Shown piece after piece: positions 1 to 46,995 of a stretch of DNA of 46,995 nt. The stretch is taken from positions 1 through 46,995 of the forward strand of contig CAZFVC010000002.1 of assembly GCA_964522175.1 (NCBI GenBank). The letters run 5' to 3'. Source of the stretch: an uncultured Desulfurococcaceae archaeon (GTDB lineage Archaea > Thermoproteota > Thermoprotei_A > Sulfolobales > NBVN01). Position 1 is the first letter of the stretch, and each line of letters opens with the position of its first letter. A model generated the notes under the pieces. It saw nothing but the letters and a program-made list of their open reading frames with translations, was not told where the DNA came from and did no database searches. Made by a program: the position numbers and the translations under genes.

Positions 1-74
1 TAGGTAAAAAAGATGTTTTTGAAGTAAAGTCACCTCCACCTCAGCCCTATGTATGCGAGTCTCCATATTTCTTC

Positions 75-713
75 TTGCTTCAGGTTCTCTCCCGTCAATA
101 CATGAAAAAAGGTTACGTAATGTTCACAGATACTGTAAGTTTCCTTGATCCTTCAACGGGAGAAGCCTTTCTTATATTGGGTTACCCTCATACTGGAAAA
201 AGCACAATTCTAGCTTTAGCCTACTCAAAGGGAATGATAGCATTATCCACGGAGAATACTTTATTGAAGATAAATAGAGACTATGCCGAAATAGTGGGAG
301 GAACCAAAATCCTAGTATATGACCCAATAATAAAGGAGCTTTATAACATAACCTTAACACCTCAGTCAATGACCAGACATGGATACGGCATAATAGATCT
401 GACTAGCCTTGAGGAACCGGTTCCAAAAATACATTCAATTTATGTTATATATTGTTCCTTTACATCGATGGGTGTCAATAAAAAGAAAGTCTCTGGCAGG
501 AAAGCCATGAAGCTTCTGTGGCATTTCTCGAGTTCTGTAATTAGGGGTCTCGACTATTATGAGCCTATTCCATTGAATCTCTCAGATCTTGCGCTAGAGG
601 AGAAACTGGTGAACGACCTACATCATCTGGTTGACATATACAGTGGAAGGTTTTACGAGGTTTTCGGGTCTCACCGCACAGTGTTTGAACATATAACGAG
701 TTTAGTTAATTAA
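75..713 (+). CDS. Hypothetical P-loop protein (HPr-kinase-like Walker A domain)
   Basis: 212-aa ORF with a TTG start; in-frame ATGs at 102 and 120 are alternative starts. The Walker-A-like GYPHTGKST followed by ...ALSTEN resembles HprK-related kinase domains. No other motif recognised. Confidence 0.4.
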   Translation: MLQVLSRQYMKKGYVMFTDTVSFLDPSTGEAFLILGYPHTGKSTILALAYSKGMIALSTENTLLKINRDYAEIVGGTKILVYDPIIKELYNITLTPQSMTRHGYGIIDLTSLEEPVPKIHSIYVIYCSFTSMGVNKKKVSGRKAMKLLWHFSSSVIRGLDYYEPIPLNLSDLALEEKLVNDLHHLVDIYSGRFYEVFGSHRTVFEHITSLVN

Positions 714-743
714 GCCTCAATCACAACATTCAGGTGAGCAGAT

Positions 744-983
744 ATGTGTCTAGGAATACCTGCGAAAGTGATTAAGGTCTGGAAGGAGAAGGAGATGAGG
801 TACGCTACTGTAGAGATGGGAGGGATCCAGAAAAATGTTTTAATAGTGATGTCAGACCCTGTTGACAGTGGAGACTACATAATAGTTCATGCAGGCATGG
901 GTATATCTAAAATTTCGGAAGAGGAAGTTGAGAGAACCCTTAAAATATGGGAAGAATATCTTAAGGAATTGGAGGCTACTTAA
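744..983 (+). CDS. hypC: [NiFe] hydrogenase assembly chaperone HypC/HupF
   Basis: 79 aa. The N-terminal MCLGIPAKV carries the invariant Cys2 signature of the HypC family, and the size is typical. Confidence 0.9.
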   Translation: MCLGIPAKVIKVWKEKEMRYATVEMGGIQKNVLIVMSDPVDSGDYIIVHAGMGISKISEEEVERTLKIWEEYLKELEAT

Positions 984-1004
984 TTATTATACAAAAAAAT
1001 ACCT

Positions 1005-1118
1005 TAGATGTCAATTTAACTGCTTCATTCTACTATATGGTCTAGAACTCAAAATTTTTAGGATTTTCAGCGTTTATTTGATAAGAATAAAAAGAAATAT
1101 GTGTGAAATTGACATCTA
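1005..1118. repeat. Perfect 13-bp inverted repeat pair (TAGATGTCAATTT / AAATTGACATCTA) separated by 88 nt
   Basis: Read directly: 1005-1017 is the exact reverse complement of 1106-1118. It lies in the AT-rich hypC/asnA-like intergenic region. The right arm abuts a TATA-like CATATAAT (1121-1128) upstream of the asnA-like start. Confidence 0.8.
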
Positions 1119-1142
1119 GCCATATAATGAGTACCATATACT

Positions 1143-2174
1143 TTGTTGTGTGGTAAAATGGTGAGCATGTTAAAATCTAGGGGTGTTGATCCTTCAAAGC
1201 CAGAAGTATTCGCTAGGCAGAGCTACCTTGCCTTGCTCGAACCGAAATATAAGAAGGTTATGATTATTCAGAATCGATTAATGAGTTACCTTAGGGAGCG
1301 ACTTGCCTCATATGGATTCATCGAGCTCCTCCCACCCATGATAAGCACTGCAAGTGATCCTGGCTTAAGAGGAGCATCGAAACTAACCACTAAGCTATAT
1401 GGGTACAGATATGAATTAACTTCTAGCACCATAATGTTCAAGCAGATAGCTGCTTCTTCTCTAACTAAAATATTTTTCATGGCAAGAAATGTGAGGGAAG
1501 AGCCTCCAGAAAACCTCTATACTGGCAGGCATTTAGCAGAGTTCACGCAATTAGATGTTGAGTGGGCGGAGGCAGATATGGATGATGTAATGCGTCTAGT
1601 TGAAGACATTGTATATTATGCATGGATCAAGACGATAGAAGAAAGCTACAATATCCTGAAAGAATTCAGAAAAGAGTTTCCGAGTATGAGGCCCCCCTTC
1701 AGAAAGATCACATATGATGAGGCTCTCTCGCTGGCTAAAGGGCTAGGTTATAAGGTAGCTGATGGCAAGGAGCTTCCTCAGGAAGCTGAAGAGGCTCTCA
1801 GCAGGGAGTTCAAGGAGCCTTTCTGGATAACCAACTTCCCAACAAGTTCTAGAGGGTTCTACTACTTAGAAACATTCGATGGATCGGGCAGGAATAGGGA
1901 CTTCAACTTGATTCTGCCTGAAGGATTTGGGGAACTAGTTGATGGAGGAGAAAGGGATTACAGATATGGGCAAATAAAGGAGAGAATTAAGGCTCTAGGA
2001 GAAGATCTAAGTAAGTACGAGTGGTTTATGGAGGCTTTGAAGGACGGGATTGTTAAACCATCAGCAGGTTTCGGTCTTGGAATTGAGAGATTCACGAGAT
2101 TCGTTCTGGGGCTAAAGTATATATGGGAAGCTGTCCCATTCCCTAAGCCGCCGGGGATAGCACCAACACCTTAA
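1143..2174 (+). CDS. asnA: Archaeal asparagine synthetase A-like protein (AsnRS catalytic-core paralogue lacking the anticodon-binding domain)
   Basis: Class II aaRS core motifs are present: GRHLAEFTQLDVEW (motif 2 region), GGERD, and GFGLGIERFTRFV (motif 3), with a C-terminal PFPKPPGI tail. At 343 aa it is too short for a tRNA synthetase. The true start may be ATG 1158 (MVSMLK). Confidence 0.75.
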   Translation: MLCGKMVSMLKSRGVDPSKPEVFARQSYLALLEPKYKKVMIIQNRLMSYLRERLASYGFIELLPPMISTASDPGLRGASKLTTKLYGYRYELTSSTIMFKQIAASSLTKIFFMARNVREEPPENLYTGRHLAEFTQLDVEWAEADMDDVMRLVEDIVYYAWIKTIEESYNILKEFRKEFPSMRPPFRKITYDEALSLAKGLGYKVADGKELPQEAEEALSREFKEPFWITNFPTSSRGFYYLETFDGSGRNRDFNLILPEGFGELVDGGERDYRYGQIKERIKALGEDLSKYEWFMEALKDGIVKPSAGFGLGIERFTRFVLGLKYIWEAVPFPKPPGIAPTP

Positions 2175-2216
2175 ATAACTTAATAACCTAGTATAAGATA
2201 CATCAAGGGGTCTTTC

Positions 2217-2699
2217 TTGGATGAACTAAGCCGTAAAATCCTACGCATACTTCAGAAGGACGCAAGAACCTCGATATCCGAAATAGCCCATAAAGTGGGA
2301 AGGCCCAGAACAACAGTGGCACAAAGAATTAGGAAGCTGGAGGACAATGGCGTAATAACTTCGTATAGAGCTCTGATAGATCCTTATAAAGTAGGTTTCA
2401 GGTATCATGCTGTCGTTATGCTGAAGGTTAGGAAAGGGTCCAAGTCTTTTATGAGTCAGATTGAGATAGCTAAGAAAATAGTTAATGAGTGTGCCTCTAG
2501 GACTGACCTACCATTCGTTGATGAAGCACTTATTCTTACAGGAGGCTACGATATATTAATGAGGATCTGGGTAAGAGAGTGGAAAGATCTTAGCAGATTT
2601 CTCCTAGAATATCTCCCCCGTATAGATGAAGTGGCGTCGACGGAGACATTAATGGTTCTTGAGAAAGTTCCAGAGACTCCGAAATCATTCCCGATATAA
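2217..2699 (+). CDS. Lrp/AsnC family transcriptional regulator
   Basis: N-terminal HTH (ILRILQKDARTSISEIAHKVGRPRTTVAQRIRKLEDNGVI) followed by a C-terminal RAM/effector-type domain. 160 aa, TTG start. Confidence 0.85.
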   Translation: MDELSRKILRILQKDARTSISEIAHKVGRPRTTVAQRIRKLEDNGVITSYRALIDPYKVGFRYHAVVMLKVRKGSKSFMSQIEIAKKIVNECASRTDLPFVDEALILTGGYDILMRIWVREWKDLSRFLLEYLPRIDEVASTETLMVLEKVPETPKSFPI

Positions 2700-2744
2700 T
2701 CATGTATTTAATTAGGTTCCTTTGTTCATATATCGGTGTAGGTA

Positions 2745-3143
2745 TTGGTTCATGAATGGGCATTGGCTGAAGCGATTGTTGAATATGTAAAGTCAAACTA
2801 CCCAAACGTTAACAAGTTCAGGAGAATTGAAATTCTCCTAGGAGAGCTTCAGTCCATAGATGAAGAAATTCTTGGCTTTTCCCTAAAAGAAATATTAAAT
2901 TCTGAAAAGATTGCTGTTGATGAGCTTGTCTTAAGTGAGGAGGAGGCCGTACTTAGATGTAGAAGGTGCAGACATGAGTGGAGACTCAAAGAGTTGAAGC
3001 TGGAGGATGAGGTTAAAGAGGCTATACATTTCGTTCCTGAGGTGGTCCACTCCTTCATTAAGTGCCCTAAATGTGGTTCTAGAGATTTTGAAGTGGTTAG
3101 AGGTAGAGGAGTGTATGTGAAGGAGGTGATTCCGTATGAGTGA
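2745..3143 (+). CDS. hypA: Hydrogenase nickel-insertion metallochaperone HypA
   Basis: (M)VHEWALAEAIV N-terminus and the CRRC...CPKC zinc site. Collinear by eye with Thermococcus-type HypA. TTG is the only in-frame start after the TAG at 2739. Confidence 0.9.
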   Translation: MVHEWALAEAIVEYVKSNYPNVNKFRRIEILLGELQSIDEEILGFSLKEILNSEKIAVDELVLSEEEAVLRCRRCRHEWRLKELKLEDEVKEAIHFVPEVVHSFIKCPKCGSRDFEVVRGRGVYVKEVIPYE

Positions 3144-3909
3144 AAACATGAAGATTAAGTTCGGGGAAAAAGATCCTCGACTAATGGTGCTGGATAAAAG
3201 GGTTTCAAAAGTTGGGAGAATACTACCTGTAATGAGCTCTAAAGGAGGAGTTGGAAAAACCCTTGTATCTGTGGGTCTTTCATTAGCTCTAAAGGATCTC
3301 GGCTATCAAGTGGGTTTACTGGACCTCGACATTACCAATCCGTCAGCTCATGTAGCCTTAGGAGTATCTATCGAGAAATTCCCTGAGGAGGAGAAAGGCG
3401 TAAGGCCACCATTAGTTAATGGAGTTGAATTCATGAGTGTTGCCTACTACTCCGGAGACTCTCCTCTTCCCTTAAGGGGCCCGGATATTGACAATGCGAT
3501 AAAGGAAATCCTTGCTATAACTATTTGGGGGAACCTAGATTTCCTAATTATCGATAGCCCACCTGGACTTTCGGATGAGGTTCTGGATATTCTCTCATTC
3601 TTCAAGAACTCTGAACCAATAATTGTAGCGACACCATCTCCTCTTGCTGTGAATTCCGTGAGGAAGCTACTTGAACTTCTGAAAGACTATAGTAGTGCTA
3701 ATCCCCTCGGCTTAATCGAGAATATGGCTGCTCAGCCCTCAAAGACAATAGAGAGTCTAGCTGCGAAATATTCCGTTCAATACCTTGGAAACATTAGAAA
3801 AGACCCAAGAATAGATTACAATATTGGAGATCCAGAGAAAATTAGGGAGTCAACATTCTTCAAGGATTTATCAGAAATCGCCTGGAAAATAGTTCAAAAC
3901 TCTTTCTAA
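3136..3909 (+). CDS. hypB: Mrp/MinD-family ATPase, ATPase-type HypB
   Basis: Deviant Walker A SSKGGVGKT and the IIDSPPG switch region. It overlaps the hypA stop by 8 nt. Thermococcales use this ATPase type as HypB. A generic Mrp/ApbC Fe-S carrier cannot be excluded. Confidence 0.65.
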   Translation: MSENMKIKFGEKDPRLMVLDKRVSKVGRILPVMSSKGGVGKTLVSVGLSLALKDLGYQVGLLDLDITNPSAHVALGVSIEKFPEEEKGVRPPLVNGVEFMSVAYYSGDSPLPLRGPDIDNAIKEILAITIWGNLDFLIIDSPPGLSDEVLDILSFFKNSEPIIVATPSPLAVNSVRKLLELLKDYSSANPLGLIENMAAQPSKTIESLAAKYSVQYLGNIRKDPRIDYNIGDPEKIRESTFFKDLSEIAWKIVQNSF

Positions 3910-4443
3910 ATGTTCCTATTTATGCTAGGAAGTGTGGAGAAAATGGATGCTTATGAAGCTCTTAAGACTGTTAAGGAATACATATGCTCTAAGGATTCTG
4001 CTGTAGTGTGTACAGGTACTGAGCTGAGAAGTGATGATAAGGTCGGGCTTCTATTCTGTGAAAGAATAGAAGAACTCGCTAAAGAAAAAGAGATAGCTCT
4101 CATTAAGTGTCCATACGGTCTGGAAAACTGTCTTAATGAGTTGATTAATGTAAAACCTAAAAAACTTCTTCTTATTGATGCCTGCCTCCCGTCGCAGAAA
4201 ATAGAAAGACCTTTCGTTATAGCGGATTTAAATTCCGTAACAGCAAACTATTTAGCAACCACCCATAACATTCCCATAACTATTACGCTTGGGTACCTTA
4301 GAATGAATAATGTAGCCCAAGAAGTCAAATTTCTAGGTATTGTTGCGCATAATTTAGAGTTCGGTGAGGAGCTGAGCGAAAAGGTTGAACGAGCCTTGAA
4401 TGAACTAGTGGAGGCATTTAAGGAGATATTAAAGGAGTGTTGA
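3910..4443 (+). CDS. hycI: Hydrogenase maturation endopeptidase (HycI/HybD family)
   Basis: Motifs GTELRSDDKVG, LLIDAC and ATTHNIP correspond to the metal-ligand motifs of the family. It abuts hypB. The large subunit at 10556-11761 carries a cleavable tail. Confidence 0.8.
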   Translation: MFLFMLGSVEKMDAYEALKTVKEYICSKDSAVVCTGTELRSDDKVGLLFCERIEELAKEKEIALIKCPYGLENCLNELINVKPKKLLLIDACLPSQKIERPFVIADLNSVTANYLATTHNIPITITLGYLRMNNVAQEVKFLGIVAHNLEFGEELSEKVERALNELVEAFKEILKEC

Positions 4444-4444
4444 T

Positions 4445-5455
4445 TTAAAAAGAAAAAGCGGAAATAGTCATAGCTGCAACTAGGGCAATTACGCTGGGGA
4501 TTAGGGAATACCGCACCAGTGTTGAGATTGCCTGCTCTATTCTGAACCTGCCAAACACCGATCTGATTATTGCTACGACAGTTAGCAACACTATATACTT
4601 CGCTATAAAGACCAAAACTCCTAAAATACTCAGGTGTGGGAACGGATAGGGCCCTCCGAGGAAGAGGTAGGTGGTTATTAGAAGGGTCACTGCAAGATCT
4701 GACTCGTGGAGCAGATTACTTAAGGCAAGTAGAGGTCCGCTGAACTCAGTCATTGGACCTGCAATTAATTCCTGCTCCGCTTCAGGAATATTAAAGGGTG
4801 CAAGCATCGCTTTAGACTGCGTAACCACAGTAACAGCCACTAACGATAAGAACAGTATTATTGCTGTAACGGGGTTAGACCACAGCATCCACACTTTTTG
4901 AGAAGTCTCAAAGACGGAGTAAGGAACTTCTGACCCAATTACCCCATTAACCAACGCAATCGGTACCAAAATAGATATGAAGTAGGCTGGCTCACATATA
5001 GCATATATTGATAGAAGCCTAGATACTCCACCAGCTGTGAAGGGGTTTGGTAAAGAGAGGGCCATCACAATCGTTGCCAGTGGAACCCACACACAGCAGA
5101 AGTATGAGATAGCTATTATATCATAAGACAACACCAGCCTTAGAGGAGATAGAGGTAGCAGGAGCAATACAGCTATTACTGCCCCTATTCCCAGGAACGC
5201 AAACACTTTAGCCAGCTTTAATGTGGAATACTTCTGCCTTATTTCCTCCTTAACAGTTATCAGTTTTATGAAGTCTGCGAAAGGTTGAAGTATGCCGAAG
5301 GGACCCACATAGGATGGCCCCATTCTTTTTTGGGCCCTTGCAGTAATTTTCCTTAGCCACCATTCACTAAGCATGGTTAAGACGGACACGAAAATGAGAC
5401 CAGGAAATACAAGGATTGAAAACAGGAATAGAAGTATTTCATTCACTCCTACCAT
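4445..5455 (-). CDS. mbhM: Membrane-bound hydrogenase subunit MbhM (NuoH/HycD-like)
   Basis: KRMGPSYVGPFGILQPFADFIKL is the NuoH-family signature, and the protein is polytopic. I prefer ATG 5455 (an ATGGTAG overlap with the upstream stop) over the track start at 5524. Confidence 0.85.
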   Translation of the reverse strand: MVGVNEILLFLFSILVFPGLIFVSVLTMLSEWWLRKITARAQKRMGPSYVGPFGILQPFADFIKLITVKEEIRQKYSTLKLAKVFAFLGIGAVIAVLLLLPLSPLRLVLSYDIIAISYFCCVWVPLATIVMALSLPNPFTAGGVSRLLSIYAICEPAYFISILVPIALVNGVIGSEVPYSVFETSQKVWMLWSNPVTAIILFLSLVAVTVVTQSKAMLAPFNIPEAEQELIAGPMTEFSGPLLALSNLLHESDLAVTLLITTYLFLGGPYPFPHLSILGVLVFIAKYIVLLTVVAIIRSVFGRFRIEQAISTLVRYSLIPSVIALVAAMTISAFSF

Positions 5456-5838
5456 GCTGACCACCCCCAAATAATGTATGCAACTATACCGACCAGCGCA
5501 ATAAGGGATCCTATCCCCATCCATAACGACATATAGCTACCCCAGTCATTGAGGTTTCCACTATGCATCACTTCCCTGAGATAGAGATACAGCTTCTTCC
5601 CCCATCCCTTAACAAATCCCCAATATAGCGCATCGATCGGGGCGTCTACTCGTGAAACTACACTCTCAGCTTCTCCAGCGAGATATGGATTATACTTCTC
5701 ACTCTCACCGCCTTCCGCATGTTTAGGTTTCGTCAATTCGAATAACGCTGCAACTATTCCAGCTGCTAAGACCATTACGCCCGTAAGAATTAGGACACCG
5801 ATCTGAGAGTTAACTACTTCTACTATTGGATCTACCAT
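5449..5838 (-). CDS. Small two-TM subunit, MbhI-like
   Basis: 129 aa with a TM-loop-TM layout. Its position between the antiporter-like and NuoH-like subunits matches MbhI. Called by position and topology only. Confidence 0.5.
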   Translation of the reverse strand: MVDPIVEVVNSQIGVLILTGVMVLAAGIVAALFELTKPKHAEGGESEKYNPYLAGEAESVVSRVDAPIDALYWGFVKGWGKKLYLYLREVMHSGNLNDWGSYMSLWMGIGSLIALVGIVAYIIWGWSAW

Positions 5839-5844
5839 TCTTCA

Positions 5845-7473
5845 TCACCCCATAGGAGTTAAGGCTGATATAGCCCTGAGGAATGCCTGCACATAATTGT
5901 TCACACCTCCAGGCATAATTGAGGCATCTATTACTCCGCCGAGGAAGCCTGTGAGCAAAGGTGAGAGGAGCCCTAGGGCAAGGCAAGCTATACCCATCAG
6001 TGTTACCACCCCAGTAGGTAGAGAGATCTGACCCTTCAGGTCCTTAACGTCTTTAGGAGGTCGGAACCAAACGGAATACATCACTTTCGCGTAACCCAGT
6101 ACCGAGATGGCGGAAATAGCCACAATTAAGGCTGACACAATAGGAAGTCCTGCCTTGAAGAAAGCTGAGTAAAGGAGGAACTTGCTAAAGAAGCCTCCAA
6201 ATGGGGGAATGCCCATCAACTGGAAGAACCCTAGGAATAGAGCTACAGCTACCCAAGGATATTTTCTGCCCACACCAGCCATATCATCAAGATCCCTACT
6301 TCCTCCTGCAGCCGCTATTAAGACTCCAGCAGCGAGGAAAAGCAGTGCCTTACCCACGCTGTGGTTAATGATGTGATAGAGTGCCCCGGAGAGACCAAGA
6401 GCTGAAGCATCCTGAGGGACGGAGCTGAAACCTATCGATATCCCCATAAATATCAGACCTATGTGGCTGACAGTGCTGTAGGCAAGGAGTCGCTTAATAT
6501 CTCTCTGCACAATCATCATTAATACTCCTATTAAACCAGAGCCTATACCTAGGATTAGCAGGGCCGTAAGGAAGAGGTCACGGTATCCTGTAACAGTTGC
6601 TATAACGGAGCTATCACCGAAGATAGTATAGAGAAATCTTAGGGATGCATATGCTCCTATATTGACCACAAGTCCTGACAGAGCAGCTGACACAGGTGTA
6701 GGGGCCTCGGGATGAGCGTCAGGAAGCCAGAAGTGATTAGGGAATAGAGCGGATTTGTAAGTGAATGCCCATAGCGCTAATGCTAGAGCTATTAATGTCG
6801 CTATAGAAATTGCTCCATATACTGAACCGCTGTAAGGAACGTAGGGAACTGTTCTGGACTTAAGCGCCATATCAGCCATGTTCAAGGTTCCGTATGAGCC
6901 GTACAGAAACACCAACGCAATGAAGTATACTGTTGTCGCTGCGGCTCCTATGAGTCCATACTTAATAGCGGCCTCAATTGCTTGAGGCCGTCCCCTGTAA
7001 AATCCTACTAGAGCGTAAGCGGATATAGAAAGGACTTCAATCATCACGAAGAGGTTGAAGGCATCACCAGTATATAGACATCCCAACAAACCAGCTGTTA
7101 AGCCCAATATAAGAGTGTAGTAGTATTGCACACCGTCGGAGGTCTTCATATACCATGAGCTATAGAGAACTATGAAGAAGATTAGCCATCCAGTAAGCGC
7201 AGCCAGTACGGCATTCAGCTGATCAACCTCGTAAATTATCCCCAGAGGAGGTGGCCAACCGCCGAATGCATAGACCTGAGTCCCCTCATTAACAGCTATC
7301 CAGAGATTAAATGTAGAAACTAAAGCCACAACTAACGAAACTAATGTTGCGTAAGCATGGAAAAACGTCCTCGACTTAATTACGAGGGAAAGCAACGGAA
7401 TTATGAATGCCAAGACTATTGTTGCCGGAACCAAGGCCCCAATTGAAATCATTCCTGCCTCCATATACCCCAC
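5845..7473 (-). CDS. mbhH: Antiporter-like subunit MbhH (NuoL/N/MrpD family)
   Basis: 542-aa polytopic protein with proton-antiporter-type motifs (WLPDAHPEAPTPVSA, HIINHSVGKALLFL). Confidence 0.85.
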   Translation of the reverse strand: MGYMEAGMISIGALVPATIVLAFIIPLLSLVIKSRTFFHAYATLVSLVVALVSTFNLWIAVNEGTQVYAFGGWPPPLGIIYEVDQLNAVLAALTGWLIFFIVLYSSWYMKTSDGVQYYYTLILGLTAGLLGCLYTGDAFNLFVMIEVLSISAYALVGFYRGRPQAIEAAIKYGLIGAAATTVYFIALVFLYGSYGTLNMADMALKSRTVPYVPYSGSVYGAISIATLIALALALWAFTYKSALFPNHFWLPDAHPEAPTPVSAALSGLVVNIGAYASLRFLYTIFGDSSVIATVTGYRDLFLTALLILGIGSGLIGVLMMIVQRDIKRLLAYSTVSHIGLIFMGISIGFSSVPQDASALGLSGALYHIINHSVGKALLFLAAGVLIAAAGGSRDLDDMAGVGRKYPWVAVALFLGFFQLMGIPPFGGFFSKFLLYSAFFKAGLPIVSALIVAISAISVLGYAKVMYSVWFRPPKDVKDLKGQISLPTGVVTLMGIACLALGLLSPLLTGFLGGVIDASIMPGGVNNYVQAFLRAISALTPMG

Positions 7474-7476
7474 CTC

Positions 7477-7992
7477 TTATTCAAACACCCTCCACGCGTA
7501 CTTCTCAAAAACATTCGAAATTCTTAATCTAGCCTCCTCAGGGTCAGTAGTTTTCACATCTATCCAGTGGACATAGAGATTCCTCTCTGCAGGATCAACA
7601 TCTACCACCACAGTGCCTGGAGTATTAGTTATGGAATTTGCTATCGTAGTCATTGCATAATCAGTTCTAACGCTGTAGGGTACCTTCACTATTCCTGGAT
7701 TTATGGGCATAGATGGTGAAAGTATCCTCCTCATTACATCTAAGTGAGCCTTAACCTCATCAACGAAGAAATATCTGAGCCCGTAAATTATTAGCCATAG
7801 ACCTCTCCACACCTGCAAGAGTTTAACAGGATTCTCTACTGCAAGATTTGCGGTAAGGAGACCTACTGCTATACCCACAAGTATTCCTGTCAATAGGTCA
7901 TACCCGCTGGCCGATCCACTGAAGATCATATATACCACAAATCCCAGCAGTCCCGGTCCGAGCGCCTTAGCTATCCTGCTCACCCACATCAC
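7477..7992 (-). CDS. MrpE/MnhE-like subunit (MbhA-like)
   Basis: 171 aa with two N-terminal TM segments, then ...IANSITNTPGTVVVDVD...LYVHW, which is typical of MnhE. Confidence 0.7.
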   Translation of the reverse strand: MMWVSRIAKALGPGLLGFVVYMIFSGSASGYDLLTGILVGIAVGLLTANLAVENPVKLLQVWRGLWLIIYGLRYFFVDEVKAHLDVMRRILSPSMPINPGIVKVPYSVRTDYAMTTIANSITNTPGTVVVDVDPAERNLYVHWIDVKTTDPEEARLRISNVFEKYAWRVFE

Positions 7993-8408
7993 CCCTTCAA
8001 CTTAGTTATTTTTCTAACATCCAACGTTCCGTATAGGCGGTAAAGCTGAAGAGCCAGAAAGACGAGGAAAACAGTTACCGCTAATCCTATTACGACAGCA
8101 GTGAGCACCAGCGCCTGCGGTAGTGGGTCGACAGCCACTTGGGTGAACATCTGGATCTCTTCCCCCGTTGGGTGGAGGCTAGTCAGCACTGGAGGGATTG
8201 GAGCCTTATTGGGGGAGGGCCACGAACGGTAACCTACTATAATTGCCAACACGTTTGCGCTGTCTCCAAGTATGGTTAGGGCAATTATTTTCTTTATTAT
8301 ATTAGGTCTCCGGAAGACGGCATAAAGCGATATGCCGATATTCATGATGACCGTATATATCATTAAGGAAAATAGGAAGATGTTTACCTCAATGCTCACT
8401 TTCCTCAC
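7989..8408 (-). CDS. MrpC/NuoK-like subunit (MbhG-like)
   Basis: 139 aa with three TM segments. GISLYAVFRRPNIIKKIIALTILGDSANV resembles NuoK/MnhC. Confidence 0.65.
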   Translation of the reverse strand: MRKVSIEVNIFLFSLMIYTVIMNIGISLYAVFRRPNIIKKIIALTILGDSANVLAIIVGYRSWPSPNKAPIPPVLTSLHPTGEEIQMFTQVAVDPLPQALVLTAVVIGLAVTVFLVFLALQLYRLYGTLDVRKITKLKG

Positions 8409-9222
8409 CTCCCTTCAAAACTTCCATAACCTTCCTCTCAGGGACTGAAAGCAAAAGGAAAACGATAGTGAAGCCTGCTGCTACAGCAAGAAACTCAAAG
8501 AAGTTGAAGAATATTAGGGTTCCGCTTGTTAAGCTACCGAATAACTCGGCAGGGAGTCCTATAGGAGCGGAGGCTTTAGGCTGATTCTGAAACACATACG
8601 CCCCTACGCCGTAGATTGTTCCTATGATAAGTACTGAGAAGGCCGTTATACCGACACCTAATAGTCCTATTGTCCTAATGGTAAGCATGTTCTTCTTGTT
8701 TATGTGAGAGCCGACCGCAAAATATACGGAAAACACCACTATCAGGAGCAATGGAGCTACTGCCGCCGCAGCTCCTCCTTGGAAGCCTCCTCCAGGAGTC
8801 AAATGGCCGTGAAGCGCTATTGAGGCTGCTACAGCGAGTATTGCACCAACAGAGATTCTAGTTACTGTTTTAACTATAGGGGACATGCCGACCTGGTAAG
8901 CTCTTTCCTCAACTTTCTTTACTACTTCAACCCCTCTCATCAGAGCCATACTTCCAATTATCGCGAGGAAGAAGACCGTTGTTTCGAACAACGTGTCCAA
9001 GCCTCTGTAATCCCAGACAATAGAAGTTACTGCCTCAGGCGACATTGCCGTAAATAGTGGTGCGCTGGGATTAAGTGCAGTGAATAGGAACCAGTACGCT
9101 AAGTCCCTTACCTGAGGTAACGGGAGCACATAACCTAAACCTCCACTCGCCGTCCCCAAGGCTAACGCAACAGTTACGACGACTATGCTTAGTAACGATA
9201 TGACTCTCATCCACCCCTTCAT
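8389..9222 (-). CDS. MrpB/MnhB-domain subunit (MbhE/F-like)
   Basis: ALHGHLTPGGGFQGG is the MnhB-domain signature. 277 aa, polytopic, with an ATGA overlap with the upstream gene. Confidence 0.75.
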   Translation of the reverse strand: MKGWMRVISLLSIVVVTVALALGTASGGLGYVLPLPQVRDLAYWFLFTALNPSAPLFTAMSPEAVTSIVWDYRGLDTLFETTVFFLAIIGSMALMRGVEVVKKVEERAYQVGMSPIVKTVTRISVGAILAVAASIALHGHLTPGGGFQGGAAAAVAPLLLIVVFSVYFAVGSHINKKNMLTIRTIGLLGVGITAFSVLIIGTIYGVGAYVFQNQPKASAPIGLPAELFGSLTSGTLIFFNFFEFLAVAAGFTIVFLLLSVPERKVMEVLKGGEESEH

Positions 9223-9488
9223 GTCGACTCCCCCTCAAACCTCTCACTCTTTTTGATAAGGAATAGTATGACTGCGGGGTAAAGCCCTACAGCTACAGGT
9301 ACATATACAAGCACTATGTCTGGTGCCATGAGGAGGTAGAACAGAAATGCGTAGGCGGTGCTCTGGATGGCTGAGTATAACACTGCTTTCACTAAGTCTC
9401 TCTCCGTAATCGCCATATAGACAGCTACCAAGGAAATGATTCCAAGAAGCCCCATCACCGCATATATTAATGTTTCCTGCGAGATCAT
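9219..9488 (-). CDS. MbhD-like subunit (DUF4040 / MrpA C-terminal-like)
   Basis: 89 aa. ERDLVKAVLYSAIQS...APDIVLVYVPVAVG matches the MbhD/DUF4040 pattern. Confidence 0.6.
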   Translation of the reverse strand: MISQETLIYAVMGLLGIISLVAVYMAITERDLVKAVLYSAIQSTAYAFLFYLLMAPDIVLVYVPVAVGLYPAVILFLIKKSERFEGEST

Positions 9489-9871
9489 TTCTCCTCCACC
9501 TCCACGAACTCCTCCAAATGATCAACCACTTTAGGTTCAACCTTAGCTGCCTTCGATCGGTAGGCAGCTCTAGCTAAAGCATGAGAGCCTGCGGGAGCAA
9601 GAATAAGTATCAGGAAAGCCGTAATCACTGCACCACCAGCCATAAACCATCTATATTCACCCAAAAACTCGGAACCTGCCGCAACGAGTGCTGCCCCTAT
9701 TAATGGAAGGAAAGCCCCCCATATAGTGCCAATAGTTGCGGCATGAAGCCTTACAAAAAAGTTAGGGAATCTAAGCATCCCTATCGAAGCTATTAAATCT
9801 GAGATAACACCCACTACTATCATTACCCCGCCGATCCAGACCAAGATCCAATCTAGAGGAACTCCTGCCAT
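9485..9871 (-). CDS. MrpG/MnhG-like subunit (MbhC-like)
   Basis: GMLRFPNFFVRLHAATIGTIWG is the MnhG signature. 128 aa. Confidence 0.75.
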   Translation of the reverse strand: MAGVPLDWILVWIGGVMIVVGVISDLIASIGMLRFPNFFVRLHAATIGTIWGAFLPLIGAALVAAGSEFLGEYRWFMAGGAVITAFLILILAPAGSHALARAAYRSKAAKVEPKVVDHLEEFVEVEEK

Positions 9872-9873
9872 GA

Positions 9874-10161
9874 CTACTCACCCATCTCCTTGGCCTCCAA
9901 ATACTTAGCCACGTAAAGGTCTAGGGCATAAACCCACAGAGCGAGAACTATAGCTGTAGGGATTAGTATAGGTGATTTGAAGAATATGGCTAAAACCACT
10001 AGGAAGGCCGCGAGGTCATATGTCATAGCATCAATAGCTAATGTTGTGTCAGGTATGGTCGGGCCTTTCAATGCCCTTATGGAGTAAAGCGTGAAAGCGA
10101 TAATATACACAGGAATTGTAACCATTATTAGCGTAGTTACGACCTCCTGAAGGCCCATCAT
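9874..10161 (-). CDS. MrpF/MnhF-like subunit (MbhB-like)
   Basis: 95 aa. ALKGPTIPDTTLAIDAM resembles the MnhF GPTxxDRxxAxD motif. Confidence 0.7.
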   Translation of the reverse strand: MMGLQEVVTTLIMVTIPVYIIAFTLYSIRALKGPTIPDTTLAIDAMTYDLAAFLVVLAIFFKSPILIPTAIVLALWVYALDLYVAKYLEAKEMGE

Positions 10162-10556
10162 TCCCCGCTCACCTTCTTCAAAGTGCTTAAGGAGATGTCC
10201 CGAGAAAAGATCTTTACGGGAGAGGCCAAGCGGTACTCGGATGTAGTCACATATGCATTAGCTGGGCATATGGATACACATCTGTAGCAATAGATGCAAC
10301 GCATGTAATCAATTACTGGAAACATTTTCTTCGGGTTCCTCTTAGGCTGTTCATACTCTTCAGGAATCTTCTCCATTTTAATTGCATTGGCGGGACAATC
10401 GATCATGCAGAGAGAGCAACCAATGCACTTCTGGAGATCGGGATAATGCCTACCTCTAGCATCCGGTTCTATCTCAGTTTTTTCTTTAGGATATTGGATA
10501 GTGGCCGGCTTACTGAAAATACTTTTCAGAACCTCCTTAAGTAAAGGAACACCCAT
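10158..10556 (-). CDS. mbhN: 2x[4Fe-4S] ferredoxin-like subunit MbhN (NuoI-like)
   Basis: Two CxxCxxCxxxCP motifs: CIGCSLCMIDCP and CIYCYRCVSICP. Confidence 0.85.
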   Translation of the reverse strand: MGVPLLKEVLKSIFSKPATIQYPKEKTEIEPDARGRHYPDLQKCIGCSLCMIDCPANAIKMEKIPEEYEQPKRNPKKMFPVIDYMRCIYCYRCVSICPANAYVTTSEYRLASPVKIFSRDISLSTLKKVSGE

Positions 10557-11761
10557 CAGATCCTCCCCCTCACCACCTGCTTCATAGGTACTTTCCTCCT
10601 CTCACCTGAAACCAGGTCAACAACAGTAACCCTCTCCATACATGATATGCATGGATCGAAGCTTACCAGTATGGCAGGGACGTCCGCAATAGTGTGATTA
10701 AGGTAAACGAATCCAGAGTTGATTATGTTAGTGAATGAAGGAGTCCTTATTTTAACTCTATAGGGCTTATCCCCACCTTTACTCATAACGTAGTAAGTCA
10801 ATTCACCTCGAGGAGCCTCTGCACGGGTGAATGCCTCACCTTCAGGGAACCTTCTGGGCAACCTCTTCTCATCGACGATGGCTTCTCCTTGAGGGAGATG
10901 CGTCAAGATGTACTCACTCATCTCAATAGAGTTAAGTGTCTCTTCAAACCTCACCATACTTCTACCCCAGGAGTCGAGCTCTTTCCTAACAACTAGCCTG
11001 TATGGAACCTCGTCATAGACCTCGTATTTATCGTGATACCTCGCATCAGTACTTATGGAAGATCCCCTAGCTATAGGACCTAGAAGACTGTAGGAGGTTA
11101 TCTCGTTAGGAGTTATTTTCCCTACCCCCATCAATCTCTTCCTAACGGTGATGTCCTCCTCGAAAACCTTCATATAGTACTCGACTCTAGGCCTCAATTT
11201 TTTCAAAAGGTCAAGTATTCGCTCAGCCTTTAATGAATCTATATCCCTTCTAACCCCTCCTACCATATTGTAGTCAGCTATCACTCTATTTCCGGTAACT
11301 ATTTCCTTAGCCTTCATCACAAGTTCTCTGTCCTTCATCATGTGCATGAAAAGAGTTTCATATCCGAGAATCTCAGCCATTATCGCAAGGATCAAAATAT
11401 GGCTATGAATTCTCTCAAGCTCCATGACGAGTGTTCTTAAATATTTTGCTCTCTGAGGAGGGTCTTTATCCAGTATCTGCTCTAAGGCTCTGACGTAGCA
11501 ATTTGCGTGTACACCGTTACAAATGCCGCAAACCCTGCCAACAATGAAGATGTCTCTATAGAATGTATTCCTTTCAGCAAGCTTCTCAATCCCTCTGTGA
11601 TTATATCCAGTATTGATCTCTACCCTAATCACTTCCTCCCCTGAGGCATATACCTTAAGAAGTATGGGTTCATGGACTGCTGGATGTTGAGGACCTACAG
11701 GAACCTCAAGAAGCATCGGTATTTCCAGTGCCTTAGTTGCCTTATCTACTGACCCACTCAC
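10556..11761 (-). CDS. mbhL: Group-4 [NiFe] hydrogenase large subunit MbhL
   Basis: L1 motif RVCGICNGVH (Cys78/Cys81) and C-terminal DPCISCMER (Cys371/Cys374), followed by a 24-residue tail (VTVVDL...RGRI). This is a protease substrate configuration. Confidence 0.9.
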   Translation of the reverse strand: MSGSVDKATKALEIPMLLEVPVGPQHPAVHEPILLKVYASGEEVIRVEINTGYNHRGIEKLAERNTFYRDIFIVGRVCGICNGVHANCYVRALEQILDKDPPQRAKYLRTLVMELERIHSHILILAIMAEILGYETLFMHMMKDRELVMKAKEIVTGNRVIADYNMVGGVRRDIDSLKAERILDLLKKLRPRVEYYMKVFEEDITVRKRLMGVGKITPNEITSYSLLGPIARGSSISTDARYHDKYEVYDEVPYRLVVRKELDSWGRSMVRFEETLNSIEMSEYILTHLPQGEAIVDEKRLPRRFPEGEAFTRAEAPRGELTYYVMSKGGDKPYRVKIRTPSFTNIINSGFVYLNHTIADVPAILVSFDPCISCMERVTVVDLVSGERRKVPMKQVVRGRI

Positions 11762-11763
11762 CG

Positions 11764-12213
11764 CTAAACACCCGAGTCTTTTCTTAGCGGGAATATGCCT
11801 TTCTCCGCTATGTCTGTGGGAACGAAGAATGATCTTTTTAGGTGAGGATTCCCTTCGAACACTACACCCAGCAGATCATATGTCTCACACTCAGCGCTTA
11901 ATGCACCGGGTAACTCATCAAGAATTGACTCAATCCTAGGATCTTCTCTACTTAAGAAAGTTCTGAGGACGATATACTTGTCTATACTATATATATTAAT
12001 GAAATAGTCAACTCTTATGATGCCTTTATCCTGGAAATCTGTTCCAACAATATTACTCAAATAAAGCCCAGTAATTCCGTAGGAAGATTTAAGCTTCTTT
12101 ATAGCTTCCTTCACTTTAGAGGGGTCAACCTCAAAGACTAGAGAATCAGGCTTGACTGTTCCGGAGGGCTTAGCCAGACCCTCCAAAATCTTTGCAGGAT
12201 CATCCGCTGGCAC
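11764..12213 (-). CDS. mbhK: NuoC-like subunit MbhK
   Basis: 149 aa. Its position between the small and large subunits and the AECETYDLLGVVFEGNPHLKR motif are typical of NuoC/HycE-N. Confidence 0.75.
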   Translation of the reverse strand: MPADDPAKILEGLAKPSGTVKPDSLVFEVDPSKVKEAIKKLKSSYGITGLYLSNIVGTDFQDKGIIRVDYFINIYSIDKYIVLRTFLSREDPRIESILDELPGALSAECETYDLLGVVFEGNPHLKRSFFVPTDIAEKGIFPLRKDSGV

Positions 12214-12655
12214 TTACACTCACCTCCTTCTCTTGGGAGCTCTCCTCAAGTTTCTTAAGTAGTTTAACTATCGCATCCAATATTGCTTCAGGTCTTGGTG
12301 GACATCCAGGGATATAGATATCGACAGGGACTACTTTACCTACTCCACCAACAACCGAGTAGCTTCCCGCAAAAACACCGCCGCTGCATCCGCAGGCCCC
12401 AACGGCAACCACGAATTTGGGACTAGGCATCTGGTCATAGAGCCTCTTAAGCCTCTCAGCAGCCTTTTTGGTCACTCCTCCCGTGACTATAAGGATGTCT
12501 CCGTGCCTGATTGATGGAGCTAATTTGACTCCGAACCTTTCAGGATCATAAAGAGGTGTAAGGGCAGTAAGCACCTCGATGTCACACCCGTTACAGGCTC
12601 CCGTATTGAAATGAACCAGCCACGGGGTGTAACGAATGATTTTAACCCTGTCCAT
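12200..12655 (-). CDS. mbhJ: Hydrogenase small subunit MbhJ (NuoB-like)
   Basis: Proximal-cluster cysteines are present in GACNGCD, GACGCSGG and IPGCPP. 151 aa. Confidence 0.9.
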   Translation of the reverse strand: MDRVKIIRYTPWLVHFNTGACNGCDIEVLTALTPLYDPERFGVKLAPSIRHGDILIVTGGVTKKAAERLKRLYDQMPSPKFVVAVGACGCSGGVFAGSYSVVGGVGKVVPVDIYIPGCPPRPEAILDAIVKLLKKLEESSQEKEVSVSASG

Positions 12656-12666
12656 GACTGTATAAA

Positions 12667-12712
12667 CCTCCCTTTTCCGTGTTTTAGTAAAGCGAACAGT
12701 ATATAAATATAT
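12667..12712 (-). promoter_or_regulatory. Putative TATA box plus Shine-Dalgarno for the mbh operon
   Basis: On the - strand, ATATATTTATATA (12700-12712) lies about 45-57 nt upstream of the mbhJ ATG. GGGAGG (12667-12672) lies 11 nt upstream of that ATG. Sequence-only prediction. Confidence 0.35.
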
Positions 12713-12756
12713 CCTTACAGAACTGAAAATAATTTAAGATATGTATAAAATTTATG

Positions 12757-15087
12757 TTAATTATTCTTCCCTAAGGAAGCAATGACCTGACCAAGAGCAA
12801 TAGAACCATCGTTAGGCGGAACCTCCTCTGGAAGCATTACCTCTAAACCTCTCCCCCTCAAGGCATATCTAATCCCTCTAACCAGATAGTTGTTCACAGC
12901 TGCCCCACCCCCAATAACGACTTTAGTAATTTTCTTGACTATTTTACCATGAATTTCCGCCGCTGCAGAACCCAGCCCATAACCCAATCCAAACTGGAAA
13001 GTTGCCGCAAGAGATCTGAGAGTTGATGAGTCTGACTTAATTCTTTCGGCTATGTACATCAGGGGTTCCACAACAGGTACATTAAGCAAATTCCCCTCCC
13101 CCCGATAAGGAACGAATAGATCCATAGCATCATAAATGATTTTCCCTCCTCTACTGAAAGCCTCTAGCTTTATCGCTGGCTCCCCCTCATAAGACCTACT
13201 TAGGCAAACACCCAAGAGAGCGGAAGCTGCGTCTAAGGCCCTCCCTGTGGAAGATGACTTAACATATCTCCCAGCATTGAGTGCTGTACTAAGTAATTCT
13301 ACCTCATCAACACCACCCTTCAACCCTTTAACGGCTCCTGACTCCTCGAGAACCTGAATGACGTCCTCAAGAGGAATCCTTGTAAGAAGAGAGGTCGCTA
13401 AGTATCTCGCCGGACGAAGAACCGACTCATCCCCGACGAAAGGAAGATACTCGAGTTGAGCAACCCTTTCATAAGTCAGGTCCTCACGGACATAGAGAAC
13501 CTCGCCTCCCCAAATATTACCATCGTCTCCGTAACCCACACCATCCATTACTATTGCAAGAAAGGGCTCCCCTAAAATCCTTCTATCTGCAGCGACTGCT
13601 AAGGCATGAGCGTAATGATGTTGAACCTCCATTAATTCCGCACCCGAATTCTCCGCAATCTCCATTCCCAGCTTTCTCGAAAAATACAAGGGATGCTTAT
13701 CGACGACTACTACTCCCTTACTTAAGTTTATACTGTAATTCCTTATGAAGAACTTAATGTATTTCTCGAGGTCCAGAAGAGTTTCAACATCATCCACATC
13801 ACCTATGTATTGAGTTAGAACAACCTTATTCTCGAAACCGACTGCTCCAGCATTATTTAACTCAGCACCAAATGCCACAACCTCCTTATCGAGGGAAACG
13901 TTAACTTTGAGCCAGCGAGGAGCGTAGCCCCGTCCCCTTCTAATAAGGGTGAGATCCCCGTCAGTGAACCTCACCACAGAATCATCCACTCTATTAACAA
14001 TATCTCTATCATGCACCAGAAAATAATCTACGTAACTCGAGAGCTTACTGAAGGCACACTCCTCATTAATACACATGGGCTTACCCTTAGGGTTGCCGCT
14101 TGTCATAATGAGGAATTTATCCTTCGTGGATTCCAGCAGTAGGTAGTGAAGAGGTGTGTAGGGTGTGAAAACGCCCTCCACATCCATTCCGGGAGAAACA
14201 TATCTGGATACAGGAGAGTCAATTTTCTTTGGCAAAAGAACTATGGGTCTTTCTGGAGAGTTAAAGAGCTTAAGTGCTATCGAATTAATCTCAACTAACT
14301 TCGAAAGAACTCCACTATTCAGCCCCATCACTGCGAAGGGCTTACTTGGTCTATTCTTCCTCTTCCTCAGCTTCAGAACCACTTCATCATCTGTGGCTAG
14401 GGCAGCAATATGATAACCACCTAAACCTTTAACAGCAACTATGTGCCCTTCATCGATAAGCTTAGCTGCTTCCTCTATTGGGTCCTTGCACTCTACATGT
14501 CCACCTTCATTATCAGTTAGCCATAGCCTAGGGCCGTCTAAAGGGCAACTTATTCCTTGAGCATGATAACGCCTCACATTCCGCAGATCCCTGTATTCTT
14601 CCATACATTGAGGGCATAAGGGGTACTTCCTCATGCTGGTGTTTTCCCTATCATAAGGGGTTCTATACATCATTGAGAATCTGGGGCCGCACCATGCACA
14701 CGAATTAAATGCATACCTATACCTCCTATTATTAGGATCCTTTATCTCTCTAAGGCAATGCTCGCATACCGCAAAATCCGGCGGGATCATTGATCTCTTT
14801 ATTTTTTCCTTACTGCTGGGGAGAATGGTAAATTCCTTCACTCCCTTTGGACGCTCCTCGAAAATCTCTACTGCCTCAATAATTGCTGGAGGAGGCTTCT
14901 CCTCCCACATAGCTTTAATGAATTTCCTTATGCTTTCCGATGATCCCTCAATAAAAACCTCTACCTCAGAACCTCCAGCATTCCTCACATATCCTCTAAC
15001 GCCTGTTTTATGAGCTATCCTATGAATAAACGGTCTGAAGCCCACACCTTGCACTAGGCCTTCAATAATTAGTCGGTACGCAGGCAT
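12757..15087 (-). CDS. hypF: Carbamoyltransferase HypF
   Basis: 776 aa. Acylphosphatase N-terminus (VQGVGFRPF), two tandem CxxC-X18-CxxC-type zinc fingers, then YrdC-like and Kae1-like regions. Confidence 0.95.
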   Translation of the reverse strand: MPAYRLIIEGLVQGVGFRPFIHRIAHKTGVRGYVRNAGGSEVEVFIEGSSESIRKFIKAMWEEKPPPAIIEAVEIFEERPKGVKEFTILPSSKEKIKRSMIPPDFAVCEHCLREIKDPNNRRYRYAFNSCAWCGPRFSMMYRTPYDRENTSMRKYPLCPQCMEEYRDLRNVRRYHAQGISCPLDGPRLWLTDNEGGHVECKDPIEEAAKLIDEGHIVAVKGLGGYHIAALATDDEVVLKLRKRKNRPSKPFAVMGLNSGVLSKLVEINSIALKLFNSPERPIVLLPKKIDSPVSRYVSPGMDVEGVFTPYTPLHYLLLESTKDKFLIMTSGNPKGKPMCINEECAFSKLSSYVDYFLVHDRDIVNRVDDSVVRFTDGDLTLIRRGRGYAPRWLKVNVSLDKEVVAFGAELNNAGAVGFENKVVLTQYIGDVDDVETLLDLEKYIKFFIRNYSINLSKGVVVVDKHPLYFSRKLGMEIAENSGAELMEVQHHYAHALAVAADRRILGEPFLAIVMDGVGYGDDGNIWGGEVLYVREDLTYERVAQLEYLPFVGDESVLRPARYLATSLLTRIPLEDVIQVLEESGAVKGLKGGVDEVELLSTALNAGRYVKSSSTGRALDAASALLGVCLSRSYEGEPAIKLEAFSRGGKIIYDAMDLFVPYRGEGNLLNVPVVEPLMYIAERIKSDSSTLRSLAATFQFGLGYGLGSAAAEIHGKIVKKITKVVIGGGAAVNNYLVRGIRYALRGRGLEVMLPEEVPPNDGSIALGQVIASLGKNN

Positions 15088-15130
15088 TACTTACCGTATA
15101 AAAAAGAGGATTACGTTATAAGGTATTTTC

Positions 15131-15433
15131 TTACCTCATTATTTCCTTAGCTACAAACGTACCTATCTCTGATGCGAGCGTGTCGAGGCACGAGATAAAT
15201 TTCTCCTCATTAATAAGGACGAGCTCTTCACATTCATCTATTCTGGTCTTAAGCTTCTCAAGATCCTCGCTTTCTCCAGAAAGCTGTTCCAATGCCTCAA
15301 TGATTATTTTTCCTCCCTCAATGAGCCTTAAAGGCCCGTATATCTGTGGTTCGTTGGGAAGTCCTTGAGCACTAGTTACTAGGTAGGAGAGGCCCCGAAC
15401 AAGCGTTTCCCTTAATTCTTCAGTATCCTTCAT
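15131..15433 (-). CDS. Hypothetical small acidic helical protein
   Basis: 100-aa ORF overlapping the nitroreductase stop by 14 nt. No motif confidently recognised. Confidence 0.5.
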   Translation of the reverse strand: MKDTEELRETLVRGLSYLVTSAQGLPNEPQIYGPLRLIEGGKIIIEALEQLSGESEDLEKLKTRIDECEELVLINEEKFISCLDTLASEIGTFVAKEIMR

Positions 15434-15950
15434 AATGCACGACCTCGTTTAATGGTCTTCTAGGTGGAGGGGAAGGAACAATCTTGGGGTATCCGAAAGA
15501 CAGTAACAGTACAGGCTTGATGTGAGGAGGTATGCGGAAAAGCTGTCTTAAGGCAGGTTCACTAAAGGAGAGAACTGGGCATGATCCTATTCCCATAGTG
15601 TGGGCCATAAGCATCATATTCTGGGCAGACATTGAGATATCCATTAGGGCAGATAATTCCCCAAGTTTTCCGCCTTTTTCAGCTCGCTTTAGATTTATGC
15701 AGAGAATTATGACTAGTGAGGGATTTCCGAAAAGCCCCGGAACAACCATTTTCAGGGCCTTCAGGTTCCTCTTCTCTTTAACTACGATGAATTCCCATGG
15801 CTGAATATTGCTACCGGTTGGCGCCCAGATAGCGGCCTCAAGTATTTTCTGGATGCCTTCCTCCGGTATTTCCCCTTCTTTATACTGCCTCACTGCCCTT
15901 CTTGATTTAATAATTTGAAGAAGTTCTTCAGTTGTGCAGCTGCTTCCCAA
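15420..15950 (-). CDS. Nitroreductase-family flavoprotein
   Basis: RRAVRQYKEGEIP...APTGSNIQPWEFIVV is the classic nitroreductase N-terminal signature. Confidence 0.85.
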   Translation of the reverse strand: MGSSCTTEELLQIIKSRRAVRQYKEGEIPEEGIQKILEAAIWAPTGSNIQPWEFIVVKEKRNLKALKMVVPGLFGNPSLVIILCINLKRAEKGGKLGELSALMDISMSAQNMMLMAHTMGIGSCPVLSFSEPALRQLFRIPPHIKPVLLLSFGYPKIVPSPPPRRPLNEVVHYEGY

Positions 15951-15953
15951 AAC

Positions 15954-17000
15954 TCAGGCACCATACCTCAGTTTTTTGGCCATATCCCTTAACTCTGGAT
16001 GTACGTACTCTCCGTTCTCTATGATTTTCTCCCCGTCACCGATTACGGTGGGGTTTAGACATATACCGTCTGTGTGTGATGCTGCTGGACCCAGCTTCCC
16101 TTTGAAGGTGCTTGACTGGAAGCCGAGTCCCCACTCCACAGCCCCCCAAACCCTTTCATCCTCAAGAATGTTTCCTGTTAATTTCGCACCTGGATTCACT
16201 CCATAGGATAAATGAGCGATCATGAACATGCCTGGGTCATTAAATGACTTAAGCCATGATTCAAACACCTTAGCTTCGGATCCGCCTTCAATCCTATATA
16301 CCCTTCCCTCACGTACGTACAGTTTAATGGGGGTTCTTAGCAGACCCAGCTCTTCAGGAGGCCAAACCGAGCCATCAAACACTATAACTCCATTAATGGA
16401 GTCCTCCACGGGGGCCCAATCCACCTGACCAAACAGCATATACTCTCCCGGCCCGGAAACTTCACCCTCAACAAGAACAGGCCGGCTGGGGTCGTTCTCG
16501 AACTCTACATCCATACCTGCAGGAGAGGTTATTTTCATGTGTTTAGATTTCCTAGTTATTTCACCCAGCTTCCTCTGGAGTTTATATAGGGTTGGAACAT
16601 CTACTTTCCCTATATTCCTCACCATCATCTCCGTGGTCATCCCAACTAGGCAAATGTATCGAGTGCGGCCCTTCTTCATCGCCTCTTCATAAGGTGTTGA
16701 GTAGAGAAGCCAAGATTTGTTGAACTCTATCCACACATCCGATTCCGGGATTGAAGACTTAAGTGTTCTTAACGGTATGTGTGGATCCGCAGCTTTTCCC
16801 ACGCCTGGAGGTGCTCTATACCAGAGAACGAGAGGCTTAGCACCCAACTGGGCAGCGGCTTTAGCTGTAGCCTCCACAACCCTCCAATCACTTCCAGTAT
16901 CAGCCGTAATGACTACTTCCTCACCGTCCTTCACCTTCATTACATCCTTCACGAGCTTATAAGCAGATATACTTAATTCTAGATCGAGACCTTGAGGCAT
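15954..17000 (-). CDS. M29 (aminopeptidase T/S)-fold protein, NicX-like
   Basis: 348 aa. The layout parallels the clearer M29 protein at 25904-26977 (N-terminal GEEVVITAD, central GQVDWAP...NG, C-terminal HLSYG/HTDG). The actual activity is uncertain. Confidence 0.5.
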   Translation of the reverse strand: MPQGLDLELSISAYKLVKDVMKVKDGEEVVITADTGSDWRVVEATAKAAAQLGAKPLVLWYRAPPGVGKAADPHIPLRTLKSSIPESDVWIEFNKSWLLYSTPYEEAMKKGRTRYICLVGMTTEMMVRNIGKVDVPTLYKLQRKLGEITRKSKHMKITSPAGMDVEFENDPSRPVLVEGEVSGPGEYMLFGQVDWAPVEDSINGVIVFDGSVWPPEELGLLRTPIKLYVREGRVYRIEGGSEAKVFESWLKSFNDPGMFMIAHLSYGVNPGAKLTGNILEDERVWGAVEWGLGFQSSTFKGKLGPAASHTDGICLNPTVIGDGEKIIENGEYVHPELRDMAKKLRYGA

Positions 17001-17006
17001 AATTAA

Positions 17007-17681
17007 TCACTTTCCAAACAACCCATTATGTAGCCCGAGCTTAATTAGTCCCTCCAATGTCTTTAAAGCAGCGCCCGCAGGGTCAATAACAGGAATCCCG
17101 ACGGCCTTCTGTACCTCCCTCGCGAGTCCAGCCAAGCCGGTACATCCCAAAACAGCAACATCAACCCCCCTCGCCCTTATTTCCTTATTAATGACTGAAA
17201 TCAAGGCCTTCTTCACACCGTCTCTATCAGAATCTATATCCAGCACGCCATAAGGAATCCCCTTAATCCCAACAACAAAGCTGCTTAGGCCTAACTGACG
17301 TATCCTATCATCAATAATCCATAAAGCCTCATTCCCTACACTGGCGACAAGAACTTTCCTGCCTATCAAGGATGCTAAGGCAAGTGAAGATTCACAAGGT
17401 CCCACAACAGGTTGCTTAATCATTCCCTTTAACATATCGACGCCCGGATCAAAAAAACAGTTCACTATCACTCCATCGAACCCTTCATGAATTTCCTTAA
17501 CTAGCTTCACCACCCTGTAAGTTACCTCAGCATGAGCTTCCGGAGTCTCGATACTCATAGGCCCTTCAGACAGAGATCTAACAATGATTTCGGTTCCTTG
17601 AGAAGCAAATTCTTCATAAGTTCTTTTGTCTTGCTCGTCCCAAGTACTATGCCCTACAGGGTTAACGATAAGAACCCTCAT
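17007..17681 (-). CDS. Asp/Glu/hydantoin racemase family protein with both catalytic Cys
   Basis: MRVLIVNP...NCFFDPG...VVGPCESS (Cys96)...VLGCTGL. Both thiol positions of the two-base mechanism are present. Confidence 0.75.
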   Translation of the reverse strand: MRVLIVNPVGHSTWDEQDKRTYEEFASQGTEIIVRSLSEGPMSIETPEAHAEVTYRVVKLVKEIHEGFDGVIVNCFFDPGVDMLKGMIKQPVVGPCESSLALASLIGRKVLVASVGNEALWIIDDRIRQLGLSSFVVGIKGIPYGVLDIDSDRDGVKKALISVINKEIRARGVDVAVLGCTGLAGLAREVQKAVGIPVIDPAGAALKTLEGLIKLGLHNGLFGK

Positions 17682-18781
17682 CCAATAATCCTCTCCACCA
17701 GCTTCTCTACTGGAACATAGTCGTAATCGAACCCAAACTTCCTCGGGCCGAAGAATTTCAGTCCTTTATCAGTTCTCCAGACCTCAGGGGCCTTGGAAGC
17801 TACACCATGCACCTCCATTCCTTCTTTAAGCTCCGTATTTGTTATGGGCTCACCATCGCTTGTGAGAAGTATGAAGAGGTCTGGAGGCATTACCAAGGGC
17901 TCATTATCTAGCCATACCATAATATGCTCGTTCATAATCCATGTCCTTAACAATCTGCCCTCAAATCTTCCCTTCCCAACTATCGTTGCTTCCCCGCGAA
18001 GGAATCCGCCTTCATCCCTCCAAGAATATTTCTCGACAACACCCTGGAACACTCTCCACCCACCTAATACATCAACCACAGCGTCAACAGGATCTCTGCC
18101 TTCCTTCCTAGCCTTCATAACTGCATCTCCCAGTTTATATGAAAGAGTTATGGTTCCCTTAACAACAGCTTTCTCAGCCTCATCTACCCCCATAGGAGTG
18201 TCAACTACGGCCGAGAATCTCCCACCAAGCACAGAAAGATACCTAGCAATAGATTCATAATCATCAATGTCCGCATACTCCTTAACAACCACTACATTTC
18301 CTGTCTCCGTAACAATTACTGAGGGAAACATAGGGATATCAAATATGTGGACTGTACATTGATGAAGCTCCGGAGCAGCCCTACCCAATAGATCTCCATC
18401 AATCACCGGAAGATTAAGCTTTGCCGCAATGTTTAAGGCCACAGGAGTGTTATCTCCTCCCATCTCATTCGCAACCACACCCCTTATCCGCTTACCTAAA
18501 TAGTTCTCCATCTCTTTGAAAGCTCTGCCTATTGCGTCCTTTATCTTGACAGGCTTTTTAGTCTTTAGTCCTGGCGCTATCGAACCAACAAAGTAGGGAA
18601 CGACTAATACACTATCCTCAGGAATTTCATCAAGATTAACCACACTGACAGACCTCCCTGCAGAAATCACTTCCTCCATCATTTTCATTCCTTCTCGAGG
18701 ATCCCCTCCTCCTCCAGTACCCAAAATAGTTGCTCCGAGAACCAGCTTACGTGCATCTTCCAGTGTATTTATCATGAACAT
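17678..18781 (-). CDS. DUF917-type protein (hydantoinase-associated family)
   Basis: 367 aa with an N-terminal GATILGTGGGGDP motif, recalled as characteristic of DUF917. 4-nt overlap with the downstream racemase gene. Confidence 0.55.
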   Translation of the reverse strand: MFMINTLEDARKLVLGATILGTGGGGDPREGMKMMEEVISAGRSVSVVNLDEIPEDSVLVVPYFVGSIAPGLKTKKPVKIKDAIGRAFKEMENYLGKRIRGVVANEMGGDNTPVALNIAAKLNLPVIDGDLLGRAAPELHQCTVHIFDIPMFPSVIVTETGNVVVVKEYADIDDYESIARYLSVLGGRFSAVVDTPMGVDEAEKAVVKGTITLSYKLGDAVMKARKEGRDPVDAVVDVLGGWRVFQGVVEKYSWRDEGGFLRGEATIVGKGRFEGRLLRTWIMNEHIMVWLDNEPLVMPPDLFILLTSDGEPITNTELKEGMEVHGVASKAPEVWRTDKGLKFFGPRKFGFDYDYVPVEKLVERIIG

Positions 18782-18861
18782 ATTTTACACCAACAATTAA
18801 AATTATTATTAGTGAAAATTAACTTTTTCTATGATTCATTAACTATTATTCAGGGGTCGAA

Positions 18862-19572
18862 TTGGATATCCGAATACTTGTAATAAATCCTGTAGCGACG
18901 GAGATATGGAATCAGCTTACCTATGAGTTCCTTAAGCCGTACGCTGATAAAGAAACGGAAATCGTCGTAAGAAACATTAAGTATGGCCCTCCCGCAATAG
19001 AATGCTTCTATGATAAAGTCACGGCGGCACCGTATGTCATAAAGGAGGTTGATAAGGCTCAAGAAGAAGGATATAACTCAATAATTATAAACTGCTTCGA
19101 CGATCCGGGATTGGAAGCCTCTAGGGAGATATCCTCGATACCAGTTTTAGGGATTGGGGAAACATCAATTACCTTCGCGTTAATGCTTGCCTATAAAATA
19201 GGGATAGTATCTACAGGAATAGAAGCTAAACTTGCATACTACAAGAAAGCTCAGGCCTTAGGTATCAGAGAGAGAGTTGCTTATGCTACAGGTATAGACA
19301 TAGAAGTACTCTCACTGAGGAAAGACCTGGATAAAGTAAAGAAATTATTATTAGAAGAAATTAAGAAAGCAAAGAATGAAGGAGCTGGCGCAGTAGTCCT
19401 TGGCTGCGGAGGCTTTATAGGTCTCTATAAAGAATTAACGGAAGCATCTGGGATACCTATAATAGATCCGACACTTGCCACCTTTAAGATCGCGGAAAGC
19501 ATAGCTAGGATGGGGCTCTCACACAGCAGTTTATATTTATTTAATCGGATTAAACATCCCTATAATATTTAG
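18862..19572 (+). CDS. Asp/Glu/hydantoin racemase-family paralogue with a Gly/Cys active-site configuration
   Basis: Collinear with 17007-17681 (NCFDDPG...VLGIGETS...VLGCGGF). Gly99 aligns with Cys96 of the paralogue. TTG start. Confidence 0.7.
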   Translation: MDIRILVINPVATEIWNQLTYEFLKPYADKETEIVVRNIKYGPPAIECFYDKVTAAPYVIKEVDKAQEEGYNSIIINCFDDPGLEASREISSIPVLGIGETSITFALMLAYKIGIVSTGIEAKLAYYKKAQALGIRERVAYATGIDIEVLSLRKDLDKVKKLLLEEIKKAKNEGAGAVVLGCGGFIGLYKELTEASGIPIIDPTLATFKIAESIARMGLSHSSLYLFNRIKHPYNI

Positions 19573-19769
19573 GCAGTTTACTTTTTGCTAAAAACATTTC
19601 TCAGACTTTTACGAAAAATAACCCATATAAATTACTGTATGCCGAAACGATCTAAAATTATATTCTGCAAGTATTTTCCATTCGCAAAACTTATTATTAG
19701 TTGTTGAAACAAAACTATTGTTGGTGAATATAAGTGAACAGTAGGCATTTGAGAAGATGTCTATCTAAA

Positions 19770-21455
19770 ATGGCTTCAATTATAATAATTGTAATAATAA
19801 TTGGAGCAGCTGCTGCCGCAGTGGGTTATTACTTCTCACAACCTTCGCCTACGTCACCCACGGGGACTACACCCACTACTTCCCCAACTACCCAACCTCC
19901 CACAGAGACCACAACACCCCCACAGAAAAAGGTAGTTATATATGCAGCCCTATCCGAAATGACCACAGCAGATCCCAGCACAGATTTCTCTAATTCTATT
20001 ATGTGGATGGCTGTGGTTTATGAGCCGCTCCTATGGTATAAACCACTGAAGAATGAATTCATACCTGCTCTCGCTGAATCTTATGAACATAATGAGAATA
20101 GCACAATATGGACATTCCATCTGAGGAAAAATGCGGTATTCCATGACGGGACTCCAGTCACTGCCCAAGCTGTGAAGTTCTCAATCGAGAGAACAATCGC
20201 CTTAGGGCAGGGAGCAGCATTCATATGGGATCCTGTAGAAAAAATAGAAACTCCTGACGACTACACGGTTGTGTTTTACCTAAAGCATTCCGCCGCCTTG
20301 GACGAGATAGTGGCCTCCTCCTACGCAGCCTGGATATTCAGTCCGAAAGTTGTGGAATATGCAGGGGCCGCCAATGCTACTGACCCCAAATTAGCTGATT
20401 GGTTCAATGCAGGTAATGAAGCTGCTTCTGGACCTTATAAACTGGTGAAGTGGGATCCTGAAAACGAAGTAGTTCTCGAGAAGTTTAATGATTGGTGGGG
20501 ATGGAAAGATCCTAACTACCCACTTAAAAGTGATAAGGCGCCAGATGTCTTTATCGTGAAGATAGTAAAGGATACAGTAACTCAGGAAAGACTTGTCACT
20601 TCCGGGGACATAAGTATAGCTGAGTATGTACCTCTAGATGATTTAGACAGCCTGAAGAATAATCCGGATCTAAATGTTGTTGAGCAGCCTAGCTTCCAGA
20701 ACCTGCTGATGTTCTTCAATACTAAGAAAGCTCCGCTGGACAATATACTTGTGAGGAAAGCTATAGCACATGCTATCCCTTACAGTGATATTGTTGAGGT
20801 AGCTAGGAACGGCCTTGCTGAGGTGGCCTCTGGACCCGTTCCTCACGGCATGTGGGGTCACTTCGATAATCTAACATATCAGTACAACATAACGCTTGCC
20901 AAGGAGCTTTTGACACAGGCCGGATACCCTAATGGAATAGATAGGACATTACTCCTCACATACACCGCAGGAGATCTCTATGAGGAAAAGAGTGCTCAAC
21001 TCATTAAGTCAAGCCTCCACAAGATCGGTATTGAGGTTGAGGTCAGACCTATGAGCTGGGAGGAACAGTGGTCGCTCGCACAGAGCGGCTGGGAGAATCC
21101 TGAGAATGCTCAGGACATATTCGTTATGTATTGGTGGCCTACATATATCACACCATTCGACTTCCTTTACAACTTGTTCCACACTGATAGCAAAGCATTT
21201 AATTTATGCTACTACACCAACCCAACCTTCGATAAAACAATTGAAGATGCATCATATTGGGAAGGGATAGACAGAAATAAGGCACTAACACTGTACTATC
21301 AGGCCCAGAAAATGCTTTATGATGATGTTCCTGCGATAGCCCTGTGGGACATGATTGATGTAAGGGTGGGAAGAGCTAACATCGGAAACCTGTACGATGC
21401 TATGAATCCTGCATATCCCACCGTGACATTCCCGCAGATTTTGAGTGTAGGTTAA
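19770..21455 (+). CDS. ABC transporter substrate-binding protein, family 5 (Dpp/Opp/Nik type)
   Basis: An N-terminal TM anchor (IIIIVIIIGAAAAAVGYY) is followed by the Thr/Pro-rich linker PSPTSPTGTTPTTSPTTQPPTETTTPPQ, typical of archaeal binding proteins, then an SBP_bac_5-like body. The track start at 19734 (GTG) is an alternative. Confidence 0.85.
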   Translation: MASIIIIVIIIGAAAAAVGYYFSQPSPTSPTGTTPTTSPTTQPPTETTTPPQKKVVIYAALSEMTTADPSTDFSNSIMWMAVVYEPLLWYKPLKNEFIPALAESYEHNENSTIWTFHLRKNAVFHDGTPVTAQAVKFSIERTIALGQGAAFIWDPVEKIETPDDYTVVFYLKHSAALDEIVASSYAAWIFSPKVVEYAGAANATDPKLADWFNAGNEAASGPYKLVKWDPENEVVLEKFNDWWGWKDPNYPLKSDKAPDVFIVKIVKDTVTQERLVTSGDISIAEYVPLDDLDSLKNNPDLNVVEQPSFQNLLMFFNTKKAPLDNILVRKAIAHAIPYSDIVEVARNGLAEVASGPVPHGMWGHFDNLTYQYNITLAKELLTQAGYPNGIDRTLLLTYTAGDLYEEKSAQLIKSSLHKIGIEVEVRPMSWEEQWSLAQSGWENPENAQDIFVMYWWPTYITPFDFLYNLFHTDSKAFNLCYYTNPTFDKTIEDASYWEGIDRNKALTLYYQAQKMLYDDVPAIALWDMIDVRVGRANIGNLYDAMNPAYPTVTFPQILSVG

Positions 21456-21511
21456 TTCTAAAAACAAATTTCTTTTTCATCACATGAACTAGAGTAAGCA
21501 GTGGTGATGCA

Positions 21512-22534
21512 ATGCCGCTGAACAAGGAGTACGTTATAAAAAGAGTGCTTCATATGATAATCGTCGTTTTCGGTGTACTTATAATCACTTTCTTAATCAC
21601 TCGAGTTCTTCCCTCTAACCCTGCCCTCCTTTGGGCTGGTCCACATGCAACTATCGAACAAATAAAGAAAGCTGAAGAAGAATTACATCTTAATCAGCCA
21701 TTATATGTCCAACTCTATCTCTATATTGTTGAATTACTTAAGGGGAATTGGGGGATTTCTTGGAGAACCCGATCAGCGGTTCTGAGCGATATTGCGTCAG
21801 CCCTCCCCGCAACTCTTGAACTGGTAATAGCTTCCTTCCTTATTGCTATAGCTATAGGTATTCCTTTAGGGGTTGCAGCAGCATTGAAGAGAGGTAAGGC
21901 GCTTGACCAAGTAATTAGGGTTCTAAGTGTACTGGGAGCATCAATGCCTGTATTCTGGCTGGCTCTCATTGCTCAATTGGTTTTCAGCTCATGGCTGGGC
22001 TGGTTCCCTGCAGCAAAAAGGGTTGACGAGGCATTAGCTCTAGAGACAGGTTTTCATCCGATAACAGGTTTCTTTTTAATGGACTCCCTAATACAGGGCA
22101 ATATTGCAGTATTCCTTGATGTTCTGAAGCATATTATCCTTCCAGCAGTGATTCTTTCATTATACCCAATGAGTCTCAGTGCCAGAATGACTAGAGCCAT
22201 GATGGTCGAGGTGCTGAATGAACACTATGTGAGAAGTGCCTTAGCTTGGGGACTCCCAGGAAAACTAGTTACTTTCAAGTACGCCCTCAAGAACGCCATA
22301 TCACCTGTTATAGCCTCACTAGGCTTATCCTTTGGCTATACAATAATAGGCGCCTTCATGGTTGAGCTAATATTCGTTTGGCCAGGAATAGGGCTTTACG
22401 CAGCTATGTCTCTTCTAAGCTTTGACTACCCAGCAGTCATAGGAGTGGTGATTATCGTTGCCATATTCTACTCCGTAATTAATCTCGTCGTAGATCTTAT
22501 ACATGCCTCAATAGATCCTAGGGTGAAGCTCTGA
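21512..22534 (+). CDS. ABC transporter permease (DppB/OppB-like)
   Basis: 340 aa, polytopic. ARMTRAMMVEVLNEHYVRSALAWGL matches the conserved cytoplasmic-loop motif. Confidence 0.85.
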   Translation: MPLNKEYVIKRVLHMIIVVFGVLIITFLITRVLPSNPALLWAGPHATIEQIKKAEEELHLNQPLYVQLYLYIVELLKGNWGISWRTRSAVLSDIASALPATLELVIASFLIAIAIGIPLGVAAALKRGKALDQVIRVLSVLGASMPVFWLALIAQLVFSSWLGWFPAAKRVDEALALETGFHPITGFFLMDSLIQGNIAVFLDVLKHIILPAVILSLYPMSLSARMTRAMMVEVLNEHYVRSALAWGLPGKLVTFKYALKNAISPVIASLGLSFGYTIIGAFMVELIFVWPGIGLYAAMSLLSFDYPAVIGVVIIVAIFYSVINLVVDLIHASIDPRVKL

Positions 22535-23406
22535 TGTCTGAAGCTAAAATAGCACTCAAGCTAATCAGGAGAAACCCTGTATCCATGGCAGGACTAATAA
22601 TTGTAGTAGCATTCATTGTTCTGGGACTCATAGCTCCCTACATATTAACTAGGCCGGGCGATGCATGGGGTATAGACTATAATCTCTCGATAAGGTATAT
22701 ACCTCCATCTCCTGAATTCCCCTTCGGGACTGACGATTATGGAAGGGATGTTCTTAATAGAGTTGTTTTAGGAGCCAGGTTCTCCCTCATAATAGCTGTC
22801 TCAGTAGTAGGTCTGGCACTACTTATAGGCATACCCATAGGACTGATAGCTGGTTACGTAGGCGGAAAGGTAGGCACAGTACTCATGAGAGTAACTGACA
22901 TGTTCCTCGCATTCCCGCCTCTACTACTAGCGATAGCCCTAGCAGCAACTTTGGGGAGAGGACTTGAAAACGCAATTATAGCCCTCGCACTCTCCTGGTG
23001 GCCATGGTACACTAGGCTCATGTACATACAAGTAACGTCCATTAAGGAACTTCCTTACGTGGATGCAGCGAGAACCGTTGGACTCAGCAAAACCAAAATA
23101 ATGGTCAGACATATACTCCCTAATGCCCTAACCCCCATAATGGTCCAGGCACCTCTTGACATGGGCTCAGCGATACTGGAAGCTGCAGGCCTAAGCTTCC
23201 TGGGCGTTGGAGTAGTCCCCCCAACCCCTGAATGGGGGTTGCTAGTGAGCCAGGGATGGCAGTCCATCAATAGAGCATGGTGGATTTCTTTCTTCCCAGG
23301 TCTTGCTATAGTAATAACGGTGATTGGATTTAACCTACTGGCAGACGCGTTACGCGAAGCTATGGATCCGAGGCTGAGGAAAGCCATAATTATGAAGGGT
23401 GTGTAA
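22534..23406 (+). CDS. ABC transporter permease (DppC/OppC-like)
   Basis: YVDAARTVGLSKTKIMVRHILPNALTPIMVQ motif. An ATGA-type junction links it to the upstream permease gene. Confidence 0.85.
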   Translation: MSEAKIALKLIRRNPVSMAGLIIVVAFIVLGLIAPYILTRPGDAWGIDYNLSIRYIPPSPEFPFGTDDYGRDVLNRVVLGARFSLIIAVSVVGLALLIGIPIGLIAGYVGGKVGTVLMRVTDMFLAFPPLLLAIALAATLGRGLENAIIALALSWWPWYTRLMYIQVTSIKELPYVDAARTVGLSKTKIMVRHILPNALTPIMVQAPLDMGSAILEAAGLSFLGVGVVPPTPEWGLLVSQGWQSINRAWWISFFPGLAIVITVIGFNLLADALREAMDPRLRKAIIMKGV

Positions 23407-23407
23407 C

Positions 23408-24394
23408 ATGGAAATCCAAGACACCAAAATCCTAGAGGTAAGGAACCTCTCGATTGACTACTATACCCTTGAAGGCGTTATTCATGCAGTGAGGAACATC
23501 AAACTGAGTATCGAGAAAGGAGAGTCAGTCTGCTTAGTAGGAGAGTCAGGATCAGGTAAATCCACTGTTGGCCTCGCAATTGCTCTAGCGCTTCCACAAA
23601 ATGCTCTACCTAAGGGAGAGATACTATACAAAGGAAGGAACATACTAGAGTTTAAAGAGAACGAAAAAAAGAACTACTTAGGCAAAGAAGTATCTATAAT
23701 ATTTCAAGACCCTGCTGCGTCACTTAATCCCCTCTTCACCATAGGGGATCAGATGAGAGACATAATCACCCATCACCTAAACCTCGATAAAGAAAAGGCT
23801 TACGAATATGCAAAAGATGTGCTTAAGAAAGTAGGTCTACCTGATCCAAACCGAGTGTTAAGATCCTACCCTCATGAACTATCAGGAGGGATGCTTCAAA
23901 GAGTAAACATAGCGATAGCTCTCTCCACCACTCCAAAAATATTGATAGCTGACGAACCCACCACTATGCTTGACGTAACTCTTCAAGCACAAATACTCGA
24001 TCTTCTTCAATCCTTAAAGAATGAGTTAAATCTCTCCGTGCTATTTATTACACATAATCTTGGAGTAGCTGCAGAAATCTGTGAGAGGATAGCAGTAATG
24101 TATGCTGGAGTTCTATTAGAGACAGGAAAGGTTGAAGAAGTTCTTCTAAATCCTCTACATCCATACACCCAGGAACTCATTAAGTGCGTTCCCACCGTAA
24201 GCATAAAGAAACATAAGCTAAGCTATATTCCTGGATCCCTCCCAGATCCCCGCTTCCTCCCTCCTGGATGCCCCTTCGCTGAGCGGTGTAGAAACCCTCT
24301 GCCCCAGTGTAAGGAGAGAATGCCTTCGATGATTAAAAAGGGGGAAACGCATGAAGTAGCTTGCTTCAGATATGAGGGGAATAGAAATGAGTGA
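23408..24394 (+). CDS. ABC transporter ATPase (DppD/OppD-like)
   Basis: Walker A GESGSGKST, signature LSGGMLQR, Walker B LIADEPTT, and a C-terminal HPYT...C...C oligopeptide-transporter domain. ATG 23408 is preferred over GTG 23399. Confidence 0.9.
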   Translation: MEIQDTKILEVRNLSIDYYTLEGVIHAVRNIKLSIEKGESVCLVGESGSGKSTVGLAIALALPQNALPKGEILYKGRNILEFKENEKKNYLGKEVSIIFQDPAASLNPLFTIGDQMRDIITHHLNLDKEKAYEYAKDVLKKVGLPDPNRVLRSYPHELSGGMLQRVNIAIALSTTPKILIADEPTTMLDVTLQAQILDLLQSLKNELNLSVLFITHNLGVAAEICERIAVMYAGVLLETGKVEEVLLNPLHPYTQELIKCVPTVSIKKHKLSYIPGSLPDPRFLPPGCPFAERCRNPLPQCKERMPSMIKKGETHEVACFRYEGNRNE

Positions 24395-25406
24395 GCTTCT
24401 AGAGGTCATAGACCTAGCCAAATATTTCCCTATTAAAAGGGGTATACTGGGTAAAGTCATAGGGTACGTAAAGGCTGTTGATGGCGTGTCCTTCACAATA
24501 AAGGAGAATACTGTCTTTGCGTTGGTAGGGGAAAGCGGCTCCGGTAAGACAACCACTGCACGATGCATACTGAAGCTGTATCAGCCCACAAAAGGGAAAA
24601 TTCTTTTTCAAGGCACCGACATCACGAATTTAAAAGGTAAAGACTTAAAAAAATTCAGGAGAAACATTCAAGCAGTTTTTCAGAACCCTTTCCTTTCGTT
24701 AAATCCGCGTATGAAAATCCAATCCATAATAGCTGAACCGTTGCAGACCCATACTAACCTCACGAAAAAAGAGATAAGGGAGGCTGTGGAGAACCTGCTC
24801 GAAAAAGTTGGTCTATCTAAAGGTATAGGGAAAAGATATCCATACGATCTTAGCGGAGGTCAAGCGCAGAGAGTGGCCATAGCTAGAGCCATAGCCCTCA
24901 AGCCTAAGCTAATTGTCTTAGATGAGCCCACCTCAGCACTTGATGTATCTGTCCAAGCTCAGATCCTTAACTTATTATCCGACCTCAAAGAAGATCTGAA
25001 ACTCTCCTACCTGTTGATATCTCATGACTTGTCGGTGGTTAGATACATAAGTGATTATGTAGCCGTCATGTATCTCGGAAAAATAGTTGAATTAGCACCA
25101 GCTGAGGAACTCTTCACAAACCCGTTGCACCCATATACTCAGGCATTACTCTCCGCGGTTCCCGAACCTGATCCGAAGCTGAAGAAGCTTAAGAAGAGAA
25201 TAATTCTTCCGGGAGAGCCTCCAAGCGCAATAAATCCTCCTAAAGGATGCAGGCTGCATCCTAGATGTCCTTACGTGAAAGACATCTGCCGCGAGAAAGA
25301 GCCAGATCTCTTCAATGTAGGTAACGAACATCTAGTGAGGTGCTGGCTCGTGAAAGAAGCCTCCACCAACCCGCAGGCGGAACAGGATCAAAGACCTTTT
25401 GAATAA
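24387..25406 (+). CDS. ABC transporter ATPase (DppF/OppF-like), whose last codons read into an IS remnant
   Basis: Walker A GESGSGKTT, LSGGQAQR and VLDEPTS. ATG 24387 overlaps the upstream stop (ATGAGTGA). After the family-typical end (HLVRCWL), the frame continues for 18 codons through tnpB-derived DNA. Confidence 0.85.
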   Translation: MSELLEVIDLAKYFPIKRGILGKVIGYVKAVDGVSFTIKENTVFALVGESGSGKTTTARCILKLYQPTKGKILFQGTDITNLKGKDLKKFRRNIQAVFQNPFLSLNPRMKIQSIIAEPLQTHTNLTKKEIREAVENLLEKVGLSKGIGKRYPYDLSGGQAQRVAIARAIALKPKLIVLDEPTSALDVSVQAQILNLLSDLKEDLKLSYLLISHDLSVVRYISDYVAVMYLGKIVELAPAEELFTNPLHPYTQALLSAVPEPDPKLKKLKKRIILPGEPPSAINPPKGCRLHPRCPYVKDICREKEPDLFNVGNEHLVRCWLVKEASTNPQAEQDQRPFE

Positions 25407-25854
25407 ACTTGCCGTCCAGCTCTCAAGGGAGTTCTCCGACGCGATTTTCGTCTTCGAGGATTTAAACAAGTTCAACATGTTCAACGGGAATGACAGGAAG
25501 TTTAACCGTAAACTGTCCCGCTTCGCTTGGAGTAAAATCGTTCAGAAACTCTCTTATCGTGTTCCGGTTGAGTTTGTTAATCCCGTTCATACCTCATCCA
25601 CTTGCCCGGTATGTGGGAGTAGATTAGAGTCCCGAAACGGGTTGGTGGAGTGCCCCAACTGCGGATTTAAGGCAGACAGACAGTTCGTTGGAGCGTTCAA
25701 CATTTTCATGCGGGGACTTGGGGTCGCCCTGAGCGGGGGCAAGGCCGGTGATCTACTCCCCAATAAACCCGGAGGGGAGTTGAGGCCAATGAGCCCCAAG
25801 TTCGTCGTGAGGGTGGACTTAAGGGGGAGGGAGTTCACTCACATTCCTCCCTAG
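25354..25854 (+). mobile_element. tnpB: IS200/IS605-family tnpB (OrfB) 3' remnant, N-terminally truncated
   Basis: The in-frame translation reads RRRNRIKDLLNKLAVQLSREFSDAIFVFEDL (RuvC-II Glu region), then NRKLSRFAWSKIV, then VNPVHTSSTCPVCG...CPNCG (zinc finger), then ADRQFVGAFNI (degenerate RuvC-III). About 165 aa remain of an expected ~400. The DNA is visibly more G+C-rich than its flanks. Confidence 0.8.
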
Positions 25855-25868
25855 AAACTCACGACGGA
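25801..25868 (+). other. Nested stem-loop at the 3' end of the tnpB remnant (candidate IS right-end / omega-RNA scaffold relic)
   Basis: The outer 9-bp perfect stem pairs cgtcgtgag (25803-25811) with ctcacgacg (25858-25866). The inner stem pairs gggaggga (25825-25832) with ttcctccc (25844-25851), with one G-U pair. A T5 run follows at 25880-25884. Confidence 0.45.
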
Positions 25869-25903
25869 CAGACCCCTAGTTTTTATCTTGCCCCAACTAA
25901 TTA

Positions 25904-26977
25904 TTGATGGGTGATCCCAAAACGAACACAGATGTTAAAGATAGGATAAAGATCCCAGTATTAAACATGTTTAAAGTGAATATGGGTGTGAAGGCCGGCG
26001 AAAAAGTCCTCGTAATTACTGACTTTCCAGAAAGACAGCATTGGATAAGTAAGGACTTCCTATTCCTAAATGAGGCAAGTGAAAGAACACTACTTGCAAA
26101 AATCGTGTATGAGATTGCTGCTGAAAACCTTAAGGAAAACCAGGTAGAGTTCTACGCATACCCCCTAACAGGAATGCATGGTAAGGAACCTCCGAGGGAT
26201 GCGGCAGAGAAAATGAAAAGCTATGACGTGGCCATTGCCATAACTACATTTTCTCTATCCCACACCAACGCTAGAGAGGAAGCGACCGAGGCTGGGGTAA
26301 GAATCGCCAGCATGCCTGGATTCACAGTCGATATGTTTGAACCTGATGGCCCAATGTCAGCTGACTACCTATGGATTAAAGACACATCCTTAAAGATAGC
26401 TAAATGGCTTGATGGAAAGAAGCATGTGAGAATTGAGAATGAGTACGGCACGAAGCTCAGCCTAAGCGTGGAAGGCAGAAAATGGGACGTGGACATAGGT
26501 CTATACGTAAACAAAGGTGAATGGGGAAACCTGCCCGCTGGAGAAGTATACATTGCCCCATTAGAGGGGTCAACAGAAGGAACTTTAATAGCTCCGAAAG
26601 GGTGGTATCCTAACCTGAAGGAAGATATGGTTTTCCACATTAAGGAAGGGCTGGTCTACAAAATAGATGGGGGCGGTGATGTCGGAGATAACTTCCGAAA
26701 ACTACTTGGGTTGAACCCCATCAATAACTCCCCCGAATATGTTGCGAGAAGAAATATTGCCGAGCTAGGAATTGGGACAAACCCCAAAGCCAAGCGTCCC
26801 GACAATGTATTGGAAGCAGAAAAGATCTTCGGCACCGTACATGTGGCAATAGGAGACAACAGCCACTTCGGCGGCAAGGTAAAGGCAGACCTTCATGAGG
26901 ACTTCGTCCAGCCTAAACCAACAGTTATTGTGGACGGAGAAATATTTATGGAGAAAGGAAAACTTAAGATTCTCTAA
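25904..26977 (+). CDS. M29-family aminopeptidase (AmpS/aminopeptidase T-like)
   Basis: GEKVLVITD..., NLPAGEVYIAPLEGSTEGTL, ELGIGTNP and TVHVAIGDN are typical thermophilic metalloprotease M29 motifs. Confidence 0.75.
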   Translation: MMGDPKTNTDVKDRIKIPVLNMFKVNMGVKAGEKVLVITDFPERQHWISKDFLFLNEASERTLLAKIVYEIAAENLKENQVEFYAYPLTGMHGKEPPRDAAEKMKSYDVAIAITTFSLSHTNAREEATEAGVRIASMPGFTVDMFEPDGPMSADYLWIKDTSLKIAKWLDGKKHVRIENEYGTKLSLSVEGRKWDVDIGLYVNKGEWGNLPAGEVYIAPLEGSTEGTLIAPKGWYPNLKEDMVFHIKEGLVYKIDGGGDVGDNFRKLLGLNPINNSPEYVARRNIAELGIGTNPKAKRPDNVLEAEKIFGTVHVAIGDNSHFGGKVKADLHEDFVQPKPTVIVDGEIFMEKGKLKIL

Positions 26978-26981
26978 TTTT

Positions 26982-27854
26982 TTACTTACCACTCTTGAAA
27001 GTGACTACGGCCATACCACCCACTATTAAGGTAGCCCCAACATACTGAATTGGGTTCAGAACTTCTCCCAAGATTACGAAGGAGAAAATGGCAGCCATTA
27101 CAGGTTCGAAGAGATATAGTATAGCTGCTTCATACGGCCTAACTCTTCTCTGACCGAAGACCTGTAAAGCTAATGCAATGTCGCTACAGATTAACCCAAG
27201 GTAAATAAGCCAAGGGAGAGCTACAGCAACACCTGAGGAAGGAATCCCTACATACAGATCCCTAACCATGAATAACAGAAAAGGAAGCATTTCGAAGAAA
27301 GTGAAAAGAAGCGGGTTCTCCCTAGCAAACCTCCCTATCAACTCAACCTGAGCAGCAAAGAGCAATGCACTGATGAAGACCAGCATATCCCCGAATCCGG
27401 GTACTCCATTCGGTGAAGTTAACAGGTATAGGCCAATTAAAGACAGAAATAGGGAAGTGATGGCCTGCTTATCGTACATCTTATCCTTGACTACTAGAGC
27501 GTCATACAAATGCACAAAAATAACGTTCATGCCTGTAATAAAGCCTGCATTGGAGGCAGTCGTCAAAGAAGTTCCCCATCCTTGCAGCCACAAACCAGCA
27601 GCGAATATAAGACCTGTGAAGCTCCCTCCTAAAACAACTCGCCTACCCAGAGAACCTTTCGCTAGGGCATGAATTAGTACAGGCGTAAGACCTAGAAGGG
27701 CTATTAAGCCCCTCACCCATGTGTAGGTGATGGGGTCTATGAAGGAAGTCACTATCTTTATCGCAGGAAATGAGGTTCCCCATATAATGGTGGTAAGTAG
27801 TAAAGAGAATATGTAAATACCTTTCCGGCCTTCAGTGTGATCATTCCCTCTCAT
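26982..27854 (-). CDS. EamA/DMT-family transporter
   Basis: 290 aa with about 10 TM segments. N-terminal IIWGTSFPAIK motif, and two EamA-like halves. Confidence 0.8.
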   Translation of the reverse strand: MRGNDHTEGRKGIYIFSLLLTTIIWGTSFPAIKIVTSFIDPITYTWVRGLIALLGLTPVLIHALAKGSLGRRVVLGGSFTGLIFAAGLWLQGWGTSLTTASNAGFITGMNVIFVHLYDALVVKDKMYDKQAITSLFLSLIGLYLLTSPNGVPGFGDMLVFISALLFAAQVELIGRFARENPLLFTFFEMLPFLLFMVRDLYVGIPSSGVAVALPWLIYLGLICSDIALALQVFGQRRVRPYEAAILYLFEPVMAAIFSFVILGEVLNPIQYVGATLIVGGMAVVTFKSGK

Positions 27855-27984
27855 TATTCAACGAATTAATATTTTCAGGGGGGAAGTAATTAATACTTAG
27901 GGATATTGAGTGTGAGGCCTATATAGATGTTTGGATGAAGGGCGTTTCGTGGAGAATCCTAATGACTGCTTCCAAGGAGCAACC

Positions 27985-28570
27985 ATGTTAATGAGTGGGC
28001 AGCAAAGGATTAAGCTAAGTAAACTGATCTCAGGACCCCTACGCCATTTCTCCCACGAGGCAGGCTTACTTCCTGATAAGGAGGGTTGGGTACACATCAA
28101 AGACTTGGTTGGAGGGATCAAGGAAAAATGGAGGAATAAGGAAATTTACGCATGGGTAACTGAGGAACACATAAAAGCTGTTGCACTTCTGGACCCGAAG
28201 GGGAGATTCCAAATAAAGGGAAAGAAAATCAGGGCAGTATATGGCCATAGCTATCCAGTTGAAGTGAAGTATGATGAAGATCAAGCATTCTACCCATTTA
28301 TTTCATGGGACCCCGTCACGCAATATCCGCGACATTCTTAAAGAAGGTCTTAAACCAGGGAAAGATCATGGGTTCACCTCACCACCGATGAGTCGCTGGC
28401 TGTAGGAACAGGGAAAAGATATTCGAGAGAAGTTGCTTTACTACATATAGATGCTAAATTGCTTAAGAGCTCGTGGAATTAGAGTCTATAAGGCGGCAAA
28501 GAAAGTTAGGTTAGTTAAGTATGTTCCTGTAGAATGTATTGAAAAATATGAGATTATTGGAAATGTATAG
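27985..28570 (+). pseudogene. kptA: RNA 2'-phosphotransferase (Tpt1/KptA) gene interrupted by three single-nucleotide frameshifts
   Basis: Tpt1-like sequence is spread over alternating frames. Frame 1 runs to about 28299 (LSKLISGPLRH...IRAVYGHSYPV). Frame 2 covers about 28298-28368 (LFHGTPSRNIRDILKEGLKPGK). Frame 1 covers 28369-28479 (WVHLTTDESLAVGTGKRYSREVALLHIDAKLLKSS). Frame 2 covers 28475-28570 (GIRVYKAAKKVRLVKYVPVECIEKYEII). Confidence 0.8.
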
Positions 28571-30707
28571 ACCCCACAATGCTAAGATCTGGGTAGGTTA
28601 TTGCCGCTATACCTTCCTGAGATACTGCATATAGAGTATCATGTATATACGCTGTTCTAGATGCGTAATGATCCAGCTCGACTGTTCCCAACAGTTTGAG
28701 AGATTCATCATCTATTTTAACTACGAATAGCATGCTTCCCTTATAGAGTTCACCGCTTTCCTTAAAGACACCCAACACAGGAATTGCTAAATAGTCTTCC
28801 ACAGGATTCAGCAGGAAAGCCTTATGATCTCCCAGAACCGGTGACCACGCCCACTGCTCAGTCACCCTCAAACTCGAAACTTCCTTAATATTCTCGAGGT
28901 CACTAACATCGAAAAGAGATACTTTAACTCCTTTAATCCTGCCATTTTTGTCTGCATCCAAGCCAACCCCTATAAGGTAATGATCTCCATACGGGTGCAG
29001 ATACTCGGAATACCCTGGGATCTTAATATATCCAATAATCTCTGGTTTGCTGGGATCAGAGAGGTTGATAGCAAAGAGAGGATCAACTCTCCTAAAGGTC
29101 ACTAAGAACATGTAATCTCCCATGAATCGAGCAGAGTAGATAGTTTCTCCAGGCTCTATATCCTCAATAGCACCGACCACCGATAAATTCATGTCTAATA
29201 CATACACATTATTGCTTTCTTTGAACTGCGGGTAAGGAATTTTAAGTCCTTCCCCTTTCATATCTTCAGGTATCTGAACATCCATAAGTTCAACCTCCTT
29301 TATCCTGCTCACAGTGGTCGCTATCCTGAAATAGTCATTATATTCGTCCATACTGAATTGATCTGTTACCCTGCCTGGCACTTTTCCGTAAGCAGCCAGT
29401 ACGCTGTCAGTGCCTTTAATACCGATTCTATAAATCCGTGTAATCTCCCTTGGTACCCCCTTAAAGTATGTGAGGAACTGGGTAGCAACGAACTTGGCCA
29501 GCTCTCTCTGTTCTTCCGGAGTTAGCGTTTTCCAGTAACTGGCTAAAATATCAGTGATTTCCATATATTTTCTCCATTTAGGCATTGATTCATTGCTCAA
29601 TATCATCACTATTTTCTGTGCGGTTTCTGGCGGAAGCTTAGGCAAAACAGCGTCTCTTATGAAGTCGGTCATTTCACCCTCAAAGTCAAACCATTCTGTA
29701 GAAAGGATGTATATGTTTCCTTTGCTCATATAGATCCACTGAGGGTACTGGAGAAGGAATGAAGATACATCCCTTTCACCAGTTACGGCATTTATTGCAA
29801 GGACGTTTACATAGATAGGGAAGAGAACATCATCATTCTTAACAGCCTTAATGTCCTCAACATTTATCTCCTTCCCATCCAACATCGGGAGTAAGATAGA
29901 CTGGTTAGGTCCGTACACATCGTCAGTTGTTATAACATACACTACATTATTCCAAAGTCTTGAGTCCCTGAAATTACCTGAGACAGTTGTCTTCTCCACT
30001 AGCTCCGGTTTCGACCTATCAGATATATCAAACACCATTACAGTAGTGTTAGGCCTTACATATTGTGGGGGAGCTATACCTCCTATCTCTGCACACAGGC
30101 ATCTAATAATGTAGGGAAGCCTTGCCGTAGTTATTAAAACCAATCTATTGGCTTCAGGAATAACGTAGAGACCTATAACCGTTGTGTTAATCAGCGATAT
30201 ATTGGAGACTATATGCATCTCATTCGGAGGATACACCTCAGCAATATACACTACCGATGTTGAGGTAGAGTTACTCCATTCTTCCCTCCCTACGATATAG
30301 AAGAACTTTCCGTCACTTTTGAAGAAGTCGATCTCATCGATTCCTGCTACCTGTACATTAGTCACTGAATACCATGCAGATGCCTGATTAAGCGAAGGCG
30401 TTCCAAAGGAGGAAGCTAGTTTAGCATCCAATGCATACCTCACTGTCGTAGTCATAACGACCTCTGGAATGGGGGCCGCTGATAGAGTGGCTACATGCTC
30501 TCGAATGAAAGCCTCTAAATCTTCCTCAGTCTTGAAGTTTACCACGTCAGGCAACTCATGTATTAATTGATCGTTCGTCCCTCCGGGGGTTGTGGCCGGG
30601 GGTGTTCTAAACCCGATAAGCCCAGTTGCCAGGGACATTACTAGACCCAGAATTACGAGCATGGCTATTAAAGCTGCTCGACCGTTTGTATAACCTGTTT
30701 TCATCAT
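28554..30707 (-). CDS. Secreted/anchored beta-propeller domain protein (Beta_propel family, COG4880-like)
   Basis: 717 aa with an N-terminal signal/anchor. The C-terminal region SARFMGDYMFLVTFRRVDPLFAINLSDPSKPEIIGYIKIPGYSEYLHPYGD is characteristic of that family. Confidence 0.75.
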   Translation of the reverse strand: MMKTGYTNGRAALIAMLVILGLVMSLATGLIGFRTPPATTPGGTNDQLIHELPDVVNFKTEEDLEAFIREHVATLSAAPIPEVVMTTTVRYALDAKLASSFGTPSLNQASAWYSVTNVQVAGIDEIDFFKSDGKFFYIVGREEWSNSTSTSVVYIAEVYPPNEMHIVSNISLINTTVIGLYVIPEANRLVLITTARLPYIIRCLCAEIGGIAPPQYVRPNTTVMVFDISDRSKPELVEKTTVSGNFRDSRLWNNVVYVITTDDVYGPNQSILLPMLDGKEINVEDIKAVKNDDVLFPIYVNVLAINAVTGERDVSSFLLQYPQWIYMSKGNIYILSTEWFDFEGEMTDFIRDAVLPKLPPETAQKIVMILSNESMPKWRKYMEITDILASYWKTLTPEEQRELAKFVATQFLTYFKGVPREITRIYRIGIKGTDSVLAAYGKVPGRVTDQFSMDEYNDYFRIATTVSRIKEVELMDVQIPEDMKGEGLKIPYPQFKESNNVYVLDMNLSVVGAIEDIEPGETIYSARFMGDYMFLVTFRRVDPLFAINLSDPSKPEIIGYIKIPGYSEYLHPYGDHYLIGVGLDADKNGRIKGVKVSLFDVSDLENIKEVSSLRVTEQWAWSPVLGDHKAFLLNPVEDYLAIPVLGVFKESGELYKGSMLFVVKIDDESLKLLGTVELDHYASRTAYIHDTLYAVSQEGIAAITYPDLSIVGSIHFQ

Positions 30708-30797
30708 CGAATATCACCGTGGTGTATTCGGCAGCGTTTTAAATATCCCTATACATTAGAAACACTCTTCGAAACACTAGTCTCAGAGATCGAAAGT

Positions 30798-31616
30798 TTA
30801 GAACGCTGGATTACACCCAACATCATTGAGAGCGCAAAGCTTAATGATTTCTTCCTCCACCCGCTTCCTCCATCTCGCTGACAATGACTTCTTAATTACG
30901 TCACCTAAAACATCTTGAAAGCTTCTAAGAGATTCCTCCACACCAGGTCTTAAGCGAAGCCAGTCATAAATCAGAGTTGATTCCGTAGCCGATGCTATCT
31001 CTATTACAGATTTAAGTGTGCTGTGATCATCATTCACACTGGGAATAATAGGACCCATAAATATCCAAGTAGTAACGCCTTCTTTAGATAGCTTCTCCAA
31101 AGCCTCCACTCTCCCCTTAGGTGAGGGCGCTCTAGGCTCTATTACTGACGCCACTGAAGAGTCAAGAGTCGTTATTGTGAAACCGACTTCAACCAACTGA
31201 GGGTTTGTCAGTAAAATATCTAAGTCTCTGAGAACTAAAGGGGACTTTGTTTGAATATCTACCCGAAATCTATGGGAGAGAAGAACCTTCAATGATCTCC
31301 TCGTCAACATTTCTTTCTTTTCTATAGGCTGGTAAGGGTCTGTAATAGTCGATATTCCAACGATTCCCTTCTTTTTTCTGCGGACCTCTTTTCTTAGAAC
31401 ATCCACAATATTTTCCTTAATGTATATCACCTGCCCCCAGTTTTGGGCAGCATCCTTGTATCTAGTGTAGGCTCTAGCATAGCAGTATATACAACCATGG
31501 TAGCAGCCAGCATAAGGATTGAGTGCGTAATCAATGTCTGGGAGGCCACTCCTTGATAACGCTTGCTTAACCTTAATTCTCCTATAGATTGGGACTTTTT
31601 CACTGTGCATAATCAT
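30798..31616 (-). CDS. Radical SAM protein, SplB / 'DNA repair photolyase' (COG1533)-like
   Basis: NPYAGCYHGCIYCYA is the Cx3-like cluster motif typical of this subgroup. 272 aa. It overlaps the 3' end of the Nre gene. Confidence 0.7.
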   Translation of the reverse strand: MIMHSEKVPIYRRIKVKQALSRSGLPDIDYALNPYAGCYHGCIYCYARAYTRYKDAAQNWGQVIYIKENIVDVLRKEVRRKKKGIVGISTITDPYQPIEKKEMLTRRSLKVLLSHRFRVDIQTKSPLVLRDLDILLTNPQLVEVGFTITTLDSSVASVIEPRAPSPKGRVEALEKLSKEGVTTWIFMGPIIPSVNDDHSTLKSVIEIASATESTLIYDWLRLRPGVEESLRSFQDVLGDVIKKSLSARWRKRVEEEIIKLCALNDVGCNPAF

Positions 31617-32826
31617 AGAGACTTCTCATCCCCTTTAACCTACTCAAGATGTGTGACCTCCTCCACCAAATCTCTACTGGAATTCTCGTCACTTTCGAAA
31701 GAATCTTTTCAACTTCCTCTAAGCTGCTTACCCTGATAGGTCTCTGTGAAAACATTTCCCTAATGCTTTCCCTAACGAACCAAACTCCTATAGGAAGGTT
31801 GAATCCTTCATATATTTCCCTGTAAAGAACGGCAGTAGCCTTCCTCTTAGCTTCATGAAGAAGGTACTCAGCCGTAGGCAGTCTGGAAGCATAATAGCAA
31901 CCACCGATGTCTGGATACTTGGTTCTTCCAGCAACCCCTTCCCAATCTGCCTCTATGCTGACCTCTGGACCTTTCGGGTTCCAAGTACTTCCAGGAAACC
32001 AAGCCTCCATCCACTCGAACGACCATTGTCCAGGAATCAATATAGCAACGAATAAGTTATCATGTTTCCGCAATGTGAATATCTCTATACTTCCAAGCTC
32101 AGGAAGGTACTTAATCTGCTTAATCAAGCTTTTAGAAATAATATCGTCCACTGCTGTAATTGACCACCTAGTAGGCACAAACCTTCTTCTTCTCTTCCCT
32201 AACCCACCTACAGAGAAAATCTTCTGTATCCGTGACACAGGTATATTCTCCCTATACAGCTTCACCACGGCCTCATCAGCCTTGAGATCTCTATCATAGT
32301 AAACTCTCTCGACATGCCTCCCAAAAGATGGATTATCCTCAAGAATAACCCTTCTCAGAGGAGCCCCTGGACCTACGGGAGGTACTTCCTCACTGAGTTC
32401 GACGCCGCCTCTTATAGGTTTCTTCAATACAAGTTCGACGCCTACAGGCTTTTCTGATAACGCAATCTCCTGCAAAAGCATGGCGACTCTGGACTCCGTA
32501 TCTGTAACTTTCAGTCTAGTTACTCCTCGCACCAGGCTGAGCCTCATTGCCAAAAGCTCCTCAAGGGAAAGTTCTGACCATTTCTCAGGATAATCAAAAA
32601 TCTCGGTATCTCCCTTGGCAGGGGGGAGCGAAGGGCCAACCTGAATATAGGGATATCCTCTCCATCCAAGAAAAACTGTGGGAGGAGAATTACCTTCTAT
32701 GCTTACCCTCCTAGAAACCGTCATTAATCTCTCACTAACACGGCTCCTAACGAGGATAGGGCAATATGTTAGACCACAGAGGTGCTTAGTCCCCCTGCAT
32801 CTAAGGCAGAGATTCCTTGAAATCAT
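31600..32826 (-). CDS. nreA: Nre-family protein (archaeal NreA-like DNA repair factor)
   Basis: 408 aa. The Cys-rich N-terminus LCLRCRGTKHLCGLTYCPILVR and overall size are recalled as typical of Nre_N/Nre_C proteins. The C-terminus MRSLYDYAQ is PIP-box-like. Confidence 0.55.
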   Translation of the reverse strand: MISRNLCLRCRGTKHLCGLTYCPILVRSRVSERLMTVSRRVSIEGNSPPTVFLGWRGYPYIQVGPSLPPAKGDTEIFDYPEKWSELSLEELLAMRLSLVRGVTRLKVTDTESRVAMLLQEIALSEKPVGVELVLKKPIRGGVELSEEVPPVGPGAPLRRVILEDNPSFGRHVERVYYDRDLKADEAVVKLYRENIPVSRIQKIFSVGGLGKRRRRFVPTRWSITAVDDIISKSLIKQIKYLPELGSIEIFTLRKHDNLFVAILIPGQWSFEWMEAWFPGSTWNPKGPEVSIEADWEGVAGRTKYPDIGGCYYASRLPTAEYLLHEAKRKATAVLYREIYEGFNLPIGVWFVRESIREMFSQRPIRVSSLEEVEKILSKVTRIPVEIWWRRSHILSRLKGMRSLYDYAQ

Positions 32827-33989
32827 CCTAATATAGCCCCCTCTTTCCGCCCCATTCTTCTTAATGCAGCCAATACTTTATCTCTCAACCCAAGATTTTC
32901 ACGGAGAAGTTTATTCAGCCTCTCAAGTTTCTCCTTATCAGAGACCTCAGTACATACATCACTTACTGCCAGCTCTGGTAGTTCTTTGCATAACCTCCCT
33001 AAATTGTCTGATCCTCCCCGACCTTTTTTCCATCCGCGTCTATAAGTTTCCTCATATTCCTCTCCAATCCCATATGATCCTACCTTAAAGAGGAGAAAGA
33101 ACAGTGTGAATAAAAATATATATGCAAGAACCAGCCGGAAGGGAGGTGAAGACTCTAAGAAACTATTAAGGAGGAGCCCGGCCCTAGCTGGATTCAGTAA
33201 ACCTGCATAAATTTGTTCTGTCGAATACCCGGAGACTTCCATATCAGCTAAAGTCAGTGGGCGCATCCTATAATGAGTTGCGTCAACAAAAACTATACCT
33301 GCAGAGTCTCCGCACCCTTCCTTTAGAATAGCTAACAAAAGCTTTACCTGAGGATTTAAGGGGGTTAAAGGATTAAGTGCTGAGTTAATGAAAACAGAGC
33401 CGTCGCTTATTACAAATATTTTACTTCCATTATACTCCTCAATAACTCCAAACACCTTCTCTCCATACCAGATGAAGACATTTCCATTAATAGGGTGCAA
33501 CGAAGACGTGTAAGAAAGAGTAATCCTGCCTGAAAAATCACCGACTTCTGCATTTACCTGGAAAATCGGTCTCTCGTCAACAATAACGATTTCTCCATTA
33601 ATTCTCTCGGGTAAACCCATCTGTTGAAGTATTAAGTTACTGTAGGTGCTTTCATCAGCAATAATTAAGTTTAATTTATTTCTCCTAACAAATCCTGTCA
33701 GAATCTTAACATCTTCCTCATTCCATAAAATCTCTGGGGAGTTTATGATCACGAAACCGCATTCCACACTAGAAGGATCTTGGACTGTTCTCCAATCTCT
33801 AACCACCTCAACTTCCCACCCATTAGACTCAAGGAAATTTACCAGCGTCGTAGTTCCGTCGAATCCTGGATTAAGAGGTGAAGCCCCTACTTGCCCTATC
33901 CCTATCCCTTCCCCGATGGCGAGGAAACCCAGAAAAAGAAGCGCCACTATAAAGAAGGCTAATTTCTTACTCTTCACTATGATTCTCAC
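32823..33989 (-). CDS. DUF4350-like exported protein with a C-terminal TM and cytoplasmic tail
   Basis: 388 aa with a signal/anchor, an extracytoplasmic domain, then a late TM (LVLAYIFLFTLFFLLF). Assigned mainly from its context in a MoxR/DUF58/DUF4129 locus. GTG start. Confidence 0.4.
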   Translation of the reverse strand: MRIIVKSKKLAFFIVALLFLGFLAIGEGIGIGQVGASPLNPGFDGTTTLVNFLESNGWEVEVVRDWRTVQDPSSVECGFVIINSPEILWNEEDVKILTGFVRRNKLNLIIADESTYSNLILQQMGLPERINGEIVIVDERPIFQVNAEVGDFSGRITLSYTSSLHPINGNVFIWYGEKVFGVIEEYNGSKIFVISDGSVFINSALNPLTPLNPQVKLLLAILKEGCGDSAGIVFVDATHYRMRPLTLADMEVSGYSTEQIYAGLLNPARAGLLLNSFLESSPPFRLVLAYIFLFTLFFLLFKVGSYGIGEEYEETYRRGWKKGRGGSDNLGRLCKELPELAVSDVCTEVSDKEKLERLNKLLRENLGLRDKVLAALRRMGRKEGAILG

Positions 33990-34116
33990 CCTTACCCATG
34001 GAGGAGTATGAAACTAGTGCTAAGCCTCCTAAGAGGGCAAGAATAGATGCTACATATTTGCCTAGAACAGCCAGAGCAACGGATGCTGTAAAGAAAGCAA
34101 CAGAAATAACTGCCAT
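33967..34116 (-). CDS. Unlisted 49-aa hydrophobic micro-ORF
   Basis: MAVISVAFFTASVALAVLGKYVASILALLGGLALVSYSSMGKGENHSEE. It is below the track's size cut-off and fills the only gap in a tightly coupled operon. It starts 16 nt after the upstream stop and overlaps the downstream start by 23 nt. Confidence 0.35.
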   Translation of the reverse strand: MAVISVAFFTASVALAVLGKYVASILALLGGLALVSYSSMGKGENHSEE

Positions 34117-34132
34117 AACCTTTCTAAGAGCT

Positions 34133-34828
34133 TCACCATCCAAGACTGTTTAACACCTCCTCCATAAGCTTCAAGATTTCATTTATCCCCATAATATCTT
34201 CGTTCCTTAAAACAATGAGAGAGGCTACTGCGCTAAAAACGTACAGAAGCAACTCACCTTTTATTCCAACCTTACTCACAAAGTAAAAAACAATAGTAAC
34301 TATCAAACCACTTAAGATAATTGAAGCAAACATCCATGGAAACATTAAACCTAGTATCCTGACGAACAATGAAAAAAGAATGATTCCAACAATGTAACGA
34401 GGCACCGCCTCAATTACCTTTCCCGGAATTCTGAAGACATTAATTCTGAAGACTGTTAGAAAGTCTCTGCCTAGGGGTAGATCGCCTAGCCTCATATACG
34501 CTAAAGAAAGACCGAAACCTGCCAAAATACTCACAGATGTAATTAAAGGATACTCAATATAGGACACATCTCTTAGATAAAGAAGTAGGAAAAACAGAGA
34601 TGGAAGCAATAAAATCACAACCTCTTTGGAGACCCTTAATAGCCTCATCACTAGGGTTGCGGCAAGAGCTAAGGAGCATGCGAGGACAGTGAACTCAAGC
34701 AAACCAAGTGAAGCCCCTATTCCGATGGATGAAACCAGGATAACTCCGAAACTCCAGTATCTTCTAAAGTAAAGGAGGAGTAGAGAGGCCAGCATTAATG
34801 ACCCGATAACTGCACTCAGGAGAATCAT
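34133..34828 (-). CDS. Polytopic membrane protein
   Basis: 231 aa with about 6 TM segments. 4-nt overlap with the upstream gene. No motif recognised. Confidence 0.55.
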   Translation of the reverse strand: MILLSAVIGSLMLASLLLLYFRRYWSFGVILVSSIGIGASLGLLEFTVLACSLALAATLVMRLLRVSKEVVILLLPSLFFLLLYLRDVSYIEYPLITSVSILAGFGLSLAYMRLGDLPLGRDFLTVFRINVFRIPGKVIEAVPRYIVGIILFSLFVRILGLMFPWMFASIILSGLIVTIVFYFVSKVGIKGELLLYVFSAVASLIVLRNEDIMGINEILKLMEEVLNSLGW

Positions 34829-36363
34829 TTGGTATCCCCTAAAAGCTTCATTAATTTTGTGAACTCCTTGTAGCTAACCTCCATATTACCGAATCTATTT
34901 CGCTCGTAGGCCATCATCAAACCCTTTAGCCCCTTCTTCAAGTTCTCGCCAAGATTACTTCCTTCTGCAAGAATTTTTCCTACAATTTCTCTATGAGTCC
35001 ATGAAGATTGAATTTCAATGCCTAATCTGCCTGCTAAATCATAAATAGTACTCCAGAAAATACCTATTATTCCCTTACCCATGATAGGAACGTTTTCCTT
35101 AGTCTCACTAGTTAAGAGATTTTGGGGCCGCAAAGAACCTCTCCTAATTACCATAAAGGCCGCTGAAAAAATCGAAGCACCTAAGACTATTAGCAATATC
35201 CAAGCACTTATCGGAGGAATTCCTGAAGGTTCATTAGCCAGTATCTGCCCGCTAGATTTGTTAGCTAAGTAAATGAGAGTTTCCGGGCGTGCATAATTGG
35301 ATATACTCTGCTCATTCACTCTTGCAATTACCTCCTTCACAGTTTCAGGAAGCTTGACTACCACCAAACCATACTCAACAGAACGCTCCTCACCTATTCT
35401 AGCGATGAATCCTATTGAAGAACCTTTACCATTCGAGAGAAGCAACGCTAATATCTTAAGCTCCTCATCATTAATTTCAGGGGCTAACTCTTTATTCTCC
35501 TTCAAATACTTGATGAGCCTATCTAGATCAATAGTCTTAATTAGTTCCCTATTTCTATAGGCAGTTTCAAGCAGTGAGGGGTTAGATATAAAACGCCTAA
35601 GTATTTTCCGGGTATTCGGACCCAATTCCTCAAGCACTATTAATGCCTTCAGGTAATCCTCGTTCTCCAAGCTTCCCTCTTTTGAAATATTTTCTTCAGA
35701 TATGCTGAATGAAGCTAGAAGCGACCCAATAACAATTGAATAATCTCGTGAGGCCCTAATTGATACATTCATAAGTATTTCCTGAGTAAGATTAGATAAA
35801 TCCATGACTGTCTGCAGCTCCTTTACTAGGGGGGTAAAGTAAGCGGGATTACGTAACTTCAGGAAATGAATAAGAACCTTAAGTTTAGAGGAGCTGTAGT
35901 CTAATTTTCCTTGAGAGATCAGTTCCCTAAGGAAGGAAGCGATCTGATAATAGTTCTCGCTATCTGCCTTCTTAATTCCTTCCTCAATCAGTTTAGCAAC
36001 TTCCTCGCCAGTGATTAACGTCTTTTGATGTGATAAGATCTTAAGGGCCTTGAGCAGTGCCCCCGAGACTAAGTAGGGATCTTCGTAACCATTAAGAATG
36101 TTCTCCAGCAGGCTGGAACATACGTCACTCACTGATTCCTCATTTCCAACCGCTAGATAGTTGACTAGCATCCTATACTCTTCCCCATGGCCAGTAGCGT
36201 TTAACCAATCAAGAACAATAGCAGCCGCCGAAATCTCCTCCACTACCTTTCTTGAAATGTTTGGGGAATGCCGAATAGGAATATCGGCGGCCTTAGCCCA
36301 ATAACCGCATAGGCTGAGGAGCAATATGAGTGCCAGAGTAATGCTTAGGAGCCTCCGCACCAT
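34825..36363 (-). CDS. Exported helical-repeat protein with a TM and a C-terminal DUF4129-like cytoplasmic domain
   Basis: 512 aa with a signal peptide, a long extracytoplasmic region, a TM (ISAWILLIVLGASIFSAAFMVI) and a tail ...SWTHREIVGKIL...LMMAYERNRFG resembling DUF4129. Confidence 0.45.
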   Translation of the reverse strand: MVRRLLSITLALILLLSLCGYWAKAADIPIRHSPNISRKVVEEISAAAIVLDWLNATGHGEEYRMLVNYLAVGNEESVSDVCSSLLENILNGYEDPYLVSGALLKALKILSHQKTLITGEEVAKLIEEGIKKADSENYYQIASFLRELISQGKLDYSSSKLKVLIHFLKLRNPAYFTPLVKELQTVMDLSNLTQEILMNVSIRASRDYSIVIGSLLASFSISEENISKEGSLENEDYLKALIVLEELGPNTRKILRRFISNPSLLETAYRNRELIKTIDLDRLIKYLKENKELAPEINDEELKILALLLSNGKGSSIGFIARIGEERSVEYGLVVVKLPETVKEVIARVNEQSISNYARPETLIYLANKSSGQILANEPSGIPPISAWILLIVLGASIFSAAFMVIRRGSLRPQNLLTSETKENVPIMGKGIIGIFWSTIYDLAGRLGIEIQSSWTHREIVGKILAEGSNLGENLKKGLKGLMMAYERNRFGNMEVSYKEFTKLMKLLGDTK

Positions 36364-36414
36364 AACCGTTCGGTTAATATAGTGTTTTAATAATAATATC
36401 TTTAGATTCCGGGG

Positions 36415-37359
36415 ATGATATTGCTGAGGGAATTAGTGGATAAGGTAGTGAAGGCTTCCTCCTCAGTGCTTGTGGAGAAGGAGCGTGAAGTTACACTCAT
36501 TACCCTAGCAATCATAGCTGGAGGGCATGCCTTAATTGAGGGAGTTCCTGGCATAGCAAAGACGCTTAGTGTTAAGGTAGTTGCTAAAGCTCTGGGGCTG
36601 ACCTTCAGTAGAATTCAGATGACGCCGGATATGCTCCCATCTGACATTATCGGCACTAAGATTATTGACCCGAGAACAGGTGAGGAAAGACTGCTTATAG
36701 GTCCAATAAATGCCAATATAGTTCTGGCAGACGAGATAAATAGAGCCTCCCCCAGAACGCAGTCAGCTCTCTTGGAAGCTATGCAGGAAAGGCAGGTAAC
36801 GATAGAGGGATTAACCGTGAAGCTACCTGAGCCATTCTCAGTAATAGCTACAATGAATCCACTAGAATTAGAAGGCGTTTTCCCGCTTCCGGAAGCTCAG
36901 CTAGACAGGTTTTTCCTTAAAATTAAGGATGTAGGATTAAGTGAAAGCGGGCTTAAAGTTCTGTTGAAGGAGGGCCTAGAAAAGATTGAGGAGAAATACA
37001 GAAAGATGCAAAGCGTATCCAATAGTGAGGAAGTGCTTCAAGCTAGGAAGGACATTGAGAAAGTCTATGTAGATGGAGTCCTCCTTTCGTATATAGCCCG
37101 CATAGTTAGGAACATAAGCTCCCAACCCTCAGTCAGGGCTCCTGTATCCCCGAGGGCTGCCGGAATGTTACTCACACTCTCAAAGGAATTCGCTATAATT
37201 GACGGAAGAGATTACTTAATACCGGATGACGTTAAGAAAGCAGCTATTCCCTCCTTATCACACCGAATATTCCTGAAACCAGAGTTCCTCGCAGAAGGCT
37301 TAACAGGCGAGGAGGTCGTTAAGAAAGCACTTGAGTCAGTGGAAGTGCCCCGGCCGTGA
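36415..37359 (+). CDS. moxR: MoxR-family AAA+ ATPase
   Basis: Walker A EGVPGIAKT, Walker B/sensor VLADEINRASPRTQSALLEAMQERQVTI, and ATMNP...LPEAQLDRF. These are textbook MoxR motifs. Confidence 0.9.
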   Translation: MILLRELVDKVVKASSSVLVEKEREVTLITLAIIAGGHALIEGVPGIAKTLSVKVVAKALGLTFSRIQMTPDMLPSDIIGTKIIDPRTGEERLLIGPINANIVLADEINRASPRTQSALLEAMQERQVTIEGLTVKLPEPFSVIATMNPLELEGVFPLPEAQLDRFFLKIKDVGLSESGLKVLLKEGLEKIEEKYRKMQSVSNSEEVLQARKDIEKVYVDGVLLSYIARIVRNISSQPSVRAPVSPRAAGMLLTLSKEFAIIDGRDYLIPDDVKKAAIPSLSHRIFLKPEFLAEGLTGEEVVKKALESVEVPRP

Positions 37360-38657
37360 AAGCAGAGATCAAAGTGAAGAGAGTGAACACCTCTGGTCTT
37401 CTAATCCTACTCCTTACAATTACTCTCCTTATAGGTACCGGCCTAAGCGGAAACTCCCCCGTAGGAAAGATACTTATAATTGTGGGAGGAAGTTTGGCGA
37501 CACTACTAGGCGGTATCCTAGGACTTCTCAAAATCATTAAACCGGAAATCGAAGGAGAAACAGTAACCGAAACAGCTATCTCCACACTAAAAAGAGGAGA
37601 AGTCGGCAAGACCCTAGTAAAGATTAGGAGTCCAATACTAAGGTTAATGCGTCCCAACATAGTTAAGCTAGAGACGGATGAAGGAATTCATATACTAAAT
37701 AAAACCATAGCAAAAACAGGTGATACATTTCTCGCGAATTTCTCGATTAAAGGAGACACAGGGCTTCATATTCTAGGGCCATTGTATCTAAAGGCATGGC
37801 TCGGAGGAGATTTAATAGAAATAGAGATGGAGATTCCTCTAACATTAAGTGTTAAAATACTTCCTGAGATACCTAAAACAATTCCCATGAGATATGAAAC
37901 CCGAAAATTAATTGCCGGGATAGTGCTAACTAGAAGAAAGGGTAGAGGTGTCGAATTCCTCAGCGTTAGGGAATATGTCCCTGGAGATGATATCTCAAGG
38001 ATTGACTGGAAAGGATCCTTAAGAAGTAGAAATTTGATTATTAAGGAATTCGAAAAGGAATCTCTCGAAACTTTAGGCATCGTTCTAGTATTGAGTGATA
38101 GTAACTTCACAGGTAGAAGACCTTCATACTCAATAATGGCTGACTATGTGCTTGCCTTGGCTAATTCACTGCTAATTTCTGGACTGAAATTAAGGATGGC
38201 TATAGTCACTGAGAGAGGTTACCTAATAACTGAAGAGTGCTCTGGAAGAAGGGATATTTACCGAATTACTGGAGCTTTAGGATCAATTGAGTGGCCTAAA
38301 GAGATTGTGATAAGCTCGTCGCCCCTGAAAATAGCATCATCGTTAGTGCTTGAAAAGATAGCATCGCTAACTGAGGGACCTCTCCTCATCTTCACTGAAA
38401 TTGCCCGAGATGAAGAAATGAAAGCATTAGAGAGAATGCTTCAGGTGTCCACAGTAATTAGGCATTCCGTACTCATTTTCCTCTACACCCCAGAGCTCCT
38501 GAGACTTATCAAGGGAGAGTTAGAGGAGAATGATCTTCAAAATCTAAGATCATTCTTGAAATCATCAGCTGCTTTAACAGATAATCCAAGAATAGAGATA
38601 CTGCTAAGCAGACCTGAGGATGTAGCGCACCTAATTGCGCATGAAGTCCTTATCTGA
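37356..38657 (+). CDS. DUF58-family protein (MoxR partner, degenerate VWA) with N-terminal TM segments
   Basis: VREYVPGDDISRIDWKGSLRSRNLIIKEFEKE is the DUF58 signature. 4-nt overlap with moxR. Confidence 0.85.
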   Translation: MKAEIKVKRVNTSGLLILLLTITLLIGTGLSGNSPVGKILIIVGGSLATLLGGILGLLKIIKPEIEGETVTETAISTLKRGEVGKTLVKIRSPILRLMRPNIVKLETDEGIHILNKTIAKTGDTFLANFSIKGDTGLHILGPLYLKAWLGGDLIEIEMEIPLTLSVKILPEIPKTIPMRYETRKLIAGIVLTRRKGRGVEFLSVREYVPGDDISRIDWKGSLRSRNLIIKEFEKESLETLGIVLVLSDSNFTGRRPSYSIMADYVLALANSLLISGLKLRMAIVTERGYLITEECSGRRDIYRITGALGSIEWPKEIVISSSPLKIASSLVLEKIASLTEGPLLIFTEIARDEEMKALERMLQVSTVIRHSVLIFLYTPELLRLIKGELEENDLQNLRSFLKSSAALTDNPRIEILLSRPEDVAHLIAHEVLI

Positions 38658-38707
38658 CTCTCCGTAGAAGGATTTATTTGGACTAAAATTAATCATAATC
38701 GAGTGTA

Positions 38708-39079
38708 ATGATGTATGAAGTTCTGAAATCGACTGAAGGGGAGGACCTAATTAAAGGAGACGTTCTAAGGACTTTATACCTTTTCTCTGGAATCCTTTGG
38801 TTTCCTGAGCTTTATGACGAGTATGTGGGCTTCGTCCGAACCTTGGGAGATGAGCCAGCTGGGAGGAAAACTGTGGAGAAAGCTGTTAAGGAATTAGTTA
38901 AGGAGGGAATACTTAAGATAAAGGAGGGGATAAGAGCGACGGCATCGGCGAAAGGTGAAGAAACATTCCTTGTTTCATTCACTAAACCTCTCGAGGCTCG
39001 GCAGATACTCTCTACTGACAATAGGGTAGTAAAATATCTTGCCGAATGGAAAAAGTATGTTGGAGAACTTAGAAAATAA
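38708..39079 (+). CDS. Hypothetical protein, possible winged-helix fold
   Basis: 123-aa ORF. VEKAVKELVKEGILKIKEG resembles a wHTH recognition/wing segment. Weak call. Confidence 0.35.
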   Translation: MMYEVLKSTEGEDLIKGDVLRTLYLFSGILWFPELYDEYVGFVRTLGDEPAGRKTVEKAVKELVKEGILKIKEGIRATASAKGEETFLVSFTKPLEARQILSTDNRVVKYLAEWKKYVGELRK

Positions 39080-39136
39080 GGTAATCACTAAACAACTCTT
39101 TTAACTAAATCCCTAAAGAATTCCTAGGTAATTGAT

Positions 39137-39823
39137 TTGAGACTGCTGCTGCTTGCAGACATACATGGAAGAACCACATCACTTAGACAGACTTTGATGA
39201 GGGTTAGAGACATTGAGGGTGTGCTTGTAGCTGGAGATATAACTTCCTATACAGGAACCCACTGGGATGAAGTTATCAATTTACTTTCAGAATGGTGTGA
39301 AGACAACGGCTGCACAGCGTATGTAGTTCCGGGAAATGCTGATCCGAAAACGATTATGAGGGTTAAGAAGGAAAAGGTGAAGATACTGCATATAGCTTTG
39401 GAGCCATTTCCTCCATATGTTATTGGAGGGATTGGAGGAGGTTTAGGGTTTCCATTTATGGATATCCCTAGACTTAACGATGTGGAATTGACTCTATATG
39501 TTAAGAGGTTTATTTCCTCCTACGGCCCGGGATTAGCACCTTATTCATGGATATTACTCACACATACACCTCCCTACGGAACTAGGCTTGACATACTTTA
39601 TACTGGAGAGCATGTGGGGTCACATGGAATAAGGTCACTTATCGAGGAGAAAAAGCCTCTTCTAGCGGTCTCTGGACATATACATGAATCTCGAGGCATT
39701 GAGTGCTTGGGGAAGACCGTAATGGTTAATCCAGGACCTAATTACAGAGGATACTTTGCTGTGGCTGAGATTGAAGTAAGCAGCGGAAATGTTGATGTTA
39801 CTCTTATGAAGAACTCACCTTAG
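39137..39823 (+). CDS. Calcineurin-like metallophosphoesterase
   Basis: LLLADIHG, VAGDIT, VPGNAD and SGHIHE are the standard metal-ligand motifs. TTG start. Confidence 0.8.
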   Translation: MRLLLLADIHGRTTSLRQTLMRVRDIEGVLVAGDITSYTGTHWDEVINLLSEWCEDNGCTAYVVPGNADPKTIMRVKKEKVKILHIALEPFPPYVIGGIGGGLGFPFMDIPRLNDVELTLYVKRFISSYGPGLAPYSWILLTHTPPYGTRLDILYTGEHVGSHGIRSLIEEKKPLLAVSGHIHESRGIECLGKTVMVNPGPNYRGYFAVAEIEVSSGNVDVTLMKNSP

Positions 39824-40784
39824 GAGACTTTATCAATTCCTTCACATAAGAAGAGGCCTCGGGACCCTTTGGGCTTCCTAAAAGTCTTTTTGTTAGCCTG
39901 CAAAAACCGCATACTCCATCCCTGGAGGGCATCCCACAGTATTTGCAGGGAAAGACTTCCTCGGTCTTTTGAGGAAGGCTTGGAATCAGCTCCCTAGCTA
40001 TTCCCTTCATAAAATTAATCTTGGTTCCAGGATGCCTTAAATCAAGATTACTTATGAAGTTCCTTATCTCAGTATTTATTACTTTGCTGGAGAAGAAAGG
40101 GCATCTACTTTTAACGAAAGGAATTCCTTTCAGTAAAACATACGCCAGGTTCTCTCGCTCGCTGGTCAGATATAATGGCCTTACCCTACTTACCCCCATT
40201 CCTTCAATAGGACTTGACTCAGGGCCTAGCTTTTTTAAGGCATCATAGTCCCTCATAAGAATTGATTTCATGGCATATGTTGATAAATCATCTAGGTGAT
40301 GACCTAGTGCAACCTTATCTGCTCCAGCCTTTAATGCTACTAAATTAATGAAGTATCTCTTCAGAAGACCGCATACAGAACACAGAGGCCTCCGGCTTTT
40401 TGAGGCTATATCGGGAAGTTGCATACCTATTACATCCTGAAGTCTCACAACAACTAGTCTAATGCCTGTATCCCTACATAAACTCCTTACAGCATTCTCT
40501 GCGAGCTTAGAGTACTCCCCTATTCCTAGGTCTATATGTAAACCTAGGATGCTGAAACCTAACTCCTCAGACAGCTTTGCTAAGACGTATAGCAGCGCTT
40601 GAGAATCTTTTCCTCCTGATAGCGCTACAGCAACTAATTCTCCTCTCCTAATCAGTTTATATCTTTCTATTGTCTCTTTAACCCTTTTCTCATAATACTG
40701 AATAAAGTGATCCTTGCATAAATTAATTCTTGCGTAATGCAGCCTTATAACCGCTCTCTTACCACAAATCGTGCATTTAGCCAG
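39804..40784 (-). CDS. ttuA: TtuA/NcsA-type PP-loop tRNA 2-thiolation ATPase; full-length frame with no ATG/GTG/TTG start
   Basis: The frame is open from 40790 to 39804. The N-terminal Zn finger KCTICGK...LCKDH and the PP-loop SGGKDS lie upstream of the track ORF (which starts at GTG 40448). The downstream region contains CSVCG and SRCPF (Fe-S ligand pattern) and the C-terminal CKYCG...CGFC finger. CTG at 40784-40782 is the only plausible initiator. Confidence 0.75.
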   Translation of the reverse strand: MAKCTICGKRAVIRLHYARINLCKDHFIQYYEKRVKETIERYKLIRRGELVAVALSGGKDSQALLYVLAKLSEELGFSILGLHIDLGIGEYSKLAENAVRSLCRDTGIRLVVVRLQDVIGMQLPDIASKSRRPLCSVCGLLKRYFINLVALKAGADKVALGHHLDDLSTYAMKSILMRDYDALKKLGPESSPIEGMGVSRVRPLYLTSERENLAYVLLKGIPFVKSRCPFFSSKVINTEIRNFISNLDLRHPGTKINFMKGIARELIPSLPQKTEEVFPCKYCGMPSRDGVCGFCRLTKRLLGSPKGPEASSYVKELIKSPKVSSS

Positions 40785-40983
40785 TTGATGTCACCTCATA
40801 AATTTCAATCTCTTCTCCATCAAGTATGAAAACATCCTCAGTGAGCAACTCCTTCTTCCTAACTACAATCACTTGAAGCGAATTGTATCCCAGGTCTTGA
40901 AGCAGCTTCTTTACTGTAATTTTTCTCTTCCGAGGATCGTATTTCAACTCCCTCCCGTCAGGATAAATCACGACTCTAATCAT
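40777..40983 (-). CDS. ThiS/MoaD-like beta-grasp small protein lacking a C-terminal Gly-Gly
   Basis: 68 aa. The pattern ...ITVKKLLQDLGY...VIVVRKKELLTEDVFILDGEEIEIYEVTSTG parallels ThiS/MoaD/TtuB, but it ends -Thr-Gly. It overlaps the putative CTG start of the TtuA-like gene. Confidence 0.55.
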   Translation of the reverse strand: MIRVVIYPDGRELKYDPRKRKITVKKLLQDLGYNSLQVIVVRKKELLTEDVFILDGEEIEIYEVTSTG

Positions 40984-41021
40984 TTCTAAACCACATTAGA
41001 GTTTTCGCGAAAAAAGAGTTT

Positions 41022-42011
41022 CTAGGCAATAAAGGACAGTATTAATGCCAAGAAAGCAAGGCTATATCCATACTTCCATAGGAACCTTATTCCTTGATCA
41101 GGTCTAAATCTAGGCATAGAGTTATCGACCCATGCAATTACTGCCAGCACCACAAAATATTTCACTAAGACTACTATGGCACTCAACCACCAGTTCGCTG
41201 GATTAACAGGCCAAGGCCCTCCAAGGAATAACATCACGTAGAACAAAGGAAGGATAATCTTCTCTATAAACTTTATGAAGAATGCCATCGCCAGCCGGGG
41301 CCCACCTAATTCGGTGAATAGACCCCAGTAGAGCTCTGACTCAGCCTCTGGGAAGTCGAAGGGCTTAATCATTAGTATAGCCATCATACCTATGAACCCT
41401 GAGATTGCTGCAATAAACATTGTTATTGCCGAAAGGAAGGAATCTACCCACAGCCCGGCAGAAACTGTGGATGTCAAGTAGGCACTGTATGGAACAAGTG
41501 TGTGTCTAGCGGCCAGAATCACTGGCGTTAGCAACGAGGATATGTAGATTGGGTCTGCAGATATTAGTAACGCAAGATACCTTCCCGCAGCTATGCTTGA
41601 ATATGGGTTAGGTATAGAGAGTGCTAGATATGCTAATGCTAAAGGCGCCAGCAGTAGAATGTAGGCAATAACTACAATATCGTAAGGTGCCCAGAGAGGC
41701 TGTACAGCCAGAGGGGTCACTAGGCCTAAAGCTATTAAGGCACCGATCGCGAGAACAGCAATGATTAAAGGTGATTTCTTGAGTCCGTACCTATTCACCA
41801 CATCCTCCTTTGCAAGCAGCTTCAGGAAGTCGGCAAGAGGCTGCAGCACACCTGCAGGCCCTGTATACGTAGGACCTCTTCTATATTGAATCCTTCCACT
41901 GAGTTTTCTATAGTACCACTGAGTAACAATAACTAATACAATCATAGTTAACAGGCCAGGATATATTAACGACTGAAGCAGTATGCTTAACCATTCGTTC
42001 ATGGCCACCAC
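41022..42011 (-). CDS. NuoH/MbhM-like membrane subunit of the second complex
   Basis: RRGPTYTGPAGVLQPLADFLKL is the NuoH signature. 329 aa. Paralogue of 4445-5455. Confidence 0.85.
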   Translation of the reverse strand: MVAMNEWLSILLQSLIYPGLLTMIVLVIVTQWYYRKLSGRIQYRRGPTYTGPAGVLQPLADFLKLLAKEDVVNRYGLKKSPLIIAVLAIGALIALGLVTPLAVQPLWAPYDIVVIAYILLLAPLALAYLALSIPNPYSSIAAGRYLALLISADPIYISSLLTPVILAARHTLVPYSAYLTSTVSAGLWVDSFLSAITMFIAAISGFIGMMAILMIKPFDFPEAESELYWGLFTELGGPRLAMAFFIKFIEKIILPLFYVMLFLGGPWPVNPANWWLSAIVVLVKYFVVLAVIAWVDNSMPRFRPDQGIRFLWKYGYSLAFLALILSFIA

Positions 42012-42370
42012 CTCAACACTAGAGTAACTGCCACTATAACCACAAGGAGTAGGTAGGCATAAACATACCAGTCCCTAAGGAAGGCCTCAGACGACCTGCT
42101 TAAGGTCCTGGAAACCCCTCTCCAAGCCCTAGAAAGTATGTCAACTATTACATACGAAATCGGTGGGGTTTGAACCTCCTTAACCTCCCAACCCGAGACA
42201 ACAGGATAATACTTAAGCTCGTCCTCCTTTTCCTCTACAGGCCTGCCCCCATACCTCTGGAACAGTTCGTAGAAGATTACGTAAACTAAAACTCCCAGCA
42301 GTGCGGTTAGCCCTGTTATTAGGAGGACGAATCCTTCCGCGGAAAACATTAATGAAGCCATCCTTCTCAC
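41999..42370 (-). CDS. Small two-TM subunit, MbhI-like (second complex)
   Basis: 123 aa with a TM-loop-TM layout. Same relative position as 5449-5838. Confidence 0.45.
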   Translation of the reverse strand: MRRMASLMFSAEGFVLLITGLTALLGVLVYVIFYELFQRYGGRPVEEKEDELKYYPVVSGWEVKEVQTPPISYVIVDILSRAWRGVSRTLSRSSEAFLRDWYVYAYLLLVVIVAVTLVLRWWP

Positions 42371-42888
42371 CTCTCAAAAATAAGCTTAGCCCATTCCTCA
42401 AACTCCTTCGATATCTTCTCCCTTGCTTCCTCATCTTCCGTCGTTTCAGCAAATAGCCAATGAACGAAGAGGGCTTTCCCTTCATCATCTACCTCCAGAG
42501 TCACTGTTCCAGGGGTATTAGTGATGGAGTTAGCAACTGTGACAATGCCGAAATCCGTCTCTAGGCTGTGAGGAACTCTCACAATAGCAGGCTTTATGTT
42601 CATATTAGGACTTAAAATGGCTTTAACAACGCTCCAATGCGCCTTAGCCTCAATAATTGTGAAGTACTTGACGAAATACGCTAGGAGCATTGCCAGCCTC
42701 TTTAGAGTGAGTTTTCCAGTGTCCTGAATCCATTCTCTGGAGAATATGTATGAAACTATGAAGGCGCTAATCAGACCTAGGATGAGCTCAGTTATTGATA
42801 TAGCACCAGTGTAGACTATGTAGAGACCTAGCAAAATAAGGGAAAGAATGAAGAATCCGATAAATCTGCTTCCACCACTCTTACTCAT
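42367..42888 (-). CDS. MrpE/MnhE-like subunit (second complex)
   Basis: VANSITNTPGTVTLEVDDEGKALFVHW parallels 7477-7992. ATG 42888 (MSKSGG) is preferred over the track start at 42951. Confidence 0.7.
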   Translation of the reverse strand: MSKSGGSRFIGFFILSLILLGLYIVYTGAISITELILGLISAFIVSYIFSREWIQDTGKLTLKRLAMLLAYFVKYFTIIEAKAHWSVVKAILSPNMNIKPAIVRVPHSLETDFGIVTVANSITNTPGTVTLEVDDEGKALFVHWLFAETTEDEEAREKISKEFEEWAKLIFER

Positions 42889-43294
42889 TCTTCTCACCTC
42901 CCTCGATCTTTGAAAGGTTTTGGGTTCCGAACATTTCTCCAGCGGTAACACTTAGAGTAACTAGGAAGAGGAGAACAGCTAACCCGATGACTATTGCTGT
43001 AACTATTAAGATCTGCGGCAAGGGATCTACCGCAGATCCTGCAAATTCCTTTAGGGATGCCTGGCTCGGGTAGACGAAGCCCTCAATCACTCCTCCAGGA
43101 TATACGGGTGGCTGGGTTGCAGTAATTCTATACCCTATGAAAACTGCTAACATCTCTATAGCGTCAGAAAAGATTGTAAGCATAACTAATTTCTTTATCA
43201 TGTGGGGCCTGCATATCATTCCGCAGAGGCCCACAGCTGCCGTACCTATTATTGTTGCAAGGACGTAGTACCAGAGAAACTCTTCTACCATCAT
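42881..43294 (-). CDS. MrpC/NuoK-like subunit (second complex)
   Basis: 137 aa. The motifs PHMIKKLVMLTIFSDAIEM and DPLPQILIVTAIVIGLAV parallel 7989-8408. Confidence 0.65.
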   Translation of the reverse strand: MMVEEFLWYYVLATIIGTAAVGLCGMICRPHMIKKLVMLTIFSDAIEMLAVFIGYRITATQPPVYPGGVIEGFVYPSQASLKEFAGSAVDPLPQILIVTAIVIGLAVLLFLVTLSVTAGEMFGTQNLSKIEGGEKNE

Positions 43295-44091
43295 TTCTTA
43301 CCACCCTCCACTACAGCATCTAGCCCAAGCAGGGCTAAGGTGAACCCTGCGGAAACAGCTAGAAACTCCATTAAATTAAGCAGTATTAGAGTTCCCGCAA
43401 TAACTATCTCTCCCCACGGGGCATAAATCACGTCCGCATAGCCTAAGGGTACATAAGTTTTGGGCTGGTTAAGGAATAAGTAGCCCATTACCCCCTTCAT
43501 GAAACCAATTATCAGTGTGGAAATACCGATGAATGCTATGAGGATGAGGCCGGTCAGTCTTAAACTTAGGAGGCTGTCCTTCTTGAATCCAAGCTTTATC
43601 AGCCTGCTTCCTCCCATAGCCGCCAAAAGTATTAGCGGAGCCACGACAAAGATTGATCCGCCTTGGAAGCCTCCTCCAGGCGTCAGGTGGCCGTGAAGTG
43701 CTACAGAGATTGAAACAATCATGATGATCGGGGCCACAACTTTAGCTATTAGTTTAACTATTACAGTCATTTCCTTACTGGGTTCTGAAGGCTTAATCCT
43801 TTCAGCGAATATGTAAAGCGTCCCTATTATAGCAAGGAAGAGCACCGTCGTCTCGTAGTAGGTGTCAATGCCTCTCTGATCCCACAGAACCGAAGTAACT
43901 ATTTCAGGCGACCCGGTGTAAAGGAGGGATCCTTGAAGAGGTATCTCTGACAGGTATTTGTAGGCTAGGTAGAGATTAGATGTGAAGTCAGGGGAAACTA
44001 GGCCTAGCTGGACTAGTGCCACAGCAAATATTACAGCTAGCATTAGGGAAACAACAACACTTAACTTCATGTTACTCCTCATATCTCTCAC
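43291..44091 (-). CDS. MrpB/MnhB-domain subunit (second complex)
   Basis: ALHGHLTPGGGFQGG signature. ATG 44070 is an alternative start. Confidence 0.75.
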   Translation of the reverse strand: MRDMRSNMKLSVVVSLMLAVIFAVALVQLGLVSPDFTSNLYLAYKYLSEIPLQGSLLYTGSPEIVTSVLWDQRGIDTYYETTVLFLAIIGTLYIFAERIKPSEPSKEMTVIVKLIAKVVAPIIMIVSISVALHGHLTPGGGFQGGSIFVVAPLILLAAMGGSRLIKLGFKKDSLLSLRLTGLILIAFIGISTLIIGFMKGVMGYLFLNQPKTYVPLGYADVIYAPWGEIVIAGTLILLNLMEFLAVSAGFTLALLGLDAVVEGGKK

Positions 44092-44323
44092 CCTTCCTTA
44101 ATGCGTATAGAAGGATAACCGAGTTAATTCCTAATCCTATAGCTACATAGGCTATCAGAAGGTCGGGAGCTAGAAACGCCGTTAGAAGAAGTGCAAAGAA
44201 TGTGGATTCGATACCAGAAAGTATTATCGCTTTAAGTACGTCTCTCTGAAGTAGGGCAACAATGGAAGCTATTAAAGCAAGAGTTGAACCGATCGCTGCC
44301 AAAATTAATGGGATATGTATCAC
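44072..44323 (-). CDS. MbhD-like subunit (second complex)
   Basis: 83 aa. QRDVLKAIILSGIEST...APDLLIAYVAIGLG parallels 9219-9488. Confidence 0.6.
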   Translation of the reverse strand: MIHIPLILAAIGSTLALIASIVALLQRDVLKAIILSGIESTFFALLLTAFLAPDLLIAYVAIGLGINSVILLYALRKGERYEE

Positions 44324-44694
44324 TCTTCACTCACCTCCCCCTTCTCCCTTAACTTGTCTACAATAACGGGCTTAGGTGAAACCTCACCTGACTTATGAGC
44401 AGCCTTAGCTAGTATATGGGAGCCTGCTGGGGCTGTGAGCACTATCAGGAGGCCTGCAATCACCGAAATCCCTGCTATATAGTATTTGAATGTAGCCGGC
44501 ATATCCAGTGATATAGCTATCAAAGCAATTCCAGTAAGCGGGTACACTGCCCCGCCAATGCTGCCTACTGTGGCTGCATGAAGCCTCAGGAAGAAGTTGT
44601 TAAACCTATTCATCCCTATAGCAGCAATGACATCGAGGACCCCGCCAAGGAACAGGAGCCCTACACCTATCCAGAATATTATTAGATCTATCAT
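44320..44694 (-). CDS. MrpG/MnhG-like subunit (second complex)
   Basis: GMNRFNNFFLRLHAATVGSIGG. ATG 44694 (an ATGA overlap with the upstream stop) is preferred over the track start at 44751. Confidence 0.75.
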   Translation of the reverse strand: MIDLIIFWIGVGLLFLGGVLDVIAAIGMNRFNNFFLRLHAATVGSIGGAVYPLTGIALIAISLDMPATFKYYIAGISVIAGLLIVLTAPAGSHILAKAAHKSGEVSPKPVIVDKLREKGEVSEE

Positions 44695-44972
44695 TTTCTC
44701 CTCCCCCTCAACAGATACTTTGCTACGTAGATATCCAGGAGGAATACCCAAGCTGCCAGAGGTATAGCCCCAATAGCGAGGTAAGGACTGAGGTAGTAAA
44801 GGGATAGGAGCATGAATATGACGATGAGATCCACCACTAAGGTGTCTATCGCTAGAACCATATCCGGTAAGGTAGGTCCTTTGAAAACCCTATAAGAGTA
44901 AATCAGCATAGCAACGGTATAGAGTATGAAAGCCCCCGGAAGCACGAAACCTAACAAATCGACACTAACCAT
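44691..44972 (-). CDS. MrpF/MnhF-like subunit (second complex)
   Basis: 93 aa. VFKGPTLPDMVLAIDTL parallels 9874-10161. Confidence 0.7.
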   Translation of the reverse strand: MVSVDLLGFVLPGAFILYTVAMLIYSYRVFKGPTLPDMVLAIDTLVVDLIVIFMLLSLYYLSPYLAIGAIPLAAWVFLLDIYVAKYLLRGRRK

Positions 44973-44978
44973 CCATCC

Positions 44979-45476
44979 TCACCTCTTCCCCTTCTTACTC
45001 TCAACCTTCTTAGGCTTCGGAGAAGGAAGCTGCTTTAGGAACCTATCCCTTGTGATAGTTACTCTATATCCTTCAGGTTTCGGAGGCTTAGCAAGCTCCG
45101 TAGGCATAACAAGCGTAGAGTCCTTATCGTTAGTGTATAGCTCAAACCCTGTGGTATCAGTCATTACCAAAGCAGAAAACGGGCAGTACTCAACACAGAG
45201 GCCGCAGAATGTGCACTTATGCAGATCAATCCTTGGGAATCTCTTAGGTTTATTCTGCGGGAAGTCTCCCTCCACAGGCACTAGGTCTATAGCGAATGCA
45301 GGGCAAACAATCTTACACATACCACAACCAGTGCACTTATTGAGATCAAGTATATGCCTCCCTCTCAGATTCTCTGTTTTGAAGGGAGGCTCACTCTTAG
45401 GCACCATTCTAGTATATGGCTTCCGGAACAGGTATTTCACAGTCATACTTAGAGTGGCCCACACCATTTCCATCAC
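44979..45476 (-). CDS. 2x[4Fe-4S] NuoI/MbhN-like subunit with a Lys-rich C-terminal tail (second complex)
   Basis: CTGCGMCKIVCP and CTFCGLCVEYCP motifs. An extra C-terminal ~45 aa ends in PKPKKVESKKGKR. Confidence 0.85.
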   Translation of the reverse strand: MMEMVWATLSMTVKYLFRKPYTRMVPKSEPPFKTENLRGRHILDLNKCTGCGMCKIVCPAFAIDLVPVEGDFPQNKPKRFPRIDLHKCTFCGLCVEYCPFSALVMTDTTGFELYTNDKDSTLVMPTELAKPPKPEGYRVTITRDRFLKQLPSPKPKKVESKKGKR

Positions 45477-46582
45477 CTATCTATATCTGGAGAACACGGA
45501 TCTAGGGACTTGACTATAATCGGGAAGTCAGCGATTGTTACCTCCTCGTTATTAATGATGTGTTTTACAGCAGTCGTCATTAACGGCATTGACACACTCC
45601 TTAAACGAACCCTGTATGGCTGCCTTCCACCGTTACTCACTATATGTATGAAGTACTCTCCTCTAGCCGCTTCAACCCTGGCAATACCTACGCCTTTAGG
45701 AGCCGCCAATGGTAGCTTAATTCTGTGAGGTTCACCGGGTCTGACTTCCTCCACGGCCTGCCTAATGATCCTCAGGCTCTGATACACTTCCTTAAACCTC
45801 ACTACGCTTCTTGCATAGGCGTCTGCCTCAGTCATTGTGGGAACGTCAAAGGTTACTTTATCGTAGTTTTCGTATGGGACAACCTTCCTCACATCGTAAG
45901 GCACTCCAGCCGCTCTGAGGCTGGGTCCCGTTACACCCATCCTTATAGCGTCATCCGCTTTCAGAATGCCTATTCCCTGAGTCCTTGCCCTAAACACTCG
46001 GTTCTTCAGAAGTGCTGACTCAATATCCTCAACTATATCCTCGACCTTATTGGTTACTTCCAGAGTTCTTTCCTTGAATCCTTCAGGAACGTCCCATCGA
46101 ATACCTCCCGGAACAGAAAAGCTGTGATATACACGATGTCCAACCACCCATCCAAACCACTTAAGTATCTCCTCCCTTGCAGCAATTGCCCAGAATCCAA
46201 CTGTCCGTAGCCCTGTAGCACCAGCCATGAAGTTAACCCAGAACATATGTGAAGCTATTCTGCCGAACTCGGCCTGAATCATTCTCACATATTTAGCCTT
46301 CTCAGGAATGTCTATCTTAAAGATTCTATCCACGGCCTCCGCGTAACCTAATTCTAGGCTATCCGGGTCCTCGACACAGAAACGGTAACCCATCACTATA
46401 TTCATTTCCCATGTCCTGAACTCCATCATTTTCTCAAATCCTCTATGGAGGAAGCCGGGAACAAGCTCCGCATCAACTACTCTCTCCCCATCAACCCAGA
46501 CTTTATACCCTACATTCCCCGGGACACCGGGATGTTGAGGCCCGAAGTAAAGCATAACTGTCTTGCTTCCATTACCTCCCAT
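45473..46582 (-). CDS. NuoD/MbhL-like 'large subunit' with a Cys-x-x-Asp pair in place of each NiFe CxxC motif and no processing tail
   Basis: 369 aa. RFC69VED72 aligns residue-for-residue with RVC78GIC81 of 10556-11761. DPC363SPD366IDR369 aligns with DPC371ISC374MER377. The protein stops exactly at the Arg. Confidence 0.85.
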   Translation of the reverse strand: MGGNGSKTVMLYFGPQHPGVPGNVGYKVWVDGERVVDAELVPGFLHRGFEKMMEFRTWEMNIVMGYRFCVEDPDSLELGYAEAVDRIFKIDIPEKAKYVRMIQAEFGRIASHMFWVNFMAGATGLRTVGFWAIAAREEILKWFGWVVGHRVYHSFSVPGGIRWDVPEGFKERTLEVTNKVEDIVEDIESALLKNRVFRARTQGIGILKADDAIRMGVTGPSLRAAGVPYDVRKVVPYENYDKVTFDVPTMTEADAYARSVVRFKEVYQSLRIIRQAVEEVRPGEPHRIKLPLAAPKGVGIARVEAARGEYFIHIVSNGGRQPYRVRLRSVSMPLMTTAVKHIINNEEVTIADFPIIVKSLDPCSPDIDR

Positions 46583-46988
46583 ACTTATACCCCCCGTAAT
46601 ACACTTTAGCTACCCACTCATGCGTATTCACATCCTTCCGATGAGGAGGTGGCCCTTCCCAATTCTCATCAAGTATCCACTTAGAGAGGACCGGATGGCC
46701 CTTGAACTCCACACCCATCATCTCATGAACTTCTTTTTCAATATAGTACGCTATGGGATGAATATCATGTACCGAGTCTATTACTGGATCATTCCGAGGA
46801 ACGAGCGTCTTAACCCAAATCTGTGATCCATCATTAACATTGGCGACAATGTAATAGACTTCAATCACCCCTTCTTTCGGCAGATCAACCGTGTTTATAT
46901 TCATGAATAGCTTGTATCCCTTCTCTGCAAGCTCTTTCAGTACTTCCCTTATCCTCTCCCTCTTCACGTTAGTGACGCATATTCTCAA
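46572..46988 (-). CDS. NuoC/MbhK-like subunit (second complex)
   Basis: 138 aa. YYIEKEVHEMMGVEFKGHP is NuoC-like. TTG start with an in-frame TGA at 46993-46995. The expected NuoB-like gene would lie beyond the window edge. Confidence 0.7.
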   Translation of the reverse strand: MRICVTNVKRERIREVLKELAEKGYKLFMNINTVDLPKEGVIEVYYIVANVNDGSQIWVKTLVPRNDPVIDSVHDIHPIAYYIEKEVHEMMGVEFKGHPVLSKWILDENWEGPPPHRKDVNTHEWVAKVYYGGYKYGR

Positions 46989-46995
46989 ATCCTCA

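Follow-up and report, generated by a model that had tools for sequence, protein, structure and literature searches.

A compact gene block in a 46,995-nt stretch of DNA from an uncultured Desulfurococcaceae archaeon (hereafter, the window) raises the question of whether a MoxR-associated envelope module and two putative DNA-repair proteins, Nre and a SplB-like radical SAM enzyme (rSAM), operate as one system. The initial annotation read their tight coupling as a sign of either a joint stress-response unit or a role of Nre and rSAM unrelated to DNA. We consider it likely instead that the region comprises two autonomous gene sets of known type, which one Desulfurococcales lineage inherited as neighbours and which were compacted in the window species. 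Both gene sets have already been described; we find no evidence of a shared function of the two units, which do not amount to a new combined system.

Layout of the locus and the envelope module

On the plus strand, moxR (36415..37359, 314 aa) overlaps the gene of a DUF58 protein (37356..38657, 433 aa) by 4 nt. Across a spacer of 51 nt (36364..36414), six minus-strand ORFs are chained by overlaps or tiny gaps. All eight ORFs sit where the initial annotation had placed them, and ORF and sequence checks reproduced the moxR/DUF58 overlap, the 51-nt spacer and the minus-strand overlaps, among them the ATGA at 32823-32826, where the Nre start codon overlaps the DUF4350 stop codon, and the 17 nt shared by Nre and rSAM. 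Overlapping ORFs make up 24 of the 47 same-strand neighbouring pairs in this genome (longest-ORF starts); because overlaps are the norm here, they are weak evidence of shared function. The A/T-rich 51-nt spacer presumably holds promoters for both arms, and the chain probably ends at a 90-nt spacer (30708..30797) carrying a TATA-like ATATTTAAAA ~30-39 nt before the start codon of the next gene, which encodes a membrane-anchored Beta_propel protein (PF09826; 28554..30707, minus strand, 717 aa, Pfam 6.5e-128).

The AAA_3, DUF58, Nre_N/Nre_C and Radical_SAM assignments all stood up to an HMM check, with strong Pfam matches. MoxR matches AAA_3 (3.3e-58) and AAA_lid_2 (1e-15), and its translation contains Walker A (GVPGIAKT) and Walker B (VLADEINR) motifs. 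The DUF58 protein (6e-10, 39.1 bits vs. a gathering score of 23.4) has TM segments at 14-32 and 39-57, an N-terminal two-helix membrane hairpin beyond which we infer it to be cytoplasmic.

In the divergent arm, the window DUF4129-like protein (34825..36363, minus strand, 512 aa) matches PF13559 weakly (E = 0.015, 15.8 bits vs. a gathering score of 24.8), and the DUF4350 protein (arCOG01314-like; 32823..33989, minus strand, 388 aa) is sub-threshold for PF14258 (E = 1e-4, 23 bits vs. 30.4). We uphold both assignments because the orthologues match the same families (7 of 10 for DUF4129, best 1.9e-7; 10 of 10 for DUF4350, best 6.5e-16), with a structure model as additional support for DUF4350. Both proteins had been described as exported, and TM prediction agrees insofar as each has an N-terminal anchor or signal and an ectodomain; they are, however, bitopic membrane proteins, in which the ectodomain is followed by another TM helix and a tail on the cytoplasmic side. 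In the DUF4129 protein, an ectodomain of ~360 aa leads to a TM helix (388-406) and, in the cytoplasm, to a C-terminal DUF4129 domain with the conserved motif FW...THREI...YE.xRFG, and in the DUF4350 protein the helix spans 286-304 and the tail bears two invariant cysteines, C334 and C346. The DUF4350 ectodomain, modelled by AF2 at a pLDDT of ~80-93, matches beta-galactosidase-type trimerisation domains in Foldseek (probability 1.0, E = 3e-4), and the model confirms a predicted flavodoxin-like/class-I GATase-like fold. Between these two genes lie those of a polytopic membrane protein (34133..34828, minus strand, 231 aa) and a small hydrophobic TM protein (33967..34143, minus strand). The former has ~5 predicted TM helices, a conserved C-terminal EEVLxxLGW motif and no match to a Pfam family, and its orthologue holds the same position in all module loci. 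The latter measures 58 aa from a TTG at 34143, or 49 aa from an ATG at 34116, and its family HMM recovered the gene in 30 loci, always immediately upstream of DUF4350.

The first unit consists of a cytoplasmic MoxR, a membrane-tethered DUF58 (vWA-like) partner and a divergent arm encoding the DUF4129 bitopic, polytopic, small TM and DUF4350 (GldG-like) ectodomain proteins. MoxR and DUF58 may work on the membrane-protein tails from the cytoplasmic side, building or remodelling an envelope complex in the way that Makarova et al. 2015 proposed for such a set (PMC5898192).

The Nre-rSAM pair and the module in relatives

Nre (31600..32826, minus strand, 408 aa) matches Nre_N (6.4e-101) and Nre_C (3.2e-32), and carries an N-terminal C4 motif of invariant cysteines (C7, C10, C17, C22) as well as a C-terminal PIP-like tail, RSLYDYAQ, with the conserved pattern R-x-L-x-[DE]-[YF]. 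Its high-confidence AF2 model has no neighbour found in the PDB. rSAM (COG1533/SplB-like; 30798..31616, minus strand, 272 aa) matches Radical_SAM (1.3e-15) with the motif C38-x3-C42-x2-C45, and its top NCBIfam match, the PA0069 family (1e-52), falls below the family cut-off. Whatever the context, rSAM lies immediately 3' of Nre with an overlap of 17-41 nt in 62-63 of the 67 loci with enough downstream sequence, and a census of the Nre loci found no other general neighbour family. Nre-rSAM is a self-contained, near-universal two-gene unit in the sampled loci, and a SplB-like gene beside Nre (there NreB) has already been published (PMC4929162). Within this pair, Nre, through its C4 metal site and PIP-like tail, would recruit rSAM to DNA or PCNA, where the enzyme may repair a lesion through radical chemistry.

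As for the module, its adjacency to Nre recurs in related genomes, in 12 of the 58 Nre loci with at least 5 kb of upstream sequence; the other 46 have no module nearby. These 12 loci represent one Desulfurococcales lineage and group together in the Nre tree. A reverse census, limited to DUF4350 relatives near enough to have two peptide patterns in common, recovered at least four other arrangements in which the module stands without Nre. Here DUF4350 precedes a wHTH gene with Beta_propel behind it (L090, L094-97), a convergent Beta_propel gene (L092, L098, L104, L108-114), a Metallophos gene (L105) or other genes (L101, L102, L107). In assembly JBEVCG01, the module (L107) and Nre-rSAM (L017) occupy different contigs, the latter with no module within 10 kb. 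The Beta_propel gene stands beside the module, Nre-rSAM or both in five arrangements, two of which occur in Nre clades that are not part of the module-linked lineage (L030/L046 and L072). Its recurrence beside either unit could reflect selection for proximity, an observation that counts against two autonomous sets.

It is quite unlikely that, in this lineage, all eight or nine genes belong to a single functional system, e.g., a stress-response unit, with Nre and rSAM perhaps acting on something other than DNA, such as a lipid or a protein of the envelope. Such a system would be in line with an adjacency held across three deep subclades, where DUF4350 identity is only 25-30% and that of DUF4129 ~20%, and after an in-place inversion of the pair, and also with the Beta_propel envelope protein adjoining Nre-rSAM even without the module (L030, L046, L072). 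The biochemical activity of Nre is, moreover, not established (PMC4929162), and its model lacks a PDB neighbour. However, besides the 46 module-free Nre loci and the modules without Nre, both Nre and rSAM are soluble, with no predicted TM segment, Nre keeps a PCNA-type tail, and experiments have shown haloarchaeal NreA to be a DNA-repair factor (PMC4929162, PMC7776575). Several bacteria also have DUF4350 (PMC5898192), while Nre is described as specific to archaea (PMC4929162). The joint unit or non-DNA role first suggested by the coupling is unsupported because the Nre-rSAM pair is independent, the module often occurs without Nre and adjoins it in one lineage only, and the junction between them varies. 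The same adjacency, which has survived in three deep subclades and through the L013 inversion, is more persistent than many neutral neighbourhoods, and this counts against the preferred reading of two autonomous sets.

It is very improbable that Nre-rSAM is a recently acquired mobile two-gene cassette inserted between the DUF4350 and Beta_propel genes. Loci with DUF4350 beside Beta_propel and no Nre exist, an IS607-like element is present at the junction in L007/L083, and TIGR04470, the 'radical SAM mobile pair protein B' family, gives a sub-threshold match to rSAM (4e-31). This match nonetheless reaches 108 bits, far under the cut-off of 410, and the whole region shows no compositional break, nor did profile searches find a recombinase there. 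In quick NJ trees without support values, Nre groupings mirror those of DUF4350 and MoxR, and Nre-less module loci nest inside Nre-linked clades of the DUF4350 and MoxR trees, suggesting that Nre-rSAM was lost from the site rather than gained.

Variability of the DUF4350-Nre junction

Among the relatives compared, it is at the DUF4350-Nre junction that the block varies. The 4-nt ATGA overlap occurs only in the window species and in L001, a MAG with 95% identity to it. The Zestosphaera-like clade has a spacer of 53-81 nt, a 60-aa 2x[4Fe-4S] ferredoxin gene separates DUF4350 and Nre in L003-L006, L007 has an additional IS607-like insertion, and Nre-rSAM is inverted in place in L013. Across the Zestosphaera-like clade, a nearly invariant box, (C/T)TTAATA(C/T)T, lies ~35-43 nt upstream of Nre, and in the inverted L013 it moved with the pair; the window aligns to a gap at this position and lacks the box. 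For a single system, this junction argues both ways: it is squeezed to an overlap in the window, with the Nre-specific TATA-like box gone, but in relatives it contains a spacer, a box resembling a promoter or an IS insertion, or lies between convergent genes.

Under the reading of two autonomous neighbours, which we prefer, Nre-rSAM would have lain just downstream of DUF4350 in the lineage ancestor, with its own promoter. The window species would then have lost a ~55-80-nt spacer with the conserved TATA-like box, such that the DUF4350 frame reaches the Nre ATGA. With this loss, Nre-rSAM is probably read off the envelope-arm transcript in the window species. An SD-like AGAGGGGG at -18..-11 before the window Nre ATG sits at the distance at which such a motif would precede an internal cistron.

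It is possible, though rather doubtful, that Nre-rSAM is separately transcribed in the window species too, from a promoter inside the DUF4350 3' end, leaving the overlap without regulatory meaning. Compact archaeal genomes often have promoters inside upstream ORFs, a dedicated promoter is apparently used in all relatives, and the DUF4350 3' end contains A/T-rich CATTAAGAA (-40..-32 relative to the Nre ATG) and GATAAAGTA (-56..-48). These elements are weak candidate boxes, however, and both the gap opposite the sister clade's TTAATA box and the SD-like motif argue against a separate promoter.

Comparison with known systems

Bacterial MoxR-DUF58 clusters, such as the actinobacterial ones and the bifidobacterial PFNA operon, include transglutaminase/DUF4129 and DUF4350 proteins. 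They often carry transglutaminase core or FN3 proteins, both of which are absent from the window. Common to these clusters and the window are a MoxR AAA_3 ATPase, DUF58 and a DUF4129-containing membrane protein, a recurrent set without assigned function. These clusters, the PFNA operon (PMC8430577) among them, are not known to be linked to Nre, a family reported from archaea only.

Archaeal Nre with an adjacent SplB-like radical SAM gene was described by Giroux & MacNeill 2016 and reviewed by MacNeill 2016 (PMC4929162). The window shares with these systems Nre_N/Nre_C, the N-terminal C4 motif, the PIP-like C-terminal tail and the overlapping downstream COG1533/SplB-like gene. Its Nre tail differs from a PIP box in that neither the canonical Q nor a second aromatic residue is present, and with 218 bits vs. 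a cut-off of 700 the protein does not qualify as an equivalog of haloarchaeal NreA. While the SplB-like neighbour was reported for NreB in 'a number of' genomes, it is near-universal in our loci, which are mostly labelled Desulfurococcales or Sulfolobales, and one subclade here has a small ferredoxin gene before the pair. rSAM resembles spore photoproduct lyase SplB in being a radical SAM protein with CxxxCxxC and in a distant similarity to TIGR04070 (E = 8e-5); we rejected it as an SP lyase, given 21.7 bits vs. a cut-off of 400 and a length much shorter than that of SplB.

Makarova, Galperin & Koonin 2015 predicted a secretion or membrane-remodelling complex of arCOG01314 (DUF4350), MoxR and vWA proteins (PMC5898192). 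The window yielded no Ig-like or S-layer-like protein of the arCOG02884 type and has the DUF4129 bitopic, unclassified polytopic and small TM proteins instead, and its DUF58 domain is predicted to be cytoplasmic, not secreted. The first unit of the window matches that neighbourhood. Both have a COG0714 MoxR ATPase with a DUF58/vWA-type partner, extra membrane proteins nearby and a DUF4350 protein in which a signal or anchor is followed by a predicted flavodoxin-like ectodomain, with a TM helix on its C-terminal side.

Gene organization and protein families

The initial annotation described an eight-ORF map with tight overlaps, which the ORF list reproduces exactly. On the + strand, moxR (36415-37359) overlaps the DUF58 gene (37356-38657) by 4 nt. 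An A/T-rich divergent spacer of 51 nt (36364-36414) separates moxR from a six-gene chain on the - strand, consisting of a DUF4129-like gene (36363-34825), a gene for a 231-aa polytopic membrane protein (34828-34133), a small ORF with alternative starts (34143/34116-33967), the DUF4350 gene (33989-32823), the Nre gene (32826-31600), and a COG1533/SplB-like radical SAM gene (31616-30798) that overlaps the Nre gene by 17 nt. The DUF4350 gene ends in ...GGA TGA, and the Nre start codon lies inside the final four bases, ATGA; a later start is ruled out by the conserved C4 motif, whose first Cys is already residue 7. Such overlaps occur in 24 of 47 same-strand gene pairs in this genome, so the compaction needs no functional explanation.

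Past the radical SAM gene, a TATA-like ATATTTAAAA lies in the 90-nt spacer before the next gene, which encodes a 717-aa membrane-anchored Beta_propel protein (PF09826 in Pfam; 28554-30707, -). The region is flanked by an unremarkable operon for an ABC peptide transporter of the Opp/Dpp type (SBP_bac_5, two permeases, two ATPases; 19734-25406, +) and by genes for an Mrp/Mbh-like membrane complex (NADHdh, MnhB, Complex1_49kDa; 41022-46988, -). We noticed that a Tpt1/KptA RNA 2'-phosphotransferase gene (27931-28567, +) is apparently frameshifted: its 136-aa ORF accounts for just the N-terminal half of PF01885, and the remainder of the 221-aa orthologue at L001, the locus of the nearest relative, aligns in another frame, so that the gene has either decayed to a pseudogene or been misassembled. 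Rfam and tRNA scans of the window returned no matches, and PADLOC HMMs found no defence component in the region, the sole match being a generic radical SAM hit of 17 bits.

MoxR is an AAA_3/COG0714-type AAA+ ATPase, as shown by its Pfam matches to AAA_3 (195.7 bits vs a gathering score of 27, 3e-58) and AAA_lid_2 (57.5 bits) and by its Walker A (GVPGIAKT) and Walker B (VLADEINR) motifs. The DUF58 protein (PF01882, 39.1 bits vs a gathering score of 23.4, 6e-10) has the profile of a vWA-like MoxR partner, with an N-terminal two-helix hairpin in the hydropathy analysis; its orthologue at the related locus L107 additionally matches VWA_2. Family claims made from the sequence alone were strongly supported by HMM searches for AAA_3, DUF58, Nre_N/Nre_C and Radical_SAM, whereas DUF4129 and DUF4350 fell below threshold in the window proteins and draw their support from orthologues at related loci. 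Specifically, the DUF4129-like protein scored 15.8 bits against a gathering score of 24.8 (PF13559, E=0.015), but 7/10 orthologues matched (best 1.9e-7), and a motif, FW...THREI...YE..RFG, is conserved C-terminal to the second TM helix (388-406). Similarly, the DUF4350 protein reached 23 bits against 30.4 (E=1e-4), with PF14258 matched by 10/10 orthologues (best 6.5e-16).

Hydropathy analysis placed TM segments of the DUF4350 protein at 11-29 and 286-304, and the AF2 model of its ectodomain (pLDDT ~80-93) matched, at a Foldseek probability of 1.0, flavodoxin-like domains of GH35/GH42/GH164 glycosidases (their middle or 'trimerisation' domains). Domain (through the orthologues), anchor, TM helix and ectodomain fold all place the protein in DUF4350/arCOG01314. 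Both proteins annotated as exported, the DUF4129-like and the DUF4350-like, are bitopic with cytoplasmic tails according to the same hydropathy analysis. In the DUF4350 tail (residues 306-388), C334 and C346 are invariant across three Nre-linked subclades, the rest being poorly conserved. The polytopic protein and the small ORF matched no Pfam family; both are positionally conserved, and an HMM of the small ORF detects 30 loci.

The Nre protein carries Nre_N (338.1 bits, 6e-101) and Nre_C (111.1 bits, 3e-32), both above the Pfam gathering scores, and is not a member of the haloarchaeal NreA equivalog NF041387 (218 bits vs an NCBIfam cut-off of 700). Compared with the PIP consensus Qxx[LIM]xx[FY][FY], its tail, MRSLYDYAQ, has L and one aromatic in register, with no Q and no second aromatic; a pattern R-x-[LI]-x-[DE]-[YFW] is common to the tails of Nre relatives. 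The AF2 model is confident (pLDDT 90.6, pTM 0.90), and Foldseek returned no credible PDB neighbour (best E=0.027, TM < 0.2); GyrB/MutL-type domains gave only weak, non-credible matches and were discarded as structural relatives. A profile search of PDB sequences with Nre likewise found no match. The radical SAM protein (PF04055, 58.4 bits vs a gathering score of 29.5, 1e-15; C38-x3-C42-x2-C45) belongs to the superfamily, and no PDB sequence is related to it at E<=0.01. It is a COG1533-type relative in none of four NCBIfam equivalog families, nearest to PA0069 (NF033668, 179.3 bits, cut-off 360) and Rv2578c (NF038135, 128.2 bits, cut-off 430), with sub-cut-off scores also against mobile-pair-B (TIGR04470, 108.4 bits, cut-off 410) and spore photoproduct lyase (TIGR04070, only 21.7 bits, cut-off 400). 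No TM segment was predicted by hydropathy in either protein.

Distribution of the two gene sets among relatives

We examined 80 Nre loci, drawn from species representatives in GTDB, together with flanks of 10 kb. The radical SAM gene directly follows Nre, with a 17-41 nt overlap, in 62/67 loci having sufficient downstream sequence, or in 63/67 once L019 is counted, where the greedy ORF set had missed it. The Nre/SplB-like pair is almost universal in the sampled loci, which are mostly labelled Desulfurococcales or Sulfolobales. Clustering of all flanking ORFs revealed no further general Nre neighbour. The nearest genome locus, L001 (an uncultured Desulfurococcaceae MAG), is collinear with the window over 16.8 kb at 95.4% nucleotide identity; identity to the remaining Nre relatives does not exceed 59%.

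Of the 58 loci with at least 5 kb of upstream sequence, 12 have the MoxR module upstream of Nre. The module-linked loci sit in a single region of the NJ tree of Nre and fall into three groups: the window with L001, a 'Desulfurococcales archaeon' group (L003-L007), and a Zestosphaera-like group (L008-10, L013-15, L018, L020, L029). The coupling noted at the outset thus recurs in relatives, but all 12 cases come from one lineage, and no adjacency was found in independent lineages. We regard a composite system of the module and the Nre-radical SAM pair as improbable.

The reverse census, from the DUF4350 side, rests on a metagenome scan with a DUF4350 alignment (23 loci) and on homologue look-ups, which added 11 contigs. 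Protein searches returned only two proteins with a single sequence and eight with a 15-sequence profile, the word prefilter being too insensitive for this fast-evolving family. Nre-linked arrangements were repeated in 12 of the 23 metagenome loci. The Nre-less loci have the same five-gene membrane arm, but other genes come after it: a wHTH gene on the opposite strand with Beta_propel behind it (L090, L094-97), a Beta_propel gene in convergent orientation at a distance of 13-62 nt (L092, L098, L104, L108-114), a metallophosphoesterase gene (L105), or unrelated genes (L101, L102, L107). Assembly JBEVCG01 holds the two sets apart, with the module at L107 and the Nre-radical SAM pair at L017 without a module within 10 kb. 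On one metagenome contig, the MoxR gene is in two ORFs (L082:4380-5305), via a frameshift or a sequencing error.

In quick NJ trees of DUF4350 and MoxR (no support values), the groups lacking Nre are nested among those linked to it; the simplest history is that the two sets came together once in an ancestor and that the pair was later lost from the site. The adjacency is old, judging by the DUF4350 identity of only 25-30% from one subclade to another. A recent mobile-cassette origin of the Nre-radical SAM pair was rejected.

Beta_propel (PF09826) adjoins the MoxR module, the Nre-radical SAM pair, or both, in five arrangements (window 28554-30707, -; L030, where the gene is split; L046, L072, L090, L092, L094-98, L104, L108-114). 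The L030/L046 and L072 cases fall outside the module-linked lineage. This recurrent linkage could be what is left of a three-part neighbourhood present in the ancestor and since decayed, or proximity could be under weak selection. A wider synteny including a wHTH regulator and a metallophosphoesterase was also considered and rejected: o123 is not homologous to the Beta_propel-adjacent wHTH of L090, L104 and L108, and the metallophosphoesterases are merely distantly similar.

The DUF4350-Nre junction

The junction between DUF4350 and Nre is the variable point across module-linked loci. It is a 4-nt overlap in the window and L001, and a spacer of 53-81 nt in the Zestosphaera-like group, one member of which (L013, Zestosphaera tikiterensis) has the Nre-radical SAM pair inverted in place, rendering the radical SAM gene and DUF4350 convergent. 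In L003-L006, the junction holds a 60-aa 2x[4Fe-4S] ferredoxin gene with spacers on either side, 5' of the pair (L003:9498-9680, +; L004:9497-9679; L005:4988-5170; L006:4209-4391); plausibly, this ferredoxin is the dedicated electron donor of the radical SAM enzyme. L007 has the ferredoxin gene (L007:7878-8060) and, separating DUF4350 from the ferredoxin and Nre genes, an IS607-like element (L007:5868-7785, same contig as L083) with a 212-aa MerR-HTH serine recombinase and a 431-aa TnpB. Since this element inserted there, continuity of the junction is dispensable.

Conserved A/T boxes in the aligned relatives are the basis of our promoter statements. The Zestosphaera-like spacer has a nearly invariant (C/T)TTAATA(C/T)T box ~35-43 nt upstream of the Nre start codon (L008:9950-9990, with equivalents in L009, L010, L013, L014, L018, L020, L029, L084 and L099), and the same box stands in front of Nre in the inverted L013. 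In several genomes the box is flanked by GTGTTAAC direct repeats (CGTGTTAAC-N10-CGTGTTAAC), and together they resemble a promoter that may include a site for a regulator. The L003-7 group has another conserved element, GCGCTCTTATTTCTCC. These boxes suggest that the Nre-radical SAM pair of the relatives has its own promoter. The window aligns with a gap at the position of the box and carries an SD-like AGAGGGGG at -18..-11 before the Nre start; we infer that the spacer was lost in this species and that the DUF4350 frame was extended into it.

Interpretation and comparison with known systems

Overall, two known gene sets stand side by side here in a lineage-specific arrangement, and in the window species they have probably undergone a transcriptional fusion. 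Indirect evidence for one transcript from 36363 to 30798 comes from the ATGA overlap, the SD-like motif and the loss of the TATA-like box of the Zestosphaera-like clade. The initial annotation had read the chain as an unexpected coupling of an envelope module to two putative DNA-repair proteins; the chaining is real and the interpretation is supported in part, but the gene sets are probably separate, as the module-free Nre loci and the several Nre-less module arrangements indicate. In the first set, a hexameric MoxR and a membrane-tethered DUF58 protein might work from the cytoplasmic side on the DUF4129 and DUF4350 tails, and, with the polytopic and small TM proteins, might assemble or remodel an envelope complex. 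In the second, Nre, through its C4 site and conserved tail (R-x-L-x-[DE]-[YF]), might direct its radical SAM partner to DNA or PCNA, so that lesions would be repaired by radical-based chemistry, the ferredoxin of one clade being a plausible reductant. The second set would probably be translated, in the window species, from the transcript of the membrane arm.

It is very unlikely, in our estimation, that in this Desulfurococcales lineage the Nre/radical SAM pair joined the regulon of an envelope complex driven by MoxR and, in the window species, became part of its transcript. If it were so, the arrangement would be a composite stress system and not a neighbourhood accident, linking archaeal DNA repair to envelope status; together with the Beta_propel surface protein, DNA-lesion repair or radical-SAM modification would be tied to the state of the envelope. 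As a juxtaposition, the region is instructive but ordinary, illustrating that two unrelated operons can be joined by tight overlaps in a compact archaeal genome and that comparison with relatives separates them again. The near-universal pair and the dedicated ferredoxin in one clade offer a concrete handle for reconstituting Nre/radical SAM chemistry, and the confident Nre model without a PDB structural neighbour is a useful by-product.

Neither gene set is new, because both have been published. Nre genes (there NreB) adjacent to, and at times overlapping, SplB-like genes were described previously (PMC4929162, MacNeill 2016, citing Giroux & MacNeill 2016), where the biochemical function of Nre is stated as unknown; haloarchaeal NreA is reported to be a PCNA-dependent factor in the repair of mitomycin C damage (PMC4929162; see also PMC7776575). 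The arCOG01314 (DUF4350)/MoxR/vWA neighbourhood was predicted to encode a secretion or membrane-remodelling complex (PMC5898192, Makarova et al. 2015). Consistent with that system, DUF4350, the COG0714 ATPase and the vWA-domain protein all occur here in one divergent cluster, although Pfam found no arCOG02884-type Ig-like or S-layer-like protein (COG4743, pfam07760) among the ORFs at 28554-39823. Our Foldseek result for DUF4350 agrees with the HHpred result of the same paper (PMC5898192), and the five-gene membrane arm and recurrent Beta_propel neighbour of the archaeal MoxR/DUF58/DUF4129/DUF4350 module refine the 2015 prediction.

Follow-up and report, generated by a model that had tools for sequence, protein, structure and literature searches.

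The window is a stretch of 46,995 nucleotides from an uncultured Desulfurococcaceae archaeon (contig CAZFVC010000002.1). This one genome region carries a complete Mbh cluster, together with genes for HypF, HypA and a HycI-type protease, and a separate Mbs-like cluster. The genes of the Mbs-like cluster, and the large-subunit gene of the Mbh cluster with which we compare its L subunit, are as follows.

46572..46995, minus strand: 3′ part of a fused J-K gene, the NuoC/MbsK-like domain (Pfam Complex1_30kDa)
45473-46582, minus strand: L subunit (MbsL/MbxL type), 369 aa, with an ATG start and the stop codon within the end coordinate
44979..45476, minus strand: N subunit, NuoI/MbsN-like (Pfam Fer4 families; NCBIfam NuoI family)
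44691..44972, minus strand: MrpF-like membrane subunit (Pfam PF04066)
44320..44751, minus strand: MrpG/MnhG-like membrane subunit (Pfam PF03334)
44072..44323, minus strand: MbhD-like membrane subunit (Pfam PF13244)
43291..44091, minus strand: MnhB-like membrane subunit (Pfam PF04039)
42881..43294, minus strand: MnhC/NuoK-like membrane subunit (Pfam PF00420, Oxidored_q2)
42367..42951, minus strand: MnhE-like subunit (Pfam PF01899)
41999..42370, minus strand: orphan small subunit, 123 aa, two hydrophobic helices around a conserved loop
41022..42011, minus strand: M subunit (NuoH/MbsM-like), anchoring the peripheral arm in the membrane (Pfam PF00146, NADHdh)
10556-11761, minus strand: MbhL, group-4 [NiFe] large subunit, 401 aa, the reference for comparison with L

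The J-K reading frame is open up to the end of the window, which cuts the gene; its NuoB/MbsJ-like half falls beyond that end, as does the H gene upstream of it. Both were read from a related locus, L002, which is 97% identical at the nucleotide level over 5974 bases; there a 513-aa MrpD-like H gene precedes a 342-aa J-K fusion, whose C-terminal half is the part found in the window. With H and the J half taken from L002 and the orphan subunit written as x, the 12 genes run H-JK-L-N-F-G-D-B-C-E-x-M. The J-K fusion is kept in 7 Desulfurococcales loci. Pfam finds a Mrp-like Na+/H+ module and a NuoH-like anchor in the membrane arm (MrpF, MnhG, MbhD, MnhB, Oxidored_q2, MNHE and NADHdh). According to the gene call on L001, two of these genes probably start internally, the MrpG/MnhG-like gene at an ATG that gives 124 aa and the MnhE-like gene at a site that gives 173 aa. 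The N subunit has two CxxCxxCxxxC [4Fe-4S] motifs and is presumed to be the ferredoxin entry point. The exact L protein was also found on one 8.3-kb contig that is likewise cut upstream of L. A TtuA-like gene downstream was considered as possibly truncated, but its frame is open through the N-terminal CxxC and simply has no ATG, GTG or TTG start.

The original prediction had singled out L for its departure from the window's own hydrogenase, taking the product of 10556-11761 as a bona fide [NiFe] large subunit. By its sequence it is one, of group 4: its best PDB match is P. furiosus MbhL (6cfw_L, 4.5e-67), with both CxxC motifs aligned, and the genes for HypF, HypA and the HycI-type protease adjoin its cluster. 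L shares with MbhL its fold, its superfamily and an Mrp-like operon layout, at 32% identity. The predicted spacing holds in both proteins, HRGFEK beginning at residue 46 of L and HRGIEK at residue 55 of the window MbhL, with a cysteine (C69 and C78) 23 positions later. R-F-C69-V-E-D72 of L thus stands opposite R-V-C78-G-I-C81, and D-P-C363-S-P-D366-I-D-R369 opposite D-P-C371-I-S-C374-M-E-R377; C69 and C363 are the only cysteines in L. The protein stops at R369, whereas the window MbhL runs 24 residues past R377, an extension that the HycI-type protease is expected to remove. L therefore lacks the group 4 [NiFe] signature (RxCGxC and DPCxxC with four cysteines, and a cleavable C-terminal extension).

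In [NiFe]-hydrogenases the second cysteine of each pair bridges Ni and Fe. This textbook knowledge, together with the published assignment of the bridging position to MbhL Cys377 and of Cys374 as the counterpart of DvMF Cys546 (PMC11228991), is the ground for assigning the positions in L, where both terminal-Ni cysteines are kept and both bridging cysteines are replaced by aspartate, as had been proposed.

The resemblance to Mbx/Mbs subunits suspected at the outset is borne out by several comparisons. Among solved structures the best match of L is P. furiosus MbsL (6u8y_L, E=2.3e-82, full length), at 39-45% identity (about 45% in the HMMER alignment, 39% in Foldseek). In this alignment C69, D72, C363, D366 and R369 correspond to C85, E88, C385, D388 and R391, the arginine being C-terminal in both; MbsL reads C85-V-P-E88 and C385-P-P-D388-I-D-R391(end). 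The two proteins therefore retain the same two cysteines, carry acidic residues at both former bridging positions and share the terminus C-x-P-D-I-D-R, with no extension. They differ in having Asp72 (C-V-E-D) or Glu (C-V-P-E) in motif 1, C-V-E-D being the typical form in the Desulfurococcales clade of the homologue alignment, and in the beta1-beta2 loop, which is H-P-G-x-P-G-N in L and H-M-A-T-E-N in P. furiosus.

Among the 120 closest homologues of L, 117 have Cys/[DE] plus Cys/[DE] and an Arg terminus; by column, the cysteines are present in 116-117/120 and an acidic residue in 119-120/120. Three lack both cysteines (N/A, N/T and N/V). Conservation of the four positions in homologues is thus confirmed, and the pattern is not a chance feature of one sequence. 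It extends to Staphylothermus marinus ‘mbxL’ and to Thermosphaera, Thermogladius, Desulfurococcus, Kosmotoga and Fervidobacterium. The acidic-I/V-D-R ending is generic to NuoD and MbsL and not special to L, and most NuoD-type representatives read x-x-x-[DE], acidic at the fourth position. From a MAFFT FFT-NS-2 alignment of 182 sequences we built a neighbor-joining tree, distance-based only, of 173 sequences and 353 columns with 100 bootstraps. One split, found in 100/100 bootstraps, holds L and P. furiosus MbsL, is dominated by the Cys/[DE]+Cys/[DE] class and contains no CxxC/CxxC hydrogenase; the bulk of the NuoD-type representatives lie apart from it. Foldseek of the AF2 model of L (pLDDT 91) against PDB gave 6u8y_L the highest identity and the best target-normalised TM (0.91), yet MbsL and NuoD could not be told apart in this way, all matches having TM about 0.92, and so the modelled fold contributes nothing past sequence to the classing of L.

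The partner subunits of the peripheral arm are also MBS-like. The J half, read from L002, matches MbsJ best (1.4e-37, versus 1.9e-14 for MbhJ) and its alignment to MbsJ is gapless across all four MbsJ cysteines; around its CxxC it has a net 3 residues fewer than the window MbhJ. A shortened J loop around the first CxxC has been linked to 3-Cys ligation of the proximal cluster (PMC7684303). Among complex-I-type PDB matches, N is closest to MbsN (6u8y_N, 1.2e-19; MbhN 2e-14), and K likewise has an MBS chain as its best match. The M subunit did not discriminate, its PDB matches to ND1, MbhM and MbsM all being about 1e-16 to 1e-20.

Much of this was already known, and the discovery value of the residue pattern is small because it is the published MbsL/MbxL signature. 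MbsL is described as keeping only C85 and C385 of the ancestral cysteines and lacking the NiFe site; the C85A/C385A enzyme retains polysulfide reduction, and the catalytic site is placed at the proximal [4Fe-4S] cluster of MbsJ, which has three Cys ligands (PMC7684303, PMC8165549). Two cysteines kept and two acidic residues gained are a hallmark of this family and not a new metal site. The novelty claimed for L accordingly falls away, since L nests in the characterised MbsL clade and S. marinus F1 ‘mbxL’ (Smar_0648; 51% identity) has the same four residues (C-V-E-D and C-P-P-D-I-D-R). Similar Desulfurococcaceae operons were tabulated in 2009-2010: the mbh/mbx-related operon Smar_0645-0657, whose gene order appears in a 2009 table (Table 4 of PMC2678158), and Thermosphaera aggregans Tagg_1025-1036 have the same gene order as the window lineage (PMC2678158, PMC3035292), and their L proteins fall in the same 100%-supported clade. 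These two clusters are known from genome annotation alone. S. marinus differs in having J and K as separate genes, which are fused in the window lineage.

We consider it likely that L is an MbsL/MbxL-type subunit of a 12-gene Mbs/Mbx-type respiratory complex, with a vestigial NiFe site and a mechanism like that of P. furiosus MBS. The four positions would be the relic of an ancestral [NiFe] site, with the terminal-Ni cysteines kept and the bridging ones turned acidic; because both bridging cysteines are gone an NiFe(CO)(CN)2 centre cannot be built, and because L ends at the Arg it has no need of endopeptidase maturation, as had been predicted. By analogy with P. furiosus MBS, which is marked by ferredoxin-dependent polysulfide/DMTS reduction and by S0-induced expression, reduced ferredoxin would hand its electrons to N, whose two [4Fe-4S] clusters would relay them to the proximal [4Fe-4S] cluster in the J domain, with its putative MBS-type shortened Cys loop. 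Sulfane sulfur (polysulfide) would be reduced at that cluster, in a chamber that L, J and M enclose together. The part of L would then be to supply a wall of the chamber and the beta1-beta2 coupling loop but no catalytic residues, and the energy released would serve to move H+/Na+ by way of the single H subunit and the Mrp-like module. What the crenarchaeal complexes reduce, which metals they contain and how they couple to ions are thus inferred from an enzyme whose L is 39-45% identical. Among the points against this reading is that the strict conservation of both cysteines and both acidic residues is not explained by a pure vestige.

The membrane arm departs from that of P. furiosus MBS. Each operon, in 7 MAG loci and S. 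marinus, has one PF00361 gene, of 513-523 aa; P. furiosus MBS has two antiporter-like proton-pump subunits, MbsH and MbsH′, of which MbsH′ bears TMH15-16 and the lateral helix, and its gene order is A-G,H,H′,M,J,K,L,N. The Kosmotoga operon also has two PF00361 genes. For the single H subunit, MbhH (2.8e-41) and MbsH (6.8e-40) are nearly equally good matches and MbsH′ a weaker one (3e-15), and its PDB search did not tell MBS from MBH/complex I. The 123-aa orphan subunit is kept in the 7 loci and has an unannotated counterpart of 116 aa before the NuoH-like gene of S. marinus. Its place in the operon is that of MbhI in the Mbh cluster, but no Pfam, NCBIfam or PDB match was found by phmmer and profile searches; against the MbhI-like protein of cluster 1, which itself scores below the cut-off of the NCBIfam MbhI model, BLASTP found nothing and hhalign with a 7-sequence profile gave a probability of 2.6%. 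Homology to MbhI is therefore unsupported by any of these searches.

Because one H and the orphan 2-TM protein replace H and H′, the energetics may differ from those of P. furiosus MBS. It is conceivable, though doubtful, that the Desulfurococcaceae Mbx-type complexes form a distinct architectural subclass, in which an MBS-type catalytic arm, with a 2-Cys L and a short-loop J fused here to K, is joined to a one-pump MBH-like membrane arm and the orphan subunit supplies the Loop-1 element. Such a subclass, if real, would stand between MBH and the two-pump MBS in evolution and might save less of the energy from each electron pair; its invariant Cys/Asp quartet could serve a structural or regulatory function that P. 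furiosus does not show. Its acceptor might also be something else than polysulfide, given its presence in Thermosphaera, host of close relatives, whose growth is inhibited by S0. The one-pump arm and the orphan subunit bear on how pump number scaled along the evolutionary path that leads from MBH by way of MBS to complex I, and would make the crenarchaeal complex a worthwhile target for structure determination.

That inhibition is also one argument for the best-surviving alternative to a sulfane-reducing complex, a ferredoxin-oxidising, ion-translocating oxidoreductase with another acceptor, whether NAD(P)+, the one first hypothesised for MBX, or something else. [quoted passage not shown] However, the 12-gene operon has no NAD(P)- or flavin-binding domain, the J-domain traits tied to sulfane reduction are conserved, Thermosphaera still produces H2S from S0, and for P. 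furiosus itself the view of MBX as a ferredoxin:NADP enzyme has been superseded by direct polysulfide reduction (PMC7684303). We regard another acceptor as improbable.

Less probable still is that the Cys2/Asp2 quartet is a new functional site in L at which the substrate is reduced, either as a mononuclear metal site (Fe, Ni or Zn) or as a Cys-Cys persulfide/disulfide relay. The conservation of all four positions speaks for it, and reviews have called it surprising that cysteines so conserved in MbsL should be non-catalytic (PMC8165549). Against it, the cryo-EM structure of P. furiosus MBS shows no cluster bound by the equivalent residues, and the double cysteine mutant still reduces polysulfide (PMC7684303); an acidic fourth position is common to NuoD proteins that have no metal there, and the three close homologues noted above have dispensed with both cysteines. 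The different metal site once suggested for the quartet is thus unlikely, as C85A/C385A is active and catalysis takes place at the MbsJ cluster. The companion suggestion, a pocket for sulfane sulfur, stands in part: sulfane sulfur is a plausible substrate of the complex, but a pocket made by these four residues is unlikely for the same reason.

The original prediction placed L outside both the canonical hydrogenases and the NuoD of complex I, and this holds. A working H2-evolving hydrogenase with a non-canonical Cys2Asp2-ligated NiFe centre might be argued from the two terminal-Ni cysteines, the overall fold and the Hyp maturation genes in the same window, but it is very hard to credit when both bridging thiolates and the C-terminal extension for HycI-type processing are gone, the tree sets L with MbsL and apart from every CxxC/CxxC sequence, the hyp and hycI genes sit beside the canonical cluster instead, and L has Gly22 opposite a Glu of the window MbhL that we take to be the equivalent of the proton-donor Glu21 of P. 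furiosus MbhL.

Equally remote is the reading given by automated annotation, in which L would be a genuine NuoD serving a complex I-like enzyme that reduces quinone. L does belong to PF00346, the family of NuoD, Nqo4 and the 49-kDa subunit, scores 373.6 bits with NCBIfam NF004739 ‘NADH-quinone oxidoreductase subunit D’ (cut-off 360), has homologues mostly named ‘NuoD’ in databases, and shares with complex I 49-kDa chains its fold (TM about 0.92) and an acidic-x-D-R ending. But the quinone-headgroup residues H38 and Y87 of Nqo4 are Pro21 and Val70 in L, and that His and Tyr are also absent from P. furiosus MbsL; NuoD has lost all four cysteines where L keeps two; the membrane arm is Mrp/Mbh-like, without NuoA/J/L/M/N organisation; and L clusters with MbsL and not with most NuoD-type representatives. 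‘NADH-quinone oxidoreductase subunit D’ auto-annotations in anaerobic Crenarchaeota are thereby shown as Mbs-type subunits. The pairing of an MBH with an MBS-like complex in this uncultured Desulfurococcaceae lineage mirrors the pair found in Thermococcales.

The L subunit of the Mbs-like operon has only two cysteines, C69 and C363.

45473-46582, minus strand: L subunit ORF, 369 aa, ATG start, stop codon within the coordinates

The MbhL of the window's separate Mbh cluster (401 aa, 10556-11761, minus strand) has cysteines at 78, 81, 88, 371 and 374. It is a bona fide large subunit of group 4: among solved structures it matches P. furiosus MbhL best (6cfw_L, 4.5e-67), with both CxxC motifs aligned. 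In both window proteins 23 positions separate the His of HRG(F/I)EK from the first Cys, so the by-eye alignment of the original prediction is valid, and its motif columns match: R-F-C69-V-E-D72 faces R-V-C78-G-I-C81, and D-P-C363-S-P-D366-I-D-R369, directly followed by the stop, faces D-P-C371-I-S-C374-M-E-R377, with 24 further residues beyond. The description of Cys/Asp at both pairs and a protein ending at Arg was accurate. Both bridging thiolates are lost, and with no extension past R369 no C-terminal processing would be needed, as had been proposed. Pro21 and Val70 occupy the quinone His and Tyr positions of complex I; Gly22 is aligned with a Glu of the window MbhL that we take to be equivalent to the proton donor Glu21 of P. 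furiosus MbhL.

Among solved structures, P. furiosus MbsL (6u8y_L, E=2.3e-82) scored far ahead of the complex I subunit Nqo4 (3.5e-65) and of MbhL (1.7e-38). The aligned MbsL motifs are R-I-C85-V-P-E88 and C385-P-P-D388-I-D-R391, where R391 is the final residue, and the four flagged positions are therefore alike in a characterized enzyme: Cys, acidic, Cys, acidic, with an Arg end. Of the four cysteines of the MbhL NiFe site, MBS lacks two, and C85 and C385 remain beside the proximal cluster; C85A/C385A MBS still reduces polysulfide, and catalysis has been assigned to the proximal [4Fe-4S] cluster, which has just three MbsJ cysteines as ligands (PMC7684303). The L subunit also passes the NCBIfam equivalog NF004739, "NADH-quinone oxidoreductase subunit D" (373.6 bits, curated cut-off 360), and most of its database homologues carry the name NuoD; automated annotation therefore gives L subunits of the Mbs/Mbx type a wrong complex I label. 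An AlphaFold2 model (45-sequence alignment; pLDDT 91.1, pTM 0.91) matched complex I 49-kDa chains and 6u8y_L indistinguishably in Foldseek (TM ~0.92), so that the predicted fold confirms the superfamily without discriminating inside it.

The pattern Cys/[DE] + Cys/[DE] was found in 117 of the 120 closest database homologues, nearly all with the Arg end. Desulfurococcales-like homologues all have C-V-E-D except P0004 (C-V-E-E), and those of Thermotogae mostly have C-V-P-E / C-x-P-E-I-D-R. The Staphylothermus marinus F1 "membrane bound protein complex subunit mbxL" (P0039; C-V-E-D / C-P-P-D-I-D-R) is the same as the window protein at all four positions. Three members of the MbsL-type clade (P0059, P0104 and one more) have lost both cysteines, with N/A, N/T and N/V at 69/363 and the acidic residues kept; these natural variants indicate that some lineages can do without the Cys pair. 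Sampling was widened by searching 1.84 billion cluster representatives and adding 150 diverse ones, and the widened set has three motif classes: CCCC (hydrogenases), C[DE]C[DE], and NuoD-like (e.g., D-S-V-E). The NuoD-like patterns reveal that NuoD shares with MbsL both an acidic residue at the fourth position and the I/V-D-R ending, which leaves only C69, an acidic residue at 72 and C363 as MbsL-specific.

In a neighbor-joining tree (173 sequences, 353 columns, 100 bootstrap replicates), the split holding the window protein and P. furiosus MbsL has 36 sequences, 33 of them C[DE]C[DE]. A C[DE]C[DE]-dominated split of this kind, without any CCCC sequence, was recovered in 100/100 bootstraps, as was the subclade uniting the window protein with S. 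marinus mbxL. The original reading of the protein as Mbs/Mbx-like thus holds, and so do its two exclusions: a hydrogenase, given the lost thiolates and the absence of CCCC sequences from the split, and NuoD, given Pro21/Val70 and the retained MbsL-specific cysteines. Its proposal of a novel symmetric Cys/Asp site is unsupported, since the pattern is the published MbsL/MbxL hallmark, its cysteines are dispensable for catalysis in the characterized enzyme, and the protein nests with MbsL and an identically equipped S. marinus relative. The L pattern is already known; what is still of interest is the one-pump, J-K-fused Desulfurococcaceae architecture and an orphan small subunit.

The Mbs-like operon (minus strand) reads K domain, L, N, MrpF-like, MrpG-like, MbhD-like, MnhB-like, MnhC/NuoK-like, MnhE-like, a 123-aa protein, and NuoH-like M, with a complete Mrp-like module. 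The J domain, the half that matters for catalysis, and the H gene fall outside the window, which ends within the J-K fusion.

46572 to window end (46995), minus strand: K domain, the 3′ part of the J-K fusion, gene cut by the window end
41999-42370, minus strand: orphan two-helix subunit between the MnhE-like and NuoH-like genes, 114-123 aa across loci (123 in the window); counterpart at 14363-14713 of locus L012

The missing part was read from L002, a locus of an uncultured Desulfurococcaceae MAG (97% nucleotide identity over 5974 bases; L protein 98% identical). There K makes up the C-terminal half of the 342-aa J-K fusion (6084-7112), which follows a single 513-aa MrpD-like H gene. Seven Desulfurococcales MAG loci share the 12-gene order including the fusion (NuoB-like + NuoC-like, ~340 aa). 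The J half matches MbsJ best (1.4e-37, vs. 1.9e-14 for MbhJ), gaplessly and with all four MbsJ cysteines conserved; against the window's MbhJ it lacks 4 residues ahead of the first Cys and gains 1 beyond the second, and so is a net three residues shorter. The shorter J loop is the reason given for one Cys failing to ligate the cluster in MBS (PMC7684303). MBS chains are also the best among complex-I-type matches for K and for N, which has two 4Fe-4S motifs; the whole peripheral arm is thus MBS-like.

MBS has two antiporter-like pumps, H and H′, the latter bearing the Loop-1 element and lateral helix, and MBH has a single pump together with MbhI, a small subunit. Whereas P. furiosus MBS has H and H′, the operon of the window lineage has one H gene, which matches MbhH and MbsH about equally (~1e-40) and MbsH′ at only 3e-15. 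The orphan subunit has two hydrophobic helices with invariant P56-V57-x-x-G60 and D100-W101-Y102, and stands where the MbhI-like gene stands in the window's Mbh cluster. No homology was detectable in Pfam, NCBIfam or PDB, nor by any sequence method to that MbhI-like protein, so an "MbhI-like" label is positional only; judging from its position, the subunit is the probable source of the Loop-1/lateral-helix element.

In S. marinus, Smar_0645-0657 follow the same order, with separate J and K genes and, ahead of the NuoH-like gene, an unannotated protein of 116 aa; the single MnhD/NuoLMN gene of this cluster can already be seen in the 2009 genome paper (PMC2678158, Table 4). T. aggregans Tagg_1025-1036 has been described as MBX-related (PMC3035292). 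The shared order thus places the window cluster in a Desulfurococcaceae architectural variant of the Mbs/Mbx family, previously known from annotation. The Kosmotoga pacifica operon differs in its P. furiosus-like order and two PF00361 genes. In this Thermotogae homologue the NuoI-like N subunit (609 aa; L013 11123-12952) is fused to a Pyr_redox_2/NAD-binding (SudA/GltD-like) domain, and a rubrerythrin gene follows; this hints at a direct NAD(P)(H) link that the archaeal clusters lack.

On the P. furiosus model, ferredoxin would donate electrons to N, and these would pass to the J proximal cluster, where sulfane sulfur would be reduced in the L/J/M chamber; L would provide the chamber wall and the coupling loop without itself being the catalyst, and ions would be translocated via H and the Mrp-like subunits. 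In Thermosphaera, a close relative with the cluster, S0 inhibits growth, yet H2S is produced, which weighs against over-confidence in a P. furiosus-type mechanism. The one-pump arm suggests energetics differing from those of MBS.

Other features of the window are as follows.

4445-12655, minus strand: complete Mbh-type group-4 [NiFe]-hydrogenase cluster, J K L N F G D B C E H I M
12757-15087, 2745-3143, 3136-3909 and 3910-4443: flanking genes HypF, HypA, NUBPL/ParA-type P-loop ATPase and HycI-type protease
39804-40790, minus strand: TtuA/NcsA-like tRNA 2-thiolation gene, directly downstream of the M subunit
40777-40983, minus strand: 68-aa ORF preceding and overlapping the TtuA-like gene, weak ThiS-like match (E=0.008)
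36415-37359: MoxR-type AAA+ ATPase, translationally coupled to the DUF58 protein
37356-38657: DUF58 protein
34825-36363: 512-aa protein, divergent neighbor of the MoxR gene, no Pfam match

The Mrp-like subunits of the Mbh and Mbs-like clusters are 35-49% identical, consistent with a cassette duplication of the kind proposed in S. marinus. The TtuA-like frame is open from just past TGA 40791-40793 and encodes an N-terminal C-T-I-C zinc-finger motif. It has no ATG, GTG or TTG start before residue ~115, so translation must either begin at a non-canonical codon (CTG or ATT) or be coupled to the 68-aa ORF; the shortened gene call recurs in loci L001 and L002. The genes at 34825-38657 resemble a chaperone-like module of the MoxR/DUF58 kind and have no relation to the L subunit finding.
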